Below are positions 1-64,000 of a stretch of 64,000 nucleotides of DNA, one piece after another. The notes beneath the pieces were generated by a model that saw nothing but the letters and a program-made list of their open reading frames with translations, had not been told where the DNA came from and did not search any database. Numbering within the stretch: position 1 is the stretch's first letter; every line of letters begins with the position of its first letter. The DNA is from a virus. The stretch lies in IMG/VR virus record IMGVR_UViG_3300050498_000393, one strand, 5' to 3'. The position numbers and the translations under genes are program-made.

Positions 1-19
1 TCACGCACTCGGCGACCAT
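1..19 (-). CDS. partial CDS, 5' end only (continues past window start)
   Basis: ATG at 19 (complement) with GGGAGAG 7 nt upstream. Reads MVAECV then leaves the window. Same operon as 32..955. Confidence 0.3.
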
Positions 20-31
20 GTCTCACTCTCC

Positions 32-955
32 CTAGCCCGGTACGCCGGGTGCGCCGGCCCCGAGGCCACCTATGGATACCGGTATCGCGAAGTGACAGCA
101 CTCCCACCCGATGACGTACGTTCGCTCAGCGATGGCGGTCACCGTGTTGTTCGAGCGAGTCAGGATCTCACCGTTGGTGCCGATCAACTTCACCGCCGAT
201 CGGTAACCGAAGAGCGCGCCGGTGGCGTAGATCCAGCGGGTACCGTTCGGTGGTGCGGTGCCATCGGGCGCCGTGCCCGGATACCCCGAACCGGCGACCA
301 CCTGGTTTCCGTTCCACGTGAACAGCTTCCCGCCTATCTGGCGTAGTTGCATCGCCTCGGCGAGCGGGGGAGTCACCGACATCGGCACGTGAATGACGCC
401 GACACCGTCGTAGCAAGTGGCGAGTCGTTCCTCGAGTAGGCCGATGCCCTCGACGACGTCAACGACGCCGCCGGTGACCGTGACGGCCGCCGTCTGCAAC
501 GTCACCATGCCCTCTACGAGCGCCGTGTTTGCGGCGAGGTGTGGGTACACGACGGGTTGCAGTCCGGCCACACCGGTCCAGAACGCACGTTCCACCTGTC
601 GCTGCTCGGTGCGGCCGATGAGCCGGAGTGCGTTTTCCTCGGCCTCATCCCAGAAACCCGGCGCCGAGCAATCGATCAGCGAGTACGGCGAGAACGCGGT
701 GGCGCCACGAAATGTCTTATCACCTGTGCTGCCCTTGGTGGGCGGGGGAGGCGGTGGTCCACCCGTGCCGGTAACCGAGAAGCAACCTTCGTACGTCAGA
801 CCGGTAACGGCGCCGGACGTCGAGCACAGCGGCTCATAGTCGACACCGAGCCGCCAGTGTGGATCAGAGTCGACACGAAAGTCGATCGCCGAGAACAGGC
901 CGAACGGAAGTGGTGTGAACCCGGGAGGTGGGACCTCCAGTCGTGCGTTGACCAT
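32..955 (-). CDS. virion structural protein, possibly a second HK97-fold capsid-like protein
   Basis: 307-aa ORF with ATG start, directly downstream of the capsid gene. Has a PPPPPP linker. The C-terminal part (VGVIHVPMS...IYATGALFGYRS...TAIAERTYVIGWE) resembles the C-terminal half of HK97-type capsid proteins. Function unproven. Confidence 0.6.
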   Translation of the reverse strand: MVNARLEVPPPGFTPLPFGLFSAIDFRVDSDPHWRLGVDYEPLCSTSGAVTGLTYEGCFSVTGTGGPPPPPPTKGSTGDKTFRGATAFSPYSLIDCSAPGFWDEAEENALRLIGRTEQRQVERAFWTGVAGLQPVVYPHLAANTALVEGMVTLQTAAVTVTGGVVDVVEGIGLLEERLATCYDGVGVIHVPMSVTPPLAEAMQLRQIGGKLFTWNGNQVVAGSGYPGTAPDGTAPPNGTRWIYATGALFGYRSAVKLIGTNGEILTRSNNTVTAIAERTYVIGWECCHFAIPVSIGGLGAGAPGVPG

Positions 956-1000
956 GTGTCCTCACCTCCCGCCGTCGAAGTCGATCGCCACGGTGGGCGC

Positions 1001-2719
1001 TTACACGCCGCAGGCGGTGAGGTCCGCGGCACCGGTGGTGCCATCCGGGCAGATCGGCACGGTGTACAGCCGGGACTCGTGACCCATCTTCGCGATCAAC
1101 CAGCACTCCTCCTGCCACTCGGCCGTGTGGTCGTTGGTGGCGTTGAGCACCGAATCACGGATGACACCGAGGTTGAGTCGCAGTCCCCGGCCGAGTACGA
1201 ACGTACCCGGCGCGTAGATCATGAACTGGACGGTGAGCGGCCAGACCACGATCGGCGTCGACTGACCCGGGAACCCGGAGGCCCGCACCTGCCAGTCATT
1301 AACCCACTGAACGCGAACGTTCTCGACGTCGAACATGTCCATGAGCGCGGCGTCGGCGACCGTAAGATACCGGAAGTCACCGCCTCGCTTCCGCAGGTCA
1401 GACCGCATCGCGGCGCGCACCCAACGGGGGAGGATAACCTCGAGGATCGCGTCTTCGCACATCGCGTACTTCTCACGGTAGTCGATCGCGGCGAGTGAGA
1501 TCGCACCGAGCACCGGCGCGACGAGGCCGGATCCCGCGGCACCCATGCCGGTGATCGCCGTACCGCTGGCCGTGAGCAACTTCGCGATGTACCGACCGTT
1601 CATCTTGTGCGCGTGTGCCGCGAACAGCAACTTGGTGTGATTCGCGATCAACTCGGGGAACGCATCCTCCGTCAGGTTACCGACGGTGAGACAGATGCCG
1701 TCACACTCGAGACGTTCCTCGAGGAAGGACGGACACGGTACCCGTGCGCAGGTCTTGGTGCCGGCGCCGGTGCCGGTGACGGCCGCGACATCCTGCAGTT
1801 CGGTCCACGACCACATCGCCGCGTTACCGACCAGGTCACCGAACGAGGCCGACACTGGGAAGCGAATGCCACCCCGGTTGATGCCGATCGTCGGAAGGTC
1901 GATCATGCCGTCTTCACAGACGATGTTGTAGAAGTCATACGAGATCTCACTCGGCGCGCACCAGCCACCCGCGGCGACCAGCGCCTCCGGGTCCGTGGCC
2001 GCGGTGAGCACGTCATTGATCTGCTCAGGTGTCGCATCCGGGCCGAGGGTGTACCGGAACTGACGCTCGAGCGCCGCGATCGGGTAGCGCGTCGCGCGCT
2101 CCCAGTCCTCATCGGCACCCCGCACCGCCGCGATCGGCAACGCGCGGGCGCGCGCCGTCATCGCGGCGACCAGCGAGTCCATGCCGTCCAGCCTACCGCC
2201 CGTGGTGAAACCCGGGATGTCGGCGGAGGCCACGAGCACCGGCTCGGTGCGCGGCGCCTTGATCTTCGGCGCGTGCGTCTGCGCGTCCGCGAGTGACAAA
2301 TTCAGCTTGCGAGTCGCACGCCGCGCCGGCTGGGTCGTCGCGCCGCCGGCGACCACCGCGACCGCCGGCGCCGGAGTACCCTCGCCGGCGCCCTCATTGT
2401 CACCCTCGCCGCCCTCGGCGTCTCCGTCACCCTCGCCGTCCTCGGGCTCCTCGGGCTGAACGTGCACCCGGGCCATGAGGGCCTCGCGACCGGCGGCGAT
2501 GTCCGCGCGTTCCTGGATACGGCGTGCGTTCTCGCCGCGAACCGTGTCGACCATGTCGGCCAGCTCGGTTGCGCGCGCCAGTCCGTCCGCGTTGATGTTC
2601 GGATCGCCGGTGACCTCGTCAAACTCGGCGGTGGCGTCCGTCTCGAACGTCGCGAGTTCCTCGTCACTCAGCGCGGTGTAGTCCTCGGGAGGCTGGACCG
2701 GCCCCTTGTTCTTTGCCAC
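1001..2719 (-). CDS. major capsid protein with N-terminal coiled-coil/acidic delta-like region
   Basis: ORF track gives 1001..2776. I prefer the in-frame GTG at 2719 (AGGTGG upstream), which lies downstream of hairpin 2761-2792. A charged helical N-terminus and acidic EPEDGEGDGDAEGGEGD linker precede the GGWCAPSE... capsid-like body. Follows the protease gene. Confidence 0.75.
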   Translation of the reverse strand: MAKNKGPVQPPEDYTALSDEELATFETDATAEFDEVTGDPNINADGLARATELADMVDTVRGENARRIQERADIAAGREALMARVHVQPEEPEDGEGDGDAEGGEGDNEGAGEGTPAPAVAVVAGGATTQPARRATRKLNLSLADAQTHAPKIKAPRTEPVLVASADIPGFTTGGRLDGMDSLVAAMTARARALPIAAVRGADEDWERATRYPIAALERQFRYTLGPDATPEQINDVLTAATDPEALVAAGGWCAPSEISYDFYNIVCEDGMIDLPTIGINRGGIRFPVSASFGDLVGNAAMWSWTELQDVAAVTGTGAGTKTCARVPCPSFLEERLECDGICLTVGNLTEDAFPELIANHTKLLFAAHAHKMNGRYIAKLLTASGTAITGMGAAGSGLVAPVLGAISLAAIDYREKYAMCEDAILEVILPRWVRAAMRSDLRKRGGDFRYLTVADAALMDMFDVENVRVQWVNDWQVRASGFPGQSTPIVVWPLTVQFMIYAPGTFVLGRGLRLNLGVIRDSVLNATNDHTAEWQEECWLIAKMGHESRLYTVPICPDGTTGAADLTACGV

Positions 2720-2760
2720 GGCGTGCCACCTATCGCATCTGCTTCGTAGTGACAAGGATC

Positions 2761-2792
2761 GGCCCGGTACCAGCATACGGAGGTACCGGGCC
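2761..2792 (-). promoter_or_regulatory. perfect 11-bp stem-loop upstream of the capsid gene
   Basis: GGCCCGGTACC-N10-GGTACCGGGCC, between the small ORF stop (2820) and the capsid GTG (2719). Could be an attenuator or RNA-processing site. Confidence 0.5.
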
Positions 2793-2819
2793 GACTGTCA
2801 AACGAAACCGTGGTGAGAT

Positions 2820-2981
2820 TTAGCCGCGCGAGTTGGCGATGGCCGCCCGGACGCTGGACAACTCGGCCGCGCGACGCTCTCGCATGGTCTGCGTAACCGG
2901 TGCGATCGTCGACGTGTCTACCGGCTCCGTGAGCTGCGCCGAGGTCACCGCCTCCTTCGTCTTACCGCAACCGCAAGCCAT
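2820..2981 (-). CDS. small head-module protein (53 aa, MACGCGK...)
   Basis: Not in the ORF track (<60 aa). ATG at 2981 with a GGAGGAG Shine-Dalgarno (SD). Fills the gap between the protease stop (2985) and the capsid gene. Confidence 0.5.
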   Translation of the reverse strand: MACGCGKTKEAVTSAQLTEPVDTSTIAPVTQTMRERRAAELSSVRAAIANSRG

Positions 2982-2984
2982 TGT

Positions 2985-5486
2985 TCACTCCTCCAGTGCG
3001 TTTCGGCGACGCCGACGCGTCTCCTCATCCATCTCATCTGAGAGTAGTCTCTCGAGTGTCCGAAGTTCACGCGCCTCATCCTCATCGAGACCCTGATCCT
3101 CGGCCTGCGCCTGAAGCTGATGCAGTCGTTTCCGATTCCCCGAACGCGTGGGACCTTCGACCGGGAAGTCGACGTAGTCCACGTCGCCGCCATCTCCGAT
3201 GTTCGGGACGCTTGAGATGCGGCCGCGACCGTGACCACCGTCACCCACGCTGTCATCTACCCACTTGCCGGTGGCGGGGTTTCGCTTCTGGTTTTTACGG
3301 AAGCGAAAGCTGGCATCATCTCCCACGTCCAGCGTCGCGGTCGAGTGCACCCGTGACTTCAACGCCGCCACGCGGTCGGCCGGTGTGCGACCGAGCCGTC
3401 GCTGTAGGCTGGCGACGACGACGTCGAACGCGTTACGCTCGACGCGCGACCGCTGCAGCTCGAAGTCGACGTCCGCGTCGGCGTGAACGACGCGCACCGG
3501 CACGGACGCCGCGACGAGCTCACCGTTGTCCACCTGAACGGTCGGGGCGCTCCGAGCCAGCGGGAAACCCGGCACGGGTACGAGCAGTGCGGCCACGAGC
3601 TCGCGGCGTCCCGGCTGATCGCGGATTGGCTGCCAGTCACCGGAGAGCCGGCACGTCATCATCTTCGTGATCTGCTCGGCGGTGACGCCGGCCACCAACG
3701 CGCCGGCCACCCACGTGCCACGCTCCGACTCGCCGACGTTGACGCGCGCCACGATCGAGCACGTGTTGTGGTAGTGGTCGGGCGCCCAGTTCAGGTCGGC
3801 GCGTCGCGGGTCGTGCGGGTTGGCGTGGCCGCACTCCATGGTGATCGGTCCGGTGACCACGCGTCCTCCGCCGGCGACGATGGTCTCGCCTCCGAGGAAC
3901 CGCCGGTAGTCGACGTTCCGCGGCGCGTACACCCTGCGGTCGGCGAACGACCGGTGGGCGACGTTGGCCGGCGCGAGCCAGCCGTACACGCGACCCTGGT
4001 CGGTGACGGTGAGCGCGCCGTGTTGCTGGACATCCAGCGGTTCGGCGAACCACTCGGCCGGCGGCACGTCCGAGATCGTGATGACGTGAGCCGCGGCGGT
4101 CAGCGGCTCGGCGGGGGGTGTCGGTGCCATGCCGGCGGCCTCCAGGTGTCGCTGTAGGTGGGCGCGCGCCCGCTCGACGCGCTCGGCGGGTAGCCGCATT
4201 AGATCCAGCGCACGCAGCGCCGCGGTAACGCCGGTGACGTTGGCCGGACCGGCGACGCCGTTCTCGTCCACCTCGTGGTGCAGCAGCGCGCAGTCGTCGC
4301 GCGACGTCATGCCGCTGGTGTGCCAGTTAACGGTCGCGAACGCGCGCAGCGCGCTGGTCAACTTGAGGTCACGCGGCAACCGCGACGCGTGAAGCGGTGC
4401 GTTCCACGGTCCGTCAGACAACTCGATGAAGTGCTGCTCGCTGAGTGCGTAGGCGGGCGAACGCGTCGACTCGGGCGGGCTACCCACCCCGCTGGCCGGT
4501 GGACTCTCGCTGCGTAGGTAGATCCGCGACTCGGTGAACGCCGGGTACTCGACGAGTGTCGCGCCGCGCAGTCGTCCCTTGTGGTAGATGGTCTTCTCGG
4601 GCTTGCCGAAGACCAAGGACACGACGTCACCCTCGAGTCCTTCGGTCTGCGGCTGCTCCGGGTAGATCTCCTCAACGAACGCGTCCTTGGTCGAGTCGAC
4701 CATACCCGAGACGCCGGTGAGTCGCGGCGTCGGCTTCTCGGACATGCGTCGGAACGCCTCGTGCGCGTGATCGTCGGGCGGACCGCCGAGGTCGAGCGTA
4801 CCGCGTCCGTTGACGAGCATGACCGGTTCGGGGTGCCCCGGCAACATCACGGGTCCCTCACGCCACACCTCGTGGATGGTGCCCACGCGTGTCGTCTTGT
4901 CGTTGGTGCCGCCGTGACTGTACTCGTACTGCCAGTCGAGCGGCATGTTACCGCTGGCCGGGTCATCCCAGTCGAGAGAGTTGTGCGCGAACTCGCGGCC
5001 GTCACCCGACTCGATGCCCTCGACGATCAGCGTGCCTTCCCAGGCGCCGGTCTCGTCGACGGTGAAGCCGAGCGTGTCCTCGGTCTGCGTCGTAAACGTC
5101 TCGCCGTCGAGCTCACTGGGCACGGTTCCTCCTCGGGGCCACTCGCCGGTCGCGGCCTTGTGATACTCGGCGCAGAGTCCGCCCGGATCCGTTATGGAAG
5201 GATGCTTACTCAGGTGCCGGATGCAGCGACCCATCGCGCCGTCGGTGCCCCACCGGATCTTGACGGCACCCTCGCCACGCGTCCAGTACTTAAGCAGACC
5301 ACGACCGCCGGGTGCGACCGCGAGCGAGAGCTCGTACACCTCGATCTCGGTGGTGTTCGCGTTCGCGTAGAGGGCGCGTACCTGCGCCTCGGCGGACGAC
5401 TCGCTGTCGTGACACGCGACGGTGGACGAGTCGGCGGCCTTCACGACGCACCACTTATCGCCGCGCTTCTCGACGTCCCACGGCAC
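2985..5486 (-). CDS. capsid maturation protease / scaffold-like fusion (833 aa)
   Basis: Lies between the MuF/2H genes and the capsid gene. Segments YWTRGEGAVKIRWGTDGAMGRCIRHLSKH..GLCAEYH and ITMECGHANPHD..WAPDHYHNTCSIVARV are typical of actinophage prohead proteases. Has a charged helical C-terminal tail. GGAGGAGG SD. Confidence 0.65.
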   Translation of the reverse strand: MPWDVEKRGDKWCVVKAADSSTVACHDSESSAEAQVRALYANANTTEIEVYELSLAVAPGGRGLLKYWTRGEGAVKIRWGTDGAMGRCIRHLSKHPSITDPGGLCAEYHKAATGEWPRGGTVPSELDGETFTTQTEDTLGFTVDETGAWEGTLIVEGIESGDGREFAHNSLDWDDPASGNMPLDWQYEYSHGGTNDKTTRVGTIHEVWREGPVMLPGHPEPVMLVNGRGTLDLGGPPDDHAHEAFRRMSEKPTPRLTGVSGMVDSTKDAFVEEIYPEQPQTEGLEGDVVSLVFGKPEKTIYHKGRLRGATLVEYPAFTESRIYLRSESPPASGVGSPPESTRSPAYALSEQHFIELSDGPWNAPLHASRLPRDLKLTSALRAFATVNWHTSGMTSRDDCALLHHEVDENGVAGPANVTGVTAALRALDLMRLPAERVERARAHLQRHLEAAGMAPTPPAEPLTAAAHVITISDVPPAEWFAEPLDVQQHGALTVTDQGRVYGWLAPANVAHRSFADRRVYAPRNVDYRRFLGGETIVAGGGRVVTGPITMECGHANPHDPRRADLNWAPDHYHNTCSIVARVNVGESERGTWVAGALVAGVTAEQITKMMTCRLSGDWQPIRDQPGRRELVAALLVPVPGFPLARSAPTVQVDNGELVAASVPVRVVHADADVDFELQRSRVERNAFDVVVASLQRRLGRTPADRVAALKSRVHSTATLDVGDDASFRFRKNQKRNPATGKWVDDSVGDGGHGRGRISSVPNIGDGGDVDYVDFPVEGPTRSGNRKRLHQLQAQAEDQGLDEDEARELRTLERLLSDEMDEETRRRRRNALEE

Positions 5487-5523
5487 GGCGCACCTCCTCC
5501 ACCCGCTGGTCGCTAGGGTAGCA

Positions 5524-6252
5524 CTAGGAGGAGATCTCGCCGAGTGGGATGTCGACCACCTCGTCAGAGAACGCGACGCGGATCCGGTCGAAGATGATCG
5601 GACCGGTGAGCTCGGCCAGCGACTCCACGTCCACGTCGCCGCCCTCCGCGTAGAGCAGGGTGACGTGCGGGATCCACGGCGAGCGCTGCTCGGGCATCAC
5701 CCAACCGTCGTCGCGTACCGCACCGAGTGTCTCACACACGCTCCACTGGAGCTCCTCGAGCGCGCCGGTGTCATCGCCGACTATTAGCACGACGCACGGC
5801 TCGTCACCCTGCGGGTTGAACTCGGCGACGGCGAACGCGCTGCCGGTGACCGGAACGTCGACCGCGTGGTGCAGCAGTTGCTTGATAATCTCACCGCGTG
5901 CGGCGGGTGGCACCGTGCTGGCTGCACCGAGGAACGCGAGCGTTAGGTGCAGCTGTTCTTCATCCTCACCGCCGTCGACGGCCAGTCGCTCGGCGTCGAC
6001 GACTCGTGGCACGAGCGCGATCATGGCGCCGGTGTGTGACTCGCCGGCCGCGGTGAGGATACCAAGCACCTCCGCATCGGTGAGCTCGCGTTCCGCGACG
6101 ATCGTAGACGACGCGATCTCCTGCCACGGCGGCACGCCGGTGGTCAGAAAGCGACGCGCCTGACCGTCGCTCAACGGCACGGCCTCGACCAGCGTCGTCA
6201 ACCTGAAGCCGTGGTCACTCTCGACGGGTCCCACGTTCGACGGCTGGGTCAC
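5524..6252 (-). CDS. 2H phosphoesterase superfamily protein (LigT/CPDase/Acb1-like)
   Basis: Two H-x-T-x motifs: H102-L-T-L (EQLHLTLAFLG) and H196-V-T-L (IPHVTLLY). The start abuts the stop of the MuF gene. Confidence 0.75.
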   Translation of the reverse strand: MTQPSNVGPVESDHGFRLTTLVEAVPLSDGQARRFLTTGVPPWQEIASSTIVAERELTDAEVLGILTAAGESHTGAMIALVPRVVDAERLAVDGGEDEEQLHLTLAFLGAASTVPPAARGEIIKQLLHHAVDVPVTGSAFAVAEFNPQGDEPCVVLIVGDDTGALEELQWSVCETLGAVRDDGWVMPEQRSPWIPHVTLLYAEGGDVDVESLAELTGPIIFDRIRVAFSDEVVDIPLGEISS

Positions 6253-9200
6253 GGCTCCGGCACCACCCTCAAGCGCACCACGATCTTACTACCGACCTTC
6301 TTCACCGAGATGATCCGGAAGTGGAGGCCGGCGGCCAGCGTCATCTCGTTCTCGGACTTGAAGTGAGAGATCGGTCGAACGTACGCCATGGGCGTTCCCG
6401 GCGGCGCCTCGATCTCGAGTCGCACGGTCTTCGAGAACGCCTCCTTACCCCCGACGCTGGTCGAGCTGAAGCCGTCCGCCCGGTACGTCTGGCCAACCAT
6501 CGCCAGTAGTTGATCATAGCTCTTCGCGCCGCCGACGCCGTCCAGGCCGGTGCCGCGGTGTAACAGCATCGGTCGCGTGGACGGCCGCATGCCGGCCTGT
6601 ATGTGAATCATCGCCGTCTCGTTCGAGGACGAGAGCGAGTCGGAGTCACCCCACAGGTACGAGTTGATCGAGTAGTAGATGCCGCCGGTGTACGCGGTGA
6701 GGCCGGCCTGCTCCTCACTGGTCCAGTCCCCGTACTTCTTCTTGGACGCCTTGGACGCGGCGAGCGCATCGATGGTCGACACGACGTCGTACGTGTACTT
6801 ACCGGTCGTGTCGAAGTCCTCGATCTCGGCCGGAACCTTGAGCTTAGGCTTCTCAGGCTTCGGGATCGGCAGGCCCGCGGCCGCCGCGGCGCCCTTCGGT
6901 GTCTTGAGCCACGCGAGTACGTTGTTCTGGTAGGCCTTCGCGTCGTTGCCGGTGGCCTTGACCTTCGCCGCGCGGATCTCGTCGAGTACCTGTAGCACCT
7001 GCAGCAACGATAGGTTGTAGTCGCTACCAACTTGCTTAGCCGCGGTGTAGATCGCGGCGGGTGAACCCTTCGCGGATGAGGTGCTCGGCAGCTTCTTGAA
7101 CTCGGCGTAGATCTCCTGCTTGGTGGCGGCCGGAAGGTGACCGATGCCCGATGTGGTGATGTCGGGTGGCTCGGCGCCGGGTGTGAGCGGCGCGGTGGAC
7201 GTGGGTGACTGACCCAGCGCCTCCTTCAACTGCGCAATCGACAGTCCTGACTGCACGGCGCCCTTGTTGGTCTTAAGCCACTTGTGGATCTTGTCGGTGT
7301 GGGGCGTCGGTGACTTCTTGGTCTTGGTACCCTCGTCGAGCGCGTGCAAGATCTGCAATGTGCTATACGCGGGGTAAAGCTGCTTGATCTTCTTAACCGC
7401 GGCCCAGATGTCCTCGGGCTTCGAGTACCAGTGAGCGCCTTGCTCCTTAGCGAGCGTCTGCATGAACTGCTTCGACGCCGCTGAGATACCCGAAGTGTCG
7501 CCGACGACAGACGGTGTGACAACCGGCACGACAGACACCGGCGAGGTAACGCTACCGGGCGCCGGGTAGTCAGCTTGCTGGCCCGGCGTGCTCGGTACCT
7601 CCCACTGCCCGAACCACGGCTGTTTGCTCTGCTTGATGACTTCCTGCTTACCGACGACACTGACCTTCGACCATGTGCCGTCCCAGTTCTTTTTCTCGAA
7701 CGTGTACGTCGTCGAGTTCTTAACCAGTCGCCACTGCCCATCTACCGACGTCGCAATGAGCGTACCGGGTGAAAACTTCCCACCGAGCAAACCCTGCCAG
7801 TTCTGGATCGTAAGCTCATTCTCAACGTAACCACCCGACACGTCGGGCTCACCGGTCCACGGCACCCACTTCGACCCGTAGCCAAACGTCAGTTGCTCGA
7901 TCTGCGTGGAGGCGATGTCGCCGTCGTCACTGAGACTGACGTCGTCGATCGACAGCCACGTCCCGTGAAGCTGCTTCTTCTCGACCGTGATCGTGTTGCT
8001 GGCGTAGCTGTTGATAATGAGTCGGTACGTACCGTCGTGAGTCACCGCGATCGGTATCGTGGGATCGTACTCCTGCTCGTAGATGCCCGTGAGAACGCTG
8101 GACCAGTCGACGCCCTCGGCGATCACGTCCTCGGAGATCGTGGATGTCGTAGGCGTCGGCAGCTCCGTGAGCGAGAACGCCGGTGACGCCACGGCGTGCC
8201 ACTCCGGTGCGTAGTTGAGCAGCTCACTATGCAGCTTATCGCCGGTGTCATACGTGTAAAGATCAATTGAATCGAGTTGTGACACGTACCACCGGGTGGT
8301 GTATGAGACCAAAAAGACACCGGTGTTGGTGCTCTGCGTGAGCTGATACTTGCCACCCGACGGCGTGATCGCCTCCGCGACCGCCGTGCCACTCGGGTAG
8401 TCACCCGCGTAGTTGCCTTCGATGATTTGATCCCAGTTGGGTGTGGTACCTACGTCAACGTCCCCGGGCTGCCCTACCAGATCGGGCGCGTTCGTGGCCT
8501 GGGGAGGAAGTGACGGTTCACCACCAGGGATGAACCAGCCGGTCTGACTCTTAAGCTTGGTGTACGCCTCCTTCTTGGAGTACGAGAATGATGTCGTCTT
8601 CGTTGGGCCTACGATGGTGTGCACGTACTTCTTTTGCCCATCATCCCACACGAGTTTCTGGCTGCCATCTGCCGAAACGGCGATAACATCACCGTCCGCG
8701 TATGGCTCCTTCGGCCAGATGACACCCGTGGTGATCTTAAGCGGGTCACCGGGCTTACCCTTCGGCTTCTTCGCACCACCCGAGAGTGTCGGACCTGCCT
8801 TCTCCTTCACGGGTGACTCGACGAGCGACTCGAGCTGCGGCGTGGATACCGGCTTAGACTTCGAAGGCTCCCCGTCATAGAGATCAAAGATCGCCTCGAT
8901 GTTCTTAGCCAGCGCCGGGTGCAGTTGCCCAGACTGCTCGAGCTCCTTGATCTCCGCGTAGGTGAGCCACTTCGCGTCGCCGGTCTCGGTCTGGTCCACA
9001 ACCGGGTCGAACATCTCGGGCGCGTCGGCGGCGATGGACGAGTACACCCACGGCTGCTTACCCTCGATCGGCACGGCCGTCGAGTGCGTGCCGACCTTCT
9101 TCATCGAGCCGACGTAGTCCGCGGGCGCGCCGATCTCCTCGTGGATCTCGCGCGCGGCACCCTGCTCAGGTGTCTCGAATTCATCGATGGCGCCCCCGGC

Positions 9201-12011
9201 CAGCTGCCACTTACCCTTGTTCGAGGAGACCTGGGGACCGCGCTGGACGAGCAGGAATCGTTCGGTGCCGTCCTCGTCGGTGTGTCGGATCATGACGCCC
9301 GCGGCGCCATACCGTCCCCACAGTCCCGGCGCGGCGTAGCCGTCGCCGGACTTCCCACGCTGATCCTTAGGCAGAATCGTGAACGGCATCGCGTCGGCCG
9401 CCGGCTTCTTCTCACCCGGCTCGGGTACGCCGAAGCGCTTCATGAGGTAGGCACGACGCTTCTTCAGCCTATCGGCGAGGTCCTTGCCCAGGCCCGCGTT
9501 GACGACGGCCTGGTCGATCGCCTCGGGCGTGATCGCCGCGACGCGCTTCACCGACTCGCGGATCTCGTCGTCGGTCATGTCCCCGAACAACTGGGCAGCC
9601 TGCGCGTTGATCTTTGGATCACGCAACGTGTCGATCTCGAGGGCATCATCGCCGAACTCGGCGCCCTTCGGCTTACCCTTTGCCCGGAACAGCAGCGTTC
9701 CACCGACGTCGATCCGGTGCGGCTCACCATCATCGCCGGTGACGATGTTGTCGAGCGTGAGACCGGCAACGTCCCAGTTGGCCAGCCAGGCGTCGACCGC
9801 GAAGCCCTCCTGGAGCTTCTTCCGGTACGCCGGGTCCTTGAGCTTCACGGAGAGATCGGGCACCGCGCCCGGCACGAGGTCCGTGTACGTCTGGCCGACA
9901 GTCGTGTCCGGCAGATCGGGCGCGTCGGTGGCGCGGTGCACCTGCGGCGTGTCGACACCGGCGGCGCGGTAGAGCGCCGAGGCAAGCACCTCATTCTTGG
10001 CGTGCTTCTCGGACTTGGCCCGCTTGACGTAGATCCGGTGTCCGGTTGGTCCCTCGTAGACGCCCCCGAGGTTGGAGCCCTTCTGGCCAGAGATCTTCTT
10101 GTAGCCCTTGAGACTGGCGACCAACTTCGAGATCAGCACCTTGACGCCGGCCTGCTTCGCGAACTTACCCTCCGTATCGCGCTTGACCTGTGACTCCTGG
10201 AAGGGCTTCTTCGCGGCGACGAGTGTCGCGTCATCTCCGTCCACGGTGTCCATACTATCATCTTGTGAGACTTTGACACGCTTAACGTGATCGGCGGGGA
10301 TCGGTGGACCAACGTCCACACACGGCGGGATGTCGACGGTGCTCACAGTCTGCCAACTCATCGACCCAGTCAAGGTGGTGACGTACCGCACCTGCGTCTC
10401 ATACACGTCAGCACCAGCCGTCACCAGTTCAACGTCAACACGTCTAATACCCTTGGCATCTACGCCGTGATCCGCGACGATTCGAAACTTCGAGTTACGC
10501 GGTAACAGTACCTCACGCTCCCACGCATACTTCTCGGTGATGCTTGGAAAGTCAGCCCGCCCTATGCGTAGCGTCGGCGTATCCTTGGGTACCAAGATAC
10601 GCATGATCAACGGTGCGCCTGTGAGTGCACCGGTGTGTGCCGCCGATGTAAAGTGTTCGGCCGTTGAGCCATCTACGGTAACGGAGGTAAACCCCGGGTC
10701 ATCCCACGTTAAACCAACGTTGCTCTCATCGTCGTGCCATGACTCCCCGAATATCGCACTCGGGTTGATGATGCCGCGTTCCACGACGACATCACGCTTA
10801 AGCTTCGCCTTCGGCTGCTGAAACGCCAGATCAAGTGTGCGAACGCTGTCGCCGTAGCCGACGACACGACCCTGACCCTGGTCGTCCCTCTCGGTGAACC
10901 ATGAATCGCGATCGGTACCCTCACGTAACCTTCCGTTAAGTTGAAACGCGTCATTTTGATAACTGCCTACCGCGTGACTAAGGCCCGAGACGGTGGTTGG
11001 GCCGATCTGCCCACTCGCGTTAGGTCCAAGATTTCGACCCTTGTCATCAACTACACCGAACTCATCCGTAGACGTAACCACGTCGTAGGCCTTGTCGCCG
11101 GTACGTGCCTTACCTAGGCGCTTAAGAATCTTTGTGATATCACCCACACTTAACGTCTCACGGTGGCCGTGTGCCTTCTGATCGTGTAGCCCAGGCAAAT
11201 GAAATGTCTCGGCTTCGGTGGCCGCGATAACAACCTCCGCAACATCGACAACGTCGTCAATGTCGGTCGAGATGTGAAACAGCTGGGTGCACCGACAGTT
11301 GATCGTCTCACCCGGCGGTCCGGTCACATCGCCCGGGTAGTCGAGGAGCGCGCCGCCGACCTCATACTTTCCGTCCAGCGGCACGCTCTGGCCGTCGGCC
11401 AGCGCGTGGCTCGGCCGGGTCCGGTCGTCCTCGGTGGCCCGCCACTCCTTCTTACCCTCGAGACCGGACACCCGCAGCTGGGCGAGCGAGCCCGCCTCCA
11501 GGGCGGCGTGCGCCTCGGTGCGTGCGATCGTTAGGGCCCGCGCCTCGGACAGCTTGGCGATGTCCTGGACGCGCTTCGCGAGCTGCCCCGAGGTCTCCCC
11601 CAGGCGCAGGCCGTCGGCCAGCGCGAGGCGGATCAGCTCCCAGAGCTCGGTGGCCAGTGCCTTGACCCGGTTCGTCGCCGCCGTCAGGAAGTCGGTGGCG
11701 TCGGGCGCGGTGACCTGACCGCCGAGCGACGCGTTGACGGCGTCGGCCGCGCCGTAGTACAGCGTGGCAACGAACGGGGTGAGCTTACCCTCGACCTCGT
11801 CGTGCCACGCCTGCACGACGAGCGACGCGTCGTCGGGCGAGGTGGACGCCACGAGTCCCGACCAGCCCAGCTGGCCGGCGGTGACCGCCGACTGCGAGAG
11901 CACGTGGTTTGCGACGGCGTACACGGATCGCCGAAGCGACGCGCGAAAGCGTGCCTCGGTCGCGATGATCCTCTCGTCAATCTGGGCGAGTGTGAGCGCG
12001 GCGAGCTCCAC
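6249..12011 (-). CDS. MuF-like minor capsid protein fused to multiple enzymatic domains (1,920 aa)
   Basis: Single uninterrupted ORF directly downstream of the portal gene. N-terminal SPP1 gp7/MuF signature plus the domains listed separately below. Confidence 0.9.
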   Translation of the reverse strand: MELAALTLAQIDERIIATEARFRASLRRSVYAVANHVLSQSAVTAGQLGWSGLVASTSPDDASLVVQAWHDEVEGKLTPFVATLYYGAADAVNASLGGQVTAPDATDFLTAATNRVKALATELWELIRLALADGLRLGETSGQLAKRVQDIAKLSEARALTIARTEAHAALEAGSLAQLRVSGLEGKKEWRATEDDRTRPSHALADGQSVPLDGKYEVGGALLDYPGDVTGPPGETINCRCTQLFHISTDIDDVVDVAEVVIAATEAETFHLPGLHDQKAHGHRETLSVGDITKILKRLGKARTGDKAYDVVTSTDEFGVVDDKGRNLGPNASGQIGPTTVSGLSHAVGSYQNDAFQLNGRLREGTDRDSWFTERDDQGQGRVVGYGDSVRTLDLAFQQPKAKLKRDVVVERGIINPSAIFGESWHDDESNVGLTWDDPGFTSVTVDGSTAEHFTSAAHTGALTGAPLIMRILVPKDTPTLRIGRADFPSITEKYAWEREVLLPRNSKFRIVADHGVDAKGIRRVDVELVTAGADVYETQVRYVTTLTGSMSWQTVSTVDIPPCVDVGPPIPADHVKRVKVSQDDSMDTVDGDDATLVAAKKPFQESQVKRDTEGKFAKQAGVKVLISKLVASLKGYKKISGQKGSNLGGVYEGPTGHRIYVKRAKSEKHAKNEVLASALYRAAGVDTPQVHRATDAPDLPDTTVGQTYTDLVPGAVPDLSVKLKDPAYRKKLQEGFAVDAWLANWDVAGLTLDNIVTGDDGEPHRIDVGGTLLFRAKGKPKGAEFGDDALEIDTLRDPKINAQAAQLFGDMTDDEIRESVKRVAAITPEAIDQAVVNAGLGKDLADRLKKRRAYLMKRFGVPEPGEKKPAADAMPFTILPKDQRGKSGDGYAAPGLWGRYGAAGVMIRHTDEDGTERFLLVQRGPQVSSNKGKWQLAGGAIDEFETPEQGAAREIHEEIGAPADYVGSMKKVGTHSTAVPIEGKQPWVYSSIAADAPEMFDPVVDQTETGDAKWLTYAEIKELEQSGQLHPALAKNIEAIFDLYDGEPSKSKPVSTPQLESLVESPVKEKAGPTLSGGAKKPKGKPGDPLKITTGVIWPKEPYADGDVIAVSADGSQKLVWDDGQKKYVHTIVGPTKTTSFSYSKKEAYTKLKSQTGWFIPGGEPSLPPQATNAPDLVGQPGDVDVGTTPNWDQIIEGNYAGDYPSGTAVAEAITPSGGKYQLTQSTNTGVFLVSYTTRWYVSQLDSIDLYTYDTGDKLHSELLNYAPEWHAVASPAFSLTELPTPTTSTISEDVIAEGVDWSSVLTGIYEQEYDPTIPIAVTHDGTYRLIINSYASNTITVEKKQLHGTWLSIDDVSLSDDGDIASTQIEQLTFGYGSKWVPWTGEPDVSGGYVENELTIQNWQGLLGGKFSPGTLIATSVDGQWRLVKNSTTYTFEKKNWDGTWSKVSVVGKQEVIKQSKQPWFGQWEVPSTPGQQADYPAPGSVTSPVSVVPVVTPSVVGDTSGISAASKQFMQTLAKEQGAHWYSKPEDIWAAVKKIKQLYPAYSTLQILHALDEGTKTKKSPTPHTDKIHKWLKTNKGAVQSGLSIAQLKEALGQSPTSTAPLTPGAEPPDITTSGIGHLPAATKQEIYAEFKKLPSTSSAKGSPAAIYTAAKQVGSDYNLSLLQVLQVLDEIRAAKVKATGNDAKAYQNNVLAWLKTPKGAAAAAGLPIPKPEKPKLKVPAEIEDFDTTGKYTYDVVSTIDALAASKASKKKYGDWTSEEQAGLTAYTGGIYYSINSYLWGDSDSLSSSNETAMIHIQAGMRPSTRPMLLHRGTGLDGVGGAKSYDQLLAMVGQTYRADGFSSTSVGGKEAFSKTVRLEIEAPPGTPMAYVRPISHFKSENEMTLAAGLHFRIISVKKVGSKIVVRLRVVPEP
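6252..6809 (-). other. C-terminal ADP-ribosyltransferase domain (ART2) of the MuF fusion
   Basis: aa ~1735-1920: YTGGIYYSINSYL, R1819 (LLHRG), S1849-S-T-S (GFSSTS), E1887-N-E1889 (SENEMTL). This is the canonical R-STS-ExE triad. Confidence 0.8.
6876..7490 (-). repeat. two ~90-aa helical protein repeats inside the MuF fusion
   Basis: SKQFMQTLAKE..LQILHALDE..IHKWLKTNKGA versus TKQEIYAEFKK..LQVLQVLDE..VLAWLKTPKGA (aa ~1508-1712). Confidence 0.6.
7602..8726 (-). repeat. four beta-rich protein repeats inside the MuF fusion
   Basis: DGSQKLVWDDGQKKY / GGKYQLTQSTNTG / DGTYRLIINSYASNT..EKKQLHGTW / DGQWRLVKNSTTYTFEKKNWDGTW (aa ~1096-1470). This stretch is visibly lower in GC and Lys-rich. Confidence 0.55.
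8877..9329 (-). other. Nudix hydrolase domain of the MuF fusion
   Basis: aa 939-961, GGAIDEFETPEQGAAREIHEEIG, matches the Nudix box GX5EX7REUXEEXGU. Confidence 0.8.
9462..10124 (-). other. protein-kinase-like domain of the MuF fusion (family unresolved)
   Basis: aa ~630-850: Gly-rich loop GSNLGGVY, IYVKR lysine, NEVLASALY Glu, WDVAGLTLDNIV and HRIDVGG. The motif order matches a kinase fold. Confidence 0.45.
10422..10994 (-). other. internal ADP-ribosyltransferase-like domain (ART1) of the MuF fusion
   Basis: aa ~340-530: R412 (VVVERG), F441-T-S-V-T445, E498-R-E500 (WEREVLLP). This is an R-S-E triad pattern. Confidence 0.6.
11277..11714 (-). other. MuF / SPP1 gp7 head-morphogenesis domain
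   Basis: ARTEAHAALEAG..WRATEDDRTRPSHALADGQSV..GETINCRCT (aa ~100-245). Confidence 0.8.
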
Positions 12012-12014
12012 GGC

Positions 12015-13613
12015 TCACCTCGGCGGTGCGACGACGACGGTGATGGGTCGCGCGCCGTTCGGCTCGGAGGGCGCCTGGTCGGGTCGCGTCGGTGGGGTGT
12101 TCCCGCCGCCCGGCGCGGTGGTCGCACCGTCGCCGGGCTCCCCCTCGCCTGGGCCGTTCGGCGCGGGTGCGCCGGGCGGCGGAGCCGGTGGGGTGAACTT
12201 ATCACCGGTGAGCTTCTCGTAGGCCTCGGCGGCCAGCTGCGGGTTGTCCAGCAGCTTCACGAGCGCCATGCGCTTGAACTCGTCGGGGGACGGCTCGGCG
12301 GACTCGTCGACGCCCGACTCCTTGCGCGTTGCGGCGTCGCTTACGATCAGTCGGTCACGCAGTTCGAGGACCTGCTGACTCAGGTCGGGCTTCGAGGTGA
12401 GCTCGCTCGTGTCGTACCAGACGATGATCCGGTCACCGTTCAACGTGATCGGTTCGTGGGCCGCGCGCAGCATCGGGTGTAGGTAACCGAGCGTGAGACC
12501 CTGACACACCGTCTCGATTGGCGGCGCGATGAAGATCTTGATGGATTGCTCGTCGCCGAGCCACGCGTTCCAGTGGTTGGAGTCGCCTGTGCCGAGCAAC
12601 GCCTCGACCGGCATGCGCAGCGTGCGGGCGAGTCGCGTGATCGCCTTGTCTCGGTCGTCGAGCAGCGAGTTGCGCGCCTGCGAGTCGGCCTGGTCGTGGA
12701 ACGTGATGTGCTTGATCTTCTCGATCGCGTCACCCGGGATGCGCCACGGGATCGGCAGCGCGGCCAGCGCGGTGCCCGGTTCGGAGATCGACTTGGCGGC
12801 GATGTCGACGAGTTGCGCGACCAGAGGATCGGCCTCGTCCTGGAACTCGGGCCGGACCGGAACGGTGATTTCCTCGGGGATCGCCAGGATGCCGTTCATG
12901 GCGAGCCGTGAGATCAGCAGCGCGATGATGCGTCGGTCGTACAGGTTGATCTCGCGCAGGATCGCGAGCGCGGCCTTGCCGACGGCCGTGGCCTTCCAAC
13001 CGAAGTGCCGGTCCTTCTCCCAGATACGGCACACCAGCGAGTCGTCGGCGATCGGCCGCCAGACGCCGTCATCCACCTGTATCTGGAACGTGCCGGCGTC
13101 GTCATCATCCCGGTTGCCCAGCAGACCACTAAACGTCTGGCCGAGCCGGGACCTACGCTTCCGCTGGATCGGCTGCACCTCGTCGGCGGACCGGACGACC
13201 CACAGTTGCTCCCCGTCGACGACCTCGCCGGTGAGCCAGCAGTCACCGACCAGCGGGAGGTGCACCCCGAAGTCACTCATCATGGCGGCCTGGCCCGGCA
13301 GGCCACCGCAGAGCTCTTGCATGATGTCCGCGGCGGGTCCGTCCTCGATCGGCTCGGGCTCGTCGCCACCGGGCGTCAGGACGGCGGCCAGCAGCCGCAC
13401 CCGTGACATCGAGTTACTGAGCCACGTGACGCCGGCGTTGTACTCACCGATCGCGTCGTACATCGCCCAGGACTCGTCCTGCCACGACCTGTACCGGATG
13501 AGTAACTGACGGGTCGACTGGACGATCGACGCGGCGGCCACCAGCGCCCGGCGCTCGACCGTTCGCGTGACGCTGGCCGACGCCGTGAGCGCGTCCCTGC
13601 GCCGGTCGGCCAC
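12015..13613 (-). CDS. portal protein
   Basis: 532 aa. Lies immediately upstream of the MuF gene. The N-terminal WQDESWAMYDAIGEYNAGVTWLSNSMSRVRL pattern is typical of actinophage portals. Confidence 0.8.
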   Translation of the reverse strand: MADRRRDALTASASVTRTVERRALVAAASIVQSTRQLLIRYRSWQDESWAMYDAIGEYNAGVTWLSNSMSRVRLLAAVLTPGGDEPEPIEDGPAADIMQELCGGLPGQAAMMSDFGVHLPLVGDCWLTGEVVDGEQLWVVRSADEVQPIQRKRRSRLGQTFSGLLGNRDDDDAGTFQIQVDDGVWRPIADDSLVCRIWEKDRHFGWKATAVGKAALAILREINLYDRRIIALLISRLAMNGILAIPEEITVPVRPEFQDEADPLVAQLVDIAAKSISEPGTALAALPIPWRIPGDAIEKIKHITFHDQADSQARNSLLDDRDKAITRLARTLRMPVEALLGTGDSNHWNAWLGDEQSIKIFIAPPIETVCQGLTLGYLHPMLRAAHEPITLNGDRIIVWYDTSELTSKPDLSQQVLELRDRLIVSDAATRKESGVDESAEPSPDEFKRMALVKLLDNPQLAAEAYEKLTGDKFTPPAPPPGAPAPNGPGEGEPGDGATTAPGGGNTPPTRPDQAPSEPNGARPITVVVAPPR

Positions 13614-13626
13614 GGCTCACCTCCGG

Positions 13627-14022
13627 TCAGTCGGGTTCCCGCTGGGCGATCAGCCCCGTCGCCGTGCTCGCGGCGAGCCACGTCAACACGGAGATGTAGA
13701 CAGGGTAGCCCGAGAGGCCTGCCCAGTGCCAGGCGCCCACCACGACCAGCGCTCCCACCCACATCGACGCGCACCAGTCGCACTCCCAGAGGTACGCGAG
13801 CGAGTGCATCACGACGTTCGTTCGCGCACCCGACCACGTGTCGTTACGTCGCGCGCGCCAGGCGTCCTCGGGCGTGTCGGGCAGCCGCACCGAGATGCGT
13901 GACCAACGCCGCGCGAACGCTTCGCGCGGCAGCGCGATGAGTGGGAACTGGTCACGCGTGACGAGGCGCGTGACGCGGTGGGTGGTGAGCAGGATAAGCA
14001 ACAGCGTGATCCAAATCGGCAT
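13627..14022 (-). CDS. DUF1360-like integral membrane protein
   Basis: HRVTRLVTRDQFP...CDWCASMW with multiple TM segments. I prefer a leaderless ATG at 14022 (TATGCT-N6-ATG). The ORF track start is the GTG at 14028. Confidence 0.7.
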   Translation of the reverse strand: MPIWITLLLILLTTHRVTRLVTRDQFPLIALPREAFARRWSRISVRLPDTPEDAWRARRNDTWSGARTNVVMHSLAYLWECDWCASMWVGALVVVGAWHWAGLSGYPVYISVLTWLAASTATGLIAQREPD

Positions 14023-14028
14023 GCTCAC

Positions 14029-14037
14029 AGCATATCA
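14029..14037 (-). promoter_or_regulatory. extended -10 promoter (TGATATGCT), leaderless arrangement
   Basis: Complement reads CCTGATATGCT-GTGAGC-ATG. Six nt separate the -10 hexamer from the ATG. Confidence 0.4.
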
Positions 14038-14154
14038 GGGTGCCTGCGTGAGCGCGGTGATCGTGTCCCACACCTCGAGAATCAGGGAGCTGACGGCCAG
14101 CGCCGTCGCCAACACGCCGAACCACAGAACGGAGTCGAGAAATCGTCCTATCAC
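14035..14154 (-). CDS. small membrane protein (39 aa)
   Basis: Hand-found GTG ORF, VIGRFLDSVLWFGVLATALAVSSLILEVWDTITALTQAP. One TM segment, no clear SD. Confidence 0.35.
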   Translation of the reverse strand: MIGRFLDSVLWFGVLATALAVSSLILEVWDTITALTQAP

Positions 14155-14232
14155 GTGATCAGGGTAGCAAGATCGACCAAACACAACACGACGCCCACGG
14201 CGTTGGTGTCGTCGTGGGCGTCGTCTCAGGTC

Positions 14233-14427
14233 TTACTTGTCCTCGGTGGCCTCACGGTTCTCGGGTGTGTCGGGCGTCGCCGAACGGATCGCCTGTCTGA
14301 AGCCGGCCTCCTCGGCGTCACGTGCCGGCGTTCCCTCGTTAGACCACACCGTCCCCGGTGCCGGCGGTGCGAGCACCTCGTCACCGGAGGCTGCGGTCAC
14401 CCTGTCGGGTACCTGACTCTCACTCAT
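14233..14427 (-). CDS. hypothetical acidic protein (64 aa)
   Basis: ATG ORF in the track, preceded by TATGAT-N6-ATG (leaderless promoter pattern). Confidence 0.5.
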   Translation of the reverse strand: MSESQVPDRVTAASGDEVLAPPAPGTVWSNEGTPARDAEEAGFRQAIRSATPDTPENREATEDK

Positions 14428-14433
14428 GACTCG

Positions 14434-14439
14434 ATCATA
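14434..14439 (-). promoter_or_regulatory. -10 hexamer TATGAT, leaderless arrangement
   Basis: Complement reads GCGTATGAT-CGAGTC-ATG. Confidence 0.35.
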
Positions 14440-14453
14440 CGCCGATCACGGAC

Positions 14454-14576
14454 TCAGAGGCAATTTGTGATGAAAAAGATGATCGCGGCGACGCCGCACA
14501 CGACGATGATGATCGTCTCAGGCGACGGGTAACGACCGTCCTCCACAGGTGGTTCTGTTCCGCCGTTCAGTCCCAC
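14454..14576 (-). CDS. small membrane protein (40 aa)
   Basis: Hand-found GTG ORF overlapping the upstream stop: VGLNGGTEPPVEDGRYPSPETIIIVVCGVAAIIFFITNCL. Confidence 0.4.
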   Translation of the reverse strand: MGLNGGTEPPVEDGRYPSPETIIIVVCGVAAIIFFITNCL

Positions 14577-14944
14577 GTCGCCTCCTCATACACCGTGCGT
14601 GTGACGTCGTCCTCGGGATCGACGCTCAGCAGTACGTTCATGAGCACCTCGTCGGGGCGCATACGCACCATGCCGAGACAGCTGTCGCCCAGCCACTTCA
14701 CAAGCTTCTCCCAGCGCCGCGCGGGCACGGCGGTGTCGCCACCCACGCCCCGCTGGGTGAGAAAGTAAAGGCCGTTGACCCGCACCGCCGCGTAGACGTA
14801 CGGTCGTTGGTACGGATCCGCCTCGAAGACCCGCGCGAAGACGATGACGCCGCCGTCCACGCACGGGTCCTCGTCCGGCAGTTGAAGCATCTTACCCTGC
14901 GGAACGTCCACCGCGCGACCGATGCGATCGAGCTCAGACATCAT
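14567..14944 (-). CDS. hypothetical protein (125 aa)
   Basis: ORF in the track. TGAATG junction with the upstream small ORF. High GC3. Confidence 0.6.
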   Translation of the reverse strand: MMSELDRIGRAVDVPQGKMLQLPDEDPCVDGGVIVFARVFEADPYQRPYVYAAVRVNGLYFLTQRGVGGDTAVPARRWEKLVKWLGDSCLGMVRMRPDEVLMNVLLSVDPEDDVTRTVYEEATWD

Positions 14945-15082
14945 TCACTCCCACGTCGTCATCGTCGGGTCGGGTGGCAGTTGACACTCGAGCGTCGAAC
15001 GCACGTGTCGGTAGGCCTTGAGCCCGGCGCGCCAGCGCATGATGTGCCCGGCCGCGCAGTGAAGACTGGCGATCTTAGCCAT
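14945..15082 (-). CDS. small hypothetical protein (45 aa)
   Basis: Hand-found ATG ORF, MAKIASLHCAAGHIMRWRAGLKAY.... Overlaps the upstream stop by 8 nt and abuts the next start. Confidence 0.4.
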   Translation of the reverse strand: MAKIASLHCAAGHIMRWRAGLKAYRHVRSTLECQLPPDPTMTTWE

Positions 15083-15425
15083 CGATCTCTACTTTTCCCA
15101 CGTCACCGACGATCGCTTGGATGAGTTCACCTACGGTGCCGGCGAACCGAAGCACGTGCCGGTCACCGTTACACATGACGACGGTGAGATCGATGCCGAC
15201 CCGCCGCGTGTCACCCTCGTAGAAGGTACCCATGAACTCGTGCCAGTCGACCTCGGTCCACGAGCTTCGTGCGTAGTCGATCTGACCCTCGTAGATTCGG
15301 GTCTTGATGTCCGCGTACCCCGGGTGGATCCACCCGTACACGTTGGCGCTCGGGTCGATTAGGGTGCCGTGTTTCACCAGCACGTCGATCATCCGCTCAC
15401 GCAAGTCGGTCGTCCAGTCACTCAC
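15075..15425 (-). CDS. hypothetical protein (116 aa)
   Basis: The track ORF 15075..15515 is trimmed to the GTG at 15425, which forms a GTGA overlap with the upstream stop. Confidence 0.6.
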   Translation of the reverse strand: MSDWTTDLRERMIDVLVKHGTLIDPSANVYGWIHPGYADIKTRIYEGQIDYARSSWTEVDWHEFMGTFYEGDTRRVGIDLTVVMCNGDRHVLRFAGTVGELIQAIVGDVGKVEIDG

Positions 15426-15748
15426 GGCAGCGTCACCGTCTCCGCGGGCACATACACCCGCGCCATCATCGTGCAGATCTTGGGGAGGATGTACTCGGCG
15501 ACGGACGCCGGGCACACGATCCGCCGGACGCCGTTCTCGTCGAGCAGGGGGTGGACGTGCGCGCGGCCCTTCGTCGGTTGCGCGAATGCCAGGAAGTCGG
15601 GCACGTTGCTGGCCCGGACGTCGCCGACCCAGATGACCAGCTCGGGATCGTTCTCGTTGACGTAGATCGCCAACACGGGTCGCTCGCCGTCGCTCAGCCA
15701 GCGGAAGGTGTGCCAGCCGACCCGCTCGCCCACGTACTCGATGTTCAC
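15422..15748 (-). CDS. hypothetical protein (108 aa)
   Basis: The track ORF is trimmed to the GTG at 15748. That GTG follows the conserved leader GGTAGACCGAG and a GAGGAGAG SD. Confidence 0.6.
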   Translation of the reverse strand: MNIEYVGERVGWHTFRWLSDGERPVLAIYVNENDPELVIWVGDVRASNVPDFLAFAQPTKGRAHVHPLLDENGVRRIVCPASVAEYILPKICTMMARVYVPAETVTLP

Positions 15749-15795
15749 GGTTCTCTCCTCATCACTCGGTCTACCGTCATGAGACAATCATACCA
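15749..15795 (-). promoter_or_regulatory. extended -10 promoter (TGGTATGAT) plus conserved GTAGACCGAG leader
   Basis: Complement reads TGGTATGATTGTCTCATGACGGTAGACCGAGTGATGAGGAGAGAACC-GTG. Confidence 0.5.
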
Positions 15796-15884
15796 TATAT
15801 CTCATCCTTGTGCAAGGAAAAGGCCCGGGTGACGTAACCCCCGTGTGGGGCCATCGGTCGATCCCGGGCTCTCCCTCTTCGGTG

Positions 15885-16073
15885 TCAGCGATCCTGCCGG
15901 CTCCGGCCGCCATACTCGCCGTGGTCCGCGAAAATCTCCTTCACGAGACCCTTGAGGTCGGCGACGGTCTCGACGATCGCCTGCTCACCCCGCGCGCCGC
16001 ACTCGGCGCGAACCATCTCGAGGTGCGTTGCGACGATCGAGTCGACCAGCGCGAGCGCCTTCTCCAGTTGCAT
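15885..16073 (-). CDS. hypothetical protein (62 aa)
   Basis: ATG ORF with a GAAGGGAGAG SD. Helical, acidic. Confidence 0.55.
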   Translation of the reverse strand: MQLEKALALVDSIVATHLEMVRAECGARGEQAIVETVADLKGLVKEIFADHGEYGGRSRQDR

Positions 16074-16088
16074 CGGTCTCTCCCTTCG

Positions 16089-16097
16089 TAAGTATCA
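16089..16097 (-). promoter_or_regulatory. weak extended -10-like element (CCTGATACTTA)
   Basis: Shares the CCTGATA core with stronger copies elsewhere. Lies 15 nt upstream of the ATG at 16073. Confidence 0.25.
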
Positions 16098-16108
16098 GGA
16101 GGGGCGGA

Positions 16109-16129
16109 CACCCGGGTCATCCCCGGGTG
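16109..16129 (-). promoter_or_regulatory. perfect 8-bp stem-loop
   Basis: CACCCGGG-TCATC-CCCGGGTG. Confidence 0.5.
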
Positions 16130-16185
16130 CCCTTTCACGGCGCTGGCTCGGCACCTTATATCCGGGAGCCACCCGGACCCCTCCT

Positions 16186-16491
16186 CGGCGAGAGTCGAGG
16201 GGATTCGAACCCCACCCCCTGGATTCCTTTCACCGAGCCGGACTTCATCCGGGTCGGCTACTCGTTCACCTGTGCACCATACACCTGACCTCAACCCCGA
16301 TCTCGCGGGATCGGACGAGACGGCTCGCGTCACCGCTCAGCTAGGAGCTGGGAGCTACCCAACCCCACGCGCAGCCTGAAGGGCATCGATCCCCTACGAC
16401 TAGGCTTTCAGCCGTTTCCACAATCAGGCTCCATGACTCCCAGGCGGGCGGGAGGTCGTTCCGGTAACCTCCCGCTCCTTCCCGCCCGGTT
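16186..16491 (-). ncRNA. putative structured non-coding transcript or long leader with a tRNA-like T-arm
   Basis: A 450-bp gap without a credible ORF. Promoter at 16498-16506. Several strong hairpins. The complement of 16199-16213 reads GGGGTTCGAATCCCC. A GGGAGTC/GACTCTC pairing is possible, but no canonical cloverleaf forms. Confidence 0.3.
16443..16486 (-). terminator. strong stem-loop after the 16528 gene stop
   Basis: GGCGG-GCGGGAGGT-loop-ACCTCCCGC-bulge-CCGCC. No U-tract. Confidence 0.4.
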
Positions 16492-16497
16492 GGTTCG

Positions 16498-16506
16498 ATT
16501 ATATCT
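16498..16506 (-). promoter_or_regulatory. -10 promoter element (AGATATAAT-CGAAC)
   Basis: Complement GAGATATAATCGAAC is nearly identical to the promoter at 17484 (GTGATATAATCGAAC). Points into the non-coding region. Confidence 0.45.
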
Positions 16507-16527
16507 CATAAGTCCCGGTCGTGCAAC

Positions 16528-17169
16528 TCACCGTGCGCGATTCCGGTTCCGACAGCGCCGACGCGCGTTGCGCGTCCGGGCGTGGTCGCAGTGCGCGTGG
16601 TCGATTCGACCGCTGGGCAACCGGGTCACCGGGATGTCCACATCAATCTCGTCGAGCAGGTCGTCGATGTCGTCCAGCGGCAGCTGCTCGAGGTGCCGCC
16701 TGGTCCAGTGCACCGCGTCGCCCCAGGGTACCGTCTCACCGGGTCGGGTCGTCCGCGACACGGTGGTCGTCGTAGTCGTCCGCCAGTGCCGATCGTAGTG
16801 CGCCCGGTCGGTAGGAGTGGTCATCTGCGCGAACAGCAGTGACCAGATCTTCAGGTACAGGCCGTGCAGGGCGGAACCACCCGGGTACCGGTGGGTCGTG
16901 TCCTTGAAGCTGTGGTAGTCCGTGTCGAGGGCCATCCGTGCCAGCGCGTCAGCCCAGTCGGCCTTGGTGCAGTACGCCCGGTAGGCGTAGTCGGTGCCCG
17001 CGCCCCGGATCGTGGGGCCGAGCGTGGTGGGCATGTACTCCTGACGAAGCACGTCCAGGTGCGCGGCCACCCGCGCCCTGATCTGCATGTCCCGGGGATC
17101 GCCCGCCGGCTGGGTGCCGGGCTTGCGCAGCGCTGGCATCAGGATGCCGAACGACGTCATGATCCACAT
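16528..17169 (-). CDS. hypothetical protein (213 aa), conserved-looking N-terminal domain with Thr-rich/basic tail
   Basis: ATG at 17169 preceded by the CCGTAGACGAGAGGAAG leader motif. No function recognised. Confidence 0.7.
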   Translation of the reverse strand: MWIMTSFGILMPALRKPGTQPAGDPRDMQIRARVAAHLDVLRQEYMPTTLGPTIRGAGTDYAYRAYCTKADWADALARMALDTDYHSFKDTTHRYPGGSALHGLYLKIWSLLFAQMTTPTDRAHYDRHWRTTTTTTVSRTTRPGETVPWGDAVHWTRRHLEQLPLDDIDDLLDEIDVDIPVTRLPSGRIDHAHCDHARTRNARRRCRNRNRAR

Positions 17170-17229
17170 GTCGCTTCCTCTCGTCTACGGTCTGATCGTT
17201 CCGAGTCGCGCCCGCCATGACGGGCGCGA
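17170..17229 (-). promoter_or_regulatory. leader with 9-bp hairpin and CCGTAGACGAGAGGAAG motif
   Basis: Hairpin TCGCGCCCG-N6-CGGGCGCGA (17206-17229), then the motif at 17174-17190 just before the ATG. Confidence 0.4.
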
Positions 17230-17240
17230 GTGCGCAGCGG

Positions 17241-17477
17241 TCAACCGTTTAAAATCTCATACACAGTTAGGCTTATAAACGCGCGGGCCTCGTCCAGCGC
17301 CTCGTAGAGCGTGCTCGACATCAGTGGGTGCCGAACACCGTAAATCTCACATCGTACCTGAAACCGGTTCGAGTCACCGTCGACCGTGTGTACCTCGAAG
17401 TCGGGCCAGTCGACGCACCGGTAATAACCGGCGTACCCGCCCACGGCCTCCCACGTCGTCCTCGGTCTACCTGTCAT
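17241..17477 (-). CDS. hypothetical protein (78 aa)
   Basis: ATG at 17477 sits 6 nt after TATAAT (leaderless pattern). Codons 3-6 contain GGTAGACCGAGGA, so a downstream GTG at 17444 is an alternative start. Confidence 0.55.
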   Translation of the reverse strand: MTGRPRTTWEAVGGYAGYYRCVDWPDFEVHTVDGDSNRFQVRCEIYGVRHPLMSSTLYEALDEARAFISLTVYEILNG

Positions 17478-17483
17478 AGTTCG

Positions 17484-17492
17484 ATTATATCA
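17484..17492 (-). promoter_or_regulatory. extended -10 promoter TGATATAAT
   Basis: Complement reads TGTGATATAAT-CGAACT-ATG. Confidence 0.5.
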
Positions 17493-17542
17493 CACATCTC
17501 ACCACGGTGCAACAACACCGTGGTGAGATGAGTGAAGATCTT

Positions 17543-17767
17543 TTACCCGGGAGGCATCACGCAGTCGTTCCGAACCCACGACCCACCGCTCGCGATGCAA
17601 CTTCGCGCCGTCTGACCGTCGCGCAGTACCATGTTCGTGCAACCGACCCCGATGGCCGTGAACAGACCCAGCAGCGCGATCGCAGTGCAGACCGCAATGA
17701 CCCGGATCGTGGTGTTATATCGACGATCCGCGTTGTCGGTGTTGGTGTCTTCCTCCGCGGTCGTCAC
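17543..17767 (-). CDS. membrane protein (74 aa)
   Basis: Track ORF trimmed to the GTG at 17767 (GTGA overlap with the lipoprotein stop). One TM segment (IRVIAVCTAIALLGLFTAIGVG) and a Cys-containing C-terminus. Confidence 0.55.
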   Translation of the reverse strand: MTTAEEDTNTDNADRRYNTTIRVIAVCTAIALLGLFTAIGVGCTNMVLRDGQTARSCIASGGSWVRNDCVMPPG

Positions 17768-18036
17768 GACTTGCACCACGCGTCCCACTCGGGCACGCGG
17801 AGCACGGCGGAGTAGTCACGACTGGTCGTCACGAACGCGACGCCGTCGATGCACAACCGCGCGATGTTCGGATGCGTGTCGATGTTCGCGTACAGCTCGT
17901 ACTTCTGGGGATTCTTGACCACGACGCCCTCGAGGTCACGCCGCTGATCGCCGACACCACATCCAGATAGTGCGAGCGCGCCGATGAGTACGAGCGCTCC
18001 AGCAAGCAGCGCGCCGAGCTTGATGTTACGAGTCAC
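17764..18036 (-). CDS. lipoprotein (90 aa)
   Basis: Signal peptide with a lipobox: MTRNIKLGALLAGALVLIGALALSGC. Confidence 0.7.
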   Translation of the reverse strand: MTRNIKLGALLAGALVLIGALALSGCGVGDQRRDLEGVVVKNPQKYELYANIDTHPNIARLCIDGVAFVTTSRDYSAVLRVPEWDAWCKS

Positions 18037-18094
18037 CCTGGAATCTCCCTCGATCTATTACGACGGTCCGTCCGTCTATGAGTTCATATTATCA
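18037..18094 (-). promoter_or_regulatory. extended -10 promoter (TGATAATAT), hairpin and ATAGATCGAGGGAG leader
   Basis: Complement reads CCTGATAATATGAACTCATAGACGGACGGACCGTCGTAATAGATCGAGGGAGATTCCAGG-GTG. Confidence 0.45.
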
Positions 18095-18111
18095 GGACGT
18101 GTCAAACGTCG

Positions 18112-18270
18112 TCAGATCCGAAACCGGTGACCGCAGTTCCAGCAGGTGTACACGTAAAAGTGGCTAGGTGAGCCGTCGCCGCCACGCGAAACCGGGTAGT
18201 CGTGGATGTCCCAGAGACGCCGGCTAAACCAACAGATGAATCTGATCGGTACGAGTGGACGCAACGTCAT
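18112..18270 (-). CDS. small Cys-containing protein (52 aa)
   Basis: Hand-found ORF. Its ATG forms an ATGA overlap with the TerL stop. Ends ...YVYTCWNCGHRFRI. Confidence 0.5.
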   Translation of the reverse strand: MTLRPLVPIRFICWFSRRLWDIHDYPVSRGGDGSPSHFYVYTCWNCGHRFRI

Positions 18271-19769
18271 CGCCGTCCCGGTCCACCGAGCACGGGTACG
18301 TTCGGGTGCAGCCGGGAGACCAGGTTGCGGGACATGCTGTCGGCGCGCGGCAGCGGTTTGGCCTGGGTGTGCGTCTTGAAGAACGCGAGTAGCAGGGCCT
18401 CGGCGGAGTCGGGTGAGAAGCCGAGCCGCTCGATGATGTCCTTCTTGGGCTCGATCTTGACTTTACCGTGTGAGTCGAGAATCTCGTAGCGTGGCGTGGT
18501 GAGCTCGTGGATCGTGTCGTCGTCGACGTTCCGCAGGTCCCACGTGCCGAGCCGGGACAGCTCACGGCCGACGACCCACCACAGTTCGGCGCGCTTGTTC
18601 AGGTACTTCTTCTCGAGACCGGGCGACGGCAGTGAGCCGAAGTTGATCGGGATGACCTCGGCACCGTGCGTGCCCTCGCCGGCGTAGTTGTGCCGCCGCG
18701 AGAGCTCCTTCAACCGACCGAAGATTCCCCACCCGATGCCGCCCGAGTCGACGCGCACCCGGGTAAGCCCCCACTCCTCGATGGCCTGAGCCAGCAGGCC
18801 CACCGTGCGCATCGGGTCGCGGTCGATGAACACCAGCTCACGCCCGGCGACGGGACCGACCCGCTCGCGGATGATGGTCCGGTCGCCACCGGCCCCGACG
18901 TCTATCCCTCCCTCCCGGACGGCCGGATCCTCCGGGAGATCGGCCAGCTGGCACAGCCGCGCCCAGTCGTACTGCACGACGGCGAACGGGTCACCACCGC
19001 TGGGGAACTCACCCTCGCACTTCGACTGGAACAAGGCGCTGTCCGGTCCCCACCGTTTACGACGCGACTCCACCCAGTGCGGCGCGATCAACACCTCGGC
19101 AAGCGCGGGTGACACCGGCTCGCCGGTGAAGTTCGGCGTGTCGCGGTAGGAGATGCGAATGACGTGCCAGCCGGACGTAGGCTTGCACACGTTCTGAAAC
19201 TCGCCGGGGCCATCCGGGTTGCCGATGGCCAGGATCCGCGAGTGCTCGCCGGAGGCCAGCGACTCGGCCGCGTCCCAGAGCTCCTTGGGGATGCCGTACG
19301 CCTCGTCGAGCACGACCAGCAGGTACCGGGCGTGCACCCCCTGGAAGGCCGTCGGGTCGTAGTCGGCCGGCTTACGCCCGAACGCCACCATCTCCTTACC
19401 GACGTACCACTCGGTCAGGTTGGTGCGACCGACCAACCCGGCGCGCGCGTGCACGCGGTTGATCTCGTACCAGAGAACCGCCTCGACCTGCTTGGTAGAC
19501 GGCGCGGTGGTAACCACGCGCGCGTCCCCGACGGGGTGCGAGTCCAGCCACCAGCAGACCGTCTCGGCCGCGGTCCACGACTTACCCGCGCTGTGGCACG
19601 ACTTCACCGCGACGCGGTGGTGGTCTCGTACCGCCTCGAGGATCTCGCGTTGCTTAGCGTAGAGCTCGCCGCGCGTGCGCTCCGTCACCCACGCCACCGG
19701 ATCCCGCCGCCAGCGAAGCTCGGGCGGGTCGATGAGGTCGGCGGCGCGGGACGCCCAGCCAGCGGTCAC
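18267..19769 (-). CDS. terL: terminase large subunit
   Basis: Walker A CHSAGKS, Walker B LLVVLDEA, nuclease-type C-terminal half, 500 aa. Confidence 0.85.
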   Translation of the reverse strand: MTAGWASRAADLIDPPELRWRRDPVAWVTERTRGELYAKQREILEAVRDHHRVAVKSCHSAGKSWTAAETVCWWLDSHPVGDARVVTTAPSTKQVEAVLWYEINRVHARAGLVGRTNLTEWYVGKEMVAFGRKPADYDPTAFQGVHARYLLVVLDEAYGIPKELWDAAESLASGEHSRILAIGNPDGPGEFQNVCKPTSGWHVIRISYRDTPNFTGEPVSPALAEVLIAPHWVESRRKRWGPDSALFQSKCEGEFPSGGDPFAVVQYDWARLCQLADLPEDPAVREGGIDVGAGGDRTIIRERVGPVAGRELVFIDRDPMRTVGLLAQAIEEWGLTRVRVDSGGIGWGIFGRLKELSRRHNYAGEGTHGAEVIPINFGSLPSPGLEKKYLNKRAELWWVVGRELSRLGTWDLRNVDDDTIHELTTPRYEILDSHGKVKIEPKKDIIERLGFSPDSAEALLLAFFKTHTQAKPLPRADSMSRNLVSRLHPNVPVLGGPGRR

Positions 19770-19782
19770 GGCGGTACGTTAC

Positions 19783-19920
19783 CTACGGGATGATGATCGC
19801 GAGCGCCACGAGGAACAGGCCGAGCGCGATCAACCGGTTCGCCTCCCACAGGCGACCCAGCGCCGCCACGGCCCAACACGCACCGGCGAGCACCCAGAGA
19901 ATGAGATCGACGACGTTCAC
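19783..19920 (-). CDS. small membrane protein (45 aa)
   Basis: GTG at 19920 lies just after the upstream TAG. Two hydrophobic segments: VNVVDLILWVLAGACWAVAALG..LIALGLFLVALAIIIP. Confidence 0.5.
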   Translation of the reverse strand: MNVVDLILWVLAGACWAVAALGRLWEANRLIALGLFLVALAIIIP

Positions 19921-19922
19921 GA

Positions 19923-20111
19923 CTACACCCCCGGCGGCTCGTTCGGGACGGCCCACACGGCCAGGCCGGCTACGACGAGGAGCACGATGACGTTGACCCA
20001 CTCGCCGCTCGTGACCGAACCCCCCGCCGGCGAGTCGGTCATCGACGCGATCTGATACGCACCGGCGCCCGCGACCAGCGCCGCGGTGATCGCCTTGGCA
20101 ATCTTGTTCAT
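19923..20111 (-). CDS. small membrane protein (62 aa), holin-like layout
   Basis: Track ORF trimmed to the ATG at 20111 (MNKIAKAITAALVAGAGAYQ...VIVLLVVAGLAVWAV). Has a TATGCT-N6-ATG leaderless pattern. Confidence 0.6.
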   Translation of the reverse strand: MNKIAKAITAALVAGAGAYQIASMTDSPAGGSVTSGEWVNVIVLLVVAGLAVWAVPNEPPGV

Positions 20112-20117
20112 GCGGCC

Positions 20118-20123
20118 AGCATA
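20118..20123 (-). promoter_or_regulatory. -10 hexamer TATGCT, leaderless arrangement
   Basis: Complement reads TATGCT-GGCCGC-ATG. Confidence 0.35.
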
Positions 20124-20127
20124 GACC

Positions 20128-20166
20128 GAGGACCCGGGCGTCGGTCGAGTCGCAACCCGGGTCCTC
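20128..20166 (-). terminator. perfect 11-bp stem-loop
   Basis: GAGGACCCGGG-N17-CCCGGGTCCTC, downstream of the 20257 gene stop. Confidence 0.5.
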
Positions 20167-20195
20167 GTCTCCTCCCGTGGCGGGAAGATCGGTGC

Positions 20196-20245
20196 GGGAC
20201 GAGACAGCATCGGTGTGGGCGACGGTAGGTCGTCCGTCTCGTCCC
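20196..20245 (-). terminator. 10-bp stem-loop with inner hairpin
   Basis: GGGACGAGAC...GTCTCGTCCC, immediately after the 20257 stop. Confidence 0.45.
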
Positions 20246-20256
20246 GCGGTTTCACC

Positions 20257-20736
20257 CTAGCCGGTGGTCGTGTACCGACAGTCGAGCGGGTCGAGCCGTG
20301 CCGATCCGGCCGGTATCACGAGGCCGCGCTGGTTCATGTGCTTGCCCCGGTCGAGGAACCAGCACAGCACCGAGAAGCGCTCCTCCGCGGCGCGTAGCGG
20401 TACCACGATCAGCTGCAGCGAGACGGTCTCACCCTTGAGCAGAACGATCGGGTATCGAAACGTAGTCGTGTACCGCTGCACGTTGACCGCCGTCTTCGGC
20501 CCACCGTGCACGGAGCTCGTGTAGATCAGCGTGATGCCCATGGCCTTCGTGGCGCTGGCCTCCGCGTAGATCACCCGGCCGATCTCGGACTGGGTCACGG
20601 CGGGCGTCGGCCACTTATCGCCGCCGCGCGGTGACTCGGTCGTGTACGACAGCCGCGGCAGTATCGCGAAGATACCGACCACGAGTAATACGCCGATCAG
20701 CGGCACGACCACGATGCCGCGTATCAGCGTCTTCAC
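20257..20736 (-). CDS. membrane-anchored protein (159 aa), MmpS-like layout
   Basis: N-terminal TM segment (IVVVPLIGVLLVVGIFAIL) followed by a beta-rich ectodomain. Confidence 0.6.
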   Translation of the reverse strand: MKTLIRGIVVVPLIGVLLVVGIFAILPRLSYTTESPRGGDKWPTPAVTQSEIGRVIYAEASATKAMGITLIYTSSVHGGPKTAVNVQRYTTTFRYPIVLLKGETVSLQLIVVPLRAAEERFSVLCWFLDRGKHMNQRGLVIPAGSARLDPLDCRYTTTG

Positions 20737-20978
20737 GCGGCCTCCGGCTCGGTCGGCTTGGCCACGCCCCGTACGATCTCGTAGCTCAGGACGTGCGCGA
20801 GTGCGTAACCGCGTACCTCCACGAGTTCGAGATCCTCACCCCTCGGCTCGTAAACGTCGAACTGCAGGACACCGTCATTGATGACGAGGTTGTCGCAGTC
20901 GGTGTAACCCTCTGCCGGTCGTCCGTCGGCGAAGTGCACCGTCACGACGCTAAAGTGCGTGTCTTCCCAGATATCCAT
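20733..20978 (-). CDS. hypothetical protein (81 aa)
   Basis: ATG with an AAGGAGAAG SD. 4-nt overlap with the downstream gene. Confidence 0.6.
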   Translation of the reverse strand: MDIWEDTHFSVVTVHFADGRPAEGYTDCDNLVINDGVLQFDVYEPRGEDLELVEVRGYALAHVLSYEIVRGVAKPTEPEAA

Positions 20979-20990
20979 GCTCTTCTCCTT

Positions 20991-21158
20991 CTATCCTCCG
21001 ATGATCTTCCACCACCAGGTCGGCTTCTCCGACACCTGGCCCTTGAGCGTGACGCCCCAGTCACACGCGGCGCACAGCAACGCGTAGCCCCCGTCCCAGA
21101 CCACGCGGTACCGTCGTAGATAGCACATGCCGCAGTCGTCAACGAACGACACCGTCAT
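20991..21158 (-). CDS. small zinc-ribbon protein (55 aa)
   Basis: Hand-found ORF, MTVSFVDDCGMCYLRRYRVVWDGGYALLCAACDW..., with CxxC...CxxC. GGGGTGA SD. Confidence 0.55.
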   Translation of the reverse strand: MTVSFVDDCGMCYLRRYRVVWDGGYALLCAACDWGVTLKGQVSEKPTWWWKIIGG

Positions 21159-21162
21159 AGGA

Positions 21163-21252
21163 TCACCCCACGTAGTGTAAGACGACTCCGATCGTAACCA
21201 GGCCTACCACGAGCACGAGTAGGCCCGCGAGAAACCGCTGGTAACTGGTCAC
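21163..21252 (-). CDS. tiny membrane protein (29 aa)
   Basis: GTG ORF, VTSYQRFLAGLLVLVVGLVTIGVVLHYVG. Member of the tandem array. Confidence 0.4.
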   Translation of the reverse strand: MTSYQRFLAGLLVLVVGLVTIGVVLHYVG

Positions 21253-21255
21253 CGG

Positions 21256-21330
21256 TCACCTACTCCTGAACAGCTCACGCAAGACGACGATACCAACCAC
21301 GATCACCAACGCGATCGCTAGCAAGACCAT
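21256..21330 (-). CDS. tiny membrane protein (24 aa)
   Basis: MVLLAIALVIVVGIVVLRELFRSR. ATGA overlap with the upstream stop. Confidence 0.4.
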   Translation of the reverse strand: MVLLAIALVIVVGIVVLRELFRSR

Positions 21331-21491
21331 CACATGCACCTCCGCGAGCGCCGTCGGCCGAATAACGCGACGCCGACGAGGCCCAGTACCGTCATCACTC
21401 CGGACGCCAGACCGACGATCGGCGATCCGGTGGTGAACCACACCCCGTACAGCACCGCGTTAAGTACGAGGTAGAGCAACACACCTACCAC
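21330..21491 (-). CDS. small membrane protein (53 aa, 2 TM)
   Basis: GTG at 21491 with a GGAGTGA SD. VVGVLLYLVLNAVLYGVWF..GVMTVLGLVGVALFG. Confidence 0.45.
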   Translation of the reverse strand: MVGVLLYLVLNAVLYGVWFTTGSPIVGLASGVMTVLGLVGVALFGRRRSRRCM

Positions 21492-21604
21492 GAGATCACT
21501 CCTAGCTTCGTCAGTATCGCCGCGACGGTGAGCGCCGCGCCGATGAACAACACAAACGGCAGGCAACCCCAGTTCGACCTCGCGCCGAGACCTCGGCTAC
21601 TCAC
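21485..21604 (-). CDS. tiny membrane protein (39 aa)
   Basis: GTGA overlap with the upstream stop. ...CLPFVLFIGAALTVAAILTKLGVISW. Confidence 0.4.
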   Translation of the reverse strand: MSSRGLGARSNWGCLPFVLFIGAALTVAAILTKLGVISW

Positions 21605-21765
21605 CGCAGTCCCGCCTTGATCGTGAGGTACAGCGTCAGGCACGACAGTACGAGGGCGGCTCCCCCGATGATCGCGTTGCCGGTCGTCATGAACCCGAAC
21701 CACAGGGCGCCGCTCACGAAGCTGAGCACGGCGACCACGCCGCACGTGAACCAGTTGGGTACCAC
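21601..21765 (-). CDS. small membrane protein (54 aa, 2 TM)
   Basis: GTG lies 4 nt after the upstream TGA. VVPNWFTCGVVAVLSFVSGALWFGF..GGAALVLSCLTLYLTI. Confidence 0.45.
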   Translation of the reverse strand: MVPNWFTCGVVAVLSFVSGALWFGFMTTGNAIIGGAALVLSCLTLYLTIKAGLR

Positions 21766-21769
21766 GTCG

Positions 21770-22027
21770 TCACCCAAACCAGGCGAACGCAAGAACCATG
21801 AGGATCCCACCGGTAACAACCAGCAGGACGGGGTGCTTCTTAAGCGCACCCCAGAACAGCAACACGATGAGCGCCGCGACCGCCGCCGACGCCACCGGCC
21901 AGAACCACGGTTGATCGGTGATCGATACCCGCGGCGCCGTCGGTACCGGGATCTTGATCTCACGCCCGGGGGTCGGCTGCGGGGCGGGCGCGTACGCCGT
22001 GACGTACGAGGCAAGCCGGCTCAGCAC
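21770..22027 (-). CDS. small membrane protein (about 85 aa, start uncertain)
   Basis: C-terminal two TM segments (WFWPVASAAVAALIVLLFWG..VLLVVTGGILMVLAFAWFG). The GTG at 22027 overlaps the upstream ORF end. Confidence 0.4.
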   Translation of the reverse strand: MLSRLASYVTAYAPAPQPTPGREIKIPVPTAPRVSITDQPWFWPVASAAVAALIVLLFWGALKKHPVLLVVTGGILMVLAFAWFG

Positions 22028-22116
22028 GGCCCACCGCCCACTATCGCCACCGCGATGAAGAATCCGAGGATCACCCCGGTCGCCAGTGTGAGAAACAGAC
22101 TCACGTAGCTGGTCAT
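22021..22116 (-). CDS. tiny membrane protein (31 aa)
   Basis: ATG with a GGAGGAGGG SD. MTSYVSLFLTLATGVILGFFIAVAIVGGGPC. Confidence 0.5.
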   Translation of the reverse strand: MTSYVSLFLTLATGVILGFFIAVAIVGGGPC

Positions 22117-22119
22117 GAC

Positions 22120-22284
22120 TTACGAGTTCCCTCCTCCGAGCCGTTCGGCCCAGATGATCGAGATAAAGCCGAGAACGCCGCCCACCGCGAGGGCGAGCCA
22201 CTCGGGGCCACCCGTCCAGGCGCACACCACCATGATGACGAAGAAAACCGTCGCCCCGACGAACACCGAGCCGGCAAAGTGCAC
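22120..22284 (-). CDS. small membrane protein (54 aa, 2 TM)
   Basis: GTG at 22284 with a GAGGAGG SD 5 nt upstream. VHFAGSVFVGATVFFVIMVVCAW..LALAVGGVLGFISIIW. Confidence 0.5.
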   Translation of the reverse strand: MHFAGSVFVGATVFFVIMVVCAWTGGPEWLALAVGGVLGFISIIWAERLGGGNS

Positions 22285-22294
22285 GGTAACCTCC

Positions 22295-22396
22295 TCACGC
22301 ACCGTAGAGCTTGCACACGGCAAAGACGAAGATGAACGCGCACACCGCGATGACGAACATCACGCAGCCGACGCGCTCGCCGGGTGACGACTTCAC
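22295..22396 (-). CDS. tiny membrane protein (33 aa)
   Basis: GTGA overlap with the upstream stop. VKSSPGERVGCVMFVIAVCAFIFVFAVCKLYGA. Confidence 0.4.
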   Translation of the reverse strand: MKSSPGERVGCVMFVIAVCAFIFVFAVCKLYGA

Positions 22397-22485
22397 AGCC
22401 GCGCGACGCCGCAGGCGATGAACCCGATCCCGGCGACGGCCAGCAAGAACACCGTCGCCCAGAACAGGCGATTGAACAGTCTCAT
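22393..22485 (-). CDS. tiny membrane protein (30 aa)
   Basis: ATGA overlap with the upstream stop, GGGAG SD. MRLFNRLFWATVFLLAVAGIGFIACGVARL. Confidence 0.45.
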   Translation of the reverse strand: MRLFNRLFWATVFLLAVAGIGFIACGVARL

Positions 22486-22571
22486 CCGATGACTCCCGTC
22501 GCCACGAGAATCACGAAGAGAACGAACGCGAGCCCGACGCCGATGATGCGGGCCGCCCAGTCCTTGGACAC
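22482..22571 (-). CDS. tiny membrane protein (29 aa), first gene of the array
   Basis: GTG with a GGAGG SD 6 nt upstream. VSKDWAARIIGVGLAFVLFVILVATGVIG. Confidence 0.5.
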   Translation of the reverse strand: MSKDWAARIIGVGLAFVLFVILVATGVIG

Positions 22572-22610
22572 AGAGTACCTCCAGGTGCGATCGACAGGAT
22601 TTACCGTGTA

Positions 22611-22640
22611 ACCCTATCAATTGATCACACCTACCGTCAA
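22611..22640 (-). promoter_or_regulatory. sigma70-like promoter (TTGACG-N18-TAGGGT)
   Basis: Complement of 22635-22640 is TTGACG and of 22611-22616 is TAGGGT. A 39-nt leader runs to the first array gene. Confidence 0.4.
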
Positions 22641-22670
22641 ACCCGAACTAGATTCACCTTCACATATGCG

Positions 22671-22708
22671 GCAACATACCCGCGCGCACGCGCGTGCGTA
22701 TGTTACCG
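22671..22708. promoter_or_regulatory. operator-like inverted repeat
   Basis: GCAACATACCCGCGCGCACGCGCGTGCGTATGTTACCG. Arms AACATAC/GTATGTT flank the GCACGC/GCGTGC palindrome. Confidence 0.45.
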
Positions 22709-22727
22709 TCAAGTCAAGGTAAGATTT

Positions 22728-22744
22728 TTATCACGATGTGATAA
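22728..22744. promoter_or_regulatory. perfect palindrome TTATCAC-GAT-GTGATAA
   Basis: 7-bp arms with a 3-bp spacer in a locally AT-rich stretch. Confidence 0.45.
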
Positions 22745-22826
22745 ACTTGCCCTCCACGAGGGACACCACGCGTAGGCTGATACCGAGGGCCACCGTGCGC
22801 TCTACCTTCGCGCCGTAGATGCACAC
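22731..22826 (-). CDS. possible small ORF (31 aa) between the operator-like repeats
   Basis: GTG at 22826 with a GAGGAGGG SD. VCIYGAKVERTVALGISLRVVSLVEGKFITS. The longer 81-aa track ORF has mediocre GC3 and is less convincing. Confidence 0.25.
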   Translation of the reverse strand: MCIYGAKVERTVALGISLRVVSLVEGKFITS

Positions 22827-22857
22827 ACTCACCCTCCTCAGTCCGGATCCCCATCGG

Positions 22858-22890
22858 GCGCGTGCGTACGCTCGCGCGGGTATGTTACCG
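22858..22890. promoter_or_regulatory. second copy of the operator-like motif
   Basis: GCGCGTGCGTACGCTCGCGCGGGTATGTTACCG repeats both halves of the 22671-22708 element. Confidence 0.4.
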
Positions 22891-22976
22891 CTTTCTCGAC
22901 CGGCCTGAAGTAGAAGCGATACCGTGCCGGAAAGAGACGCCAGAACCACCACGGACGCCGGTACACCATCTTCCAC

Positions 22977-23642
22977 CTACACACCTTGACCCACCTCCAG
23001 CGCCCTGAGCGACCCGGCCAGCGCCCGCCGCAGCTCCGCCTCGGCCTCAGGCGGCAGTTTCGCGGCCCCGAGCGCCTCGTTGAACACACGGACCACGACG
23101 GCTGCCTGGACCTCCTGAACCGCGGCCATGCGCTCCGCTACGCCCGCGTCGACCGCCATCTTGGCAAACTTGGCCGTCCGGTCCATGGCCACCGTGTACG
23201 CCCTGAGCCAGCGGGACGGCTGACTGTCCGGATCCTCGAGCTCCGCGGGGTCCCAGAGCTGGGTCGTCAGCTGCTGGAACCAGTACTCCTGAATGCCGGC
23301 TGACCTGCGGACACACGTCTGCAGGGCCTCCCACGGGGAGACGTCGAGCTCCGCCGCGATCGAGTGTGTCACCATCCAGGCCGCCTCCGCCCTGCCCTCG
23401 CGCGTCGCTCCCCCGTGCCGACGACAACGCCCCACCCCGGGATGACTCGTTCCCGTACCGGCCAGCATATCGCAGCGTCGCTCGGGATCTCTCCAGAGCG
23501 GTGCCAGGCAGAGCCGGCCCGCGTCCGCTACCCACGGCAGGTCGTCCTCCCACACGAGCCTCGGCGGCGCCACCCACGACCGCTCGGCCCGTGCCCGACC
23601 CCGGGCGATCGCCCGATCTTCCCGATCCACCATCCTCGACAT
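22977..23642 (-). CDS. DNA-binding protein with CxxHGG motif, possible terminase small subunit
   Basis: First gene of the leftward operon. The GVGRCRRHGGATREG motif is seen in some actinophage small-terminase-like proteins. Helical C-terminus. Assignment tentative. Confidence 0.35.
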   Translation of the reverse strand: MSRMVDREDRAIARGRARAERSWVAPPRLVWEDDLPWVADAGRLCLAPLWRDPERRCDMLAGTGTSHPGVGRCRRHGGATREGRAEAAWMVTHSIAAELDVSPWEALQTCVRRSAGIQEYWFQQLTTQLWDPAELEDPDSQPSRWLRAYTVAMDRTAKFAKMAVDAGVAERMAAVQEVQAAVVVRVFNEALGAAKLPPEAEAELRRALAGSLRALEVGQGV

Positions 23643-23653
23643 CCTTGATCCGC

Positions 23654-23941
23654 TGTTACAAGGTACAAGAAGTTTCGTGCATGTTTTCTATAGAGGCTCT
23701 ACCGCATCAACATACGATTATAAAGTGAAGTTGTTTGCACGTGCGAGCGCTCGAGCGCGTTAGAGGTAGCTGGTAGTAGTTTCTTGTTACTTGTAACAGA
23801 TCTAGAAAAATATACTATGAAAATCGACTACAACCCCAGAGAGAAGACTGTTACAAGAAGCCGTTACATCACCGTCTCTCTGTTGTTACAGCGAACAAGT
23901 CTGATGTGAGATCTGTTACATCAACGTCGGCTCAATGTAAC
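23654..23941. repeat. AT-rich region with at least 9 copies of (T)GTTAC(A) (iteron/origin-like)
   Basis: Copies at 23654, 23784, 23792 (inverted), 23849, 23862, 23884, 23914 and 23936 (inverted), plus GGTACAAG at 23662. Includes the palindrome TGTTAC-TT-GTAACA. Confidence 0.6.
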
Positions 23942-26334
23942 GGCTCCCCGTGCGTCCAACCGTGCACCTCAGTGACTAATTTCAGGCCCGTGTAACCTCG
24001 TCGTAGTGCGCCGCCCTCGCGGCGCAGGTACCGGCCCAGGCCATGCGCCACGACGTCCCGACCGAAGTGCCGTCGCTCCAGCCGGTCGGCGGCCCGCACC
24101 CCCGCCAGCGCGCACCACATCACGTACGCGCCGTAGAGCTGGTCCGTGGTCACCGTGTCGCCGTCCGCGCCCGTGATCACGCACCGCTCCGCGAGGAACG
24201 TGCCGACCAGGTCCTCCTCGTCGCGCAGCTCCCGGGTCGCCGCCAGCACGGTGTCGGGCGCGCCCAGCGACCCGATCCGCTGCCAGTCGCGCAGGCCCTC
24301 CAGCGCCCAGTTCAGTATCCCGGCCGCCTCCTCCTCGTACAGCAGCCGCCCGTAGTCCGCGATTCGCCGCTGGCCGTCCACGACCGCCGTGAAATTGACC
24401 CGGTGCAACCGGCGCCAGGTGGCGTCGCTGGAGTCCCGCACCGCCGGGTGGTTGTTCCCCGCGATCCACAGCTTGAGCTGGGCGTCGAACTCGAAGAAGT
24501 CCCGGTTCATCCGGCGCGCCTTGACGCGCCGCGACCCGGTGAGCTGCTTCACGCGCTCGACGTTCAGCGGCCGGCCCTGCCGGGCCTCGTCCACGAACAC
24601 CAGCCGCGCGCCGGCGAGGTCCGCGAGGATCGTTGGGTGCTGCTCGTCGCCCCCCGTGAGCAGGGCCGACGTGCCGGTCTGCGCGTAGTCGCCGAGCAGC
24701 TCCAGCAGCGGCTCGATGAACGCGTTCTTCCCGTTCGCGCCCGGGCCCTCCAGCAGGAAGAACGCCTGCTCGAGGGTGGAGCCCGTCAGGGTGTAGCCCA
24801 CCGCCCGCCGCAGGTACGCGGCCAGCGCCGCGTCGCCGCGGGTCACGAACCGGACGTGCTCCCGCCAGCGTGGGCAGTCCGCGCCCGGGTCGTACGAGAC
24901 GTTCGCCCGGCGCGTGCAGAGGTCCTCCCGCCCGCTGGCCCGCAGCGTCCCGTCGCGCAGGTCCAGGGTGCCGTTCCGGACGACCAGTAGCCACGGGTCC
25001 CGGTCCAGGTCCGCGACGCGCACGGCCACCGGGTCCTCCGCCGCGGCGGCCTCCAACACCGCGCGGCGTCCCCGCACGGACTCCGTCGCGCGCACCCACG
25101 CCACGTGTCGGTTGCGCTGGTCCTCGTCCACCGCGAGGACCTCCGCGCGTAGGTCGTTGATGACGGCCTTCGTCCACTCGGTGACCCGGTTCAGGTCGTC
25201 CGGCGCCCAGCGGGTGCCGTCCCACAGCAGCCAGCGGCGGGTCTCGGTCACGTACCGCGCCCGGTCGCCGAGCAGCCGCACGAACCGCAGGCCGTTGCCC
25301 GTGTCGCTCAGCGGCTCGCCGTGCTCCCAGCCGGTGACCGCCACCCCGCCGATCGGCCGGTGGCCGTTGGCACTCTCGCCCGCGCCCGTGCCGTCGCCAC
25401 CCGGACCCGCGGCGCGCGCCCAGGCCGGCAGCTCGAGGGGGTTCGGCTCCACCTCCCGCCAGACGCGGTCGGCCTTATAGGCGGCGTGCTCCCACGGCAT
25501 CTCGTAGCGGGCCTCCGGGGGCTGCGCGACGCGAGTCCACGCCCGGAACACCGCCTCGTCGTACCGCTCCCGGTCCACGCCCCGTCGCCGCAGCCGGAAG
25601 CATAGATCGTTGATGAAGTAGTCCCGGTGGCCGTCCGGGCAACCGTCCCGCTGGAACGCCGCGAAGTCGTAGTCCTCGCCGGGTCCGCCGCCGGCGCCCC
25701 CGCCGAACCCGCGCCGCCGGCGCGACGTCAGCCAGGCCAGCGCGTCCGCGGGCAGCTCGGCGAGCGCCGGCACCTCGCCCGGCGCGACGCCGAGCCACTC
25801 GCGGCCGTCCTGCCCGCCGACCGCGCCGACGTACCCGGCCTCCGCCTTGACGTCAGCGCCGTCCGCGAAGCGTCCCGACGTCACCGCCGGTGCCCCGGGC
25901 GGTAACCGGTAGTACAGGTGCCGGCCGCCGGACACCGACCGCGCCGTTGCCGTGACCGGCAGCGCCGCGCAGCTCGTCAGCTCCTCCCAGCGGTCGATCA
26001 CGTCCAGGTGGTCGTGCTCGACGTCCAGGACGACCAGGCCCGAGGCGTGCCCGGTCCGGATCGCCAGCTTGCCCGCCGGCCGCGCGCGTAACATCTGGTC
26101 CAGGCGGTCCGGGTCGGTCGTCGCGGCGTGGAAGCCGTGGCACAGTAGGTGGCCGCAGGTCGCCGGGTCGTGGTGGGGCACCGCGGGCGGATCCGGGCGG
26201 CACGACTCACAGTTGCGGAACGGCACCTTCCCGCCGATCGAGTCCGTCGCGAGGAGGAACACCCGCCAGCCGCGCGTCACGTACCGGGCCGCCCAGTCCC
26301 GGAGCTCGCCGGGTTGTGGTAGGGTAGCTGTCAC
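23932..26334 (-). CDS. bifunctional DNA primase-polymerase / SF3 helicase (P4/D5-like)
   Basis: N-terminal prim-pol pattern (YVTRGWRVFLL..GFHAATTD..GLVVLDVEHD). C-terminal Walker A LEGPGANGKN and Walker B LVFVDEA. Confidence 0.8.
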   Translation of the reverse strand: MTATLPQPGELRDWAARYVTRGWRVFLLATDSIGGKVPFRNCESCRPDPPAVPHHDPATCGHLLCHGFHAATTDPDRLDQMLRARPAGKLAIRTGHASGLVVLDVEHDHLDVIDRWEELTSCAALPVTATARSVSGGRHLYYRLPPGAPAVTSGRFADGADVKAEAGYVGAVGGQDGREWLGVAPGEVPALAELPADALAWLTSRRRRGFGGGAGGGPGEDYDFAAFQRDGCPDGHRDYFINDLCFRLRRRGVDRERYDEAVFRAWTRVAQPPEARYEMPWEHAAYKADRVWREVEPNPLELPAWARAAGPGGDGTGAGESANGHRPIGGVAVTGWEHGEPLSDTGNGLRFVRLLGDRARYVTETRRWLLWDGTRWAPDDLNRVTEWTKAVINDLRAEVLAVDEDQRNRHVAWVRATESVRGRRAVLEAAAAEDPVAVRVADLDRDPWLLVVRNGTLDLRDGTLRASGREDLCTRRANVSYDPGADCPRWREHVRFVTRGDAALAAYLRRAVGYTLTGSTLEQAFFLLEGPGANGKNAFIEPLLELLGDYAQTGTSALLTGGDEQHPTILADLAGARLVFVDEARQGRPLNVERVKQLTGSRRVKARRMNRDFFEFDAQLKLWIAGNNHPAVRDSSDATWRRLHRVNFTAVVDGQRRIADYGRLLYEEEAAGILNWALEGLRDWQRIGSLGAPDTVLAATRELRDEEDLVGTFLAERCVITGADGDTVTTDQLYGAYVMWCALAGVRAADRLERRHFGRDVVAHGLGRYLRREGGALRRGYTGLKLVTEVHGWTHGEPLH

Positions 26335-26357
26335 CGGATCTCCTATTCGTTTGTGAC

Positions 26358-26391
26358 GCGGGTGCCCTGGCCGGTCAGCGGGGGCACCCGC
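26358..26391. promoter_or_regulatory. perfect 10-bp stem-loop in the divergent control region
   Basis: GCGGGTGCCC-N14-GGGCACCCGC. The nearby palindrome CCGTAG-C-CTACGG lies at 26414-26426. Confidence 0.45.
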
Positions 26392-26437
26392 GGAGTATCT
26401 GCTAGACCAGCTACCGTAGCCTACGGATCATCTCCCG

Positions 26438-26489
26438 TGATATAGTGTCGACGGGCCCCGCGGGGTCCTAGACCGAGGGAGATGGAGAG
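26438..26489 (+). promoter_or_regulatory. extended -10 promoter (TGATATAGT), hairpin and TAGACCGAGGGAG leader of the rightward early operon
   Basis: TGATATAGTGTCGACGGGCCCCGCGGGGTCCTAGACCGAGGGAGATGGAGAG-ATG. Confidence 0.5.
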
Positions 26490-26912
26490 ATGGAACCCAC
26501 GCTTACGGAGGGTATGTACACCCGCCGACTGGCGGACGCGAACGGCGAGACGGTCGTCGTCACGGCCGAGTTTCTCGGCTTCGCCACGTCCCGCCGGAAC
26601 CACCACCGGCACCCGGATAAGTACGCGACCCCGGACGAGTTGTGCCGCGCGTGCCGCTGGTTCGAGGTGACCCTGTACCGTGCCGTCACCGGCGACTACC
26701 TGGTGCACACCGTGGGGCGCAGCGACGTGCCCGGCGAGGTGGACCTGTCGCGCGTCCGGCGCACCGAGAGCCCGTACGAGGTCGTCGAGATCCTCACCCA
26801 GTACCGTGACGGCCACGCCCGGATGCCGCGATCCAGCGCGCTGGCCCTGTCCCGCGCCGCGAACCGCGACGACGGCATCCGCGACGCGTACGTGAACCGG
26901 GCGGTGGCGTAG
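26490..26912 (+). CDS. hypothetical early protein (140 aa)
   Basis: ATG ORF with an SD. First gene after the promoter. Confidence 0.7.
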   Translation: MEPTLTEGMYTRRLADANGETVVVTAEFLGFATSRRNHHRHPDKYATPDELCRACRWFEVTLYRAVTGDYLVHTVGRSDVPGEVDLSRVRRTESPYEVVEILTQYRDGHARMPRSSALALSRAANRDDGIRDAYVNRAVA

Positions 26913-27019
26913 TGGACGTCGTGACCGGTGCGCTGATCGCGTTGTTCATCGGCGGCGTCGTTGCCACCGTGGGGTTGATCGCCTACACGATCTTCGAGAT
27001 CTGGTGGTCGGAGCGGTGA
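26912..27019 (+). CDS. tiny membrane protein (35 aa)
   Basis: Hand-found GTG ORF overlapping the TAG. VDVVTGALIALFIGGVVATVGLIAYTIFEIWWSER. Confidence 0.45.
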   Translation: MDVVTGALIALFIGGVVATVGLIAYTIFEIWWSER

Positions 27020-27366
27020 GCTCGCTTCGACTCTGGCTGGCCAACCGACTCTATGACTGGCATCTTCGCCTACTGTCGCACGGTCCTGAGATCGCCGGCT
27101 ACACGCGGGGCGAGCGGAGTTACGCGACGGTCGGGATCAACGAACCCGAGCCACTACGTCATCGAGATCAGGTACGACTCGATCGACCGATCGTGGTTCT
27201 CACGATCGACTCGCTGGAGGTGGGTCGACCGATTCGCATGGTGATGTCGCCGGCACAGGCCACGGCGTTGTTCCGCGTCGGCCTCGACTTCGTCGAGCGG
27301 CAGTGTGAGTTGTTCGGCGACGTCGACCCGCGCGACTACGATGTTCGTCAGATACGGGTGGACTGA
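27016..27366 (+). CDS. hypothetical protein (116 aa)
   Basis: Track ORF trimmed to the GTG at 27016 (GTGA overlap). Confidence 0.6.
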   Translation: MSSLRLWLANRLYDWHLRLLSHGPEIAGYTRGERSYATVGINEPEPLRHRDQVRLDRPIVVLTIDSLEVGRPIRMVMSPAQATALFRVGLDFVERQCELFGDVDPRDYDVRQIRVD

Positions 27367-27367
27367 G

Positions 27368-27466
27368 GTGCTAACCTACGTGGGCGCCGGCCTGTTCGTG
27401 CTGTTCATCACGGTGGTCGTCGGCATCATACTGTGGAGTTTGTGGAAGTCGATCTCGGGGAGGTGA
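27368..27466 (+). CDS. tiny membrane protein (32 aa)
   Basis: Hand-found ORF, VLTYVGAGLFVLFITVVVGIILWSLWKSISGR. Confidence 0.45.
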   Translation: MLTYVGAGLFVLFITVVVGIILWSLWKSISGR

Positions 27467-27467
27467 T

Positions 27468-27725
27468 GTGTACACCCGCAACCAGCTGCGTAAGCGCATC
27501 GCCCGCCGGTTCTGCCGGCGGGGCGGCGTCGACGCCTGCCAGCAGATGCCGTGTGAGCTCGGCCTCGCCGCGGCCGACGCCGCGCTCGAGGTACTCGCCG
27601 AGCTGCACCCTAACGACGTGCTCGACGCGCTGCGCGAGTCGGCGCCGGCCGACTCGCGCTACGACCCAACGAACGGCGTACTCCTACAACCCGGGCGGGT
27701 GCGGCGGCGCATCGACCCGACCTGA
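27468..27725 (+). CDS. hypothetical basic protein (85 aa)
   Basis: GTG ORF in the track, tightly packed with its neighbours. Confidence 0.55.
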   Translation: MYTRNQLRKRIARRFCRRGGVDACQQMPCELGLAAADAALEVLAELHPNDVLDALRESAPADSRYDPTNGVLLQPGRVRRRIDPT

Positions 27726-27760
27726 TATAATCTCACTAAGACCGTAGACGAGGAGGAACG
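27723..27760 (+). promoter_or_regulatory. extended -10 promoter TGATATAAT plus CCGTAGACGAGGAGG leader
   Basis: CCTGATATAATCTCACTAAGACCGTAGACGAGGAGGAACG-ATG. Confidence 0.55.
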
Positions 27761-27946
27761 ATGGAGGTCACACTCAAGATCAAGCTGCGTCGGTACGGCC
27801 CTGAGAGTGATCCACACGACGTCGCCGAGGCAATCATTGACGCGATGTTGCCGCGACGTGGCGGCGTCATTACGACACCACGAACGGTGAATCCTACGTT
27901 TTACGAGATACGTGATGTCGATGTCGTGGAGGTGCGCGGTGAGTAG
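27761..27946 (+). CDS. hypothetical protein (61 aa)
   Basis: ATG with a strong GAGGAGG SD. Confidence 0.65.
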   Translation: MEVTLKIKLRRYGPESDPHDVAEAIIDAMLPRRGGVITTPRTVNPTFYEIRDVDVVEVRGE

Positions 27947-28022
27947 GTTCCTGGTCGTAGCGACGCTCGGCGTCGCTGGCTGGCTGTTCTGGCTAACGTG
28001 GGGTGCGGAGGTGCTGTGGTGA
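27939..28022 (+). CDS. tiny membrane protein (27 aa)
   Basis: Hand-found ORF, VSRFLVVATLGVAGWLFWLTWGAEVLW. Confidence 0.4.
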   Translation: MSRFLVVATLGVAGWLFWLTWGAEVLW

Positions 28023-28324
28023 GCGAGCGTACCGACTACCTCTACGCGTGTCTGCAGCAGTCACTCGTTCGTGCCGAGCACTATCGTGCCCTGGTGGCCG
28101 CGCGCGAGAGGCAGATCCGCGATAGCAACGACGTGAGTCGTCGCTCGCGGTCGGGTACCGACCTGGATCTGACCGTCTTCAATGACGAGTACTTCCGGGC
28201 ACACCGCGCCGACGAGACGTACCACCGCGGCTGGGCAAACACGTACGCCCAGCTCTACCGGGCGCAGGTCATGCGTGAGGTCGAACTGGCCAACCGGCTG
28301 GTTGCACCCGACGACTCGACATGA
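28019..28324 (+). CDS. hypothetical protein (101 aa)
   Basis: Track ORF trimmed to the GTG at 28019 (GTGA overlap). Confidence 0.6.
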   Translation: MSERTDYLYACLQQSLVRAEHYRALVAARERQIRDSNDVSRRSRSGTDLDLTVFNDEYFRAHRADETYHRGWANTYAQLYRAQVMREVELANRLVAPDDST

Positions 28325-28330
28325 TATGAT
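28322..28330 (+). promoter_or_regulatory. extended -10 promoter TGATATGAT
   Basis: Overlaps the stop of the 28019 gene and points into the 200-bp non-coding region. Confidence 0.4.
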
Positions 28331-28405
28331 CACAGCAGCAAGATAAGCGGAAGTCGCCCCGTGGGTGCCGATGTAGGATCTCCGCCCGCGGGGTAGACCC
28401 CCCGA

Positions 28406-28470
28406 GGACCCGTCCGTACCGGGCCATCGCCGTGTTGGTCGGACTGCAGGTTCAAGGCCTGCCGGGTCCA
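28406..28470 (+). ncRNA. tRNA-like minihelix element (acceptor stem + T-arm, no D-arm or anticodon loop)
   Basis: GGACCCG (28406-12) pairs perfectly with CGGGTCC (28463-69). T-arm is GCAGG-TTCAAGG-CCTGC (28446-62), followed by discriminator A. The inner 33 nt form one rod-like hairpin. At 65 nt it is too short for a real tRNA. Confidence 0.35.
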
Positions 28471-28526
28471 CTCGCGTAGCTCGATCGAGCGATCGGGCGT
28501 GATGCGAACACAGAGAGATCGATAGG

Positions 28527-29219
28527 ATGCGCACAGAGAAGCGCACGACCGACGGCCGCGAGATCATCGCACGGGAACCGGCATACGCCCCGCACCCGCA
28601 CCCGAGGCACAACGGCAAATTGGTTCAGGTCGCCGGTGTCACCAAGATCTTGTTGGATGACGGCAGCGAGCAACACGAGTGCGATCAGTGTGGCAAGGTG
28701 TTCAAAACCGCAACTTCGGCGGTCGCTCACCTACCCTCGCACGGTGATCACAAGCCACAGTACCCGCTCGACGTTCTCCGACAGGTGATCCGTGAGGTGC
28801 TGCTAGCTAAGCGCGCGGGTGGTAAAGACTTCTGCGCGAGGGCCGCCGAGAAGCTCAACGCGGCGCAGGTACCGACGGCGCAGGGCAAGCCCTGGTCGGG
28901 GGTAGGTGTGTCATATCTCTACAACCGCTATAAGAACGAGGTGCGCGTGCGAGTGTCCGGTGGTCGTGAGGTCAAGCCAGTTTCGGCGCCGCCGAATCAA
29001 CGGACAGCGTCAACAAGTGATGTGAACACAGACATCGCCGATCAAGTCGCCCGCATCAAGCTGGCGTTGGATCAGGTGTGTGGTCAACTGGGTGACCTGG
29101 GTGAGGCCATCGCCCGCGTAGGCCAGGCCATCGCGGCGTTGCCCGCGATCGACTCGCAGGCCATCGAGGACGCGCGCCGGTTCCGCGAGCTGCAAAAGCT
29201 CATGGGCGGTGGCTCGTGA
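28527..29219 (+). CDS. C2H2 zinc-finger protein with coiled-coil C-terminus (230 aa)
   Basis: CDQCGKVFKTATSAVAHLPSH is a C-x2-C-x12-H-x4-H finger. Confidence 0.65.
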   Translation: MRTEKRTTDGREIIAREPAYAPHPHPRHNGKLVQVAGVTKILLDDGSEQHECDQCGKVFKTATSAVAHLPSHGDHKPQYPLDVLRQVIREVLLAKRAGGKDFCARAAEKLNAAQVPTAQGKPWSGVGVSYLYNRYKNEVRVRVSGGREVKPVSAPPNQRTASTSDVNTDIADQVARIKLALDQVCGQLGDLGEAIARVGQAIAALPAIDSQAIEDARRFRELQKLMGGGS

Positions 29220-29389
29220 GCAAGCTGTTCCCGTGTCAACTCGGCGTCTGTCAGACGTACGTGCAGGCCAACTTTCGAGACACCACGTTGGTGTCGGTCC
29301 ACGTGCACCACACCCACCCGACGTGCGCGTTCGGTGTGGACGTGATCGACCTCAAGACGTGGTACCGTCGGATCGCCAAGCGAAAGTGA
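29216..29389 (+). CDS. small Cys/His-rich protein (57 aa)
   Basis: Hand-found GTG ORF (GTGA overlap): VSKLFPCQLGVCQTY..VHVHHTHPTC... Replaces the implausible track ORF 29209..29403. Confidence 0.5.
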   Translation: MSKLFPCQLGVCQTYVQANFRDTTLVSVHVHHTHPTCAFGVDVIDLKTWYRRIAKRK

Positions 29390-29396
29390 GACCCGG

Positions 29397-30383
29397 GTGC
29401 TGATCCTCGTGGAGGGACCGAACCTGGCCGGTAAGACGACGCTGGTGGATCGACTGGTCACCCAGCTCGCCGCCCGAGCCAGCGGCACGGTCACCCGACT
29501 GCACCGCGGCCCGATCGAGAACCGGCACCCGCTGGACGAATACGTGGTCCCCCTCCTGGACTATCACCCCGGGAGCGGGGACCACGTCGTCTGCGACCGC
29601 TGGCACGTCGGTGAGTCCGTGTACCCGTTCGTCTACCCGCGGCCGAGCAAGCTCGATCGTCCGACGTGGCTGTACATCACCGCGTTCCTCCGCGCACGCG
29701 GCGCCCTACTGGTGCATCGTACGGCGTTGCCCTCGGTGTTACGGAGGCGTCTACTCGAGCGTGGTGACGAGAACCTCGCGGTCAACTCGGATAACCTACG
29801 AGTTGAGAAGGACATCTTCGAGGTGATGTGTGCCGGTGGCTCGGCGACCGGTAACGTCGCCACCATGAGAATCGAAGGATCCGCTGACGAGGAGGTTCTG
29901 CGCAACATACGCGCCCGCGCACAGGTTCACGAGATAAGCGCGCGCAAGCTCGCCCCGTTCGTCACCTACGTCGGGCCGCCGAACCCGACCTTCCTGCTGT
30001 TCGGCGACGTGCGCGGTGGACCGAATCACCGACATCGCCACACCAACGACCCGGCGTTCGGTCCGTACCCCAACACCTCCGGGTACTACCTACTGCGTGC
30101 CCTCGACCTGCGAACGCCCAACTTAACCCAGATCGGTATCGCCAACGCGTGTGACGTGGACGATCCGGTCGATCTGTGGGAGACGCTCGGCCGTCCCCGG
30201 GTCGCGGCGCTGGGACGCAACGCGGCGCGTCTACTCCGCAAGCTCGACGCGTTTCCGTTCGGCGCGGCGCCCCATCCCCAGTTCATCAGGCGCTTTCACC
30301 ACGCGCATCACGTCGAGTACGGTCGCGTCGTGATGGAGGCCCTACTGACCGGAGAGAGTACGCCATCGTGGCAGCCCTACTGA
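29397..30383 (+). CDS. fusion of a P-loop (d)NMP-kinase-like domain with a uracil-DNA-glycosylase-superfamily domain
   Basis: N-terminal VEGPNLAGKTTL. The C-terminal FGDVRGGP..AFGPYPNTSGYYLLRAL..IANACDV..VAALGRNAARLL..APHPQFIRR follows family-4 UDG motif order. Confidence 0.7.
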   Translation: MLILVEGPNLAGKTTLVDRLVTQLAARASGTVTRLHRGPIENRHPLDEYVVPLLDYHPGSGDHVVCDRWHVGESVYPFVYPRPSKLDRPTWLYITAFLRARGALLVHRTALPSVLRRRLLERGDENLAVNSDNLRVEKDIFEVMCAGGSATGNVATMRIEGSADEEVLRNIRARAQVHEISARKLAPFVTYVGPPNPTFLLFGDVRGGPNHRHRHTNDPAFGPYPNTSGYYLLRALDLRTPNLTQIGIANACDVDDPVDLWETLGRPRVAALGRNAARLLRKLDAFPFGAAPHPQFIRRFHHAHHVEYGRVVMEALLTGESTPSWQPY

Positions 30384-31216
30384 CCTTCGAGAGTGGCCAG
30401 CACGCCTACCCCCACGTCGTCAACTGGGTGCTCGCGCACGGTCAGCCGCGCGGCGCGCGCGGCCTGCCGACGCTCGACTGCACACACGTGACCGTCGAAC
30501 TACTGTCACCGCTGAACGCGCTGCCGCTCAACTGCGGTCGCCGACTCAACCCGGCCATCGCCGCGTTGGAAGCCGCGCAACTGATCGGCGCGTTTTCGGA
30601 TCCCGAGCTCTGCGTCCGGATCGCACCCAACTTCCGGCGCTACCGCGAGGCAAGCGGCGTCTTCCACGGTGCGTACGGTCGACGCATCGGCGCCCAGCTG
30701 TCCGCCGCGATCACCAAGATCAAGAAGGATTCCGACACCCGGCAGGCGGTCATCTCGCTGTGGGATCCGTGGTTGGACAACCAGCCGGGAAAGCTGGACT
30801 ACCCGTGCACGATCGCACTTCGCCTGTCGCTCAACCCGGACGGCCGGCTCGACGTGGACGTGCTGATGCGCTCCAACGACGTTTGGCTCGGCACCCCGTA
30901 CGACTGGTTCCAGTTCACGCAGCTGCAGCTGACCGCGGCCCACGCGCTGGACGTCGAGCCGGGCACGTACCGACACACGGCGTGGTCCCTACACCTCTAC
31001 CGCGAGAACGAGGAGGCGGCGTGGAACGTGCACGCGTTTACCTCGCGAACGAGCCAGCCGCGCGGTATCGGTATTCGCGGCGAGGACGTCGACTCGATCG
31101 TGAGACGAGCGCGACGCTTTCACCTTAACGGTGAGGTTACCGACCGTGAGGCCGAGATGTGGACCAATTCAGAGAGGTGGTACCGTGAACGACTCAAGCC
31201 GCCCGTCGTGGGATGA
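30368..31216 (+). CDS. thymidylate-synthase-family enzyme, predicted deoxycytidylate hydroxymethylase/methylase
   Basis: RQAVISLWDP, DYPC147, RSNDVWLGTPYD179WFQF and SLHLYREN align with the ThyA motifs. Asp replaces the uracil-specifying Asn. GTG at 30368. Confidence 0.7.
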   Translation: MAALLTFESGQHAYPHVVNWVLAHGQPRGARGLPTLDCTHVTVELLSPLNALPLNCGRRLNPAIAALEAAQLIGAFSDPELCVRIAPNFRRYREASGVFHGAYGRRIGAQLSAAITKIKKDSDTRQAVISLWDPWLDNQPGKLDYPCTIALRLSLNPDGRLDVDVLMRSNDVWLGTPYDWFQFTQLQLTAAHALDVEPGTYRHTAWSLHLYRENEEAAWNVHAFTSRTSQPRGIGIRGEDVDSIVRRARRFHLNGEVTDREAEMWTNSERWYRERLKPPVVG

Positions 31217-31739
31217 GACGTGGATCAACGTCGCCCGCGTCGTTGCCCACCGCTCGCTCTGCGAGCGCGATAAGATCGGTGCGGTGATTGTCGACCCGCG
31301 CATGCGCATCGTCGCGACCGGGTACAACGGCCCGCCGTCCGGCTTCACCCTACCCGACCGGTTGACCGCCAACCGGCCGTGCGCCGAGTGGTGTCCACGG
31401 TCTGCCACGGCCGATTGGATAGCCGGAAAACCGCCGTATGAGAACGGTGAGGACTTTCCTAAGTGGGCCAACGCCGGCTTTCACGGACCGCATCCCGACT
31501 ACTCCGACTGCCCGTCACTCCACGCCGAGGCCAACGCGCTGTCGGTGTGTGAACGTTTCGTGCGCGAGAACGGCACGATCTACGTCACCGGAGACATCTG
31601 CTTCGGATGCGCTAAGTTAATTGCGAACTCTGGCCTGGCACGCGTCGTCATCGACGGCGTCCGACCGGCGATCCACCGCAACCCGGCGCGGTCGCGCGAG
31701 TTTCTGGTGACCTGCGGCCTCGCGGTGGTGGTAGTGTGA
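31185..31739 (+). CDS. dCMP deaminase (CDA fold)
   Basis: RPSWDETWINVARVVAHRSLC..KIGAVIVD, LHAEANAL and ICFGCAKLI zinc motifs. A ~45-aa insert lies between them. GTG at 31185 with an AGAGAGGTGG SD. Confidence 0.75.
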   Translation: MNDSSRPSWDETWINVARVVAHRSLCERDKIGAVIVDPRMRIVATGYNGPPSGFTLPDRLTANRPCAEWCPRSATADWIAGKPPYENGEDFPKWANAGFHGPHPDYSDCPSLHAEANALSVCERFVRENGTIYVTGDICFGCAKLIANSGLARVVIDGVRPAIHRNPARSREFLVTCGLAVVVV

Positions 31740-33508
31740 GCCTCGATGACGTACAACTTCACCGCATCGAGACACCCGACGACGTCGCCGCGTTCCAACG
31801 ATGGCTCGGCGAGCGCCGGCCGGTGCACGCGCTCGGCTATGACACCGAGACGACCGGGCTCGACGTCCACAACGACGACGTGCGTCTGATCCAGTTCGGG
31901 GACGGCGAACACGGTTGGGCGATGGATCGCGAGGACTGGTTGGGTCTGGCACGCTGGGTGTTCAAGGTGTGGGACGGTCGGTACATCATCCACAACGCGC
32001 TGTTTGACGTGCCGATCACCGCGGCGTCGTGCGGCATCGACATACCCCGCGAGCGGGTGGACGACACACTGGTCACCTCCCGGATCAACGAACCGCACTA
32101 CTCGGCGGCGCTCAAGAATCAGGCCGAGCGTCACGTAGATCCGGCGGCGGCCGGTCTGGCGTACGTCCTGGCAGACACCTCGTGGACCTGGGAGACGGTC
32201 CCGACTGACTACCCGCCGTACTGGCAGTACGGCGCGTTAGACCCGGTGCTCGCCTATCACCTGTGGCTCCACCACGGCCCGATCGTCCAGCGGGAGGCCC
32301 CCGCGTCATACGACCTCGAGCTGTCGGTGCTCTGGGTGCTCGAGCGTATGATGCGCAACGGCGTGCACGTCGATCGCGCGCTCGCCGCGCGTAAGCAGAC
32401 CGACTTCGAGAGTTACTGTGAGGACGTCGCCGTGTGGTGCCAGACGAACTATCGGGTCAAGCCCGGCAGCAACGATGCGGTCATCGCGGTGTTGCGCGCG
32501 GCCGGCCACGAGTTCACCAAGCTGACGAAGAGCGGTCGGCGGGAGGCCCTGGACAGCGACGTTCTCGAGGGAATCGCTCACCCGTTGGCACGCGCGGTGC
32601 TGACGCGGCGCCAACTGCAGAAGATCGCCTCAACGTACCTGCGTGCGTTCGTCGAACTCACCGACGAAAACGACATCATTCATCCCGGCATCAACCCGCA
32701 GGGCGCGCTGACGTCACGCATGTCGATGGAGAATCCCAACCTCCAAAACCTGCCGGTGCGCGGTACCAACCCCGGCGGCGAGGTGGTGCGACGATGCGTC
32801 GACTCGCGGTACGGACCGGACGGCCGACTGGTGCTGTGTGACTTCGACCAGGTCGAGATGCGTTTGCTCGCGCATCTCTCGCAGGACGACGGTCTCATTC
32901 AAGCGTTTCACTCGGACGGTGACTTCTTCGTCAACCTGGCGCGCCAGATCTTCGACGACCCGACGATCGTCAAGGGTGACACCCGTCGGCAAGTCACCAA
33001 GAATGCCAGCTACGCCAACGCGTACGGCGCCGGGATCCACAAGTTTGCGCTCACCGCCGGGATCACCGACCAGCAGGCGAGCGACTTCATGACTCGCTAC
33101 CGCAGTATGTACCCAGGTGTGCCACGACTGCAACAGACCGTGCAGCGTGTCGCGAGCCAGCGGCTCGCCGAAGAGGGAGTGCCATACGTTCGCTCGCCGG
33201 TGACCCATCGACGCTGGGCGAGTGACCCTAAGAAGACCTACGCGCTGGTGAACTACCTCATTCAAGGGGTCGCCGCCGAGGTCTTCAAGCAGAAGTTGCT
33301 GCAGCTGGACGCGATGGGCCTCGGCGAGTACATGTGTATTCCGGTGCACGACGAGGTGATCCTCGACGTGCCGCTTGCGGAGGTGCCCGAGGTGGCGAAG
33401 ATGGTTCGTGAGGGCATGACCGACGAGACCTCATTCGCCGTGCCGATCACCGCGGGCGTTGCCACCGGTACCAACTGGCGTGACAAGGAGGAGTGGTTCG
33501 GTGAGTAA
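31736..33508 (+). CDS. family A DNA polymerase with 3'-5' exonuclease domain
   Basis: Exo motif YDTETTGL. Pol motifs DFDQVEMRLLAH, RRQVTKNASYANAYGAG and IPVHDEVILD. Confidence 0.9.
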   Translation: MSLDDVQLHRIETPDDVAAFQRWLGERRPVHALGYDTETTGLDVHNDDVRLIQFGDGEHGWAMDREDWLGLARWVFKVWDGRYIIHNALFDVPITAASCGIDIPRERVDDTLVTSRINEPHYSAALKNQAERHVDPAAAGLAYVLADTSWTWETVPTDYPPYWQYGALDPVLAYHLWLHHGPIVQREAPASYDLELSVLWVLERMMRNGVHVDRALAARKQTDFESYCEDVAVWCQTNYRVKPGSNDAVIAVLRAAGHEFTKLTKSGRREALDSDVLEGIAHPLARAVLTRRQLQKIASTYLRAFVELTDENDIIHPGINPQGALTSRMSMENPNLQNLPVRGTNPGGEVVRRCVDSRYGPDGRLVLCDFDQVEMRLLAHLSQDDGLIQAFHSDGDFFVNLARQIFDDPTIVKGDTRRQVTKNASYANAYGAGIHKFALTAGITDQQASDFMTRYRSMYPGVPRLQQTVQRVASQRLAEEGVPYVRSPVTHRRWASDPKKTYALVNYLIQGVAAEVFKQKLLQLDAMGLGEYMCIPVHDEVILDVPLAEVPEVAKMVREGMTDETSFAVPITAGVATGTNWRDKEEWFGE

Positions 33509-33620
33509 TGAGAGACCACCGTCCGCCGCACGGTTCGTCGCCGGGCTGATCATACTCGCGGTCGTGCTGATCTGGGGCGTGATCGCCGGTTGGTTCGACG
33601 GCTGCGGGGTGCGACCGTGA
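33501..33620 (+). CDS. tiny membrane protein (39 aa)
   Basis: Hand-found ORF, VSNERPPSAARFVAGLIILAVVLIWGVIAGWFDGCGVRP. Overlaps the PolA stop and the next start. Confidence 0.4.
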   Translation: MSNERPPSAARFVAGLIILAVVLIWGVIAGWFDGCGVRP

Positions 33621-34105
33621 CGGCGCTGTTGTTCATCGGCGTAGATCCGGGCAAGGAGTCGGGTCTGGCGTCGATTCGTTGGAACGCCGTCGAGGATCGC
33701 TGGGATCGGTATGAGACTCGCGTCCTCGACGCCCAGGCCCTCTGCGACACGGTGTGGTCGACACTCAACGGCATCGCGTGGACGACCCACATCTCGGTTG
33801 AACGCTTCACCATGTCTGGTCGCACGAGTCACATGACTCGCCAGAACGATGCCATCGAGGTGATCGGTGCACTACGTTGGATGTCCACGCGGTGGCGTAA
33901 CAAGGTGACGTTCCGGGTACGCGGGGCCGCCGAGGCGACCAAGACCGGCAACCACGACGTGCAGCGTGCGGCGGGCCTGTGGCGCGTCGGCGTCACCGAT
34001 CACGAACGTCGCGCCACCGCCCAATTGCTCACCGGGATCAGCCAGCGCACGCCCCACCTGTTCGTCGAGCTCACACGTGGTGGTAAAATCGACGCCGATA
34101 CGTAG
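33617..34105 (+). CDS. RuvC-like Holliday junction resolvase
   Basis: LFIGVDPGKESG catalytic motif and a typical size. GTGA overlap start. Confidence 0.65.
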   Translation: MTALLFIGVDPGKESGLASIRWNAVEDRWDRYETRVLDAQALCDTVWSTLNGIAWTTHISVERFTMSGRTSHMTRQNDAIEVIGALRWMSTRWRNKVTFRVRGAAEATKTGNHDVQRAAGLWRVGVTDHERRATAQLLTGISQRTPHLFVELTRGGKIDADT

Positions 34106-34127
34106 ACCGAGAGATGAGGAGATCGAG
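34081..34127 (+). promoter_or_regulatory. extended -10 (TGGTAAAAT) plus CGTAGACCGAGAG leader
   Basis: TGGTAAAATCGACGCCGATACGTAGACCGAGAGATGAGGAGATCGAG-GTG. Lies inside the 3' end of the resolvase gene. Confidence 0.4.
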
Positions 34128-34430
34128 GTGCTCGCCCCACTACTAGGAATCACCGCCGTGTTCGCCGTGTTGATCGGCGGGCTCTACACGCTCGCCCGTT
34201 GGGGACGCCACGTTCGTGATCACGACGAGATGGGCGTCGACACGGGTGAGACGTTCGCCGCGCTGGCCGAATTCGATCCCGCGTGGGAGCTCGACCGGGT
34301 GCACCGTGCGTGTCTCGTGGGCCTGGACGACGTGCTCATGAAGGCGCTTCACCAGCTACTACCCGCGCCGACCGAGCGCGACTGGTTCTTCGTGAACACC
34401 GGCGAGTACGCGTTGGTCGGTGTGACGTGA
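34128..34430 (+). CDS. membrane-anchored hypothetical protein (100 aa)
   Basis: GTG with a GAGGAG SD. N-terminal TM segment LLGITAVFAVLIGGLYTLA. Confidence 0.55.
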   Translation: MLAPLLGITAVFAVLIGGLYTLARWGRHVRDHDEMGVDTGETFAALAEFDPAWELDRVHRACLVGLDDVLMKALHQLLPAPTERDWFFVNTGEYALVGVT

Positions 34431-34606
34431 ACCTTCCATCACCCGACGAAGCTTCTTTGACTGAGTTGCTCTCTAAAGTATTAGGGTTAGCTAATGAGCG
34501 GGTGACTACTCAACTTAGTCAGCAAGAGCTTGAGTATCGACGCGAGCAGCTCAAGGAGAAATCGTTCGGTGGTGATGATGAGTTATGCCCACCGCCGAGC
34601 GGGTAG
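34427..34606 (+). CDS. small coiled-coil protein (59 aa) with atypical codon usage
   Basis: GTGA overlap start. Runs of A/T-ending codons (TCT TTG ACT GAG TTG CTC TCT AAA GTA TTA GGG TTA GCT AAT), unlike its neighbours. Confidence 0.45.
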   Translation: MNLPSPDEASLTELLSKVLGLANERVTTQLSQQELEYRREQLKEKSFGGDDELCPPPSG

Positions 34607-36459
34607 GTGACCGGATCTACGTGCAGACGATCTGGTCCGAGAAGGATCAGATGTCACGGCTACCAGGCGCGAACTGGAACAACGGCGAGCGCCGCTGGAT
34701 GATGCCGCTGTCGTGGGCCGCTTGCCTGCAGTTGCGAGGCACATTCGGCGACCGGCTGAACGTCGACCCCGCGCTCGCCGAGTGGTCGTGGACCGAGTAC
34801 AACGACCGCATCAAGCCGGCGCTGGAGCACCGCGAGTTGCTCGACTTCCCCGAACCGCTCGACTTCGGCCTCGATCCCCGCCTCTACCCATTCCAGCGTG
34901 CCGGCGTCGAGTGGATGACCTACTCGGGCAGCGGCCTGCTCGGCGATGACATGGGTTCGGGTAAGACCGTCCAGATGCTCGAATTCATTCGCGTCATGGA
35001 GTCGCTACCCGCGTTGATCATCCCGCCGAACGGCGTCGTGTTCAACTGGGCCCGCGAGTGCCGGACCTGGTTGCCCGGCGCGACACCCTACGCGCTGACC
35101 GGCTCGGTCAACGAGAAGCGCAAACTCCTCGAGACGGCGCGCAACGACCCAACCGCCCTCGTGATTACGAACATCGAGTCGGTGCGACTACTGTCGCGTC
35201 TCGCGCCGTACGGTTCGCTACGCCTCGCGCGGTGCCGCGAGTGTGACCCGTGTCACGGTGAGGAGACGTTGACCGCGTCCCGGTGCGAGGTGCATCCAAA
35301 GCCGCTCAACTCATTCCCCTTCGTGACGGTGGTTGTGGACGAGGCACACCGGATCCGCCACCCGAACTCAAAGCAGACGCGCGCCGTGTGGTCCGTGTCA
35401 CGCAATGAGGCCGTGCGGTACCGTTGGGCGCTGACCGGCACACCCATCGCGAACCACGTCGGTGACCTATGGTCGATCATGCACTTCGTCGCGCCACACG
35501 AGTACCCGGTGAGGGGCGGGTTCATTGACCGGTACGCCCAGACGTCGTGGAACCGATTCGGCGGCCTCGACATCACCGGCGTCAACCCACTGACCAAGGA
35601 CGAGTTCTTTCGCATCTTCGATCCTCGGTTTCGCCGCATGCCTAAGAAGCTCGTGCTGCCGCAGCTGCCGCCGCGTGTGCTGGTCACACGGTACGTGCAG
35701 ATGTCACCTAAGCAGCGCAAGGCCTACCGGGAGCTCGAGAGTAACCTCGTCACGGTCATGGACGACGGCCAGGTTCTGGTCGCGCCGAACAACCTCGTCG
35801 GCCAGACGCGGCTGCTACAGCTGGCCGCGACGTACTGTGACGTCGAGTGGGTGCCCGATCCGAAACCCGACGACCCCGACAACGTGAAGTGCGTCGTCAC
35901 GGCGCTGCGAGAACCGTCACCTAAGATCGACGAGTTGCTGGTGGTGCTCGAGGAGCTGGGTGACCGACCGGTCGTCGTGGCCGCCGAGTCGCGCCGGTTG
36001 ATCGAGCTCGCCGCGGCGCGCCTCGAGAAGGTCGGCGTGCCGCACGAGCTGATCACCGGCGCACAGTCGCAGTGGGAGCGAGATCGGGCGCTCGATCTGT
36101 TTCAACGCGGTGAGACGCGGGTGCTGCTGGTCACGATCGGTGCCGGTGGCGAGGGACTGTCCATGACCGCAGCCGACACGATGATCTACCTGCAACGGTC
36201 GTTTAAGATGATCGGTAACGCGCAGATGGACGCACGAATCGACCGACCCGGCGCCGAGAAACACATGTCTCTCACGTACATTGACATCGTCACCGAGGAC
36301 ACCGTCGAGGTCACCAAGTTGATCCCACGACTGCGGGAGAAGCAGCATCGTCTCGAGGAGATCGTGCGTGACCGTGACCGACTACGTAGACTCGGCAGGT
36401 CGACCGACAACCTGGACGCCGAAGAACTTGAGATCATGGGTTCGAACCTAGGGTGGTGA
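34585..36459 (+). CDS. SNF2-family helicase
   Basis: DDMGSGKT, VVVDEAHRIRH and the C-terminal helicase lobe (GGEGLSMTAADTMIYLQRSF). Confidence 0.85.
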   Translation: MPTAERVGDRIYVQTIWSEKDQMSRLPGANWNNGERRWMMPLSWAACLQLRGTFGDRLNVDPALAEWSWTEYNDRIKPALEHRELLDFPEPLDFGLDPRLYPFQRAGVEWMTYSGSGLLGDDMGSGKTVQMLEFIRVMESLPALIIPPNGVVFNWARECRTWLPGATPYALTGSVNEKRKLLETARNDPTALVITNIESVRLLSRLAPYGSLRLARCRECDPCHGEETLTASRCEVHPKPLNSFPFVTVVVDEAHRIRHPNSKQTRAVWSVSRNEAVRYRWALTGTPIANHVGDLWSIMHFVAPHEYPVRGGFIDRYAQTSWNRFGGLDITGVNPLTKDEFFRIFDPRFRRMPKKLVLPQLPPRVLVTRYVQMSPKQRKAYRELESNLVTVMDDGQVLVAPNNLVGQTRLLQLAATYCDVEWVPDPKPDDPDNVKCVVTALREPSPKIDELLVVLEELGDRPVVVAAESRRLIELAAARLEKVGVPHELITGAQSQWERDRALDLFQRGETRVLLVTIGAGGEGLSMTAADTMIYLQRSFKMIGNAQMDARIDRPGAEKHMSLTYIDIVTEDTVEVTKLIPRLREKQHRLEEIVRDRDRLRRLGRSTDNLDAEELEIMGSNLGW

Positions 36460-36463
36460 TAGA

Positions 36464-36595
36464 GTGACCTGGCCGGAGGCGGTATTTTACAGCTCACTGA
36501 TCGGCTGTGGAAGCCTCGTGGTACTCGCGGTTCTCATAACGATCACCGCGATCTACGCGGCACGCGTTGAGAATCGTAGAAAGGCATCACGATGA
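36464..36595 (+). CDS. tiny membrane protein (43 aa)
   Basis: Hand-found ORF, VTWPEAVFYSSLIGCGSLVVLAVLITITAIYAARVENRRKASR. ATGA junction with the next gene. Confidence 0.4.
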   Translation: MTWPEAVFYSSLIGCGSLVVLAVLITITAIYAARVENRRKASR

Positions 36596-37953
36596 GTGAA
36601 CCTACCACGCAAGAGATCATACTCGCGGCACGCCGGACGATGAGTCGACGCGCCATTGCCGAGATCACCGGCCTCACCGAGGGAAAGATCTGGCGCATCG
36701 AGACGAAGGGAACGTGTAGTGACGAGGAGGCCGTCGCCGTTCGACGACTGGTGGCACCTGCTGGTGAGACTCCTGCTGAGTCTTCGTCACCGGAGGTTCC
36801 TCCCGTAGCGTTTCAGGCACCCGAGACGCCGGCCGAGCCTCCGCCCCCGCCACCCGAGCCACCGCTCGCGACGGAACCAACACCGGCGCTGGTCGAACCC
36901 GTTCAGGATGAGGTGGTGCCCCCTTTCAGGGTGCCGTCGGGCGCATCAGAGGCGGCCGTTACGGCCGTGCAGCTGCCCGACTTCGCCGACGGACGCAGGC
37001 GGATCAGCAACAGTGAACTGAGCACGTTTCGGCGCTGTAGGCGTAAGTGGTGGTTGACGTATCACCGTGGCCTGCGCCCAAAGAGTGAGTACCCGATCGG
37101 CGCACGCGCCGTCGGTGACCGGGGTCACCGCGCGCTGCGTCGCTACTACGTCGCCGATCCGAGCCAGCGCACCGACCCGCGCGACGCCCTCGAGCGAGAG
37201 ATTCACGCGGACTGGTCCAAGTTGTGGCTTCACTTCCGACTGCTCGGCTTCGACGAGCCGCCCGCCGAGGACGTCAAGCTGTTCAAGCGAAGCGTCGACC
37301 TCGAGCGCGTCATCATCGACGGCTACGTGCAGTGGCTGGCCGAGACGGGCGCGGACTCACAGCTGACCGTGGTATCATCCGAGACGTACGTCGAGGCCGA
37401 GTTGCCCGATACCAATGTGCTGCTGATCGGCAAGTTGGACGTGCGCCTTCGTCGCGCCTATGACCGGGCGATCCTGTTCGCGGACCACAAGTTCGTCGGT
37501 TCGATACCCCAGGCCGTTCGTCTGCTGCCGATGAACTCGCAGATGAAGCTGTACGTGTGGCTGGAGTGGCAAAACGCCGGCGACGGCGAGCGGGTCGTCG
37601 GCGCGCTCTACAACATGCTCCGGCGCGTCAAGCGCACCGCCACGGCCACACCGCCGTTCTACGAGCGCGTCGAGCAACACCACAACCCACAGGAGATCAC
37701 CAACTTCGAGCTGACCACGCGCGGCACGGTCGTACAGATCCAGACGGCGGAAACGTACCTCAACGAACCCAACTTCGGGTTTACGACACACGAGGTCGCG
37801 TACCCAAGTCCAACTCCCGACTGCGCGTGGGATTGTCCGTTCGTGCAGGTGTGTCCGATGTTCGACGACGGTTCACGCGTGGAGGATGCGCTGCAGGCCC
37901 ACTTCATCGCCGGCGATCCCTACGACTACTACCGAAGGGAACTCGTCACGTGA
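36592..37953 (+). CDS. PD-(D/E)xK exonuclease, Cas4/RecB-like, with N-terminal HTH-like and Pro-rich linker
   Basis: GKLD..FADHKF (D..DxK), QMKLY (QxxxY). N-terminal Cys (FRRCRRKWW) plus C-terminal CAWDCPFVQVC cluster. Confidence 0.7.
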   Translation: MSEPTTQEIILAARRTMSRRAIAEITGLTEGKIWRIETKGTCSDEEAVAVRRLVAPAGETPAESSSPEVPPVAFQAPETPAEPPPPPPEPPLATEPTPALVEPVQDEVVPPFRVPSGASEAAVTAVQLPDFADGRRRISNSELSTFRRCRRKWWLTYHRGLRPKSEYPIGARAVGDRGHRALRRYYVADPSQRTDPRDALEREIHADWSKLWLHFRLLGFDEPPAEDVKLFKRSVDLERVIIDGYVQWLAETGADSQLTVVSSETYVEAELPDTNVLLIGKLDVRLRRAYDRAILFADHKFVGSIPQAVRLLPMNSQMKLYVWLEWQNAGDGERVVGALYNMLRRVKRTATATPPFYERVEQHHNPQEITNFELTTRGTVVQIQTAETYLNEPNFGFTTHEVAYPSPTPDCAWDCPFVQVCPMFDDGSRVEDALQAHFIAGDPYDYYRRELVT

Positions 37954-38756
37954 ACCCACCCAGCGGCACCCTGTCCGGTATCATCCACGCCGCGTCCAAG
38001 GTCGGTAAGTCGACGCTGTGCAGCACCGCGCCTCCCCCGATCTGCGTCTGGGACGTCGAAGGCTCGTGGCGGTTCATCGACCGCGCCGGGTTCTGTCGGG
38101 TGGGGCAGCACCTCGGTCCCACGTGTCCGTGCCCGCCGCTACGCAAGGTGTACTGGGATCCGAACACCGAGCCGCCACCCCGTTATGACGGCACGTGGGA
38201 GGCCTGTCTCGTCAACGTGCGCGACTGGCGCACCCTGACGAACGGCTACAACTGGCTGGCGCACCCCGGTTATCACGACTTCAAGTCGCTGGTCATCGAT
38301 AGCGTCACGGAAAGTCAGCGGAAGCTCAAGACGAATCTTAAGGGTCTCGAGCAGATGAAGATTCAGGACTGGGGTTCGCTGCTCGTCCAGATGGATAAGT
38401 TGATCCGCGACTGCCGTGACCTGGTGCTGTTACCCGAGTCACCGCTGCGCCTGGTGGTGTTCGTCGCCGAGACACGCCAGGAGAACGGTAAGTGGCGACC
38501 GTACATGCAAGGTCAGATCTCGGTCGCGTTGCCGTACTGGGTGGACATCGTGGGTTACCAGTACCCGTCCTGGGAGAACGACGCGGACGGTCAGTCGCAG
38601 GTACTGGTGAACCGACTGTGGATCGGACCGTCCGCGCAGTTCGAGACCGGCGAGCGGGTGCAGGGTCGCCTGGGTCACGACATTCGCGACCCACACCTAG
38701 GTAGAATGATGGAGACCCTATTCGGGGTCGAGCAGCCTGAGGAGGCAACCACGTGA
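37950..38756 (+). CDS. RecA-like ATPase (Sak4-like recombination protein)
   Basis: Walker A HAASKVGKST, Walker B SLVIDSVTE. GTGA overlap start. Lies between the nuclease and the SSB-like gene. Confidence 0.65.
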   Translation: MNPPSGTLSGIIHAASKVGKSTLCSTAPPPICVWDVEGSWRFIDRAGFCRVGQHLGPTCPCPPLRKVYWDPNTEPPPRYDGTWEACLVNVRDWRTLTNGYNWLAHPGYHDFKSLVIDSVTESQRKLKTNLKGLEQMKIQDWGSLLVQMDKLIRDCRDLVLLPESPLRLVVFVAETRQENGKWRPYMQGQISVALPYWVDIVGYQYPSWENDADGQSQVLVNRLWIGPSAQFETGERVQGRLGHDIRDPHLGRMMETLFGVEQPEEATT

Positions 38757-39355
38757 CCGATCCGAATCACGTGTCGTGGGGTTCACTACGACAGAAGGCC
38801 GAGGACGCGACCAAGCCGGCGCCTCCCGGTGACTACACGGTCGAGGTGAAGAGCGCCGTCGTCAAGGCCGCCTCGACCAGCGGCAACCCGATGATCGTGG
38901 TTACCGGAAAGATCACCGAGGGTCCGTACGCCGGTAAGACCGTGTTCAACAACTTCAACATCACGTATGACAACGACTTCGCATTGGCGATCTTCTTCCG
39001 GCACATGGCGGCGTTCGGTCTCGGTGCGGCGTTTTTCGACTCACTCGCGCCGGGCGATATCGAGCCGGTCGCACAGGCGCTGGTCGGTCGGTCGGCCCGC
39101 TGGACGTTGTCGATCCGACAGTGGCAAGGCCAGGATCGAAACCAGGTAGACACGATCGCGCCGTTGGGCGGACCCGGCGCGGCCGGTCCCGTACCACCGG
39201 TACCCGGGGGATCTCCGGCCTCAGTTCCGACTCCGAACGTCGGCCCGCCGTTGCCGGTCGCCGCACCACCCGGGCCATCTACGCCACCGTCACTACCGAC
39301 ACCCGCGCCGACCGAGGCGACCGTGCCACCCGCCCCACCGCCACTCCCCTTCTAA
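38753..39355 (+). CDS. DUF669/SSB-like single-strand DNA-binding protein
   Basis: OB-like N-terminus (GDYTVEVKSAVVKAASTSGNPMIVVTGKITEGPYAGKTVFNNFNI), Pro-rich tail and position in the module. Confidence 0.55.
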   Translation: MTDPNHVSWGSLRQKAEDATKPAPPGDYTVEVKSAVVKAASTSGNPMIVVTGKITEGPYAGKTVFNNFNITYDNDFALAIFFRHMAAFGLGAAFFDSLAPGDIEPVAQALVGRSARWTLSIRQWQGQDRNQVDTIAPLGGPGAAGPVPPVPGGSPASVPTPNVGPPLPVAAPPGPSTPPSLPTPAPTEATVPPAPPPLPF

Positions 39356-39358
39356 ATT

Positions 39359-39433
39359 CGATATAGTGAGACCGACGGCCGGGTTCAGCGTCGCACCCGG
39401 CCGTTCTCTCGTAGATCGAGTGAGGAGTAGACG
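39359..39433 (+). promoter_or_regulatory. -10-like TATAGT, perfect 9-bp hairpin (39375-39404) and GTAGATCGAGTGAGGAG leader
   Basis: The hairpin ACGGCCGGG-N12-CCCGGCCGT may also terminate the upstream operon. Confidence 0.4.
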
Positions 39434-40756
39434 ATGAAGATCGGGTACGGTAAGCTGGGTCGCAGCATGCCGCTGACCCTCTCACAATGCGGTAACCTCG
39501 GCGGCGACGTCGAGATGGTGCCCACGATCGATGCGCTGGCACGGCGGCATCCCGATGACGAGTTCTGGCTGCTCGGTCGCAACTCGGGTGAGGAACCCGT
39601 GTCGGTCGGACTGCCTTCGAACGTGATCAACCCGTGGAAGTGGTGGGGACCCGCGGTGTTGGAAGCCAAGCGTGCCGTCGGCCTCAACCACCCTGACCTG
39701 TCGATCGAGGAACACGACAAGCTCGGTCGGATCTTCGATGAGATCACGACGCCAACGTTTGTCGCGATGGATGCGTTGGTGCTCTGGGTTGGACAGCACG
39801 GCACGACGAACTCACCGATCCCGGGCGTTCGTAAGGAAGGCCTCACGAAGCCTCACGACTGGTGCGCGCTCTACTGCTCATATGTGCTGCGCGGCGTCAA
39901 CGCGTGGCGCGACGTAGATCCGTGGAAGCGTGAGGAGGTGTGGCTCAACTCGGATCCGCGTAACTACATGAAGATGCGCGACCTGAAGTGGCCCCTACGA
40001 CACCCGGTGCTGACACAGTACACGTTCATCAACCGTATGAAGCACGAGCGGTACGGCGACGGTGACGCCTTTGAAGAGTGGTCGGCGCACAACCACTGCG
40101 CACTCGAGCGGTCGAGTCACCGCGACAGGCTGTGGCTCTCTTACGCGCGCAACGAGTACGCCCGTCTCGAGGTCAACTCCCTGCTTCCCGGCGCACCGTT
40201 CGCGAAGGACGCGTGGTTCAGAAAGTATGATGCAGACCCAGCGCCGTTTGGCATCTTCATCAACGAGACGCGCCGTTACGTCAACTCGGCGAAGACTCGC
40301 TCACGGATCTTGCGCGACTGGGTGCTGCCACTCGAACCGGCGTTCATCCACGGCACGTGGTCGAAGGAGGGCCAGGCCGAGGTCGGTCGCGTGATCGAGC
40401 CACTGTCGCCGTCATCGTACTTCGCCCGGCTGCGGACCGTGCGATCAACGTTCACTACCCCGGCCAGTGGCACCGGTTGGGCGACGGCGAAGCCGTGGGA
40501 GGCGTTCGCGGTAGGCGTCGTGTGTTTCTTCCACCCGGACTACGACGACCAGGACAACATCCTCGGCGACGCACACCCGGACCTGCGCCGCTGGTTGCGA
40601 GTCGAATCGCCGGAACAACTCGCCAACCGTGTCAAGCACATGGCTGCAAACGACGAGCACTGGCGCTGGGTGATCGTCGAACAGTACAATCACTTTCGAC
40701 GCGCCGTCATCAAACCACGGTATCTGATGGCGATCGAGGAGAGGATCTGGAAGTGA
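39434..40756 (+). CDS. putative GT-B-type glycosyltransferase (440 aa), target unknown
   Basis: C-terminal ...TAKPWEAFAVGVVCFFHPDYD... resembles the sugar-donor-binding EA-x-A-x-G-x-P region of GT-B enzymes. The overall layout recalls T4 beta-glucosyltransferase. Not verifiable here. Confidence 0.4.
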   Translation: MKIGYGKLGRSMPLTLSQCGNLGGDVEMVPTIDALARRHPDDEFWLLGRNSGEEPVSVGLPSNVINPWKWWGPAVLEAKRAVGLNHPDLSIEEHDKLGRIFDEITTPTFVAMDALVLWVGQHGTTNSPIPGVRKEGLTKPHDWCALYCSYVLRGVNAWRDVDPWKREEVWLNSDPRNYMKMRDLKWPLRHPVLTQYTFINRMKHERYGDGDAFEEWSAHNHCALERSSHRDRLWLSYARNEYARLEVNSLLPGAPFAKDAWFRKYDADPAPFGIFINETRRYVNSAKTRSRILRDWVLPLEPAFIHGTWSKEGQAEVGRVIEPLSPSSYFARLRTVRSTFTTPASGTGWATAKPWEAFAVGVVCFFHPDYDDQDNILGDAHPDLRRWLRVESPEQLANRVKHMAANDEHWRWVIVEQYNHFRRAVIKPRYLMAIEERIWK

Positions 40757-41529
40757 GACGAGGAACCTCGGGCGCCGCGATCATGGTAAGTACCAATAAT
40801 CCGTTCCGGGTGCATAAGAGGGGCGACGAGCGGGTAGGCACGCAGGGTCGTTGGCTCCGGTCGATCAACCCACTGCCTTCTATCCTCCCGTATGTCTGGA
40901 CGACGCACGCCGAGTCATACGAGATGGAGTTGCTCCAGGAACCCAACCTCGGTTGGCTCGACACGCAGGTGTTACTGGAGTGGCTCGTGAGACAACTCGA
41001 GGATGACATCTGGGCACGCGATCCGGTTGTTGGATTCGACCTCCGGGCACACCAGCGTAAGCTGCTGCTCTACACACCGTTCCACGAGGTGTCGGACCCG
41101 GCGTGGACCCGATTCGTCGAACTACGACGAGAGATCGACTGGGACTCCCTGCGCCGCTGTCTCACACACGGTGACCCGACGTACGACAACGTGATGTTCC
41201 GTGACAACTCTGGTAAGCTGCCGACGCCGGTGCTGGTGGACCCGCTGCCGGCGACGCCGGCGGTGCCCGACCTTTGGTCGGTGGACCTGGGTAAGCTGCT
41301 GCAGTCGTGCCTCGGTTGGGAGGTGCACCGGTACTCGGATATTCGCATGTCATTCGCACACCCGCTGGAGCTACGCCAGGCGCTCAAGCTCGAACAGACG
41401 GACAACGAGTGGCGCGCGACCGTGTACTGGTGCGTCGTGCACCTGCTACGTACACTGCCGTACCTCGAGTCCGCGACCACACGCATAGGCGTGGGAAGGA
41501 TGATCGATGAGGCGTTACTTCTACTTTGA
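40753..41529 (+). CDS. APH/choline-kinase-like phosphotransferase (putative sugar kinase)
   Basis: LTHGDPTYDNVMF (HGDxxxxN) and VLVDPL. GTGA overlap start (alternative ATG at 40783). Confidence 0.6.
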   Translation: MRRGTSGAAIMVSTNNPFRVHKRGDERVGTQGRWLRSINPLPSILPYVWTTHAESYEMELLQEPNLGWLDTQVLLEWLVRQLEDDIWARDPVVGFDLRAHQRKLLLYTPFHEVSDPAWTRFVELRREIDWDSLRRCLTHGDPTYDNVMFRDNSGKLPTPVLVDPLPATPAVPDLWSVDLGKLLQSCLGWEVHRYSDIRMSFAHPLELRQALKLEQTDNEWRATVYWCVVHLLRTLPYLESATTRIGVGRMIDEALLLL

Positions 41530-42067
41530 CATCGACGGTGTGCTCGTGGACTCGCGTGCCACCGTGCGCGCCGCCTACGAGGGGGCTCTCGGCCAGCGCA
41601 TCGACGACGCCGTCTGGCAGGAGGTCTGGGGCAAGCCGTGGAAGTTGTGGCTACCCGACTTCGTGGGCGAGGTCGGCGAATCGGTCGGCGTGCACCGGCG
41701 TAAGAACGACATCTACCGCGAGCTGATCCGTGGTGGCCACGCGTTGCCCCTGGCCGGTGCGGTCGCCGTGCGTCTACTCCACGGCATGGATCACGGTGTT
41801 CGTCTGATCACCGGCGCGTCCGAGACGGCCGCGCACGCCGTCCTCCACTGGCTCAACATACCGATCCAGCTGTTGGATGTCACCGAGGCAAGTCGTACCG
41901 ACAAGGTAACCCGGCTCGCGTACCTCGAGTCACACGGCGGCGTCATCCACACCGACGATGACGAAAAGCTGATCGCCGAGCTCGAGGAACGCCGCGTGCC
42001 CGCGGTGCACTTCCACGGACAGTCGATCGACGAGTTGATGGATGAGTTGTGGACACGGTCATCCTAG
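41507..42067 (+). CDS. HAD-superfamily phosphatase/phosphomutase
   Basis: Motif I, YFYFDIDGVLVDS. Confidence 0.65.
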   Translation: MRRYFYFDIDGVLVDSRATVRAAYEGALGQRIDDAVWQEVWGKPWKLWLPDFVGEVGESVGVHRRKNDIYRELIRGGHALPLAGAVAVRLLHGMDHGVRLITGASETAAHAVLHWLNIPIQLLDVTEASRTDKVTRLAYLESHGGVIHTDDDEKLIAELEERRVPAVHFHGQSIDELMDELWTRSS

Positions 42068-42756
42068 CCGCGGGACGCAATCAACGACTGCAACACATCA
42101 TTCCCCCATATCACAAGCCGTTCATCGTGTTGAACGGTCGATCGGTGCTCGAGCGGGCGGTCGACGTCGCCACACAGACCCACCCGGGTGATCGCTGCAT
42201 CGTCGTGTGCGCCCCCCAGAACGCCGTGCAGGCGGCACACGTGGTCAACAGTCGAGCACTACTCGCGGTGCAAGCAATGCCACGTGGTCCCGGTGATGCA
42301 CTGTGGTGTGGGTTGCAACTCGTGGTTACCGAGCACGTGCTGGTACTCATGGGTGACAACGTAACGGATGTCGGGGATGTGCGGCTGTTTCAACCCACCT
42401 CTGACGCGACCGAACGCATCGGGATCCAGCGCACGCGAGATCTCGAGCGCGCCGCGTCATTCACCGTGTGGAACCACAAGTCACGACGTTGGGAGGAGAA
42501 GGTACCGATTGGACCCGAGCACACCGAACCCGCCGTCGACATCTACGGTGATGACACACGGCTGGTGACGTGTTGGTTTGGGCCCCTCATGTTACGCACC
42601 GCTAGAGCCCTGGACGTTCTCACTACGACACGTGTTGTCGACGATGGTACGGTTCGACCTGAGCTGCTCATCGGACCCATCTTAAGTGAATTGGCACCCA
42701 ACGGCATTCACGTTCCGGTGCACACATCCGACGTTGACACGGAGGTATTGCGGTGA
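42049..42756 (+). CDS. sugar-phosphate nucleotidyltransferase
   Basis: VILAAGRNQRL (LAAGxGxRL signature). Confidence 0.65.
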   Translation: MDTVILAAGRNQRLQHIIPPYHKPFIVLNGRSVLERAVDVATQTHPGDRCIVVCAPQNAVQAAHVVNSRALLAVQAMPRGPGDALWCGLQLVVTEHVLVLMGDNVTDVGDVRLFQPTSDATERIGIQRTRDLERAASFTVWNHKSRRWEEKVPIGPEHTEPAVDIYGDDTRLVTCWFGPLMLRTARALDVLTTTRVVDDGTVRPELLIGPILSELAPNGIHVPVHTSDVDTEVLR

Positions 42757-43667
42757 CAAAAACCGCCCTGGTGACCGGCTCGAACGGTTTCCTCGGTCGA
42801 CACTTCGTGCGCGAACTCGAATCACGCAACTGGAATGTCGTGACGATGGATGGTGAAGATCTCTCCAACGACGTCCGTGCGCTGTGGTACGAGACGGAGG
42901 ACGACACGTACGACCTCGTAGTGCACTGCGCGGCCGTTGGTCCAAACCGCGTGGCAATGTCGACGCCGAGCATGAATCTCGCTACCAACGTGCAACTGGA
43001 CGCGACGCTGTTCAACTGGGCTGTACAAACCAACCAGCGGCACGTGATCTACATCTCCTCAGCGGCGATCTACCCGGTGGAACTGCAGAGTATCGTTCTG
43101 AACATGCCCGGCTTCGAGACGATGTTGATCGAAAGTGATGTGCACCTTGACGATCCCGAGGTGCGCGTACCGGACGGCGACTACGGCTGGACAAAGTGGC
43201 TCGGCGAACGTATGGCACACCGGGCGCGCGCGCTCGGACTACAGGTTACGATCGTGCGACCGTTCTCGGGGTACGGCGAGGACCAGGACCCCGAACACTT
43301 CCCGTTTCCCGCCATCATGCGACGAGTGTGCAACGGCAATCTCACCGTGTGGGGCCCGGCCGGTCAGCGTCGTGACTGGATCCACGTCGACGACGTCGTA
43401 CGCGGCGCACTCGCGATCGCGGAGACCTCGGTCAACGAGACGGTGAATCTGTGTACGGGCGTCGGAACCACGTTCGGCGACCTGGCCGTCGCGATGGCCC
43501 GGGAGCTCGAGTTGCCGATCGCGCATCATCACATTATCTACGATGAGAACAAACCGACCGGTGTGTATCACCGCGTCGGTAACCCGGCACACATGCACGA
43601 GTTCTACGAGCCAAAGATCACACTCGAGGAGGGGATCCGACGTGCAGTCCGAGCCGCCGGTGCCTGA
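42753..43667 (+). CDS. NAD-dependent epimerase/dehydratase (SDR)
   Basis: ALVTGSNGFLGRH Rossmann motif. YGWTKWLGE is the YxxxK motif. Confidence 0.75.
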   Translation: MTKTALVTGSNGFLGRHFVRELESRNWNVVTMDGEDLSNDVRALWYETEDDTYDLVVHCAAVGPNRVAMSTPSMNLATNVQLDATLFNWAVQTNQRHVIYISSAAIYPVELQSIVLNMPGFETMLIESDVHLDDPEVRVPDGDYGWTKWLGERMAHRARALGLQVTIVRPFSGYGEDQDPEHFPFPAIMRRVCNGNLTVWGPAGQRRDWIHVDDVVRGALAIAETSVNETVNLCTGVGTTFGDLAVAMARELELPIAHHHIIYDENKPTGVYHRVGNPAHMHEFYEPKITLEEGIRRAVRAAGA

Positions 43668-44172
43668 TCGTTTGGCTACGATGATCGCGCTCCAGCGTTC
43701 GTTGCAGGAGACGCACATGCTTCGCGGCAACACGTTCGCTGATATGACCACACTGGAGCGGGTGCACTACGTCAGGGACATGTACGTCGCCGCTACCCAG
43801 GAGCTCGGTGAGGTGCTCGACGAGACGACGTGGAAGTCGTGGTCCGTCGCGCAACCCGCGATCCACGATGATCACCTCTTCGGCGAGGTGATCGACGTGT
43901 GGCACATCGTTATGAACCTGTTCCTCGTCGCGCGACCGAACGCGACGTCGGATGAGATCGCCGCCGAGATCTACCGTGCGTACCAACGGAAGCGACAGAT
44001 CAACGTCGAGCGGCAGGTCAACGGCTACGCCGGCGACGGTAAGTGTCCACTCTGCACGCGGGCGCTGGACGACGTGGGGTTCGTACCCGACCTCGAGGCG
44101 GATCCGGCCGGTCAAGACATGATGATGTGCCTCGGCTGTCGCGGTACGTTTCCACGGGACGACGTGAGGTGA
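43642..44172 (+). CDS. all-alpha NTP pyrophosphohydrolase (dimeric dUTPase/dCTPase/MazG-like) with C-terminal zinc ribbon
   Basis: ATQELGEVLDETTWKSW...GEVIDVWHIVMNLF acidic helix pattern. CPLC...CLGC. GTG at 43642 with a GAGGAGGGG SD. Confidence 0.55.
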   Translation: MQSEPPVPDRLATMIALQRSLQETHMLRGNTFADMTTLERVHYVRDMYVAATQELGEVLDETTWKSWSVAQPAIHDDHLFGEVIDVWHIVMNLFLVARPNATSDEIAAEIYRAYQRKRQINVERQVNGYAGDGKCPLCTRALDDVGFVPDLEADPAGQDMMMCLGCRGTFPRDDVR

Positions 44173-45371
44173 CCTACCGAGCGCTGGACGTCATGGGCTT
44201 CGCCGGCGGATTCACCCTCGGCGTCGTACAGGCCGGCTTCGAACTGGTCGGTAAGCGGGAGCTTCAGGGCGGATTCGGCGTGGCGAACTGTGAGGTCAAC
44301 CGACACCTACTCGGCTCGCGCTGGCAGACCGAGATCGGCCACGAGAGCTCGTGGACGCCGGTGGACACCGAGTTGGTCTTCGGCAACCCACCCTGCTCCG
44401 GCTTCTCGGTGATGTCGGCGAAGACGTTTCGCGGCGCGGACTCGAAGATCAACCACTGCATGTGGGCATTCGTCGAGTACGCGGCGCGCGTGCGACCCCA
44501 AGTCGCCGCGTTCGAGTCCGTCCAGCAGGCGTACACGAGCGCCGACGGCCGTGTGCTCATGACGTCGCTGCGCAATCGACTAGATGAGTTGACGGGTTGG
44601 CACTGGAACCTGCATCACGTGTTACACAACGCGTACTCGGTGGGTGGCGCCGCGCAACGACGTCGCTACTTCTGGGTGGCGTCGCGCGTGCCGTTCGGCG
44701 TCGAGGAACCCAACCCGCGCACGCGCCTTCCCCTGCTGCGCGACGTGATCGGCGACCTCGCCCAGCTCGGCCAGACGTGGCTACCGCAACCCTACCGAGC
44801 CAGCGCCGATTCCTGGGCCGAGCCGCGTCGCCGTACGGACGGTGCGGTGGACGGTCACGTGTCCCTGGACATCCCCCTGACCCGCCGGATACGGCAACTA
44901 CTGGACGCCGTCGACTGGAAGCCGGGGGAGGCGCTCGGCGACGTGTTATCTCGCTACTGGGACGAGTACGGCCGACTGCCCAACGGCTTTGACGAGGAAA
45001 AGATCGTTAAGAACGAGTTCCACGTGGGTTACACGACTCCGACGCGCTGGAACGGTAACAACCCGGCGCGTGTAATCACCGGTGGCGCGCTGCAGATGGT
45101 CGTGCACCCGTGGCTCGACCGGACGATCACCCACCGCGAGGCCGCGCGGGTGATGGGTTTTCCCGACGACTGGCTGATCGAACCGCTACGCGGCAAGTCA
45201 GGCCTACACCTCACGTGGGGTAAGGGAATCACGGTCGACTGTGGGCGCTGGCTCGGTGGTTGGATCAAGCGTGCCCTAGACGGTCAGCGGGGTAGCGTCG
45301 CCGGTAAGCTGGTCGGTAACCGTGAGTGGACCATCGACGTCACCAACTCGTATCGCAAGTTCATGTGGTAG
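44169..45371 (+). CDS. DNA cytosine-C5 methyltransferase-like enzyme
   Basis: Motif I DVMGFAGGF, motif IV GNPPCSGFS (Ser where Gln is usual), motif VI AAFESVQ, and REAARVMGFPDDW. GTGA overlap start. Confidence 0.75.
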   Translation: MTYRALDVMGFAGGFTLGVVQAGFELVGKRELQGGFGVANCEVNRHLLGSRWQTEIGHESSWTPVDTELVFGNPPCSGFSVMSAKTFRGADSKINHCMWAFVEYAARVRPQVAAFESVQQAYTSADGRVLMTSLRNRLDELTGWHWNLHHVLHNAYSVGGAAQRRRYFWVASRVPFGVEEPNPRTRLPLLRDVIGDLAQLGQTWLPQPYRASADSWAEPRRRTDGAVDGHVSLDIPLTRRIRQLLDAVDWKPGEALGDVLSRYWDEYGRLPNGFDEEKIVKNEFHVGYTTPTRWNGNNPARVITGGALQMVVHPWLDRTITHREAARVMGFPDDWLIEPLRGKSGLHLTWGKGITVDCGRWLGGWIKRALDGQRGSVAGKLVGNREWTIDVTNSYRKFMW

Positions 45372-45392
45372 TGTCGATCTCGACACAGTTTT
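45371..45392 (+). terminator. short hairpin with T-tract
   Basis: GTGTCG-ATCT-CGACAC followed by AGTTTT. Confidence 0.45.
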
Positions 45393-45411
45393 AAGAATCG
45401 GGGAGGTAGTC

Positions 45412-45675
45412 TTGGGCGCTCCAGCGAGCGAGGAGACCGCACGCCGGCGCGGTCGACCGCGCCCGGATGAAACGATCAACCGCGATGAACTCGTGCTCAC
45501 GCGCCTGCGTGAGTCCGGCGTGGCGATGACCCGTGATGAGGTCGCCCAGGCGGCTGAACTCACACCTGCGAAGGCGTACCTATCGCTGTGGCGACTGCGT
45601 CGCGACGGTCACGTCCAGCGGGTGCACCAGGACGGTAAGCACCGTTGGGTCGTCGTGGTACCGCAGTCTCCGTAG
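45412..45675 (+). CDS. small winged-helix DNA-binding protein (87 aa)
   Basis: TTG start with a GGGGAGG SD. ...VAMTRDEVAQAAELTPAKAYLSLWRLRRDGHVQRV... is MarR/wHTH-like. Confidence 0.55.
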   Translation: MGAPASEETARRRGRPRPDETINRDELVLTRLRESGVAMTRDEVAQAAELTPAKAYLSLWRLRRDGHVQRVHQDGKHRWVVVVPQSP

Positions 45676-45683
45676 GAGGAAGC

Positions 45684-46013
45684 GTGGATCCACTACCGGC
45701 GCTCCTGCCGACGCTCAGGGAACTGGGTACGGCGGGAGCGCTGCTCGTTGTGCTGCTCGCCCTGTTTCGCGGTTGGCTGGTGATCGGCGCGCAACAGCAA
45801 CGTCTGATCGACGTCTACGACAAGTTGATCGCGGACAAGGACCGACAGATCGCCGACTGGAAGGCCTTCGGTGAGGCCGCCGATCGACGCGGTGACCTGT
45901 TCGGCGAGGCACTCCGGGACAACACCGAGACGTTGCGTACCCAGGTCGAGGTGGGTCGTGAGGTACAGCGCTTCATACTCGGCACGTCGACGGACGGGCG
46001 GAGGTCTGCGTAG
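45684..46013 (+). CDS. membrane-anchored coiled-coil protein of the lysis cassette (109 aa)
   Basis: GTG with an AGGAGGAAGC SD. N-terminal TM segment (GTAGALLVVLLALFRGWLVIG), then a helical region. Confidence 0.55.
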   Translation: MDPLPALLPTLRELGTAGALLVVLLALFRGWLVIGAQQQRLIDVYDKLIADKDRQIADWKAFGEAADRRGDLFGEALRDNTETLRTQVEVGREVQRFILGTSTDGRRSA

Positions 46014-46234
46014 TGCGCTGGCCGTGGCAGAGAGACATCGATGATCCGTCGCTGAACGGCGCTAGGCTAGAGTCACCGGAGGCACGCGAGGCACGCGAGG
46101 CACGCAGAGAGAGTGAGGCCAAGCTCGACGAGGCCCACAACGCGGTGCGTCACTCCGAGCAGGTACGACGAGCGGCAAATCGACTGGCGAATGACCTGAC
46201 GCAGGCGATGCGGAGGAGAACGGCACGTGGTTGA
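46013..46234 (+). CDS. hypothetical charged helical protein (73 aa)
   Basis: GTG overlapping the upstream TAG. Contains a 3 x 9-bp tandem repeat (GAGGCACGC, 46079-46105) encoding EAREAREAR. Confidence 0.5.
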   Translation: MRWPWQRDIDDPSLNGARLESPEAREAREARRESEAKLDEAHNAVRHSEQVRRAANRLANDLTQAMRRRTARG

Positions 46235-46544
46235 ACTGCTACGTACGCTGGGCACGGGGGCGATGATCGCCGGCATCGTGGCGTTTGTACTGTTTCTCCT
46301 TCTCTACCTAACGGGCTCCGACTGGCGCGCGACGCCGATCGGCCGCTACGTGGCGGCGTTCTTCGGTTTGATCGCAGTCTTGTTGATCTACATTGCCGTG
46401 ATCACGTTCCTTATGCCGGCGTTACCTCTCACCGTGCGACTGATCATTCGGCTCTGGGTATTTGGTTCGTTCGCCACACTAGGCTGGTGGCTCGTCGTGA
46501 TACTGCTACGTGTCCAGCGTCGAGAACGGCACGATCGAGAGTAG
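46227..46544 (+). CDS. holin-like membrane protein (105 aa, about 4 TM)
   Basis: Multiple hydrophobic segments and a basic C-terminus (RVQRRERHDRE). Immediately upstream of the endolysin. Confidence 0.6.
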   Translation: MVELLRTLGTGAMIAGIVAFVLFLLLYLTGSDWRATPIGRYVAAFFGLIAVLLIYIAVITFLMPALPLTVRLIIRLWVFGSFATLGWWLVVILLRVQRRERHDRE

Positions 46545-46554
46545 GCGATGATAC

Positions 46555-47412
46555 GTGGGTAAGTGGACCGACGTCGCGACGTGGCGAGGTCCAACCGAGA
46601 ACGAGGGGCCGGCACTCACGACCCACCGAGGTCTCGTGTTGCACATCGCGCAAGGATATTACGAAGGTACGATCGCGTGGCAGAAGAACCCCGACGCCAA
46701 CGTGTCGAGTCACTTCGTCATCGGCAAGAACGAGGGTGAGTGCGCACAGATCGTTGACACGGATCGCCAGGCGTGGACCCAGCGGGCGGGTAACTCGTCG
46801 TGGATGTCGTCCGAAAACGCCGGGTTCGTACCGGACGCGCTCACCGCGTGGCAGATCGAGGCGAACGCGCGGATCTTCGCGAAGGGTTATCTCGTCTACG
46901 GCTGGCCTCTGGTGGTCGCCAACAACCCAACCGAGCGTGGTCTCGGACACCACTCGATGGATCGTGAGGGCATCGACGCCGAGTGGGGTCACGATGACTG
47001 CCCGGGGTCCAACATCATCAAGCAGAAGCAGGCGATCGTCGACCGCGCGATCCAGATCGTAAACGGAGAAAGTGACGACATGGAGCAAACCGAGAAGCTG
47101 ATCAATGACACCGGTTCCTCGAATCGTACCGTGGGCAACGTGCTGGCCGACGTGGAAAACCTACGTAACTGGCTGGTCTCCACACCCGGCACATCAACGC
47201 TCGGTACGCCACCGCCGGGTTCGGTCGGTGCGATCATGCTCGAATCGGCTCAAAAGCCGCCGGTCAACGCCGCCGAACTCTGGGCGATCATGCGCGAGGA
47301 CACCGAGTGGCGCCTGGCGCTAGCCGGTGACATCGCAGCGTTGATCAACCGGAGCTCGATGACGGTCAGTCTGACCGGCTCCATGTCCGGCTCGGCGGTG
47401 CCCACGACCTGA
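46555..47412 (+). CDS. endolysin, N-acetylmuramoyl-L-alanine amidase (amidase_2/PGRP type)
   Basis: LVLHIAQG..SSHFVIGKNEGECAQIVD..WGHDDCPG zinc-ligand pattern. C-terminal domain unassigned. Confidence 0.75.
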   Translation: MGKWTDVATWRGPTENEGPALTTHRGLVLHIAQGYYEGTIAWQKNPDANVSSHFVIGKNEGECAQIVDTDRQAWTQRAGNSSWMSSENAGFVPDALTAWQIEANARIFAKGYLVYGWPLVVANNPTERGLGHHSMDREGIDAEWGHDDCPGSNIIKQKQAIVDRAIQIVNGESDDMEQTEKLINDTGSSNRTVGNVLADVENLRNWLVSTPGTSTLGTPPPGSVGAIMLESAQKPPVNAAELWAIMREDTEWRLALAGDIAALINRSSMTVSLTGSMSGSAVPTT

Positions 47413-47434
47413 CTAAACAATCTTGCACGACACC

Positions 47435-47463
47435 ACGGCGGGGCGTTTACAGCGCTCCGCCGT
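47435..47463 (+). terminator. 11-bp stem-loop after the endolysin gene
   Basis: ACGGCGGGGCG-loop-CGCTCCGCCGT (one G-U pair). Confidence 0.5.
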
Positions 47464-47465
47464 CC

Positions 47466-47507
47466 TGATATGATGAGACTATCAGGACCGTAGACCGAGG
47501 AGGATCA
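47466..47507 (+). promoter_or_regulatory. extended -10 promoter TGATATGAT plus CCGTAGACCGAGGAGG leader
   Basis: CCTGATATGATGAGACTATCAGGACCGTAGACCGAGGAGGATCA-GTG. The CCTGATA/TATCAGG arms are also an inverted repeat. Confidence 0.55.
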
Positions 47508-47717
47508 GTGACTACCGTATCTCCCAAGTTTCCCGACGTAGTGGTCAAGTTGACCGGTGTTGATGGCAACGCGTTCAACCTGATCGGTATCGTGACCGGC
47601 GCACTACGGCGTGCCGGCCACCGCGACGCAATCCGTGAGTTTTTGGACGCGGCGTTCGAATGCGATAACTACGATGCGCTGCTCCAGCACATCATGAAGA
47701 CCGTGGAGGTGCGCTGA
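47508..47717 (+). CDS. hypothetical protein (69 aa)
   Basis: GTG ORF following the promoter/leader with a strong SD. Confidence 0.65.
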   Translation: MTTVSPKFPDVVVKLTGVDGNAFNLIGIVTGALRRAGHRDAIREFLDAAFECDNYDALLQHIMKTVEVR

Positions 47718-48643
47718 TGACCAACACGACGCTGACCAACACGCAGTTCTCCGCGCGCGAGGTGCCCTGGATGAAGCTGGGCAAGCTCGTGGACGAGCCG
47801 ACGACCGCCGCCGAGGCGGCCAAGCTAGGCGGCCTTGACTTCAAGGTCGAGAAGCGTGAACTCTGGTTCACCGGCCTGCACGGTATGCAGGTGATCAAGG
47901 AGCGCTGTGCCGTCGTACACCGCGACACCGAGGAATGGCTCGGGATCATGAGCGACGAGTACCCGCTGCTTCAGTACTCCGAGGCCTTCGACTTCATGGA
48001 CACGATCTCCCCCACGTTCGTCGCCGCGGGTGCGCTACACGGCGGTCGGCAGGGCTTCATGGTCGTCCGGGCACCGGGCAAGTGGGAGTTCAAGCTCGCA
48101 CACGGTACCGATCTCCACCACCTCTACCTCGTGTTACGCACGTCGCACGACGGCTCGCGCGCCGTCGAGGTGTCGATCCAACCACTACGCGGGCTGTGCA
48201 TGAACCAACTGACCCTGCGGTCATTCGTCGCCGGGGTACCCCACCGCTGGTCGATACCGCACACCAGCACCATGACTACGAAGTTGGCCGAGGCGAAGAA
48301 GTCCATCCACAAGTTCAACGAGTACGGCGCGGCGCTGACCAAGCTCAGCGACAAGCTGGTAGACCTGAAGGTCGGCCAGCCGCTCGCCCAGCAGGTACTC
48401 ACCCGCGTGATTCCCGATCGTCCACGTGCCCAGGAGGTGCGTGAGGAGATCCTGAAACTGTGGACCGGCGCCCCGACGGTCGGCTACGCCGGTACCGGTT
48501 GGGGTCTGGTCAACGCGATCAGCGAGTACTTCGAGTGGGGTCGCACCGGCGGCACACCGCAATCGCGTTTCGTCGGTGCCCTGCAGGGCCAGACGCACCA
48601 GGCGATCAACCGCGCCGCGGGTCTGCTGTTGTCCCGCGCCTGA
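47717..48643 (+). CDS. DUF932-like protein (308 aa)
   Basis: The N-terminal REVPWMKLG..AAEAAKLGGLDFKVEKREL... and ..GGRQGFMVV.. pattern is typical of the phage/plasmid DUF932 family. Recognition from memory only. Confidence 0.5.
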   Translation: MTNTTLTNTQFSAREVPWMKLGKLVDEPTTAAEAAKLGGLDFKVEKRELWFTGLHGMQVIKERCAVVHRDTEEWLGIMSDEYPLLQYSEAFDFMDTISPTFVAAGALHGGRQGFMVVRAPGKWEFKLAHGTDLHHLYLVLRTSHDGSRAVEVSIQPLRGLCMNQLTLRSFVAGVPHRWSIPHTSTMTTKLAEAKKSIHKFNEYGAALTKLSDKLVDLKVGQPLAQQVLTRVIPDRPRAQEVREEILKLWTGAPTVGYAGTGWGLVNAISEYFEWGRTGGTPQSRFVGALQGQTHQAINRAAGLLLSRA

Positions 48644-48660
48644 GAGAACGATCTGAGCAA

Positions 48661-48689
48661 GCGGGTCCCGGGCATCAACCGGGACCCGC
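48661..48689 (+). terminator. perfect 11-bp stem-loop
   Basis: GCGGGTCCCGG-N7-CCGGGACCCGC, followed by CTCTCGTAGGAGG and the WhiB start. Confidence 0.5.
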
Positions 48690-48710
48690 ATCTCTCGTAG
48701 GAGGTTCCGG

Positions 48711-49049
48711 GTGGCTAGGCAGTTGCTCATCCTACCTGATTGGTCGGCGCGCAAGGACCTAGTGTGTACGACAATGGACCCCGAGCTGTTTCACCCACTG
48801 CACGACGATGGCGTCGAGGCCGCGCAGGCGACCGCCGCGTGTTGGCGTTGTCCGGCGCGCGCCGAGTGCCTCGAGTGGGCGTTGGCGAACGACGAGCAGG
48901 GCGTGTGGGGCGGCACCACGGACTTCGAACGTCGACAACTGGTGTCACGTAAGACGCGCGTCAAGTGTCCCGGCTGCGGCGCACGTGACGTGGACACCAT
49001 TCCCGGCGGTGAGGTGTGTTACCGCTGCGGGTTATCCTGGTTGATATAG
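48711..49049 (+). CDS. WhiB-family regulator with extra C-terminal zinc ribbon
   Basis: Cys cluster C..(ATAAC)WRC..C and the GVWGG turn. C-terminal CPGC..CYRC. Confidence 0.8.
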   Translation: MARQLLILPDWSARKDLVCTTMDPELFHPLHDDGVEAAQATAACWRCPARAECLEWALANDEQGVWGGTTDFERRQLVSRKTRVKCPGCGARDVDTIPGGEVCYRCGLSWLI

Positions 49050-49050
49050 T
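49042..49050 (+). promoter_or_regulatory. extended -10 element TGATATAGT
   Basis: Overlaps the WhiB stop codon. Lies upstream of two hairpins and the dehydratase gene. Confidence 0.35.
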
Positions 49051-49069
49051 TTGTACCAAAAATCAAGGC

Positions 49070-49128
49070 CGGCCAGGTCATCCTGGCCGCACAAACGACG
49101 CCGGTCCCGGGTGGTAGCCCGGGACCGG
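49070..49128 (+). terminator. two consecutive stem-loops
   Basis: CGGCCAGG-TCAT-CCTGGCCG (49070-49089) and CCGGTCCCGGG-N6-CCCGGGACCGG (49101-49128). Confidence 0.45.
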
Positions 49129-49141
49129 TTACTATCTGATC

Positions 49142-50149
49142 ATGGTCGATCGCGTGCTACTCACGGGGGCGTCAGGTTTCGTCGGCGCGCACGTTCTACG
49201 TCACCTGCTGATCAACACGAACTCACATGTGCTCTGTCCGGTGACCTTTCGTCACCGTGGCAACGCCGACCGGATCGCCTCGTCGCTGCAAGATCACCCC
49301 GAGTGGCAGGAGCGCGTCACGGTCGAGATGTGCGACCTAGCGGGCCCGCTGGCCGAGTCGCAGTTGAAGCGGTGGGGTGATGTAGACACGATCCTCAACG
49401 TGGCCAGCGAGTCGCACGTGGACCGCAGCATCGCGGATCCGGCAGGATTCATCGCGAACAACGTTGCGATCATCACCACGCTACTCGAGTACGCCCGCTG
49501 GGCACGTCCACGGTTCTTCGTGCAGACCAGCACCGACGAGGTGTACGGTCCGGCGCCGCTTGGCTACGCACATCGCGAGTGGGACGCGATCGTTCCCAGC
49601 AACCCGTACGCCGCGTCGAAGGCCGCGCAGGAGGCGGTGTGCGTTGCCTACTGGCGCACCTACGGCGTACCCATCTTGCTAACCAACACCATGAACATGT
49701 TCGGTGAGATGCAGGACCCCGAGAAGTTCGTCGCCAAGGCGATCCGTCTACTGTGTCGCGGCGAGTCCGTGCCGGTGCACGTGTCCCCGGAGGGTGTGTC
49801 GGGTTCCCGGTTCTACCTACACGCGCGCAACCTCGCCGATGCCTGGCTCCACCTAACGACGCGCGACGTGGTACGTCACGCGGACGGCGCCGATCGACCG
49901 GACCGTTATCACGTCGTCGGCGAACGCGAGATCACCAACATAGATATGGTTCGACTCATCGCCGAGTTCCTAGGTGTTGAACCCAACTGGCACGCCGTGG
50001 ACTTTCACAGCTCACGCCCGGGGCACGATTTACGGTACGCGCTAGACGGCACAAAGTTGGCAGACACCGGGTGGCGGCACCCGTATTCACTCGAGAAGTC
50101 ACTCGCGAAAACGATCGAGTGGACGCTGACTCATCCCGAGTGGCTGTAG
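49142..50149 (+). CDS. NDP-sugar 4,6-dehydratase/epimerase (SDR, RmlB-like)
   Basis: VLLTGASGFVGAHV, YAASKAAQE (YxxxK), 335 aa. Converges on the glycosyltransferase block. Confidence 0.75.
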   Translation: MVDRVLLTGASGFVGAHVLRHLLINTNSHVLCPVTFRHRGNADRIASSLQDHPEWQERVTVEMCDLAGPLAESQLKRWGDVDTILNVASESHVDRSIADPAGFIANNVAIITTLLEYARWARPRFFVQTSTDEVYGPAPLGYAHREWDAIVPSNPYAASKAAQEAVCVAYWRTYGVPILLTNTMNMFGEMQDPEKFVAKAIRLLCRGESVPVHVSPEGVSGSRFYLHARNLADAWLHLTTRDVVRHADGADRPDRYHVVGEREITNIDMVRLIAEFLGVEPNWHAVDFHSSRPGHDLRYALDGTKLADTGWRHPYSLEKSLAKTIEWTLTHPEWL

Positions 50150-51192
50150 GCCTTTTCCCAGGCCTCCCACCAGTGATGTGCGTTCTTCGATATCGTTAGG
50201 TATTCACGCACACGTTCACGCGACTCGGCGCCGATGTCCGCGCGCATATCCGGGTTATCGAGCAGAAGCTTGATCTCCCGGTACCACTGCTTAGGCTTGT
50301 CGGCGAGTCGACCGATGCCGTACTTGTTGTGTAGACGTAAGTAGTCGGCGCGTGGCGACACGACGCACGGCGCACCCACCGCCGCGTATTCCAGTGGTTT
50401 AAGCCACGACTTCGCCGCGTTGAAGAGCGTGTCAGCCAGCGGGGCGATACCCACCCCGACGTGTTGTGCGACGCTCGCCGGCCAGTCAGCCTGCTCCACC
50501 GGTCCCGTGCCGTCAGCCCACGTTTCGGGTAGCTTCAACGCACGCCCCACCCCGTGCGGCGAACCGATCACGCGGAACTCGTACCCCTCGTTAACGAGAC
50601 GCGAGATCGATGATCCGATAACGTCCAGGTCGCGCGGGTGTGAGTGGAACGAACCGGCCCAGGCGATCCGTGACGAGTCCTCGTGTGGCAGATCGAGGTA
50701 GAGGTCGGGCACGTAGTTCTTGATCACTGATACCCGGCCGTGCGGTGCGTACCGCCGGGCGAGTGCGTCGGTGGTGCACGTCACCCAGTCTGCCGTTTCG
50801 CACGCGCGTTGGCAGTGTTGCCAGCTGTGATCCGAGTCACCGTGCGTCGGGTGTAGGTGTGTCCACGCCGGGTTCGCCGGGTCGATTCGTGCGAGGTCAT
50901 CGTCGATGTCCACGACGACGCGCACCCCGTGGCGACGTTGCATCACCGGAATGGCGTCGGCGAGCGTCCGACTCGTAACACGCTGTAACACGATGACATC
51001 GGCGTTGACCGGTAACTTCACGTCGAGTATCTCGCCGGTGTGCTTATTGACGCTCGCCGCCATGTTTCGCTTCTGCTCCTCGGGCGACACAGTGTACACG
51101 TCACAGCCCTGACGTCGAAGCTCCGCGGCCGGCCAGATCGCACGAAAGTGTCCGCAGCCAGTCTGATCGGCGGGGAATACGTAGACCTTCAC
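50131..51192 (-). CDS. glycosyltransferase (GT-B-like, 353 aa)
   Basis: Last gene of the tail-proximal sugar cluster. The N-terminal MKVYVFPADQTGCGHFR pattern and C-terminal ..LKPLEYAAVGAPCVVSP.. are typical of GT1/GT4-type donors. GTGA overlap start. Confidence 0.6.
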   Translation of the reverse strand: MKVYVFPADQTGCGHFRAIWPAAELRRQGCDVYTVSPEEQKRNMAASVNKHTGEILDVKLPVNADVIVLQRVTSRTLADAIPVMQRRHGVRVVVDIDDDLARIDPANPAWTHLHPTHGDSDHSWQHCQRACETADWVTCTTDALARRYAPHGRVSVIKNYVPDLYLDLPHEDSSRIAWAGSFHSHPRDLDVIGSSISRLVNEGYEFRVIGSPHGVGRALKLPETWADGTGPVEQADWPASVAQHVGVGIAPLADTLFNAAKSWLKPLEYAAVGAPCVVSPRADYLRLHNKYGIGRLADKPKQWYREIKLLLDNPDMRADIGAESRERVREYLTISKNAHHWWEAWEKAYSHSG

Positions 51193-51311
51193 ATGAGTCT
51201 CCCGAGGAGCGCCAGTGCGATGAACAACCCGAGGATGCCACCGGCCCAGAGTGTGATCGCGCCGACGAGTAACGCAATGTCCCAGAGCGTGCGACGCAGA
51301 CTTATACCCAT
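51189..51311 (-). CDS. tiny membrane protein (40 aa)
   Basis: MGISLRRTLWDIALLVGAITLWAGGILGLFIALALLGRLM. Confidence 0.45.
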   Translation of the reverse strand: MGISLRRTLWDIALLVGAITLWAGGILGLFIALALLGRLM

Positions 51312-51321
51312 ACGTTCGATT

Positions 51322-51915
51322 TTACCACCGGTGTGGTAATCCCGAGGTGTTCTGGCTGTCGTGGTGCCAGAGCCACGTGAACGGGTACGCGGGATCGACA
51401 AAGTGTGAGATCTTCGCGCCCAGCTTCTCGCACTCCTCCTGGAACAACCAGTCCTCACCCGAGTTCGCCGGGTTTCGGTTGGCATCGCTGAAGCCGACGG
51501 CCTGGGCGAGCTCCGTCTTAACGAGGATAGTGATCGTCGAGGCGATCGGCGCGGCCGGATCATAGGGCACGGCCCAGCGTCCCGGCGGAAACGGGTCCAT
51601 CCCGCCAACGACCTGGAACCACGAGAAGACGTAATCGGCGTCGGCGTCGAGCGCGTGCTGAAGCAGCAGCGACAAGTGCTCGGGTAGAAACTCGTCGTCG
51701 TCGTCGAGGAAGGCGGTCCAAGGTGAGCGTACGGCCTCCAGCGCTCTCTGTCGCGTGACGGCGGCCCCGGTACGATGGTTGTCTACGGCTACCGAGATCG
51801 CGTCCGCTGGAAGCGTCTGGTCGAGGACGCTGGCGATGGCCCGCCGCAGTAGTTGTCGACGCGGTGGGATGGACGGAATGCAAACGGTGATTCCGCAGTC
51901 AGCTCGCAGTCCCAC
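51322..51915 (-). CDS. GT-A (family 2-like) glycosyltransferase
   Basis: ITVCIPSIPPRR..LDQTLPADAISVAVDN..AFLDDDDEF (DxD). Confidence 0.7.
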   Translation of the reverse strand: MGLRADCGITVCIPSIPPRRQLLRRAIASVLDQTLPADAISVAVDNHRTGAAVTRQRALEAVRSPWTAFLDDDDEFLPEHLSLLLQHALDADADYVFSWFQVVGGMDPFPPGRWAVPYDPAAPIASTITILVKTELAQAVGFSDANRNPANSGEDWLFQEECEKLGAKISHFVDPAYPFTWLWHHDSQNTSGLPHRW

Positions 51916-52537
51916 CGCGTCCTCCTAGGTTGGCACCGTGGAAGTGATACCGCCACGTCACCTCGGGCACGTGCACGAACTCGGCACCGGCGTCGAGTAG
52001 ACGCAGCAGTAGACCGTAGTCCTCACAGTCACCGGAGGCGACCGCCGGGAACGAGTTCGGCTGTGGAAAGCCGCCGACCTTCCGGATCAGCTCCGTCTCA
52101 CCGAGCCACGTTACCGGGATGAAGTTACCGAGCTCCCGCAGGTGCCGACGTTGCTCGACGCCGAACGGTACACCGAACGGCGACACGAGGTGCCCGTTCA
52201 CCGACGTGGCTAACGGATCACGACCTCCGACGAACTGAGCATACGAGTAGGCGAGCTGCGCCCGCGCGCGACGGATGCCCTTGACGAGCGACTGGATGTG
52301 CGTCGGCAGCAGCTCATCATCATCGTCGAGCCACGCCACCCAGCGCGTCTTCACCTGGGCGAGTGCTTTGTTACGCGTGGTGGCGGCACCCTCCCGTAGG
52401 TGATCATCGATGATGATGATCTCGGTGGGTGCGAGTGTCTGGTTGAGCACCGAGTCGAGCGCGCGACCGAGCAGCTCGCGTCGCTCGTAGATCGTGGGTA
52501 TGACGACGGTTACGTCGGGTGACGAGATCACAGGCAC
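51899..52537 (-). CDS. GT-A (family 2-like) glycosyltransferase
   Basis: VTVVIPTIYERR..LNQTLAPTEIIIIDD..AWLDDDDEL (DxD). Confidence 0.7.
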   Translation of the reverse strand: MPVISSPDVTVVIPTIYERRELLGRALDSVLNQTLAPTEIIIIDDHLREGAATTRNKALAQVKTRWVAWLDDDDELLPTHIQSLVKGIRRARAQLAYSYAQFVGGRDPLATSVNGHLVSPFGVPFGVEQRRHLRELGNFIPVTWLGETELIRKVGGFPQPNSFPAVASGDCEDYGLLLRLLDAGAEFVHVPEVTWRYHFHGANLGGRGGTAS

Positions 52538-53073
52538 CCCCAGATGCCGAACCGATACACGAGTTGGGTGTCGTAGAGCAACAGCCGATCGACCTTCCAG
52601 CCGGCATTGTGTAACATCTTCTCGATCTCGTCGACGTCCCAGCCCCAGTAATGCTCGGGGTTGTCGGCGGTAGTCTCACCGTCGGGTGTGGAGAGAATAA
52701 GCATCCGTGCCCGTTGCCGGATCTGCTCGAGTAGCCAGTCGGGTCGCTCGACGTGTTCGAGTGTCTCGGTACAGATGAACAGGTCCACCGCGGGTTCGAG
52801 GTCGAGGACAGCCTCCTCGATCGGACGACCGAGCAGCAGATCGTTCGTGTAACACAGTCGCTCGGGTGCGCCGAGTGCACGGACAATCGCGGCGTCACCG
52901 CATGATAGGTCGGCGATCGACGTCACTCGGTACGAGTCGGCGTACCAGCGGGCGAGTCGCGTCGTCAGCGCGATGCGCGTCCGGTGATCCTCCCACCGTG
53001 TGTGATCATAGGGGCGCGAGTAGACTCGCGCGAGTTCCTCGGCCGAGTAGAACGGCCTCAACTGCCTTCTCAA
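52528..53073 (-). CDS. class I SAM-dependent methyltransferase
   Basis: IADLSCGDAAI and DLFICTETLEHV motifs. TTG start at 53073 with an AAGGAGG SD (TTGA overlap). The track start at 53157 is rejected. Confidence 0.6.
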   Translation of the reverse strand: MRRQLRPFYSAEELARVYSRPYDHTRWEDHRTRIALTTRLARWYADSYRVTSIADLSCGDAAIVRALGAPERLCYTNDLLLGRPIEEAVLDLEPAVDLFICTETLEHVERPDWLLEQIRQRARMLILSTPDGETTADNPEHYWGWDVDEIEKMLHNAGWKVDRLLLYDTQLVYRFGIWGCL

Positions 53074-53738
53074 GCCAGCGCCTCCTTGACCTTGCGAACG
53101 TCGTCCCAGAAGTGGTTGTTCATGTAAGTCTCGTAGGCGATGCCGTCGTGGTGCCACATGGCCGTCGAGTTGACGAACGCGTAGCGCTCGTCATCCGGCG
53201 CCTTACCGCCCGCGGCGGGGTGTACGTGCTCGATAACGACATCTGGCAGGTAGTGCAGCGTGCCGAGGGCCGAGCCGAGTTCCTTCCAGAAGTTGTCGAT
53301 GTAGAGGTGAGTGATACCTGGCGGCACCATGAAGCCAAGCGCGTGAATGATGCGTGCATCCATCGCAACCGCGGTGGGTAGGTTCTGTCGTTGGAATAAG
53401 TCATCACCGTATGCGATGCCGCCGTTACGACACTCCGTCAGGAGTCGTGTGTCCCAACCCTGTGTGCGCGGCACGTGATCATCACCCATGAATGCGATGA
53501 CGGTGTGATCGGTCTCGTGAAGCACCGCGTAGAAGTTGAGCGTCGGTCCTAAGCCGCCGAGAGGTGGCGTGATCGTGAGACTCACGCCGCGTCGACCAAC
53601 TAGTGGTAGATAACGCGCCACTTCCGGGTCATCCTCGTCGCAAACAACCAGTAGGTCCGAGATCTCGGCCGTGGACCACGCGTCTACCAGACGCGCGATG
53701 TTCTGCGGCCGTCCACGTGACGGCACGATGGTCAGCAT
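53070..53738 (-). CDS. glycosyltransferase-like protein (222 aa)
   Basis: MLTIVPSRGRPQN..LLVVCDEDDPE.. GT-A-like start. Leaderless ATG (TATAGT-N6-ATG). Confidence 0.55.
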   Translation of the reverse strand: MLTIVPSRGRPQNIARLVDAWSTAEISDLLVVCDEDDPEVARYLPLVGRRGVSLTITPPLGGLGPTLNFYAVLHETDHTVIAFMGDDHVPRTQGWDTRLLTECRNGGIAYGDDLFQRQNLPTAVAMDARIIHALGFMVPPGITHLYIDNFWKELGSALGTLHYLPDVVIEHVHPAAGGKAPDDERYAFVNSTAMWHHDGIAYETYMNNHFWDDVRKVKEALA

Positions 53739-53744
53739 GTGTTC

Positions 53745-53750
53745 ACTATA
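53745..53750 (-). promoter_or_regulatory. -10 hexamer TATAGT, leaderless arrangement
   Basis: Complement reads TGAGTAATATATAGT-GAACAC-ATG. An internal promoter between the tail genes and the sugar cluster. Confidence 0.4.
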
Positions 53751-53756
53751 TATTAC

Positions 53757-54473
53757 TCAAGCCATGCGTGTGAGTTCGACCCACGACCCCTTCTTGAGCA
53801 CCACGGCCGTGCCACTAGACGTACCCTGTGCCACCTCGAACTTCAAGTCATTAATCTCGGCGACGGTGTTGTACCACCCGACGAGCAGGCCGGACAGTGC
53901 GCCGTTAAGTGAGCCACGCACGTGGTTGGTGGCGAGCGGTGATGCGACGCCGGTGTTGATCGAACCCTCGGCGACCGTGGCGCCGGTGCCCTGCGCGAAG
54001 AACGAGGTCTCACCTACCGCGTCGGTGGCGCCCTCGATCTGTGTCCGAATGTCAGGCGTGCCGCTGGTACTGATCCACCAGAGCCAACCGAAGATTTTAA
54101 ACTCTGCGGCCATGGGCAGATCTTCAAAGATCGCAAAGACGTGATCATCAGGTGTGATGTCTGAGGTAACGGAGATGTCCTCCACGACCCGGCGAATCGT
54201 AGACTGTCCCACGGCGAGCTGGTTGCGGCTCGCGTAACCGACGACGTAGTTACCGCTGGGTGGTACGGCCATGACCATGACGCGTGTGCCGGTGACCGGC
54301 CGACCGATCAGACTTAAAAGTTCGGTGGCGACATCCTCGTCGCCGTCGATAACTCCGATCATGTTTCGATCGTCGGTGATCGTTGCCGGGCGTAGATCCC
54401 ACACCAGGCCAAGACGCCGTGCCTCCGTCTGCAACTCCTGCACGGCGATGCCGATGTCCTCGCGGTTAGGCAC
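53757..54473 (-). CDS. minor tail protein (about 238 aa)
   Basis: Lies downstream of the other minor tail genes. I prefer the GTG at 54473, which overlaps the upstream TAA. The track start is 54512. Confidence 0.55.
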   Translation of the reverse strand: MPNREDIGIAVQELQTEARRLGLVWDLRPATITDDRNMIGVIDGDEDVATELLSLIGRPVTGTRVMVMAVPPSGNYVVGYASRNQLAVGQSTIRRVVEDISVTSDITPDDHVFAIFEDLPMAAEFKIFGWLWWISTSGTPDIRTQIEGATDAVGETSFFAQGTGATVAEGSINTGVASPLATNHVRGSLNGALSGLLVGWYNTVAEINDLKFEVAQGTSSGTAVVLKKGSWVELTRMA

Positions 54474-55563
54474 CGGTGTAAGCCTTTCGTAGGATGTGAC
54501 GCATGTTTCCACCCTCAGAGAGCTGCAGTGACCACGACAGTTCGAGCCAGTTTAAACCACGCCACCGAATGACCTGGTACGAGTCGTGTCGTGGATCGGG
54601 AGCTGTGTCTAGCGCAACTCGTTCGAACACGGTGCGACGTAAACCGATGTTCCGCGCGACCGCGGCGGCCTGGTCGGGTGTGCCGAGTTGCAGTGACTGA
54701 ACATCCGAGATGACAAAGCCACGGTTCTGAATGGAGTGAGGTGCGGTAGCCGGAATGTCATATGTACCGACGGCCGGATCCTCAAAGATGTTCGAGTTCG
54801 ACACAACGACGAACCGGTTGGGTGCCTGTAGTAGGTCGTCGCTTTCGGCGACCGAACCACGGATCACCCGGTTACCGGTGTCGAAGTCCAGGTCCACGAC
54901 GTGATCGGCGGGATCGAACGAACGAATGAAGTGCATCTTACCGTCGTTGCCAAACCACGGCGAGAAGTAATCCCCCTGCACGGCCAGCGCGTCGACCACC
55001 TGCCCACCGTAGATACCCGCCGACCACGAACCGACGCCCGGAAAAGGCGTGGGTTCGGCGATGTCGTAGGTGACGGGATACCGGTTGAGAAACTCTCGTA
55101 GTGTTCGATCGGCCGAGTCTCGTACCTTGATGTTGTTGAGAATGATGACGTCGGTGCGCGCGGTGAACGCCCGGTCGAGCTGCTGGTCGATGATAAACAT
55201 CTCGTCTACGATCGCCGCGTCCGAACGAATACCGGCGGTGAACCGCCGGCGCACCTGGTCGATGAACATGTACCGCCCGAGCGGATGCTCCACCCCGCCG
55301 ATCAACATCGCGATCGTAATGCGGTCGGTTAGTGTGTTGATCGCCGCCGTATCCGCGCGTTCGAACCGCAGGTCGGTACTACGCTTAATGGTGCGCGTGG
55401 TGTCGTGCACGAGCGTGGGACGCGAGTCGCGTAGCGGCGTGAGATCACCCAGCGGCGCACCTGTCACGGCATCGACGAGCCGGAATCTGAACGTGGCGGA
55501 GCGCTGGCCGACGTGCGGTGCCAGGTCGAGTCGATCGTCGGCGGGTACCGTGGTGAGTGTCAC
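54466..55563 (-). CDS. minor tail protein (365 aa)
   Basis: GTGA overlap with the upstream gene. Position after the tape measure and the 1,063-aa tail protein. Confidence 0.6.
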   Translation of the reverse strand: MTLTTVPADDRLDLAPHVGQRSATFRFRLVDAVTGAPLGDLTPLRDSRPTLVHDTTRTIKRSTDLRFERADTAAINTLTDRITIAMLIGGVEHPLGRYMFIDQVRRRFTAGIRSDAAIVDEMFIIDQQLDRAFTARTDVIILNNIKVRDSADRTLREFLNRYPVTYDIAEPTPFPGVGSWSAGIYGGQVVDALAVQGDYFSPWFGNDGKMHFIRSFDPADHVVDLDFDTGNRVIRGSVAESDDLLQAPNRFVVVSNSNIFEDPAVGTYDIPATAPHSIQNRGFVISDVQSLQLGTPDQAAAVARNIGLRRTVFERVALDTAPDPRHDSYQVIRWRGLNWLELSWSLQLSEGGNMRHILRKAYTGA

Positions 55564-58500
55564 GGCATCACCACACCTGCGTCGACGGGCGAGGGTGTGG
55601 CGGTAACCTCGATCACGTCGATCCGCGCGAGTTGTAGCGTGCGATCCGAACGCACGACGCCGTCGGGTACGATGACCGTGGCCAGCCAGCGGTCACCCTC
55701 CTCGGTGCGCACGCAGACGTATGATACGTCGGCCCACGCCAGATCGCGCAGCGATAGGTCCACCCGGTCGAGTACCGGCGGCGACACCGCCGCGGCCTGC
55801 ACGAGCAGCACCCGTTGGAACCGTTCACCTCCTCGTTCCAGCGGTCGGAACGCGACCTGGTAATCACGACCGTACATGCGCTGCAACTCCACCGTCTCCG
55901 CCTCAGGGAACGTGAATGACTCCTCGGGCGAGCGTTCCCAGACCGGAACGTATGCCAGGTTAGCCGAGCCGTCCTGTACCTCATTGGTGGTGAAGATCAA
56001 GATGTTGTCGGCGACGTCGACACCGGCCACGCCGGGCGCGGCGAGCGTGTGTGACACCTCACTCGACCACGGGCCGTAGAAGTTCAACACATCACGGATC
56101 CGTGCCCGGTAGGTAGATGTGACGCCGACGCGTGCCTCGTAGTCGCGGAACTCGGAGAGACACGGGCCGGTGAGCGCGATCGTTTCCCACACGTCACCGA
56201 TCGTGTCGAACCGTTGAATCTCGATGACGGCGTCGTTGAGTCGACGCGGCGTCACGGACAGATTGGTGACGTAGGCGGTCGGGTTGGTGTTGGTGTTGCC
56301 GGCACTGAGTATGAAGCGGAAGCCGGTGCGTCCCCACGCGAACGTCGCCTCGGTGGCCTCATCCGTCCACTGCGTGGGTTCGACTGGGCCGGTCCAAAGA
56401 CGTGCCTTCAACGCCGAACCGTACGCCTGAACGTGAACGTGTATCTCCTCGCCGGCGACGTAGTTCATGACGTTGGTCGACGAGTCAAGGGTCGTGGTGG
56501 CGCCTCCGATGATCGACGACATGATCGTGTCGATCGTGCCGTCATCGTCAAAGACGACGGACCACCGGTAGTAGTCGTTGTCCCCCCGGTCTCTAAATCG
56601 GATCTGCAGATTAAGCGGTGACACGGCCGATATCTGCGCCGGCGTGAATGTGACGAGGATATCCACGTCCCAGTGGTTGACAGGCAACATGTAGTTGCGC
56701 GCCGCCGTGTCACCGGTCGGTATAACGATGATGCCACGCGTGCCATCCGCGTGAAAATCGGCCTCGGACGTCCCGGCCAGCGGGGTCCACGCGTGTCCCG
56801 ACTCGGTCGCCGGCCAGCCAGTTACGGTCACCGTGCTGAACAGGGCACACTCCGCCTGCAGTTCAGATTCCCACGTCACGCGGTGATACCCGATGCCGGT
56901 CGGCACGCAGTTCGGCGGTAGACCGCAGTCGAGACCAATGCCGGTGACCGCCTGCGTCTGCTCGACCACCGCGAGACCGGTGATCGTCGGTGGATCCTGC
57001 GCAAAGATGAGCACGGCGTCGCTGGCCGGATCGGACGCGGTACCGGTGATCGCCGGTGACTGCCACGTCAAGGTGTCGGTGGTACCGAGCGGTGGCATGT
57101 ACGTAGCGGGGCCGAGACGTTGCGTGGACGGTACCTGCTGCTGTAGGTTACCCGGCACACCAGAGATCGCCGGTGCGGTGGCGCCAAGCACCTCCCACCG
57201 GTTACCCGATGCCTCACCGCTGGCCGACCACACCCACGTCGCCGTCTCCATGCTCACCGGCGTGACGAAGCGCAGGGTTACCTCGCGCCAACCATCGACG
57301 ATCTCGGGTAGTGCGTCGTGCTCATCAGGCGTGATCTGCACGGTCTGCCCGGCGCCCGTGATCGTTGTCGACGACAACTTAAGCGGAATGACTGTCTCAC
57401 CGAACCGACGCGAGTACCAGCGGACTTGCTGGTACGTGCCGGTGACGCCGACGGCGGCGCCGTCGATCCGCTGACTGGCAGTGATCGAGCTATACACCGG
57501 TGCCTTGGCCTGTCGACCGTAGACGTGCACGTCGGTGAGTGGACCGCCGGTGCCGGTGACGTGCACCGATAGTTGCGGTAGGATCACGAGCTCAGATTCG
57601 GTGAACGTATCGTCCTCGACCTGTGTGACGTTCACCTGCACACCGGGATGAGGTGGCAGTGCGTAGTACTGACGTGCGGCGTTGAGCGTCGGGTAGGGAC
57701 TGTTCGCGATGACACGACCCTCGAGACCACCCGTGCCGCCGGCGTCCCCGATGTCGGCCGAAGACAACACCACGACGTAGTCGTCAGGCGCGATCACCGG
57801 GTTGAGCGCGTATGCGGTATTACGTAGTGTGATGATGTTGGCGCCGAAGATGTAGTTGCGGTGTGCCGTCGTGAACCCCGACTCACCGAACGAGGTGCCG
57901 CCGTAAATGATGCGACTTTCCTCACAGTATGTCACCTCGAGTGCGACGTAACTGATGACCGTTGCCTCATTTGCGAGCGCGCTGCCGTGGTTGTAGTCCA
58001 GCGCGAACCGGGTCGTGGGGGAGGCACCGATCTCTATGTTCTGCAGGCCTTGAAATCGCCAGGGCAGACGTTCGGGTGTTCCCGCCGGCGAGTTGACATC
58101 CCAGAAGTGATCGATCTCACCGAGACGCTTACGAAAGATCTGATCCGCAATGACGAGTGTTTCGGCGAGTTCGGTGTGGCCGTATCCTACCTCACTGGTG
58201 GGAAAACTCGGCGAGATGAGAGACCAGATGCCGCGTTGACTCTCAGGTGGTATCGCTCCCGTGGACAGGGTGGCGTTAACGGCCGCGACGTAAAGCGCAT
58301 CGACACCGAGAATACGCTTACCTGCCAGTTGCTGCACGTACTGATTCGCGGCAAAGAAGAACTGTGCCTCTTCGGAGATGGCGTTGAAGCTAATGTACTT
58401 GTTATCCGAGGGATTGGCGACCGCATCAGGCCCGTTCACCGAGTTGACGACCGTGGCGCCACCCGACACAAGCACGGCGTTGCAGGGAATGATGACCTTC

Positions 58501-58751
58501 TTAATCGGCCCGGTGAGCGTCTCCTCACCGCGTCGATAGAGCGTCGCCAGGTACACCTGCCCAAGCGCACGACCTGGTGGCAATTCGTTGAGATAAAACC
58601 GCGCATCTTGCAGCGCCCAGCCCTGCGTGGTGGTGAATCCGTGACCACGTTCGACCGTGTTGACGTCGGGCGAGTACACGAGGTTCTCGTCACGAATCGG
58701 CACCCACTCCTGACCGAGGTGGAACGGGGCGTGTGGGTTGTAGTTGCCCAT
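55560..58751 (-). CDS. large minor tail / tip protein (1,063 aa)
   Basis: Starts at the TAATG junction with the tape measure. Beta-rich, as expected for a tail tip or receptor-binding complex. Confidence 0.6.
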   Translation of the reverse strand: MGNYNPHAPFHLGQEWVPIRDENLVYSPDVNTVERGHGFTTTQGWALQDARFYLNELPPGRALGQVYLATLYRRGEETLTGPIKKVIIPCNAVLVSGGATVVNSVNGPDAVANPSDNKYISFNAISEEAQFFFAANQYVQQLAGKRILGVDALYVAAVNATLSTGAIPPESQRGIWSLISPSFPTSEVGYGHTELAETLVIADQIFRKRLGEIDHFWDVNSPAGTPERLPWRFQGLQNIEIGASPTTRFALDYNHGSALANEATVISYVALEVTYCEESRIIYGGTSFGESGFTTAHRNYIFGANIITLRNTAYALNPVIAPDDYVVVLSSADIGDAGGTGGLEGRVIANSPYPTLNAARQYYALPPHPGVQVNVTQVEDDTFTESELVILPQLSVHVTGTGGPLTDVHVYGRQAKAPVYSSITASQRIDGAAVGVTGTYQQVRWYSRRFGETVIPLKLSSTTITGAGQTVQITPDEHDALPEIVDGWREVTLRFVTPVSMETATWVWSASGEASGNRWEVLGATAPAISGVPGNLQQQVPSTQRLGPATYMPPLGTTDTLTWQSPAITGTASDPASDAVLIFAQDPPTITGLAVVEQTQAVTGIGLDCGLPPNCVPTGIGYHRVTWESELQAECALFSTVTVTGWPATESGHAWTPLAGTSEADFHADGTRGIIVIPTGDTAARNYMLPVNHWDVDILVTFTPAQISAVSPLNLQIRFRDRGDNDYYRWSVVFDDDGTIDTIMSSIIGGATTTLDSSTNVMNYVAGEEIHVHVQAYGSALKARLWTGPVEPTQWTDEATEATFAWGRTGFRFILSAGNTNTNPTAYVTNLSVTPRRLNDAVIEIQRFDTIGDVWETIALTGPCLSEFRDYEARVGVTSTYRARIRDVLNFYGPWSSEVSHTLAAPGVAGVDVADNILIFTTNEVQDGSANLAYVPVWERSPEESFTFPEAETVELQRMYGRDYQVAFRPLERGGERFQRVLLVQAAAVSPPVLDRVDLSLRDLAWADVSYVCVRTEEGDRWLATVIVPDGVVRSDRTLQLARIDVIEVTATPSPVDAGVVMP

Positions 58752-61045
58752 TACGTGGTCCTCACCTGGGTTCGTACGGCGCGCGCCGCGAGCGTCGCCG
58801 CGATTCCCTCACCGACGGCTCTTCCGGCGGACAACGCCTCCTGCTCGGAAGGCGTCCCACCGACGAAATTGACCGTGACACTAACCGGTGTGTTGTGCAC
58901 GGTGTTGTTCTCATTCCCACCGATTCCGATCGGCACAAGTTGATCGAGTATGTCACGAATGCTCGGCGTCTCATCACGCATACCGACGCCGATACCCTCG
59001 ATGATGGGACGACCGATCAACTCGGCGGCGACCCTCGACGGAGACGCGATACCGAGCCCACGTCGAATGCCAGAGATGATGTTCGATACGGCACGCTTAC
59101 CGATATCAATCGCACTTGTGATCATCGACACGATGCCATTGATCATACCCTGGATTATCGCCTGACCCACCGAGTACATGCTACTGGCGAGCGATAGAAG
59201 TACCGACTTAATGCGTGCCGGCAGTGATGAGATCGCGGCTTGCGCCCGCCCGGGTGCCTGCGCAAAGAAGGCTACGACGCGGTTCCACAGGTCGGCCACG
59301 ATACTCACAACCACGGCGCGTAGTTGCTCAAACGTGGCCGCCGCACGACCAGGCAGTGATTTAATGAGCGCGAGAATCTGTGCGGGAAGCTCGGCGAAGA
59401 ACCTCGTGATACGTCCGATGCCGAAGCCGATACCGGTCGTCACCTGGTCAAAGAGAAAGACGAAGAAGTTGAGGATCATACCGGGAAGCGCGGCCAGCGC
59501 CGCTCCGATCATCCCGGGTAGCCGCTGGAACCACGTCACCGCCGCATTCACCCAGTCGCCTAACATGCGGAAGAACGCCGCGATCTCCATGCCGGCGCGG
59601 TTGAACCAACGGATAACCGCGTAGACGGCGTCGGCCAGCTTCTGGCTGAACTCGATGGTGAAGATGAGTGCGTTGACCAGATAACCGAGCGCCCGACCGG
59701 TTGCCACGATGGCGACGATGAGATCTTCGATGAACCGCTGACCCTCGACGGTGCCGAGCCACTCGGTGAACCGATCAATGATGTCGCCGAGTGTGTGTAT
59801 GAGATCACGACCTGCGTCATCCAGCGGCCCCATCAGCGCGCCGAACAGGCGGAACACCGAACCGGCGAGTCGACCGAGCTCCTTCAGCGTCGACAGTGCA
59901 TCCTCGATGAACTCGTTGAAACCCTCGCCCCGCATACCCTCCGAGAGCATCTTGGTGAACGAATTGAGTTGTCGAACGAACCCGGCCATGATGCGCTCGA
60001 GAAACGGTAGCCCGTGTTCCATCAGACCGAAGAACGTACCGAGGAACTCGATCAGTCCCGGTCCGACCTGCGTGATGATGCGTGCCGTTGACTCGAAGAC
60101 GTCGCCGATCGCCTCGAGAATGTCTGGATCGGCAAGCATCTTGCCCACGCCCGCGAACAGCGTACCGAGCGATGATGCGACGCCGGTCAGTCCGGTGCGT
60201 AACGTCGGAAGCGACTCACGAACCAGCGTCGTTAAGACACCCTTGAGCGGCCGGAAGAACGCCTCCTGCACGGCGTCCTGCAGCTCACCGAGCGGCTTGA
60301 GTAGTGCCTGAATTTCTCTGACGAACCCGCGTGCGGCGGGTGCGAGCCCACTCAGCGCCTCCTTGATCTTCTCTGGGTCCTTGGACACGACGGCCTCGAC
60401 GGCCTCACCGAGTCCTTGGAACGCGAGAATGAGTGGTGCGATCGTGGTGACGAGAAAGCCGATGCCCGCGGGCAGAACGCCGATAAGTCCAATGAGATCG
60501 CCGAGCGCACCGGCCAGGCCGAGGATCGCCGGAATCAACGCCAGAATCAGCGTTATGAGTGGTGACGGCAGTACCGTGCCGAGACCGAGTAGGTTCTGTC
60601 GTAACCGGTTGAGTGTGTCGAACACGCTCGTGCTGGTCTCGCGGATGTTGGTAATGAAGCTGCGTCCGGTGTCGCGCGCCTCGCGCTGGACGCGCCGGAG
60701 GTCGCGCACCGCGTGGTCGGCCATGTCGTCGACCGCGTGTTGCGCGACCTCGGCACCGGCGGCGATGTCGAGCGCGATGGCACGCCCCGCGTCACGTGCC
60801 TCATCCGCCACGTCGTCGAGTGACTCCGCTACCGAGTGCTCGGCCTGCTCGAACGAGCGTGAGATACTCCGTCCGGCCTCGCGAAAGTCCTCTTCGACCC
60901 GTTCGGTTGCGCGCAGTGCCTGACGCAACATCGTGCGAAAAGCGTCGTCGAGGTCGCGCCGTAGTCGTCGCTCGAAGTCCCGAAGATTCGGCTCGATCTC
61001 GACCGACGCGGAGTCGATCGGACGTCCGGCCAGCGGGGCGGTCAC
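58751..61045 (-). CDS. tape measure protein (764 aa)
   Basis: Long helical and hydrophobic repeats. Has the C-terminal GLGIASPSRVAAELIGRPIIEGIGVGM motif and follows the chaperone pair. Confidence 0.8.
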   Translation of the reverse strand: MTAPLAGRPIDSASVEIEPNLRDFERRLRRDLDDAFRTMLRQALRATERVEEDFREAGRSISRSFEQAEHSVAESLDDVADEARDAGRAIALDIAAGAEVAQHAVDDMADHAVRDLRRVQREARDTGRSFITNIRETSTSVFDTLNRLRQNLLGLGTVLPSPLITLILALIPAILGLAGALGDLIGLIGVLPAGIGFLVTTIAPLILAFQGLGEAVEAVVSKDPEKIKEALSGLAPAARGFVREIQALLKPLGELQDAVQEAFFRPLKGVLTTLVRESLPTLRTGLTGVASSLGTLFAGVGKMLADPDILEAIGDVFESTARIITQVGPGLIEFLGTFFGLMEHGLPFLERIMAGFVRQLNSFTKMLSEGMRGEGFNEFIEDALSTLKELGRLAGSVFRLFGALMGPLDDAGRDLIHTLGDIIDRFTEWLGTVEGQRFIEDLIVAIVATGRALGYLVNALIFTIEFSQKLADAVYAVIRWFNRAGMEIAAFFRMLGDWVNAAVTWFQRLPGMIGAALAALPGMILNFFVFLFDQVTTGIGFGIGRITRFFAELPAQILALIKSLPGRAAATFEQLRAVVVSIVADLWNRVVAFFAQAPGRAQAAISSLPARIKSVLLSLASSMYSVGQAIIQGMINGIVSMITSAIDIGKRAVSNIISGIRRGLGIASPSRVAAELIGRPIIEGIGVGMRDETPSIRDILDQLVPIGIGGNENNTVHNTPVSVTVNFVGGTPSEQEALSAGRAVGEGIAATLAARAVRTQVRTT

Positions 61046-61048
61046 GGC

Positions 61049-61364
61049 TTACCTACCCGGTATCTTGATCTCGGTCATGGCGGAGGTGCTGCTGCGCGCG
61101 GCCTCGAGCGCGCCGGGCCACCACGACGGCACCGGAATGCCTCGCTTATCGACCGGACGTCCGGCGACCACGGTCGTCGGCGCGTCAGTTGTGATCACCG
61201 GCGGCCCGAGTAACATCTCGTCCAGTCGTGCCAACGTCGCGCCCCTCTCCTTGTCGTCCGGTGGCACCTGCAGTCGCAGGTAGTGGTGCACCAGGTCGAG
61301 GAACCGATCGGGTGTTAGAGCGGTTGGCTCGATACCACGAGCGGCGCACCAACCGGTGAAGTGG
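61049..61364 (-). CDS. tail assembly chaperone, -1 frame extension (gpT-like)
   Basis: The -1 frame is open across the 3' end of the 61315..61773 ORF and runs to 61049, 4 nt from the tape measure start. The only slippery-like run is GGGTTTG (61358-61364), which is not in canonical register. Confidence 0.45.
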
Positions 61365-61773
61365 TGCCAAACCCGTCGTCCGGTGACCCAGCTGACGAGT
61401 CCGACGACGGCTCGGTAGGGCGGAGCCCGTACGCTCCCATCAGGTGATTGATGATGGGCATGAGTTGCAGTCGTAGGTCGATGGCGACGCGACCGTCACG
61501 CGAGTTGATACGCTCACGCATCCGGTGTGCCTCATCCTCGGGCAGCAGCACGTCAAAGATCTTAGCGATGCCCTCGACCATCGCGTCGATGTCACCGCTC
61601 TCGGGACTTAGCAACTTACTCATGTCTCGCGCCGCGCGCACCATGTCCTGCATCGCAGGAATGGGAATGATCGGGTGTGCGTGAAACACGTCCTCGTCTA
61701 CCTTGAACGGCTTACTCTTACGACTGATCGAAAAATCAACGATATCGATCTCATCGATGTGTTCGTCCGTCAC
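61315..61773 (-). CDS. tail assembly chaperone (gpG-like, 152 aa)
   Basis: Acidic small protein immediately upstream of the tape measure. GTG with an ACGGAGGG SD. Confidence 0.65.
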   Translation of the reverse strand: MTDEHIDEIDIVDFSISRKSKPFKVDEDVFHAHPIIPIPAMQDMVRAARDMSKLLSPESGDIDAMVEGIAKIFDVLLPEDEAHRMRERINSRDGRVAIDLRLQLMPIINHLMGAYGLRPTEPSSDSSAGSPDDGFGTTSPVGAPLVVSSQPL

Positions 61774-61842
61774 GTCGGCCCTCCGTGTGTTGTGTCCTAG
61801 TGCGACGGTACAACGCCCGACGGAGATATCGACCCCGCGCTA

Positions 61843-62274
61843 TCAATCCTTAGCCGCGATCAGGGCATCGGCGAGGAACGGATTGGGCTTCATACCCTTA
61901 ACAGATTTCACGATGACCGTCTTCGAGCCGACCTTGAAGCGTAACGCCCGACGAGATGTCGGTACGATTCGTGCCCGGTGTGGCCCGTAGATGCCCGTGC
62001 CACCGTGGATCCAGCGGGCGCGTCGATCCACCGTGCCGATCCGCACGCGCGGCTGACCGCCGACGTAGAACAGCGTGACTAAAACGCTGGACCGGAACTT
62101 ACCCGTGTCAACCCGCTTCGGATGGCGAGCGTCCGTACCCGAGAGCAGCACGCGTGCCCGGTTCTGCACCTTGACACCTCGACGTAGCAGATCCTTGACG
62201 ACGCCGCCACGCGGGTTGGTCAACAGCGCGTGAAGTGCGTTCTGATTGATCTTATGCGTGACACTAACGGGCAC
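61843..62274 (-). CDS. HK97 gp10-like neck / tail-completion protein (143 aa)
   Basis: ...RVDTGKFRSSV..VRIGT....WIHGGTG...KPNPFLADAL pattern. GTG at 62274, 5 nt after the upstream stop. Confidence 0.6.
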   Translation of the reverse strand: MPVSVTHKINQNALHALLTNPRGGVVKDLLRRGVKVQNRARVLLSGTDARHPKRVDTGKFRSSVLVTLFYVGGQPRVRIGTVDRRARWIHGGTGIYGPHRARIVPTSRRALRFKVGSKTVIVKSVKGMKPNPFLADALIAAKD

Positions 62275-62278
62275 GGCG

Positions 62279-62824
62279 TCACCCGCAGCAGTTGAAGGCG
62301 TTGTGCAAACCGAACTGGTACGACATCTGCAGTCCGCCGCAGGCACCGCTGGGTCCGACACGCGTCACCGCGCCGACCTCGAAGTTCGTGATCCGTGACG
62401 GTCGCTCGCGCCGGTACCCGGCGAGACAACACAGCGCACCCTTCCGCAACGCGTACGCGTCGTGTGCCTGGTTCACGGCCGACTCGACCAACTTAGCCGG
62501 TGTCGGCGGGACACCCGCGTCGGAGGACACCGGTACGCACCGAATGAGGTGCACCTGCACGGATACCACGACCAGCGGCGGGCCGCAGTTGCCGCGCGGC
62601 GTACCCGACGTCTGCGCCGCGAACGTGTCGGCCGGGAACTCAGAGATGATCGACTGCGCGAGCAGTCCGCAGTCACACGCATCCCACGCCACGTCGCCGG
62701 GCTGCATCGCCACGTACCGGCGCACGTCGCCGGCCGGCGTTGCCTGCACCTCGGTACGGATGCACGCGCCGACGCCGGTCACCACCTGGATGACGTTCAG
62801 CGGGACCCAAAACGACGTCGTCAC
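62279..62824 (-). CDS. head-tail connector component (181 aa, Cys-rich)
   Basis: GTGA overlap with the upstream gene. Position in the neck module. Confidence 0.5.
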   Translation of the reverse strand: MTTSFWVPLNVIQVVTGVGACIRTEVQATPAGDVRRYVAMQPGDVAWDACDCGLLAQSIISEFPADTFAAQTSGTPRGNCGPPLVVVSVQVHLIRCVPVSSDAGVPPTPAKLVESAVNQAHDAYALRKGALCCLAGYRRERPSRITNFEVGAVTRVGPSGACGGLQMSYQFGLHNAFNCCG

Positions 62825-63933
62825 GTATTCACACGCCGATGGAACATCTGCTCAACATCGTAGACCTGGCCACGACGCTCGCGTCGGTGAGGGTTGACCG
62901 TGTCGATGAACAGGTCGCTGAAGTAGCCGAGACTGAGCCCGGCCAGCGCATCGGCTAGGTTACGTAGCTCCATCGTCACACCTTGCCGGGTAAGTGTCGT
63001 CACGTTGCGCGGTAAGACGCACTCCTCGCCGACGCACGCCTTCGCCAGCTCGGCGGTAAGCTCACCGACGGCCAGTCGGCCGAGTTGCGGTACCTCCTCA
63101 CCGTACGACGCGGTGACGGACCACGTGCCGACCTCGGTGTCGAGCTTCGTGAGATCATTGCAGGCGGGCCACTCGTTACCACCCGTGCGCACCAGTAACC
63201 GCGAGTTCTGTAGGGACCACCCGCTGGCCGGAACGCTGACGCCGTCGATCTTCACCTCGATGATCTGACTCACCGGCGCCGGCAGTAAGACTTGACTCAA
63301 CGCCGTGCATGAGCACGAGTCGGAGCAGACGCCACACGTCGCGTTGAACCACGCACCGGCCCACCAGTACGGACGCGGACCACCGCCACCGCCGTAACTC
63401 CACTCCCACCACGTGGTACCGATGCCGGGCGGCCAAATGTCCCCAGAGCACGACTTCCGACACGGCCGTAGGGTTACCGTACAGAACCCGAAACGACGTC
63501 CAGAGCGGGCGTCGAGCACCTCGGTGGCAACCTCTAGCATCGTGCCGGTGACCGTGGCGGCCGCCGCGGACAACTCGACGCACGTGAAGATCGGATCCCA
63601 AGGTGCACACGGCCCGGTACCGACGTCCGTCTCGGTCGTCAACACGTGCAGCAACTCACTGGCCTGCACCGGTTCACCGTCGGGATCCGTGCCGTTCCAA
63701 ACGGCGAGGTAGTCACCGACGGGTAGACTCGGCGACGTATCCCACGGGTACGTGTTGATGCCGGTGGCCGGGTTAGCGACGCCGACGGTGGTCGGCCCAA
63801 CGATCACCGGTGATCCGTCAACCTCCTCTACCGTGATGCCGACACCGGTGACGTTGACCGCCGGTCCACCCGGGAACTCGAACCACTCCACGACCAGCGT
63901 GACGGTGGTGCCGCGTACCACGTTCGTCGTCAC
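62821..63933 (-). CDS. head-to-tail adaptor-like structural protein with N-terminal Ig-like domain (370 aa)
   Basis: Beta-rich N-terminus, then a Cys/Trp-rich core (CAPWDPIFTC..TLRPCRKSC..WWEW..CGVCSDSCSC). GTG with a TAGGAGG SD. Confidence 0.5.
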   Translation of the reverse strand: MTTNVVRGTTVTLVVEWFEFPGGPAVNVTGVGITVEEVDGSPVIVGPTTVGVANPATGINTYPWDTSPSLPVGDYLAVWNGTDPDGEPVQASELLHVLTTETDVGTGPCAPWDPIFTCVELSAAAATVTGTMLEVATEVLDARSGRRFGFCTVTLRPCRKSCSGDIWPPGIGTTWWEWSYGGGGGPRPYWWAGAWFNATCGVCSDSCSCTALSQVLLPAPVSQIIEVKIDGVSVPASGWSLQNSRLLVRTGGNEWPACNDLTKLDTEVGTWSVTASYGEEVPQLGRLAVGELTAELAKACVGEECVLPRNVTTLTRQGVTMELRNLADALAGLSLGYFSDLFIDTVNPHRRERRGQVYDVEQMFHRRVNT

Positions 63934-63941
63934 GGCGCCTC

Positions 63942-64000
63942 CTAAGTCAGCGGGAACGTGAGGCCGTCGAGGTTGACTCTACCCCCGGAGACCAGTGCCG
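63942..64000 (-). CDS. partial CDS, 3' end only (starts beyond window end)
   Basis: Open high-GC3 frame ...ALVSGGRVNLDGLTFPLT ending at the TAG (63942-63944), just upstream of the adaptor SD. Confidence 0.4.
   Translation of the reverse strand, partial: ALVSGGRVNLDGLTFPLT

What the first reader, a model, noticed from the sequence alone, without database searches (positions are those of the whole stretch)
39434..43667. Private sugar-activation pathway plus a GT-B-like transferase embedded in the replication/nucleotide module
Seen in sequence: five consecutive genes, three of the four junctions being start/stop overlaps.
- A 440-aa GT-B-like protein.
- An APH-type kinase (HGDPTYDN).
- A HAD phosphatase/mutase (DIDGV).
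- A sugar-1-phosphate nucleotidyltransferase (LAAGRNQRL).
- An SDR epimerase/dehydratase (GxxGxxG, YxxxK).

They sit between the SSB-like gene and the NTP pyrophosphatase/C5-MTase-like genes, not next to the virion genes.

Established knowledge: kinase + mutase + nucleotidyltransferase + epimerase is the generic route from a free sugar to a tailored NDP-sugar. T-even phages glucosylate hmC with dedicated GT-B enzymes.

Inference: the cluster may decorate the predicted modified cytosine with an unusual sugar. Alternatively, it feeds the tail-proximal glycosyltransferases.
Basis: partly seen in the sequence, partly recalled or inferred. Interest (0 to 1): 0.8.

Follow-up and report, generated by a model that had tools for sequence, protein, structure and literature searches.

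The report
Predicted DNA-sugar-tagging gene cassette in actinophage
An uncultivated phage of high-GC bacteria carries a tightly packed gene set that most likely makes its own activated sugar and attaches it to hydroxymethylated cytosines in its DNA; this resembles phages T4 and RB69 but uses a new enzyme family and a rearranged pathway, and none of it has been tested chemically.

Summary
The five genes are real and sit at the stated coordinates. All four junctions are start/stop overlaps, not three.

- **440-aa protein:** no family hit by sequence, but a confident model (pLDDT 89.6) is GT-B. Its six best solved-structure matches are all T4 DNA beta-glucosyltransferase.
- **Kinase:** APH/choline-kinase fold. 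Its profile matches the kinase domain of RB69 AfhE better than any solved structure.
- **HAD protein:** all four catalytic motifs are present; it is closest to sugar-(bis)phosphate phosphatases.
- **Nucleotidyltransferase:** a generic sugar-1-phosphate type.
- **SDR:** 4-epimerase/GDP-fucose-synthase-like.

The operon runs on into a dCTPase/dUTPase-like gene and a C5-methyltransferase. Upstream lies a thymidylate-synthase homolog with the T4 gp42 (dCMP hydroxymethylase) active-site pattern.

Among related phages, these genes are all present or all absent. The 440-aa protein is conserved, while the genes behind it swap between several sugar-nucleotide cassettes, one with the RB69-type fused enzyme plus an isomerase.

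Best reading: glycosylation of 5-hydroxymethylcytosine in DNA using a privately made NDP-sugar. This is a new variant of a known kind. The sugar, the acceptor and the role of the methyltransferase remain untested.

The parts
29397..30383 (+). P-loop nucleotide-kinase-like N-terminal domain fused to an unassigned C-terminal domain. Candidate kinase for the modified dCMP.
   Evidence: GPNLAGKTT P-loop. Weak match to YorR (2axp/3kb2), E 0.0076; 3kb2 is the structure PMC13326640 lists for the DLP3 gp78 nucleotide kinase. 33% identical over its full length to the 'thymidylate kinase' of phage DSL-LC01, in the same position. No Pfam hit.
30380..31216 (+). Thymidylate-synthase homolog, predicted dCMP hydroxymethylase (makes 5-hydroxymethyl-dCMP).
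   Evidence: PF00303, 4e-16. Best solved relative is MilA CMP 5-hydroxymethylase, 1.7e-12. The active-site columns DYPCT / MRSNDVWLGTPYD equal the T4 gp42 pattern (D143, D169, D177), not the RB69 pattern (N169). The same pattern holds in the other 37 clade members aligned.
31131..31739 (+). dCMP deaminase. The ORF is given from its first possible start; the true start is probably later.
   Evidence: PF00383, 4.8e-14. Always found together with the thymidylate-synthase homolog in related loci.
39356..39421 (+). Extended hairpin in the 78-nt gap between the SSB-like gene and the 440-aa gene. It leaves the GAGGAG ribosome-binding site free. Possible terminator or processing site; function not shown.
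   Evidence: MFE -34.1 kcal/mol, z = -3.2, with 1 of 200 shuffles folding as well. Sequence. It lacks a T-run and the terminator scan did not call it.
39434..40756 (+). 440-aa GT-B glycosyltransferase of a new, phage-only family. Predicted DNA (5-hydroxymethylcytosine) glycosyltransferase.
   Evidence: - AF2 pLDDT 89.6, pTM 0.88.
- Foldseek PDB ranks 1-6 are T4 beta-glucosyltransferase, E 3e-10 to 1.5e-9, TM on target 0.56-0.67.
- BFVD: a viral 'DNA beta-glucosyltransferase' at TM 0.72/0.69, E 2e-20.
- hhalign against T4 BGT: E 1.7e-4 but only 49.5% probability, residues 349-418 on BGT 265-328.
- 636 homologs, none annotated.
- None in 185,579 representative genomes.
40753..41529 (+). APH/choline-kinase-fold sugar(-phosphate) kinase, related to the kinase domain of AfhE.
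   Evidence: - 45 of 60 homologs hit PF01636.
- AF2 pLDDT 93.9.
- Foldseek hits include LicA (TM 0.62) and APH(2'')-IIa 3ham.
- Profile against RB69 gp52: 34.0 bits, E 1.7e-7, against 24.8 bits for the best PDB chain.
- hhalign probability 96.3%, E 1.9e-9.
41507..42067 (+). HAD-superfamily sugar-phosphate phosphatase. Functional analogue of AfhF, not its homolog.
   Evidence: All four HAD motifs are conserved. Best solved relatives are CbbY xylulose-1,5-bisphosphate phosphatase (1.5e-5) and the TM_1254 sugar-phosphate phosphatase (1.8e-4). No similarity to RB69 gp51. Only 8 homologs were found, and the gene is missing from many kinase + nucleotidyltransferase loci.
42049..42756 (+). Sugar-1-phosphate nucleotidyltransferase (makes the NDP-sugar).
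   Evidence: PF12804, 2.7e-10. Profile hits: RmlA 3hl3 2.3e-13, HddC 2e-11, GlmU 8e-11, MurU 4y7t 1.5e-7. 29% identical to the N-terminal domain of the fused nucleotidyltransferase-kinase of locus L069, E 4e-9.
42753..43667 (+). Extended SDR, NDP-sugar 4-epimerase/reductase-like. Probably tailors the NDP-sugar, and probably inherited from a different cassette type.
   Evidence: PF01370, 6.4e-36. Best PDB hit is UDP-glucose 4-epimerase 4zrm, 1e-15; other hits include MoeE5 and GDP-fucose synthase. NCBIfam Fcl 5e-20, far below its cut-off. Orthologs (39-51% identity) sit next to the 440-aa gene in loci that have an RGP-like gene and no kinase or nucleotidyltransferase.
43681..44172 (+). All-alpha dUTPase_2 / dCTPase-like nucleotide pyrophosphatase. 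Predicted to clear canonical dCTP and/or dUTP.
   Evidence: PF08761, 3.2e-10. PHROG dUTPase, 1.7e-18. T4 gp56 dCTPase/dUTPase aligns to 43885-44028, 40% over 48 aa, E 2e-7. Found in 14 of the 17 loci with the thymidylate-synthase homolog and in none of the 22 without it.
44169..45371 (+). C5-cytosine DNA methyltransferase. It co-inherits with the system, but its role there is unexplained.
   Evidence: PF00145, 1.2e-18. My reading of the sequence finds FAGGF, PPCSGFS and QRRR motifs. 57-68% identical across most of the clade. Start overlaps the previous stop as GTGA.

Best explanation
The cluster is the sugar half of a DNA hypermodification system.

**Proposed mechanism (inferred, not shown)**
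1. Upstream, a gp42-like thymidylate-synthase homolog converts dCMP to 5-hydroxymethyl-dCMP. A P-loop kinase, a dCMP deaminase and a dCTPase/dUTPase-like pyrophosphatase bias the nucleotide pool, so the phage polymerase builds 5-hydroxymethylcytosine into DNA.
2. The APH-fold kinase phosphorylates a host sugar or sugar phosphate.
3. The HAD enzyme removes the non-anomeric phosphate.
4. The nucleotidyltransferase makes the NDP-sugar, and the SDR may epimerise it.
5. The 440-aa T4-BGT-like GT-B enzyme transfers the sugar onto the hydroxymethyl group in DNA, protecting the genome from host nucleases.

**Shown here:** the folds and families of all parts, the active-site signature of the hydroxymethylase, the operon coupling, and the co-inheritance of the parts.

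**Inferred:** the acceptor, the order of steps, the sugar, and the biological purpose.
For: 1. The 440-aa model is GT-B and its top six solved matches are all T4 DNA beta-glucosyltransferase. A viral 'DNA beta-glucosyltransferase' matches at TM 0.72. A weak sequence-level match to the T4 BGT C-terminal region (E 1.7e-4, 49.5% probability) aligns the invariant K353-x-x-E356 with BGT R269-x-x-E272.
2. The thymidylate-synthase homolog has the T4 gp42 pattern in the window, the other 37 clade members aligned, DSL-LC01 and Kurnik. PMC13326640 uses these same columns to separate product types.
3. The kinase profile scores RB69 gp52 (AfhE kinase domain) above every solved structure. AfhE/AfhF make UDP-arabinose for DNA glycosylation, as reported in PMC13326640.
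4. Some relatives carry, in the same slot, a fused nucleotidyltransferase-kinase plus a SIS isomerase. These are homologous to RB69 gp53/52 and gp55 (E 1e-8, 2e-4 and 2e-13) and to the window's split genes (E 2e-4 and 4e-9).
5. Seven genes from 39434 to 45371 are joined by overlaps or a 13-nt gap, tying the sugar genes to the nucleotide-pool and DNA-methylation genes.
6. Phylogenetic profile of 39 polymerase-selected loci with full flanks. 21 lack the thymidylate-synthase homolog, deaminase, pyrophosphatase, methyltransferase, 440-aa gene and cassette altogether, and one more has only the deaminase. All 17 with the homolog have the deaminase and nearly all have the rest.
7. Positional analogues sit in the same slot. 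DSL-LC01 has a glycosyltransferase plus UDP-galactopyranose mutase; cultured Micrococcus phage Kurnik has a 442-aa protein plus two glycosyltransferases. Both slots lie between the recombination genes and MazG/methyltransferase.
8. The cassette type maps more parsimoniously on the 440-aa tree (5 steps) than on the polymerase or methyltransferase trees (7 steps). The window's 440-aa gene groups with kinase-HAD-nucleotidyltransferase loci although its backbone groups with another type.
Against: - There are no chemical data on any member of this clade.
- Sequence similarity of the 440-aa protein to T4 BGT is marginal (49.5% probability, 64 columns). The BGT catalytic Asp100 could not be mapped.
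- The HAD is not homologous to AfhF, and the nucleotidyltransferase is no closer to AfhE than to generic RmlA/GlmU enzymes.
- The window has no arabinose-5-phosphate isomerase, so the sugar is unknown.
- A conserved, apparently active C5-methyltransferase is hard to reconcile with complete replacement of C by hydroxymethyl-C.
- The pyrophosphatase belongs to a dUTPase family, so dCTP specificity is only suggested.
- A conserved transferase paired with very different cassettes is unexpected if the cassette product is its donor.
- The trees are neighbour-joining trees without bootstrap.
Confidence: 0.6

Rival explanations
1. The four sugar-nucleotide genes supply a donor for the virion-type glycosyltransferases at 50131-52537 (one GT1-like, two GT2). 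Capsid or tail proteins would be glycosylated, as reported for some mycobacteriophages (from my own knowledge). The 440-aa enzyme would be an additional protein glycosyltransferase.
For: The window does encode a GT1-like and two GT2 genes plus a methyltransferase on the - strand next to structural genes. The same cluster is present in most relatives. The SDR's best NCBIfam hit is GDP-L-fucose synthase, and a GDP-mannose-4,6-dehydratase-like gene lies at 49142-50149. Together these two could make a GDP-6-deoxyhexose.
Against: - The virion glycosyltransferase cluster is found with every cassette type, so it does not co-vary with the cassette.
- The cassette is about 6.5 kb away, on the other strand, and is translationally coupled to the nucleotide-pool and methyltransferase genes.
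- The cassette and 440-aa gene co-inherit with the hydroxymethylase set.
- The nearest structural relatives of the 440-aa protein are DNA glucosyltransferases, not protein O-glycosyltransferases.
- The GDP-fucose-synthase hit is 72 bits against a cut-off of 500. By my reading of the sequence against the E. coli enzyme as I recall it, the motif SSAAIYP lacks the catalytic Cys.
Confidence: 0.12
2. The 440-aa GT-B enzyme and its pathway modify a non-DNA host target during infection, such as cell-wall glycopolymer, lipid or a host protein. The purpose could be superinfection exclusion or receptor masking. Linkage to DNA-metabolism genes would then reflect only early-gene timing.
For: After T4 BGT, the fold matches are ordinary small-molecule and lipid GT-B enzymes: MshA, PimA, WaaG and VldE. 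The kinase + HAD + nucleotidyltransferase triad is also the enzyme-family composition of the AmgK/MupP/MurU cell-wall recycling route (from my own knowledge). MurU 4y7t is hit at 1.5e-7.
Against: - All-or-none co-inheritance with the dCMP-hydroxymethylase set.
- The family is absent from 185,579 bacterial and archaeal representative genomes.
- T4 BGT ranks clearly above the other GT-B enzymes, E 3e-10 against 1e-7 or weaker.
- The equivalent slot in DSL-LC01 holds a glycosyltransferase plus UDP-galactopyranose mutase. PMC13326640 proposes that kind of combination for DNA galactosylation in phage RL38J1.
Confidence: 0.1
3. DNA is the target, but the chemistry differs from hydroxymethyl-C glycosylation. 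One option is that kinase + nucleotidyltransferase make a CDP-alcohol type donor (LicA/LicC logic), which a GT-B-fold enzyme transfers as a phospho-group. Another is that the acceptor base is produced with the help of the C5-methyltransferase rather than by the thymidylate-synthase homolog alone.
For: The kinase model's highest TM-score is to choline kinase LicA (0.62), and ethanolamine kinase ranks second. The C5-methyltransferase is found in 12 of the 17 loci that have the thymidylate-synthase homolog and in none of the 22 that lack it. It is among the most conserved proteins of the clade. GT-B-like folds also include CDP-glycerol transferases (from my own knowledge).
Against: - The nucleotidyltransferase profile is closest to sugar-1-phosphate enzymes: RmlA, HddC, GlmU.
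- The HAD is closest to sugar-(bis)phosphate phosphatases.
- Relatives replace the cassette with SDR, RGP-like or SIS genes, all of which belong to sugar metabolism.
- No TET/JBP-type oxygenase was seen among the ORFs scanned.
Confidence: 0.08

Closest known systems
T4-type 5-hydroxymethylcytosine glucosylation (gp42 dCMP hydroxymethylase, gp56 dCTPase, gp1 kinase, cd deaminase, alpha/beta-glucosyltransferase; CAZy GT63 for BGT)
   Same: - A thymidylate-synthase homolog with the same active-site pattern as gp42.
- A dCMP deaminase.
- An all-alpha pyrophosphatase with local similarity to gp56.
- A P-loop nucleotide kinase next to the hydroxymethylase.
- A GT-B transferase whose nearest solved structures are T4 BGT.
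   Different: - T4 uses host UDP-glucose and encodes no sugar-activation genes; here a kinase, HAD, nucleotidyltransferase and SDR are attached.
- The 440-aa enzyme is about 90 residues longer than BGT and only marginally similar in sequence, so it is not a GT63 member by sequence.
- The phage appears to infect Actinobacteria and is about 64 kb, not a T-even phage. Its polymerase's nearest database relatives are actinobacteriophages.
- A C5-methyltransferase belongs to the set.
Afh system: arabinosylated 5-hydroxycytosine of RB69, DLP3, HY126 (PMC13326640)
   Same: - The same logic of a private NDP-sugar route placed beside the thymidylate-synthase homolog and a GT-B transferase.
- An APH-fold kinase specifically related to the AfhE kinase domain.
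- A sugar-1-phosphate nucleotidyltransferase and a HAD phosphatase.
- Relatives in the same clade have the AfhE-like fusion plus a SIS isomerase homologous to RB69 gp55.
   Different: - The base is predicted to be 5-hydroxymethyl-C, not 5-hydroxy-C: D169 is retained, against N169 in RB69.
- Kinase and nucleotidyltransferase are separate genes.
- The HAD is not homologous to AfhF.
- The window has no arabinose-5-phosphate isomerase.
- An extra SDR is present.
- The transferase is nearer to T4 BGT than to the HY126 glycosyltransferase 9iqz, which ranks 18th.
Rhizobium phage RL38J1 hexosylated cytosine, and MAG phage DSL-LC01 (glycosyltransferase + UDP-galactopyranose mutase)
   Same: A glycosyltransferase plus a phage-encoded NDP-sugar-tailoring enzyme. 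In DSL-LC01 these lie in the same slot, between the SSB-like gene and MazG/C5-methyltransferase, downstream of an identical kinase / thymidylate-synthase homolog / deaminase / polymerase order.
   Different: The glycosyltransferases are not detectably homologous to the 440-aa protein. The sugar gene is a mutase rather than a kinase/HAD/nucleotidyltransferase set. RL38J1 uses 5-hydroxy-C.
AmgK / MupP / MurU peptidoglycan-recycling route and the GmhB/HddC heptose route (bacterial)
   Same: The same enzyme superfamilies in the same combination: APH-fold or other sugar kinase, HAD sugar-phosphate phosphatase, and sugar-1-phosphate nucleotidyltransferase. HddC and MurU appear among the profile hits.
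   Different: Those are cellular housekeeping or envelope pathways. Here the genes are phage-only, sit in a DNA-metabolism operon, and are paired with a BGT-like transferase.

Membership tests
GT-B fold glycosyltransferases | Two Rossmann-like domains, with the donor bound by the C-terminal domain | tested here: met
   The AF2 model (pLDDT 89.6) alternates strands and helices in two halves. 141 PDB matches at E <= 0.001; all 50 listed are GT-B-fold enzymes.
CAZy GT63 (T4 beta-glucosyltransferase family) | Significant sequence similarity to T4 BGT over the catalytic domains | tested here: not met
   hhalign of the family profile against T4 BGT gives only 64 aligned columns, E 1.7e-4, probability 49.5%. 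phmmer against PDB finds nothing. Fold similarity is TM 0.56-0.67 on the target. It works like BGT at fold level but is not a sequence-family member.
CAZy GT63 (T4 beta-glucosyltransferase family) | Acceptor is 5-hydroxymethylcytosine in duplex DNA | not testable with these tools
   Only context supports it.
T4-type hydroxymethyl-C pathway | dCMP hydroxymethylase: thymidylate-synthase fold with Asp at ThyA position 177, Asp at 143 and Asp at 169 | tested here: met
   Alignment with E. coli ThyA, T4 gp42 and RB69 gp48. Window = DYPCT / MRSNDVWLGTPYD; T4 = DFMCT / MRSNDVVFGFRND.
T4-type hydroxymethyl-C pathway | dCTPase that excludes canonical dCTP | tested here: inconclusive
   PF08761 dUTPase_2, 3.2e-10. 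Local match to T4 gp56, E 2e-7 over 48 aa. Substrate specificity cannot be read from the sequence.
T4-type hydroxymethyl-C pathway | Uses host UDP-glucose, with no phage sugar-activation genes | tested here: not met
   Four sugar-nucleotide genes follow the transferase.
Afh arabinosyl-5-hydroxycytosine system (PMC13326640) | 5-hydroxy-dCMP synthase signature D169N | tested here: not met
   The window and the other 37 clade homologs aligned keep Asp169; RB69 gp48 has Asn.
Afh arabinosyl-5-hydroxycytosine system (PMC13326640) | AfhE: one protein with an N-terminal nucleotidyltransferase and a C-terminal APH-like kinase | tested here: not met
   The window has two separate genes with the HAD gene between them. 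The kinase is specifically related to RB69 gp52. The nucleotidyltransferase is only generically related: 25.5 bits to gp53 against 53 bits to RmlA. The fused form exists in relatives L061-L065 and L069.
Afh arabinosyl-5-hydroxycytosine system (PMC13326640) | AfhF HAD phosphatase | tested here: inconclusive
   A HAD with all catalytic motifs is present and is closest to sugar-bisphosphate phosphatase CbbY. It has no detectable homology to RB69 gp51.
Afh arabinosyl-5-hydroxycytosine system (PMC13326640) | Arabinose-5-phosphate isomerase (SIS domain) | tested here: not met
   tblastn of RB69 gp55 and the clade's SIS proteins against the window gives nothing significant. SIS genes are present in relatives L061-L065.
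APH / choline-kinase-like phosphotransferases (PF01636) | Protein-kinase-like fold with an HxDxxxxN catalytic loop and a downstream metal-binding Asp | tested here: met
   H139, G140, D141, N146 and D163 are invariant. 45 of 60 homologs hit PF01636. The model matches LicA, APH(2'') and APH(3').
HAD superfamily phosphatases | Motifs I (DxD), II (T/S), III (K) and IV (DD) | tested here: met
   D8, D10, T102, D150 and D151 are invariant, and a Lys is present in most members. Pfam PF00702 is below its cut-off for the window copy.
Actinophage virion glycosylation clusters | Glycosyltransferase genes adjacent to the structural genes | tested here: not met
   The finding lies inside the replication/nucleotide module. 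A separate cluster at 50131-52537 does meet this feature.

The most novel reading that the evidence does not exclude
A large, uncultivated clade of actinobacterial phages makes glycosylated 5-hydroxymethylcytosine DNA with a new BGT-like enzyme family. That enzyme is partnered with at least five interchangeable sugar-nucleotide cassettes:
- split kinase / HAD / nucleotidyltransferase;
- fused AfhE-like enzyme plus SIS isomerase;
- RGP/GT75-like protein with or without an SDR;
- nucleotidyltransferase alone;
- the window's own mosaic of the first type plus an SDR.

The sugar on the DNA would then differ from phage to phage and include sugars not yet seen on DNA. The always-co-inherited C5-methyltransferase would be a working part of the system, for example giving mixed 5-methyl/hydroxymethyl patterns or a new reaction on modified cytosine.
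Probability: 0.3. Interest if true: 0.8.

Novelty: new variant of a known kind. Interest (0 to 1): 0.62.

Why it matters
- **First such system in actinobacterial phages.** In the paper library I searched, sugar-modified cytosine DNA is documented for T-even-like phages, a Shewanella phage and a Rhizobium phage, but nothing came up for phages of Actinobacteria. If the prediction holds, this would be the first.
- **A large new enzyme family.** The 440-aa DNA glycosyltransferase candidate has 636 homologs, none annotated and none with a Pfam domain.
- **A natural experiment.** The same transferase slot is fed by interchangeable sugar cassettes.
- **Practical reach.** Modified DNA of this kind resists restriction enzymes and probably other nucleases. 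It can distort sequencing and metagenome recovery, and it is a source of DNA-labelling enzymes.
- **A culturable entry point.** Micrococcus phage Kurnik has the same slot layout.

Tried and rejected
- **Close relatives by DNA or protein.** Megablast of the cluster against 50,697 phage records found no match. tblastn of the 440-aa protein found only a 128-residue N-terminal match in a Pseudoalteromonas phage.
- **Family searches on the 440-aa protein.** Pfam, PHROGs and NCBIfam gave nothing, and phmmer against PDB gave nothing.
- **Pairwise BLASTP against RB69.** The kinase shared only the HGDPxxxN loop with gp52; the nucleotidyltransferase and HAD shared nothing with gp53 and gp51. Profiles were needed.
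- **Idea that the SDR pairs with the GDP-mannose-dehydratase-like gene to make GDP-fucose for the virion enzymes.** Kept only as a rival. SDR orthologs sit beside the 440-aa gene in many relatives, and the Fcl hit is far below its cut-off.
- **Idea that the SDR is a unique add-on.** Rejected for the same reason.
- **Search for a SIS isomerase or RGP-like gene in the window.** Absent.
- **hhalign of the 440-aa profile against positional analogues.** The DSL-LC01 glycosyltransferase, the Kurnik 442-aa protein and the L157 415-aa protein showed no homology. Pfam on the outgroup slot ORFs gave nothing.
- **Promoter and terminator scan of 38500-46500.** Nothing above chance.
- **Scan of 185,579 representative genomes for the 440-aa family.** None found, so it gave no host clue.
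- **Literature.** Searches for hydroxymethylcytosine in actinobacteriophages and for Kurnik found nothing relevant. The one paper naming DSL-LC01 was not read.
- **Not attempted.** PADLOC, Rfam, and structure models of the HAD, nucleotidyltransferase, SDR and RGP-like proteins.

Full report
**1. The observation**

The window is 60-69% GC almost throughout.

Reading the junctions refines the gene models:

| Gene | Coordinates | Length |
|---|---|---|
| 440-aa protein | 39434-40756 | 440 aa |
| Kinase | 40753-41529 | 258 aa |
| HAD | 41507-42067 | 186 aa |
| Nucleotidyltransferase | 42049-42756 | 235 aa |
| SDR | 42753-43667 | 304 aa |

All four junctions are overlaps (GTGA, 23 nt, 19 nt, GTGA). 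The compact run also continues past the finding. After a 13-nt gap comes a dUTPase_2 gene (43681-44172), and after another GTGA overlap a C5-methyltransferase (44169-45371).

Codon-position GC (GC3 0.67-0.83) supports all seven as coding. Upstream, a 78-nt gap after the DUF669 SSB-like gene folds into a long hairpin (-34.1 kcal/mol, z = -3.2) that leaves the GAGGAG site free.

**2. What the five proteins are**

*The 440-aa protein.* It has no hit in Pfam, PHROGs, NCBIfam or by sequence against PDB. It does have 636 homologs, at 51-98% identity among the 120 best listed. All are unannotated and many sit on 50-105 kb metagenome contigs. The 50%-cluster library holds 269 more distant representatives.

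An AlphaFold2 model built on 59 homologs is confident: pLDDT 89.6, pTM 0.88. Foldseek against PDB ranks six T4 beta-glucosyltransferase entries first (E 3e-10 to 1.5e-9, TM on target 0.56-0.67). Generic GT-B enzymes follow at E 1e-7 or weaker: VldE, MshA, PimA, glycogen synthase. The HY126 phage glycosyltransferase 9iqz ranks 18th.

Against predicted viral structures, the best matches are an uncharacterised myovirus protein (TM 0.71/0.79) and a protein named DNA beta-glucosyltransferase (TM 0.72/0.69, E 2e-20).

A profile-to-sequence comparison with T4 BGT gives one weak match (E 1.7e-4, 49.5% probability). It aligns residues 349-418 with BGT 265-328 and puts the invariant K353 and E356 on BGT R269 and E272. 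From my own knowledge, those two BGT residues contact the UDP-glucose donor.

No relative exists in 185,579 representative bacterial and archaeal genomes. The protein is therefore a phage-only GT-B family that resembles T4 BGT in fold. By sequence it is not a GT63 member.

*The kinase.* The window copy misses Pfam, but 45 of 60 homologs hit APH. The model (pLDDT 93.9) matches choline kinase LicA, ethanolamine kinase and aminoglycoside/macrolide phosphotransferases, including 3ham. PMC13326640 reports 3ham as the top hit for the RB69 gp52:53 kinase domain.

With the database size held equal, the family profile scores RB69 gp52 at 34.0 bits (E 1.7e-7). The best PDB chain reaches 24.8 bits. hhalign gives 96.3% probability over 188 columns.

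*The HAD protein.* It keeps motifs I-IV. Its closest solved relatives are CbbY, a xylulose-1,5-bisphosphate phosphatase, and a sugar-phosphate phosphatase. It is not related to RB69 gp51 and has only eight homologs in the large database.

*The nucleotidyltransferase.* It is a generic sugar-1-phosphate enzyme. Profile hits are RmlA 2e-13, HddC 2e-11, GlmU 8e-11 and MurU 1.5e-7.

*The SDR.* It is closest to UDP-sugar 4-epimerases and, more weakly, to dehydratases and GDP-fucose synthase.

**3. The surroundings**

Upstream lies a run of nucleotide and replication genes:
- a P-loop kinase fused to an unassigned domain (29397-30383);
- a thymidylate-synthase homolog (30380-31216);
- a dCMP deaminase;
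- a family A polymerase, an SNF2 helicase, a PD-(D/E)XK nuclease, a Sak4-like protein and the SSB-like protein.

I aligned the thymidylate-synthase homolog with E. coli ThyA, T4 gp42 and RB69 gp48. The window reads DYPCT / MRSNDVWLGTPYD and T4 gp42 reads DFMCT / MRSNDVVFGFRND. RB69 has Asn at position 169, which PMC13326640 identifies as the marker of 5-hydroxy-dCMP synthases. The same paper cites position 177 for base choice and position 143 for hydroxymethyl versus methyl products. The other 37 clade homologs aligned share the T4 pattern. The predicted product is therefore 5-hydroxymethyl-dCMP.

T4 gp56 dCTPase/dUTPase aligns locally with the window's dUTPase_2 gene (E 2e-7).

**4. Related loci**

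*Loci retrieved with the 440-aa family (73 loci).* The 440-aa gene sits downstream of the SSB-like gene in all but two divergent loci. In most loci it lies directly upstream of the pyrophosphatase and methyltransferase genes, and the same upstream genes are present wherever the flank reaches them.

The genes adjacent to the 440-aa gene vary. Most lie between it and the pyrophosphatase gene; some lie just upstream of it. The combinations seen are:
- kinase + HAD + nucleotidyltransferase;
- kinase + nucleotidyltransferase;
- nucleotidyltransferase alone;
- an RGP/GT75-like protein, with or without an SDR;
- a fused nucleotidyltransferase-kinase followed by a SIS isomerase.

The fusion and the SIS protein are homologous to RB69 gp53/gp52 and gp55 (E 2e-4, 1e-8 and 2e-13). 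The fusion is also homologous to the window's separate nucleotidyltransferase and kinase (E 4e-9 and 2e-4). The window is the only locus that combines the three-gene set with the SDR.

On neighbour-joining trees, the window's 440-aa protein groups with the kinase-HAD-nucleotidyltransferase loci L001/L002. Its polymerase and methyltransferase instead group with L056, an SDR + RGP type. The cassette category needs 5 changes on the 440-aa tree against 7 on the other two. The SDR is most similar to the SDRs of that other type. This suggests a module swap that left the SDR behind. The evidence is weak because the trees have no bootstrap.

*Loci retrieved with the polymerase, independently of the transferase.* 39 of these had enough flank to score:

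| Thymidylate-synthase homolog | Loci | Other genes of the set |
|---|---|---|
| Absent | 22 | 21 lack the deaminase, pyrophosphatase, methyltransferase, 440-aa gene and cassette; one has only the deaminase |
| Present | 17 | All have the deaminase and most have the pyrophosphatase and methyltransferase |

Seven of the 17 carry the 440-aa gene. The other ten have unassigned ORFs in the slot, mostly a 364-415 aa ORF followed by one of about 340 aa. One low-GC outgroup (L157/L152) has the kinase-HAD-nucleotidyltransferase set next to a non-homologous 415-aa protein.

*Two annotated phages with the same layout.*
- DSL-LC01 is metagenome-assembled. Its slot holds a glycosyltransferase plus UDP-galactopyranose mutase.
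- Micrococcus phage Kurnik is cultured. Its slot holds a 442-aa protein plus two glycosyltransferases, followed by MazG and a methyltransferase. Its thymidylate-synthase homolog is nearly T4-like.

**5. Mechanism**

The best-supported reading is that this is the sugar half of a cytosine hypermodification system.
- Hydroxymethyl-dCMP is made and incorporated as in T4.
- An NDP-sugar is made by a split version of the AfhE/AfhF logic described for RB69 and HY126: sugar phosphate to bisphosphate to 1-phosphate to NDP-sugar. A salvage order is also possible: phosphatase, anomeric kinase, nucleotidyltransferase.
- The SDR may tailor the NDP-sugar.
- The BGT-like enzyme transfers the sugar to the hydroxymethyl group on DNA.

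Shown: the folds, motifs, operon structure and co-inheritance. Inferred: the acceptor, the sugar and the order of steps. I put this at 0.6.

The sugar cannot be named. The fused-enzyme + SIS relatives point to arabinose, but the window lacks the isomerase.

**6. Rivals**

- *Feeding the virion-type glycosyltransferases at 50131-52537.* This is possible but disfavoured. That cluster occurs with every cassette type and has its own GDP-mannose-dehydratase-like neighbour at 49142-50149.
- *A non-DNA host target, or a non-sugar donor.* Neither can be excluded without chemistry.

**7. Unexplained**

The C5-methyltransferase is apparently intact, is among the most conserved proteins of the clade, and is inherited with the system. 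Complete replacement of C by hydroxymethyl-C would leave it without a substrate.

**8. Novelty**

The kind is known: T4, RB69/HY126 and RL38J1. What is new:
- the transferase family;
- the split and mosaic pathway;
- the cassette swapping;
- the apparent host group, inferred from the polymerase's nearest database relatives, which are actinobacteriophages at 37% identity or less.

Three searches of the paper library found no description of such DNA in actinobacteriophages.

Noticed in passing
window 44169-45371: The C5-cytosine methyltransferase is among the most conserved proteins of the clade (57-68% identity in most loci). In polymerase-selected loci it occurs only with the dCMP-hydroxymethylase-like gene. 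That is odd if cytosine is fully replaced. Its role is unknown.
   Followed up: partly
window 29397-30383: A 328-aa protein with an N-terminal P-loop kinase (weak YorR/3kb2 match) and a C-terminal half of about 150 aa with no family hit. By eye the C-terminal half has UDG-like motifs (FGDVRGGPN, PHPQF). The fusion is conserved in phage DSL-LC01 (33% identity).
   Followed up: partly
window 49142-53157: A second sugar set. A GDP-mannose-4,6-dehydratase-like SDR lies on the + strand. It converges on a GT1-like gene, two GT2 genes and a methyltransferase on the - strand, next to structural genes. This is probably a separate virion-glycosylation cluster.
   Followed up: partly
window 39356-39421: Strong hairpin (-34.1 kcal/mol, z -3.2) between the SSB-like gene and the 440-aa gene. 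It has no T-run. Its conservation in relatives was not checked.
   Followed up: partly
window 23932-26334 (- strand): The GC content jumps to 0.75 over an 800-aa ORF. By eye its sequence looks like a primase-polymerase fused to a P-loop helicase. It was not scanned against any library.
   Followed up: no
L078:316-1389, L009:3111-4217 and about 35 other related loci: The commonest neighbour of the 440-aa gene in relatives is a protein of about 355 aa with weak RGP / STELLO (GT75) matches. Only the L009 copy passes the Pfam cut-off. It could be a UDP-arabinose-mutase-like enzyme or a second glycosyltransferase. It is absent from the window.
   Followed up: partly
L157:16653-20932, L111:16889-19140, L131, L147, L154: Lower-GC outgroup phages have the hydroxymethylase set but fill the transferase slot with unassigned ORFs of 364-415 aa and about 340 aa. 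These have no Pfam hit, and the one tested (L157, 415 aa) showed no profile match to the 440-aa family. L157 also has the kinase-HAD-nucleotidyltransferase set there.
   Followed up: partly
L083 (Micrococcus phage Kurnik, OR756649.1 35500-52000): This cultured phage has a thymidylate-synthase homolog almost identical in its active-site segment to T4 gp42 (FICTNTVQYLIRDG...NMRSNDAVYGFRNDYAWQ). The homolog lies upstream of the replication genes. After them, in order, come a 442-aa protein, two glycosyltransferases, MazG and a methyltransferase. No paper on it was found.
   Followed up: partly
window 41507-42064 (protein P0353): The exact HAD protein sequence is recorded on 13 public contigs, the longest 65,534 bp. 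The window is therefore probably almost a whole phage genome that has been recovered repeatedly.
   Followed up: no
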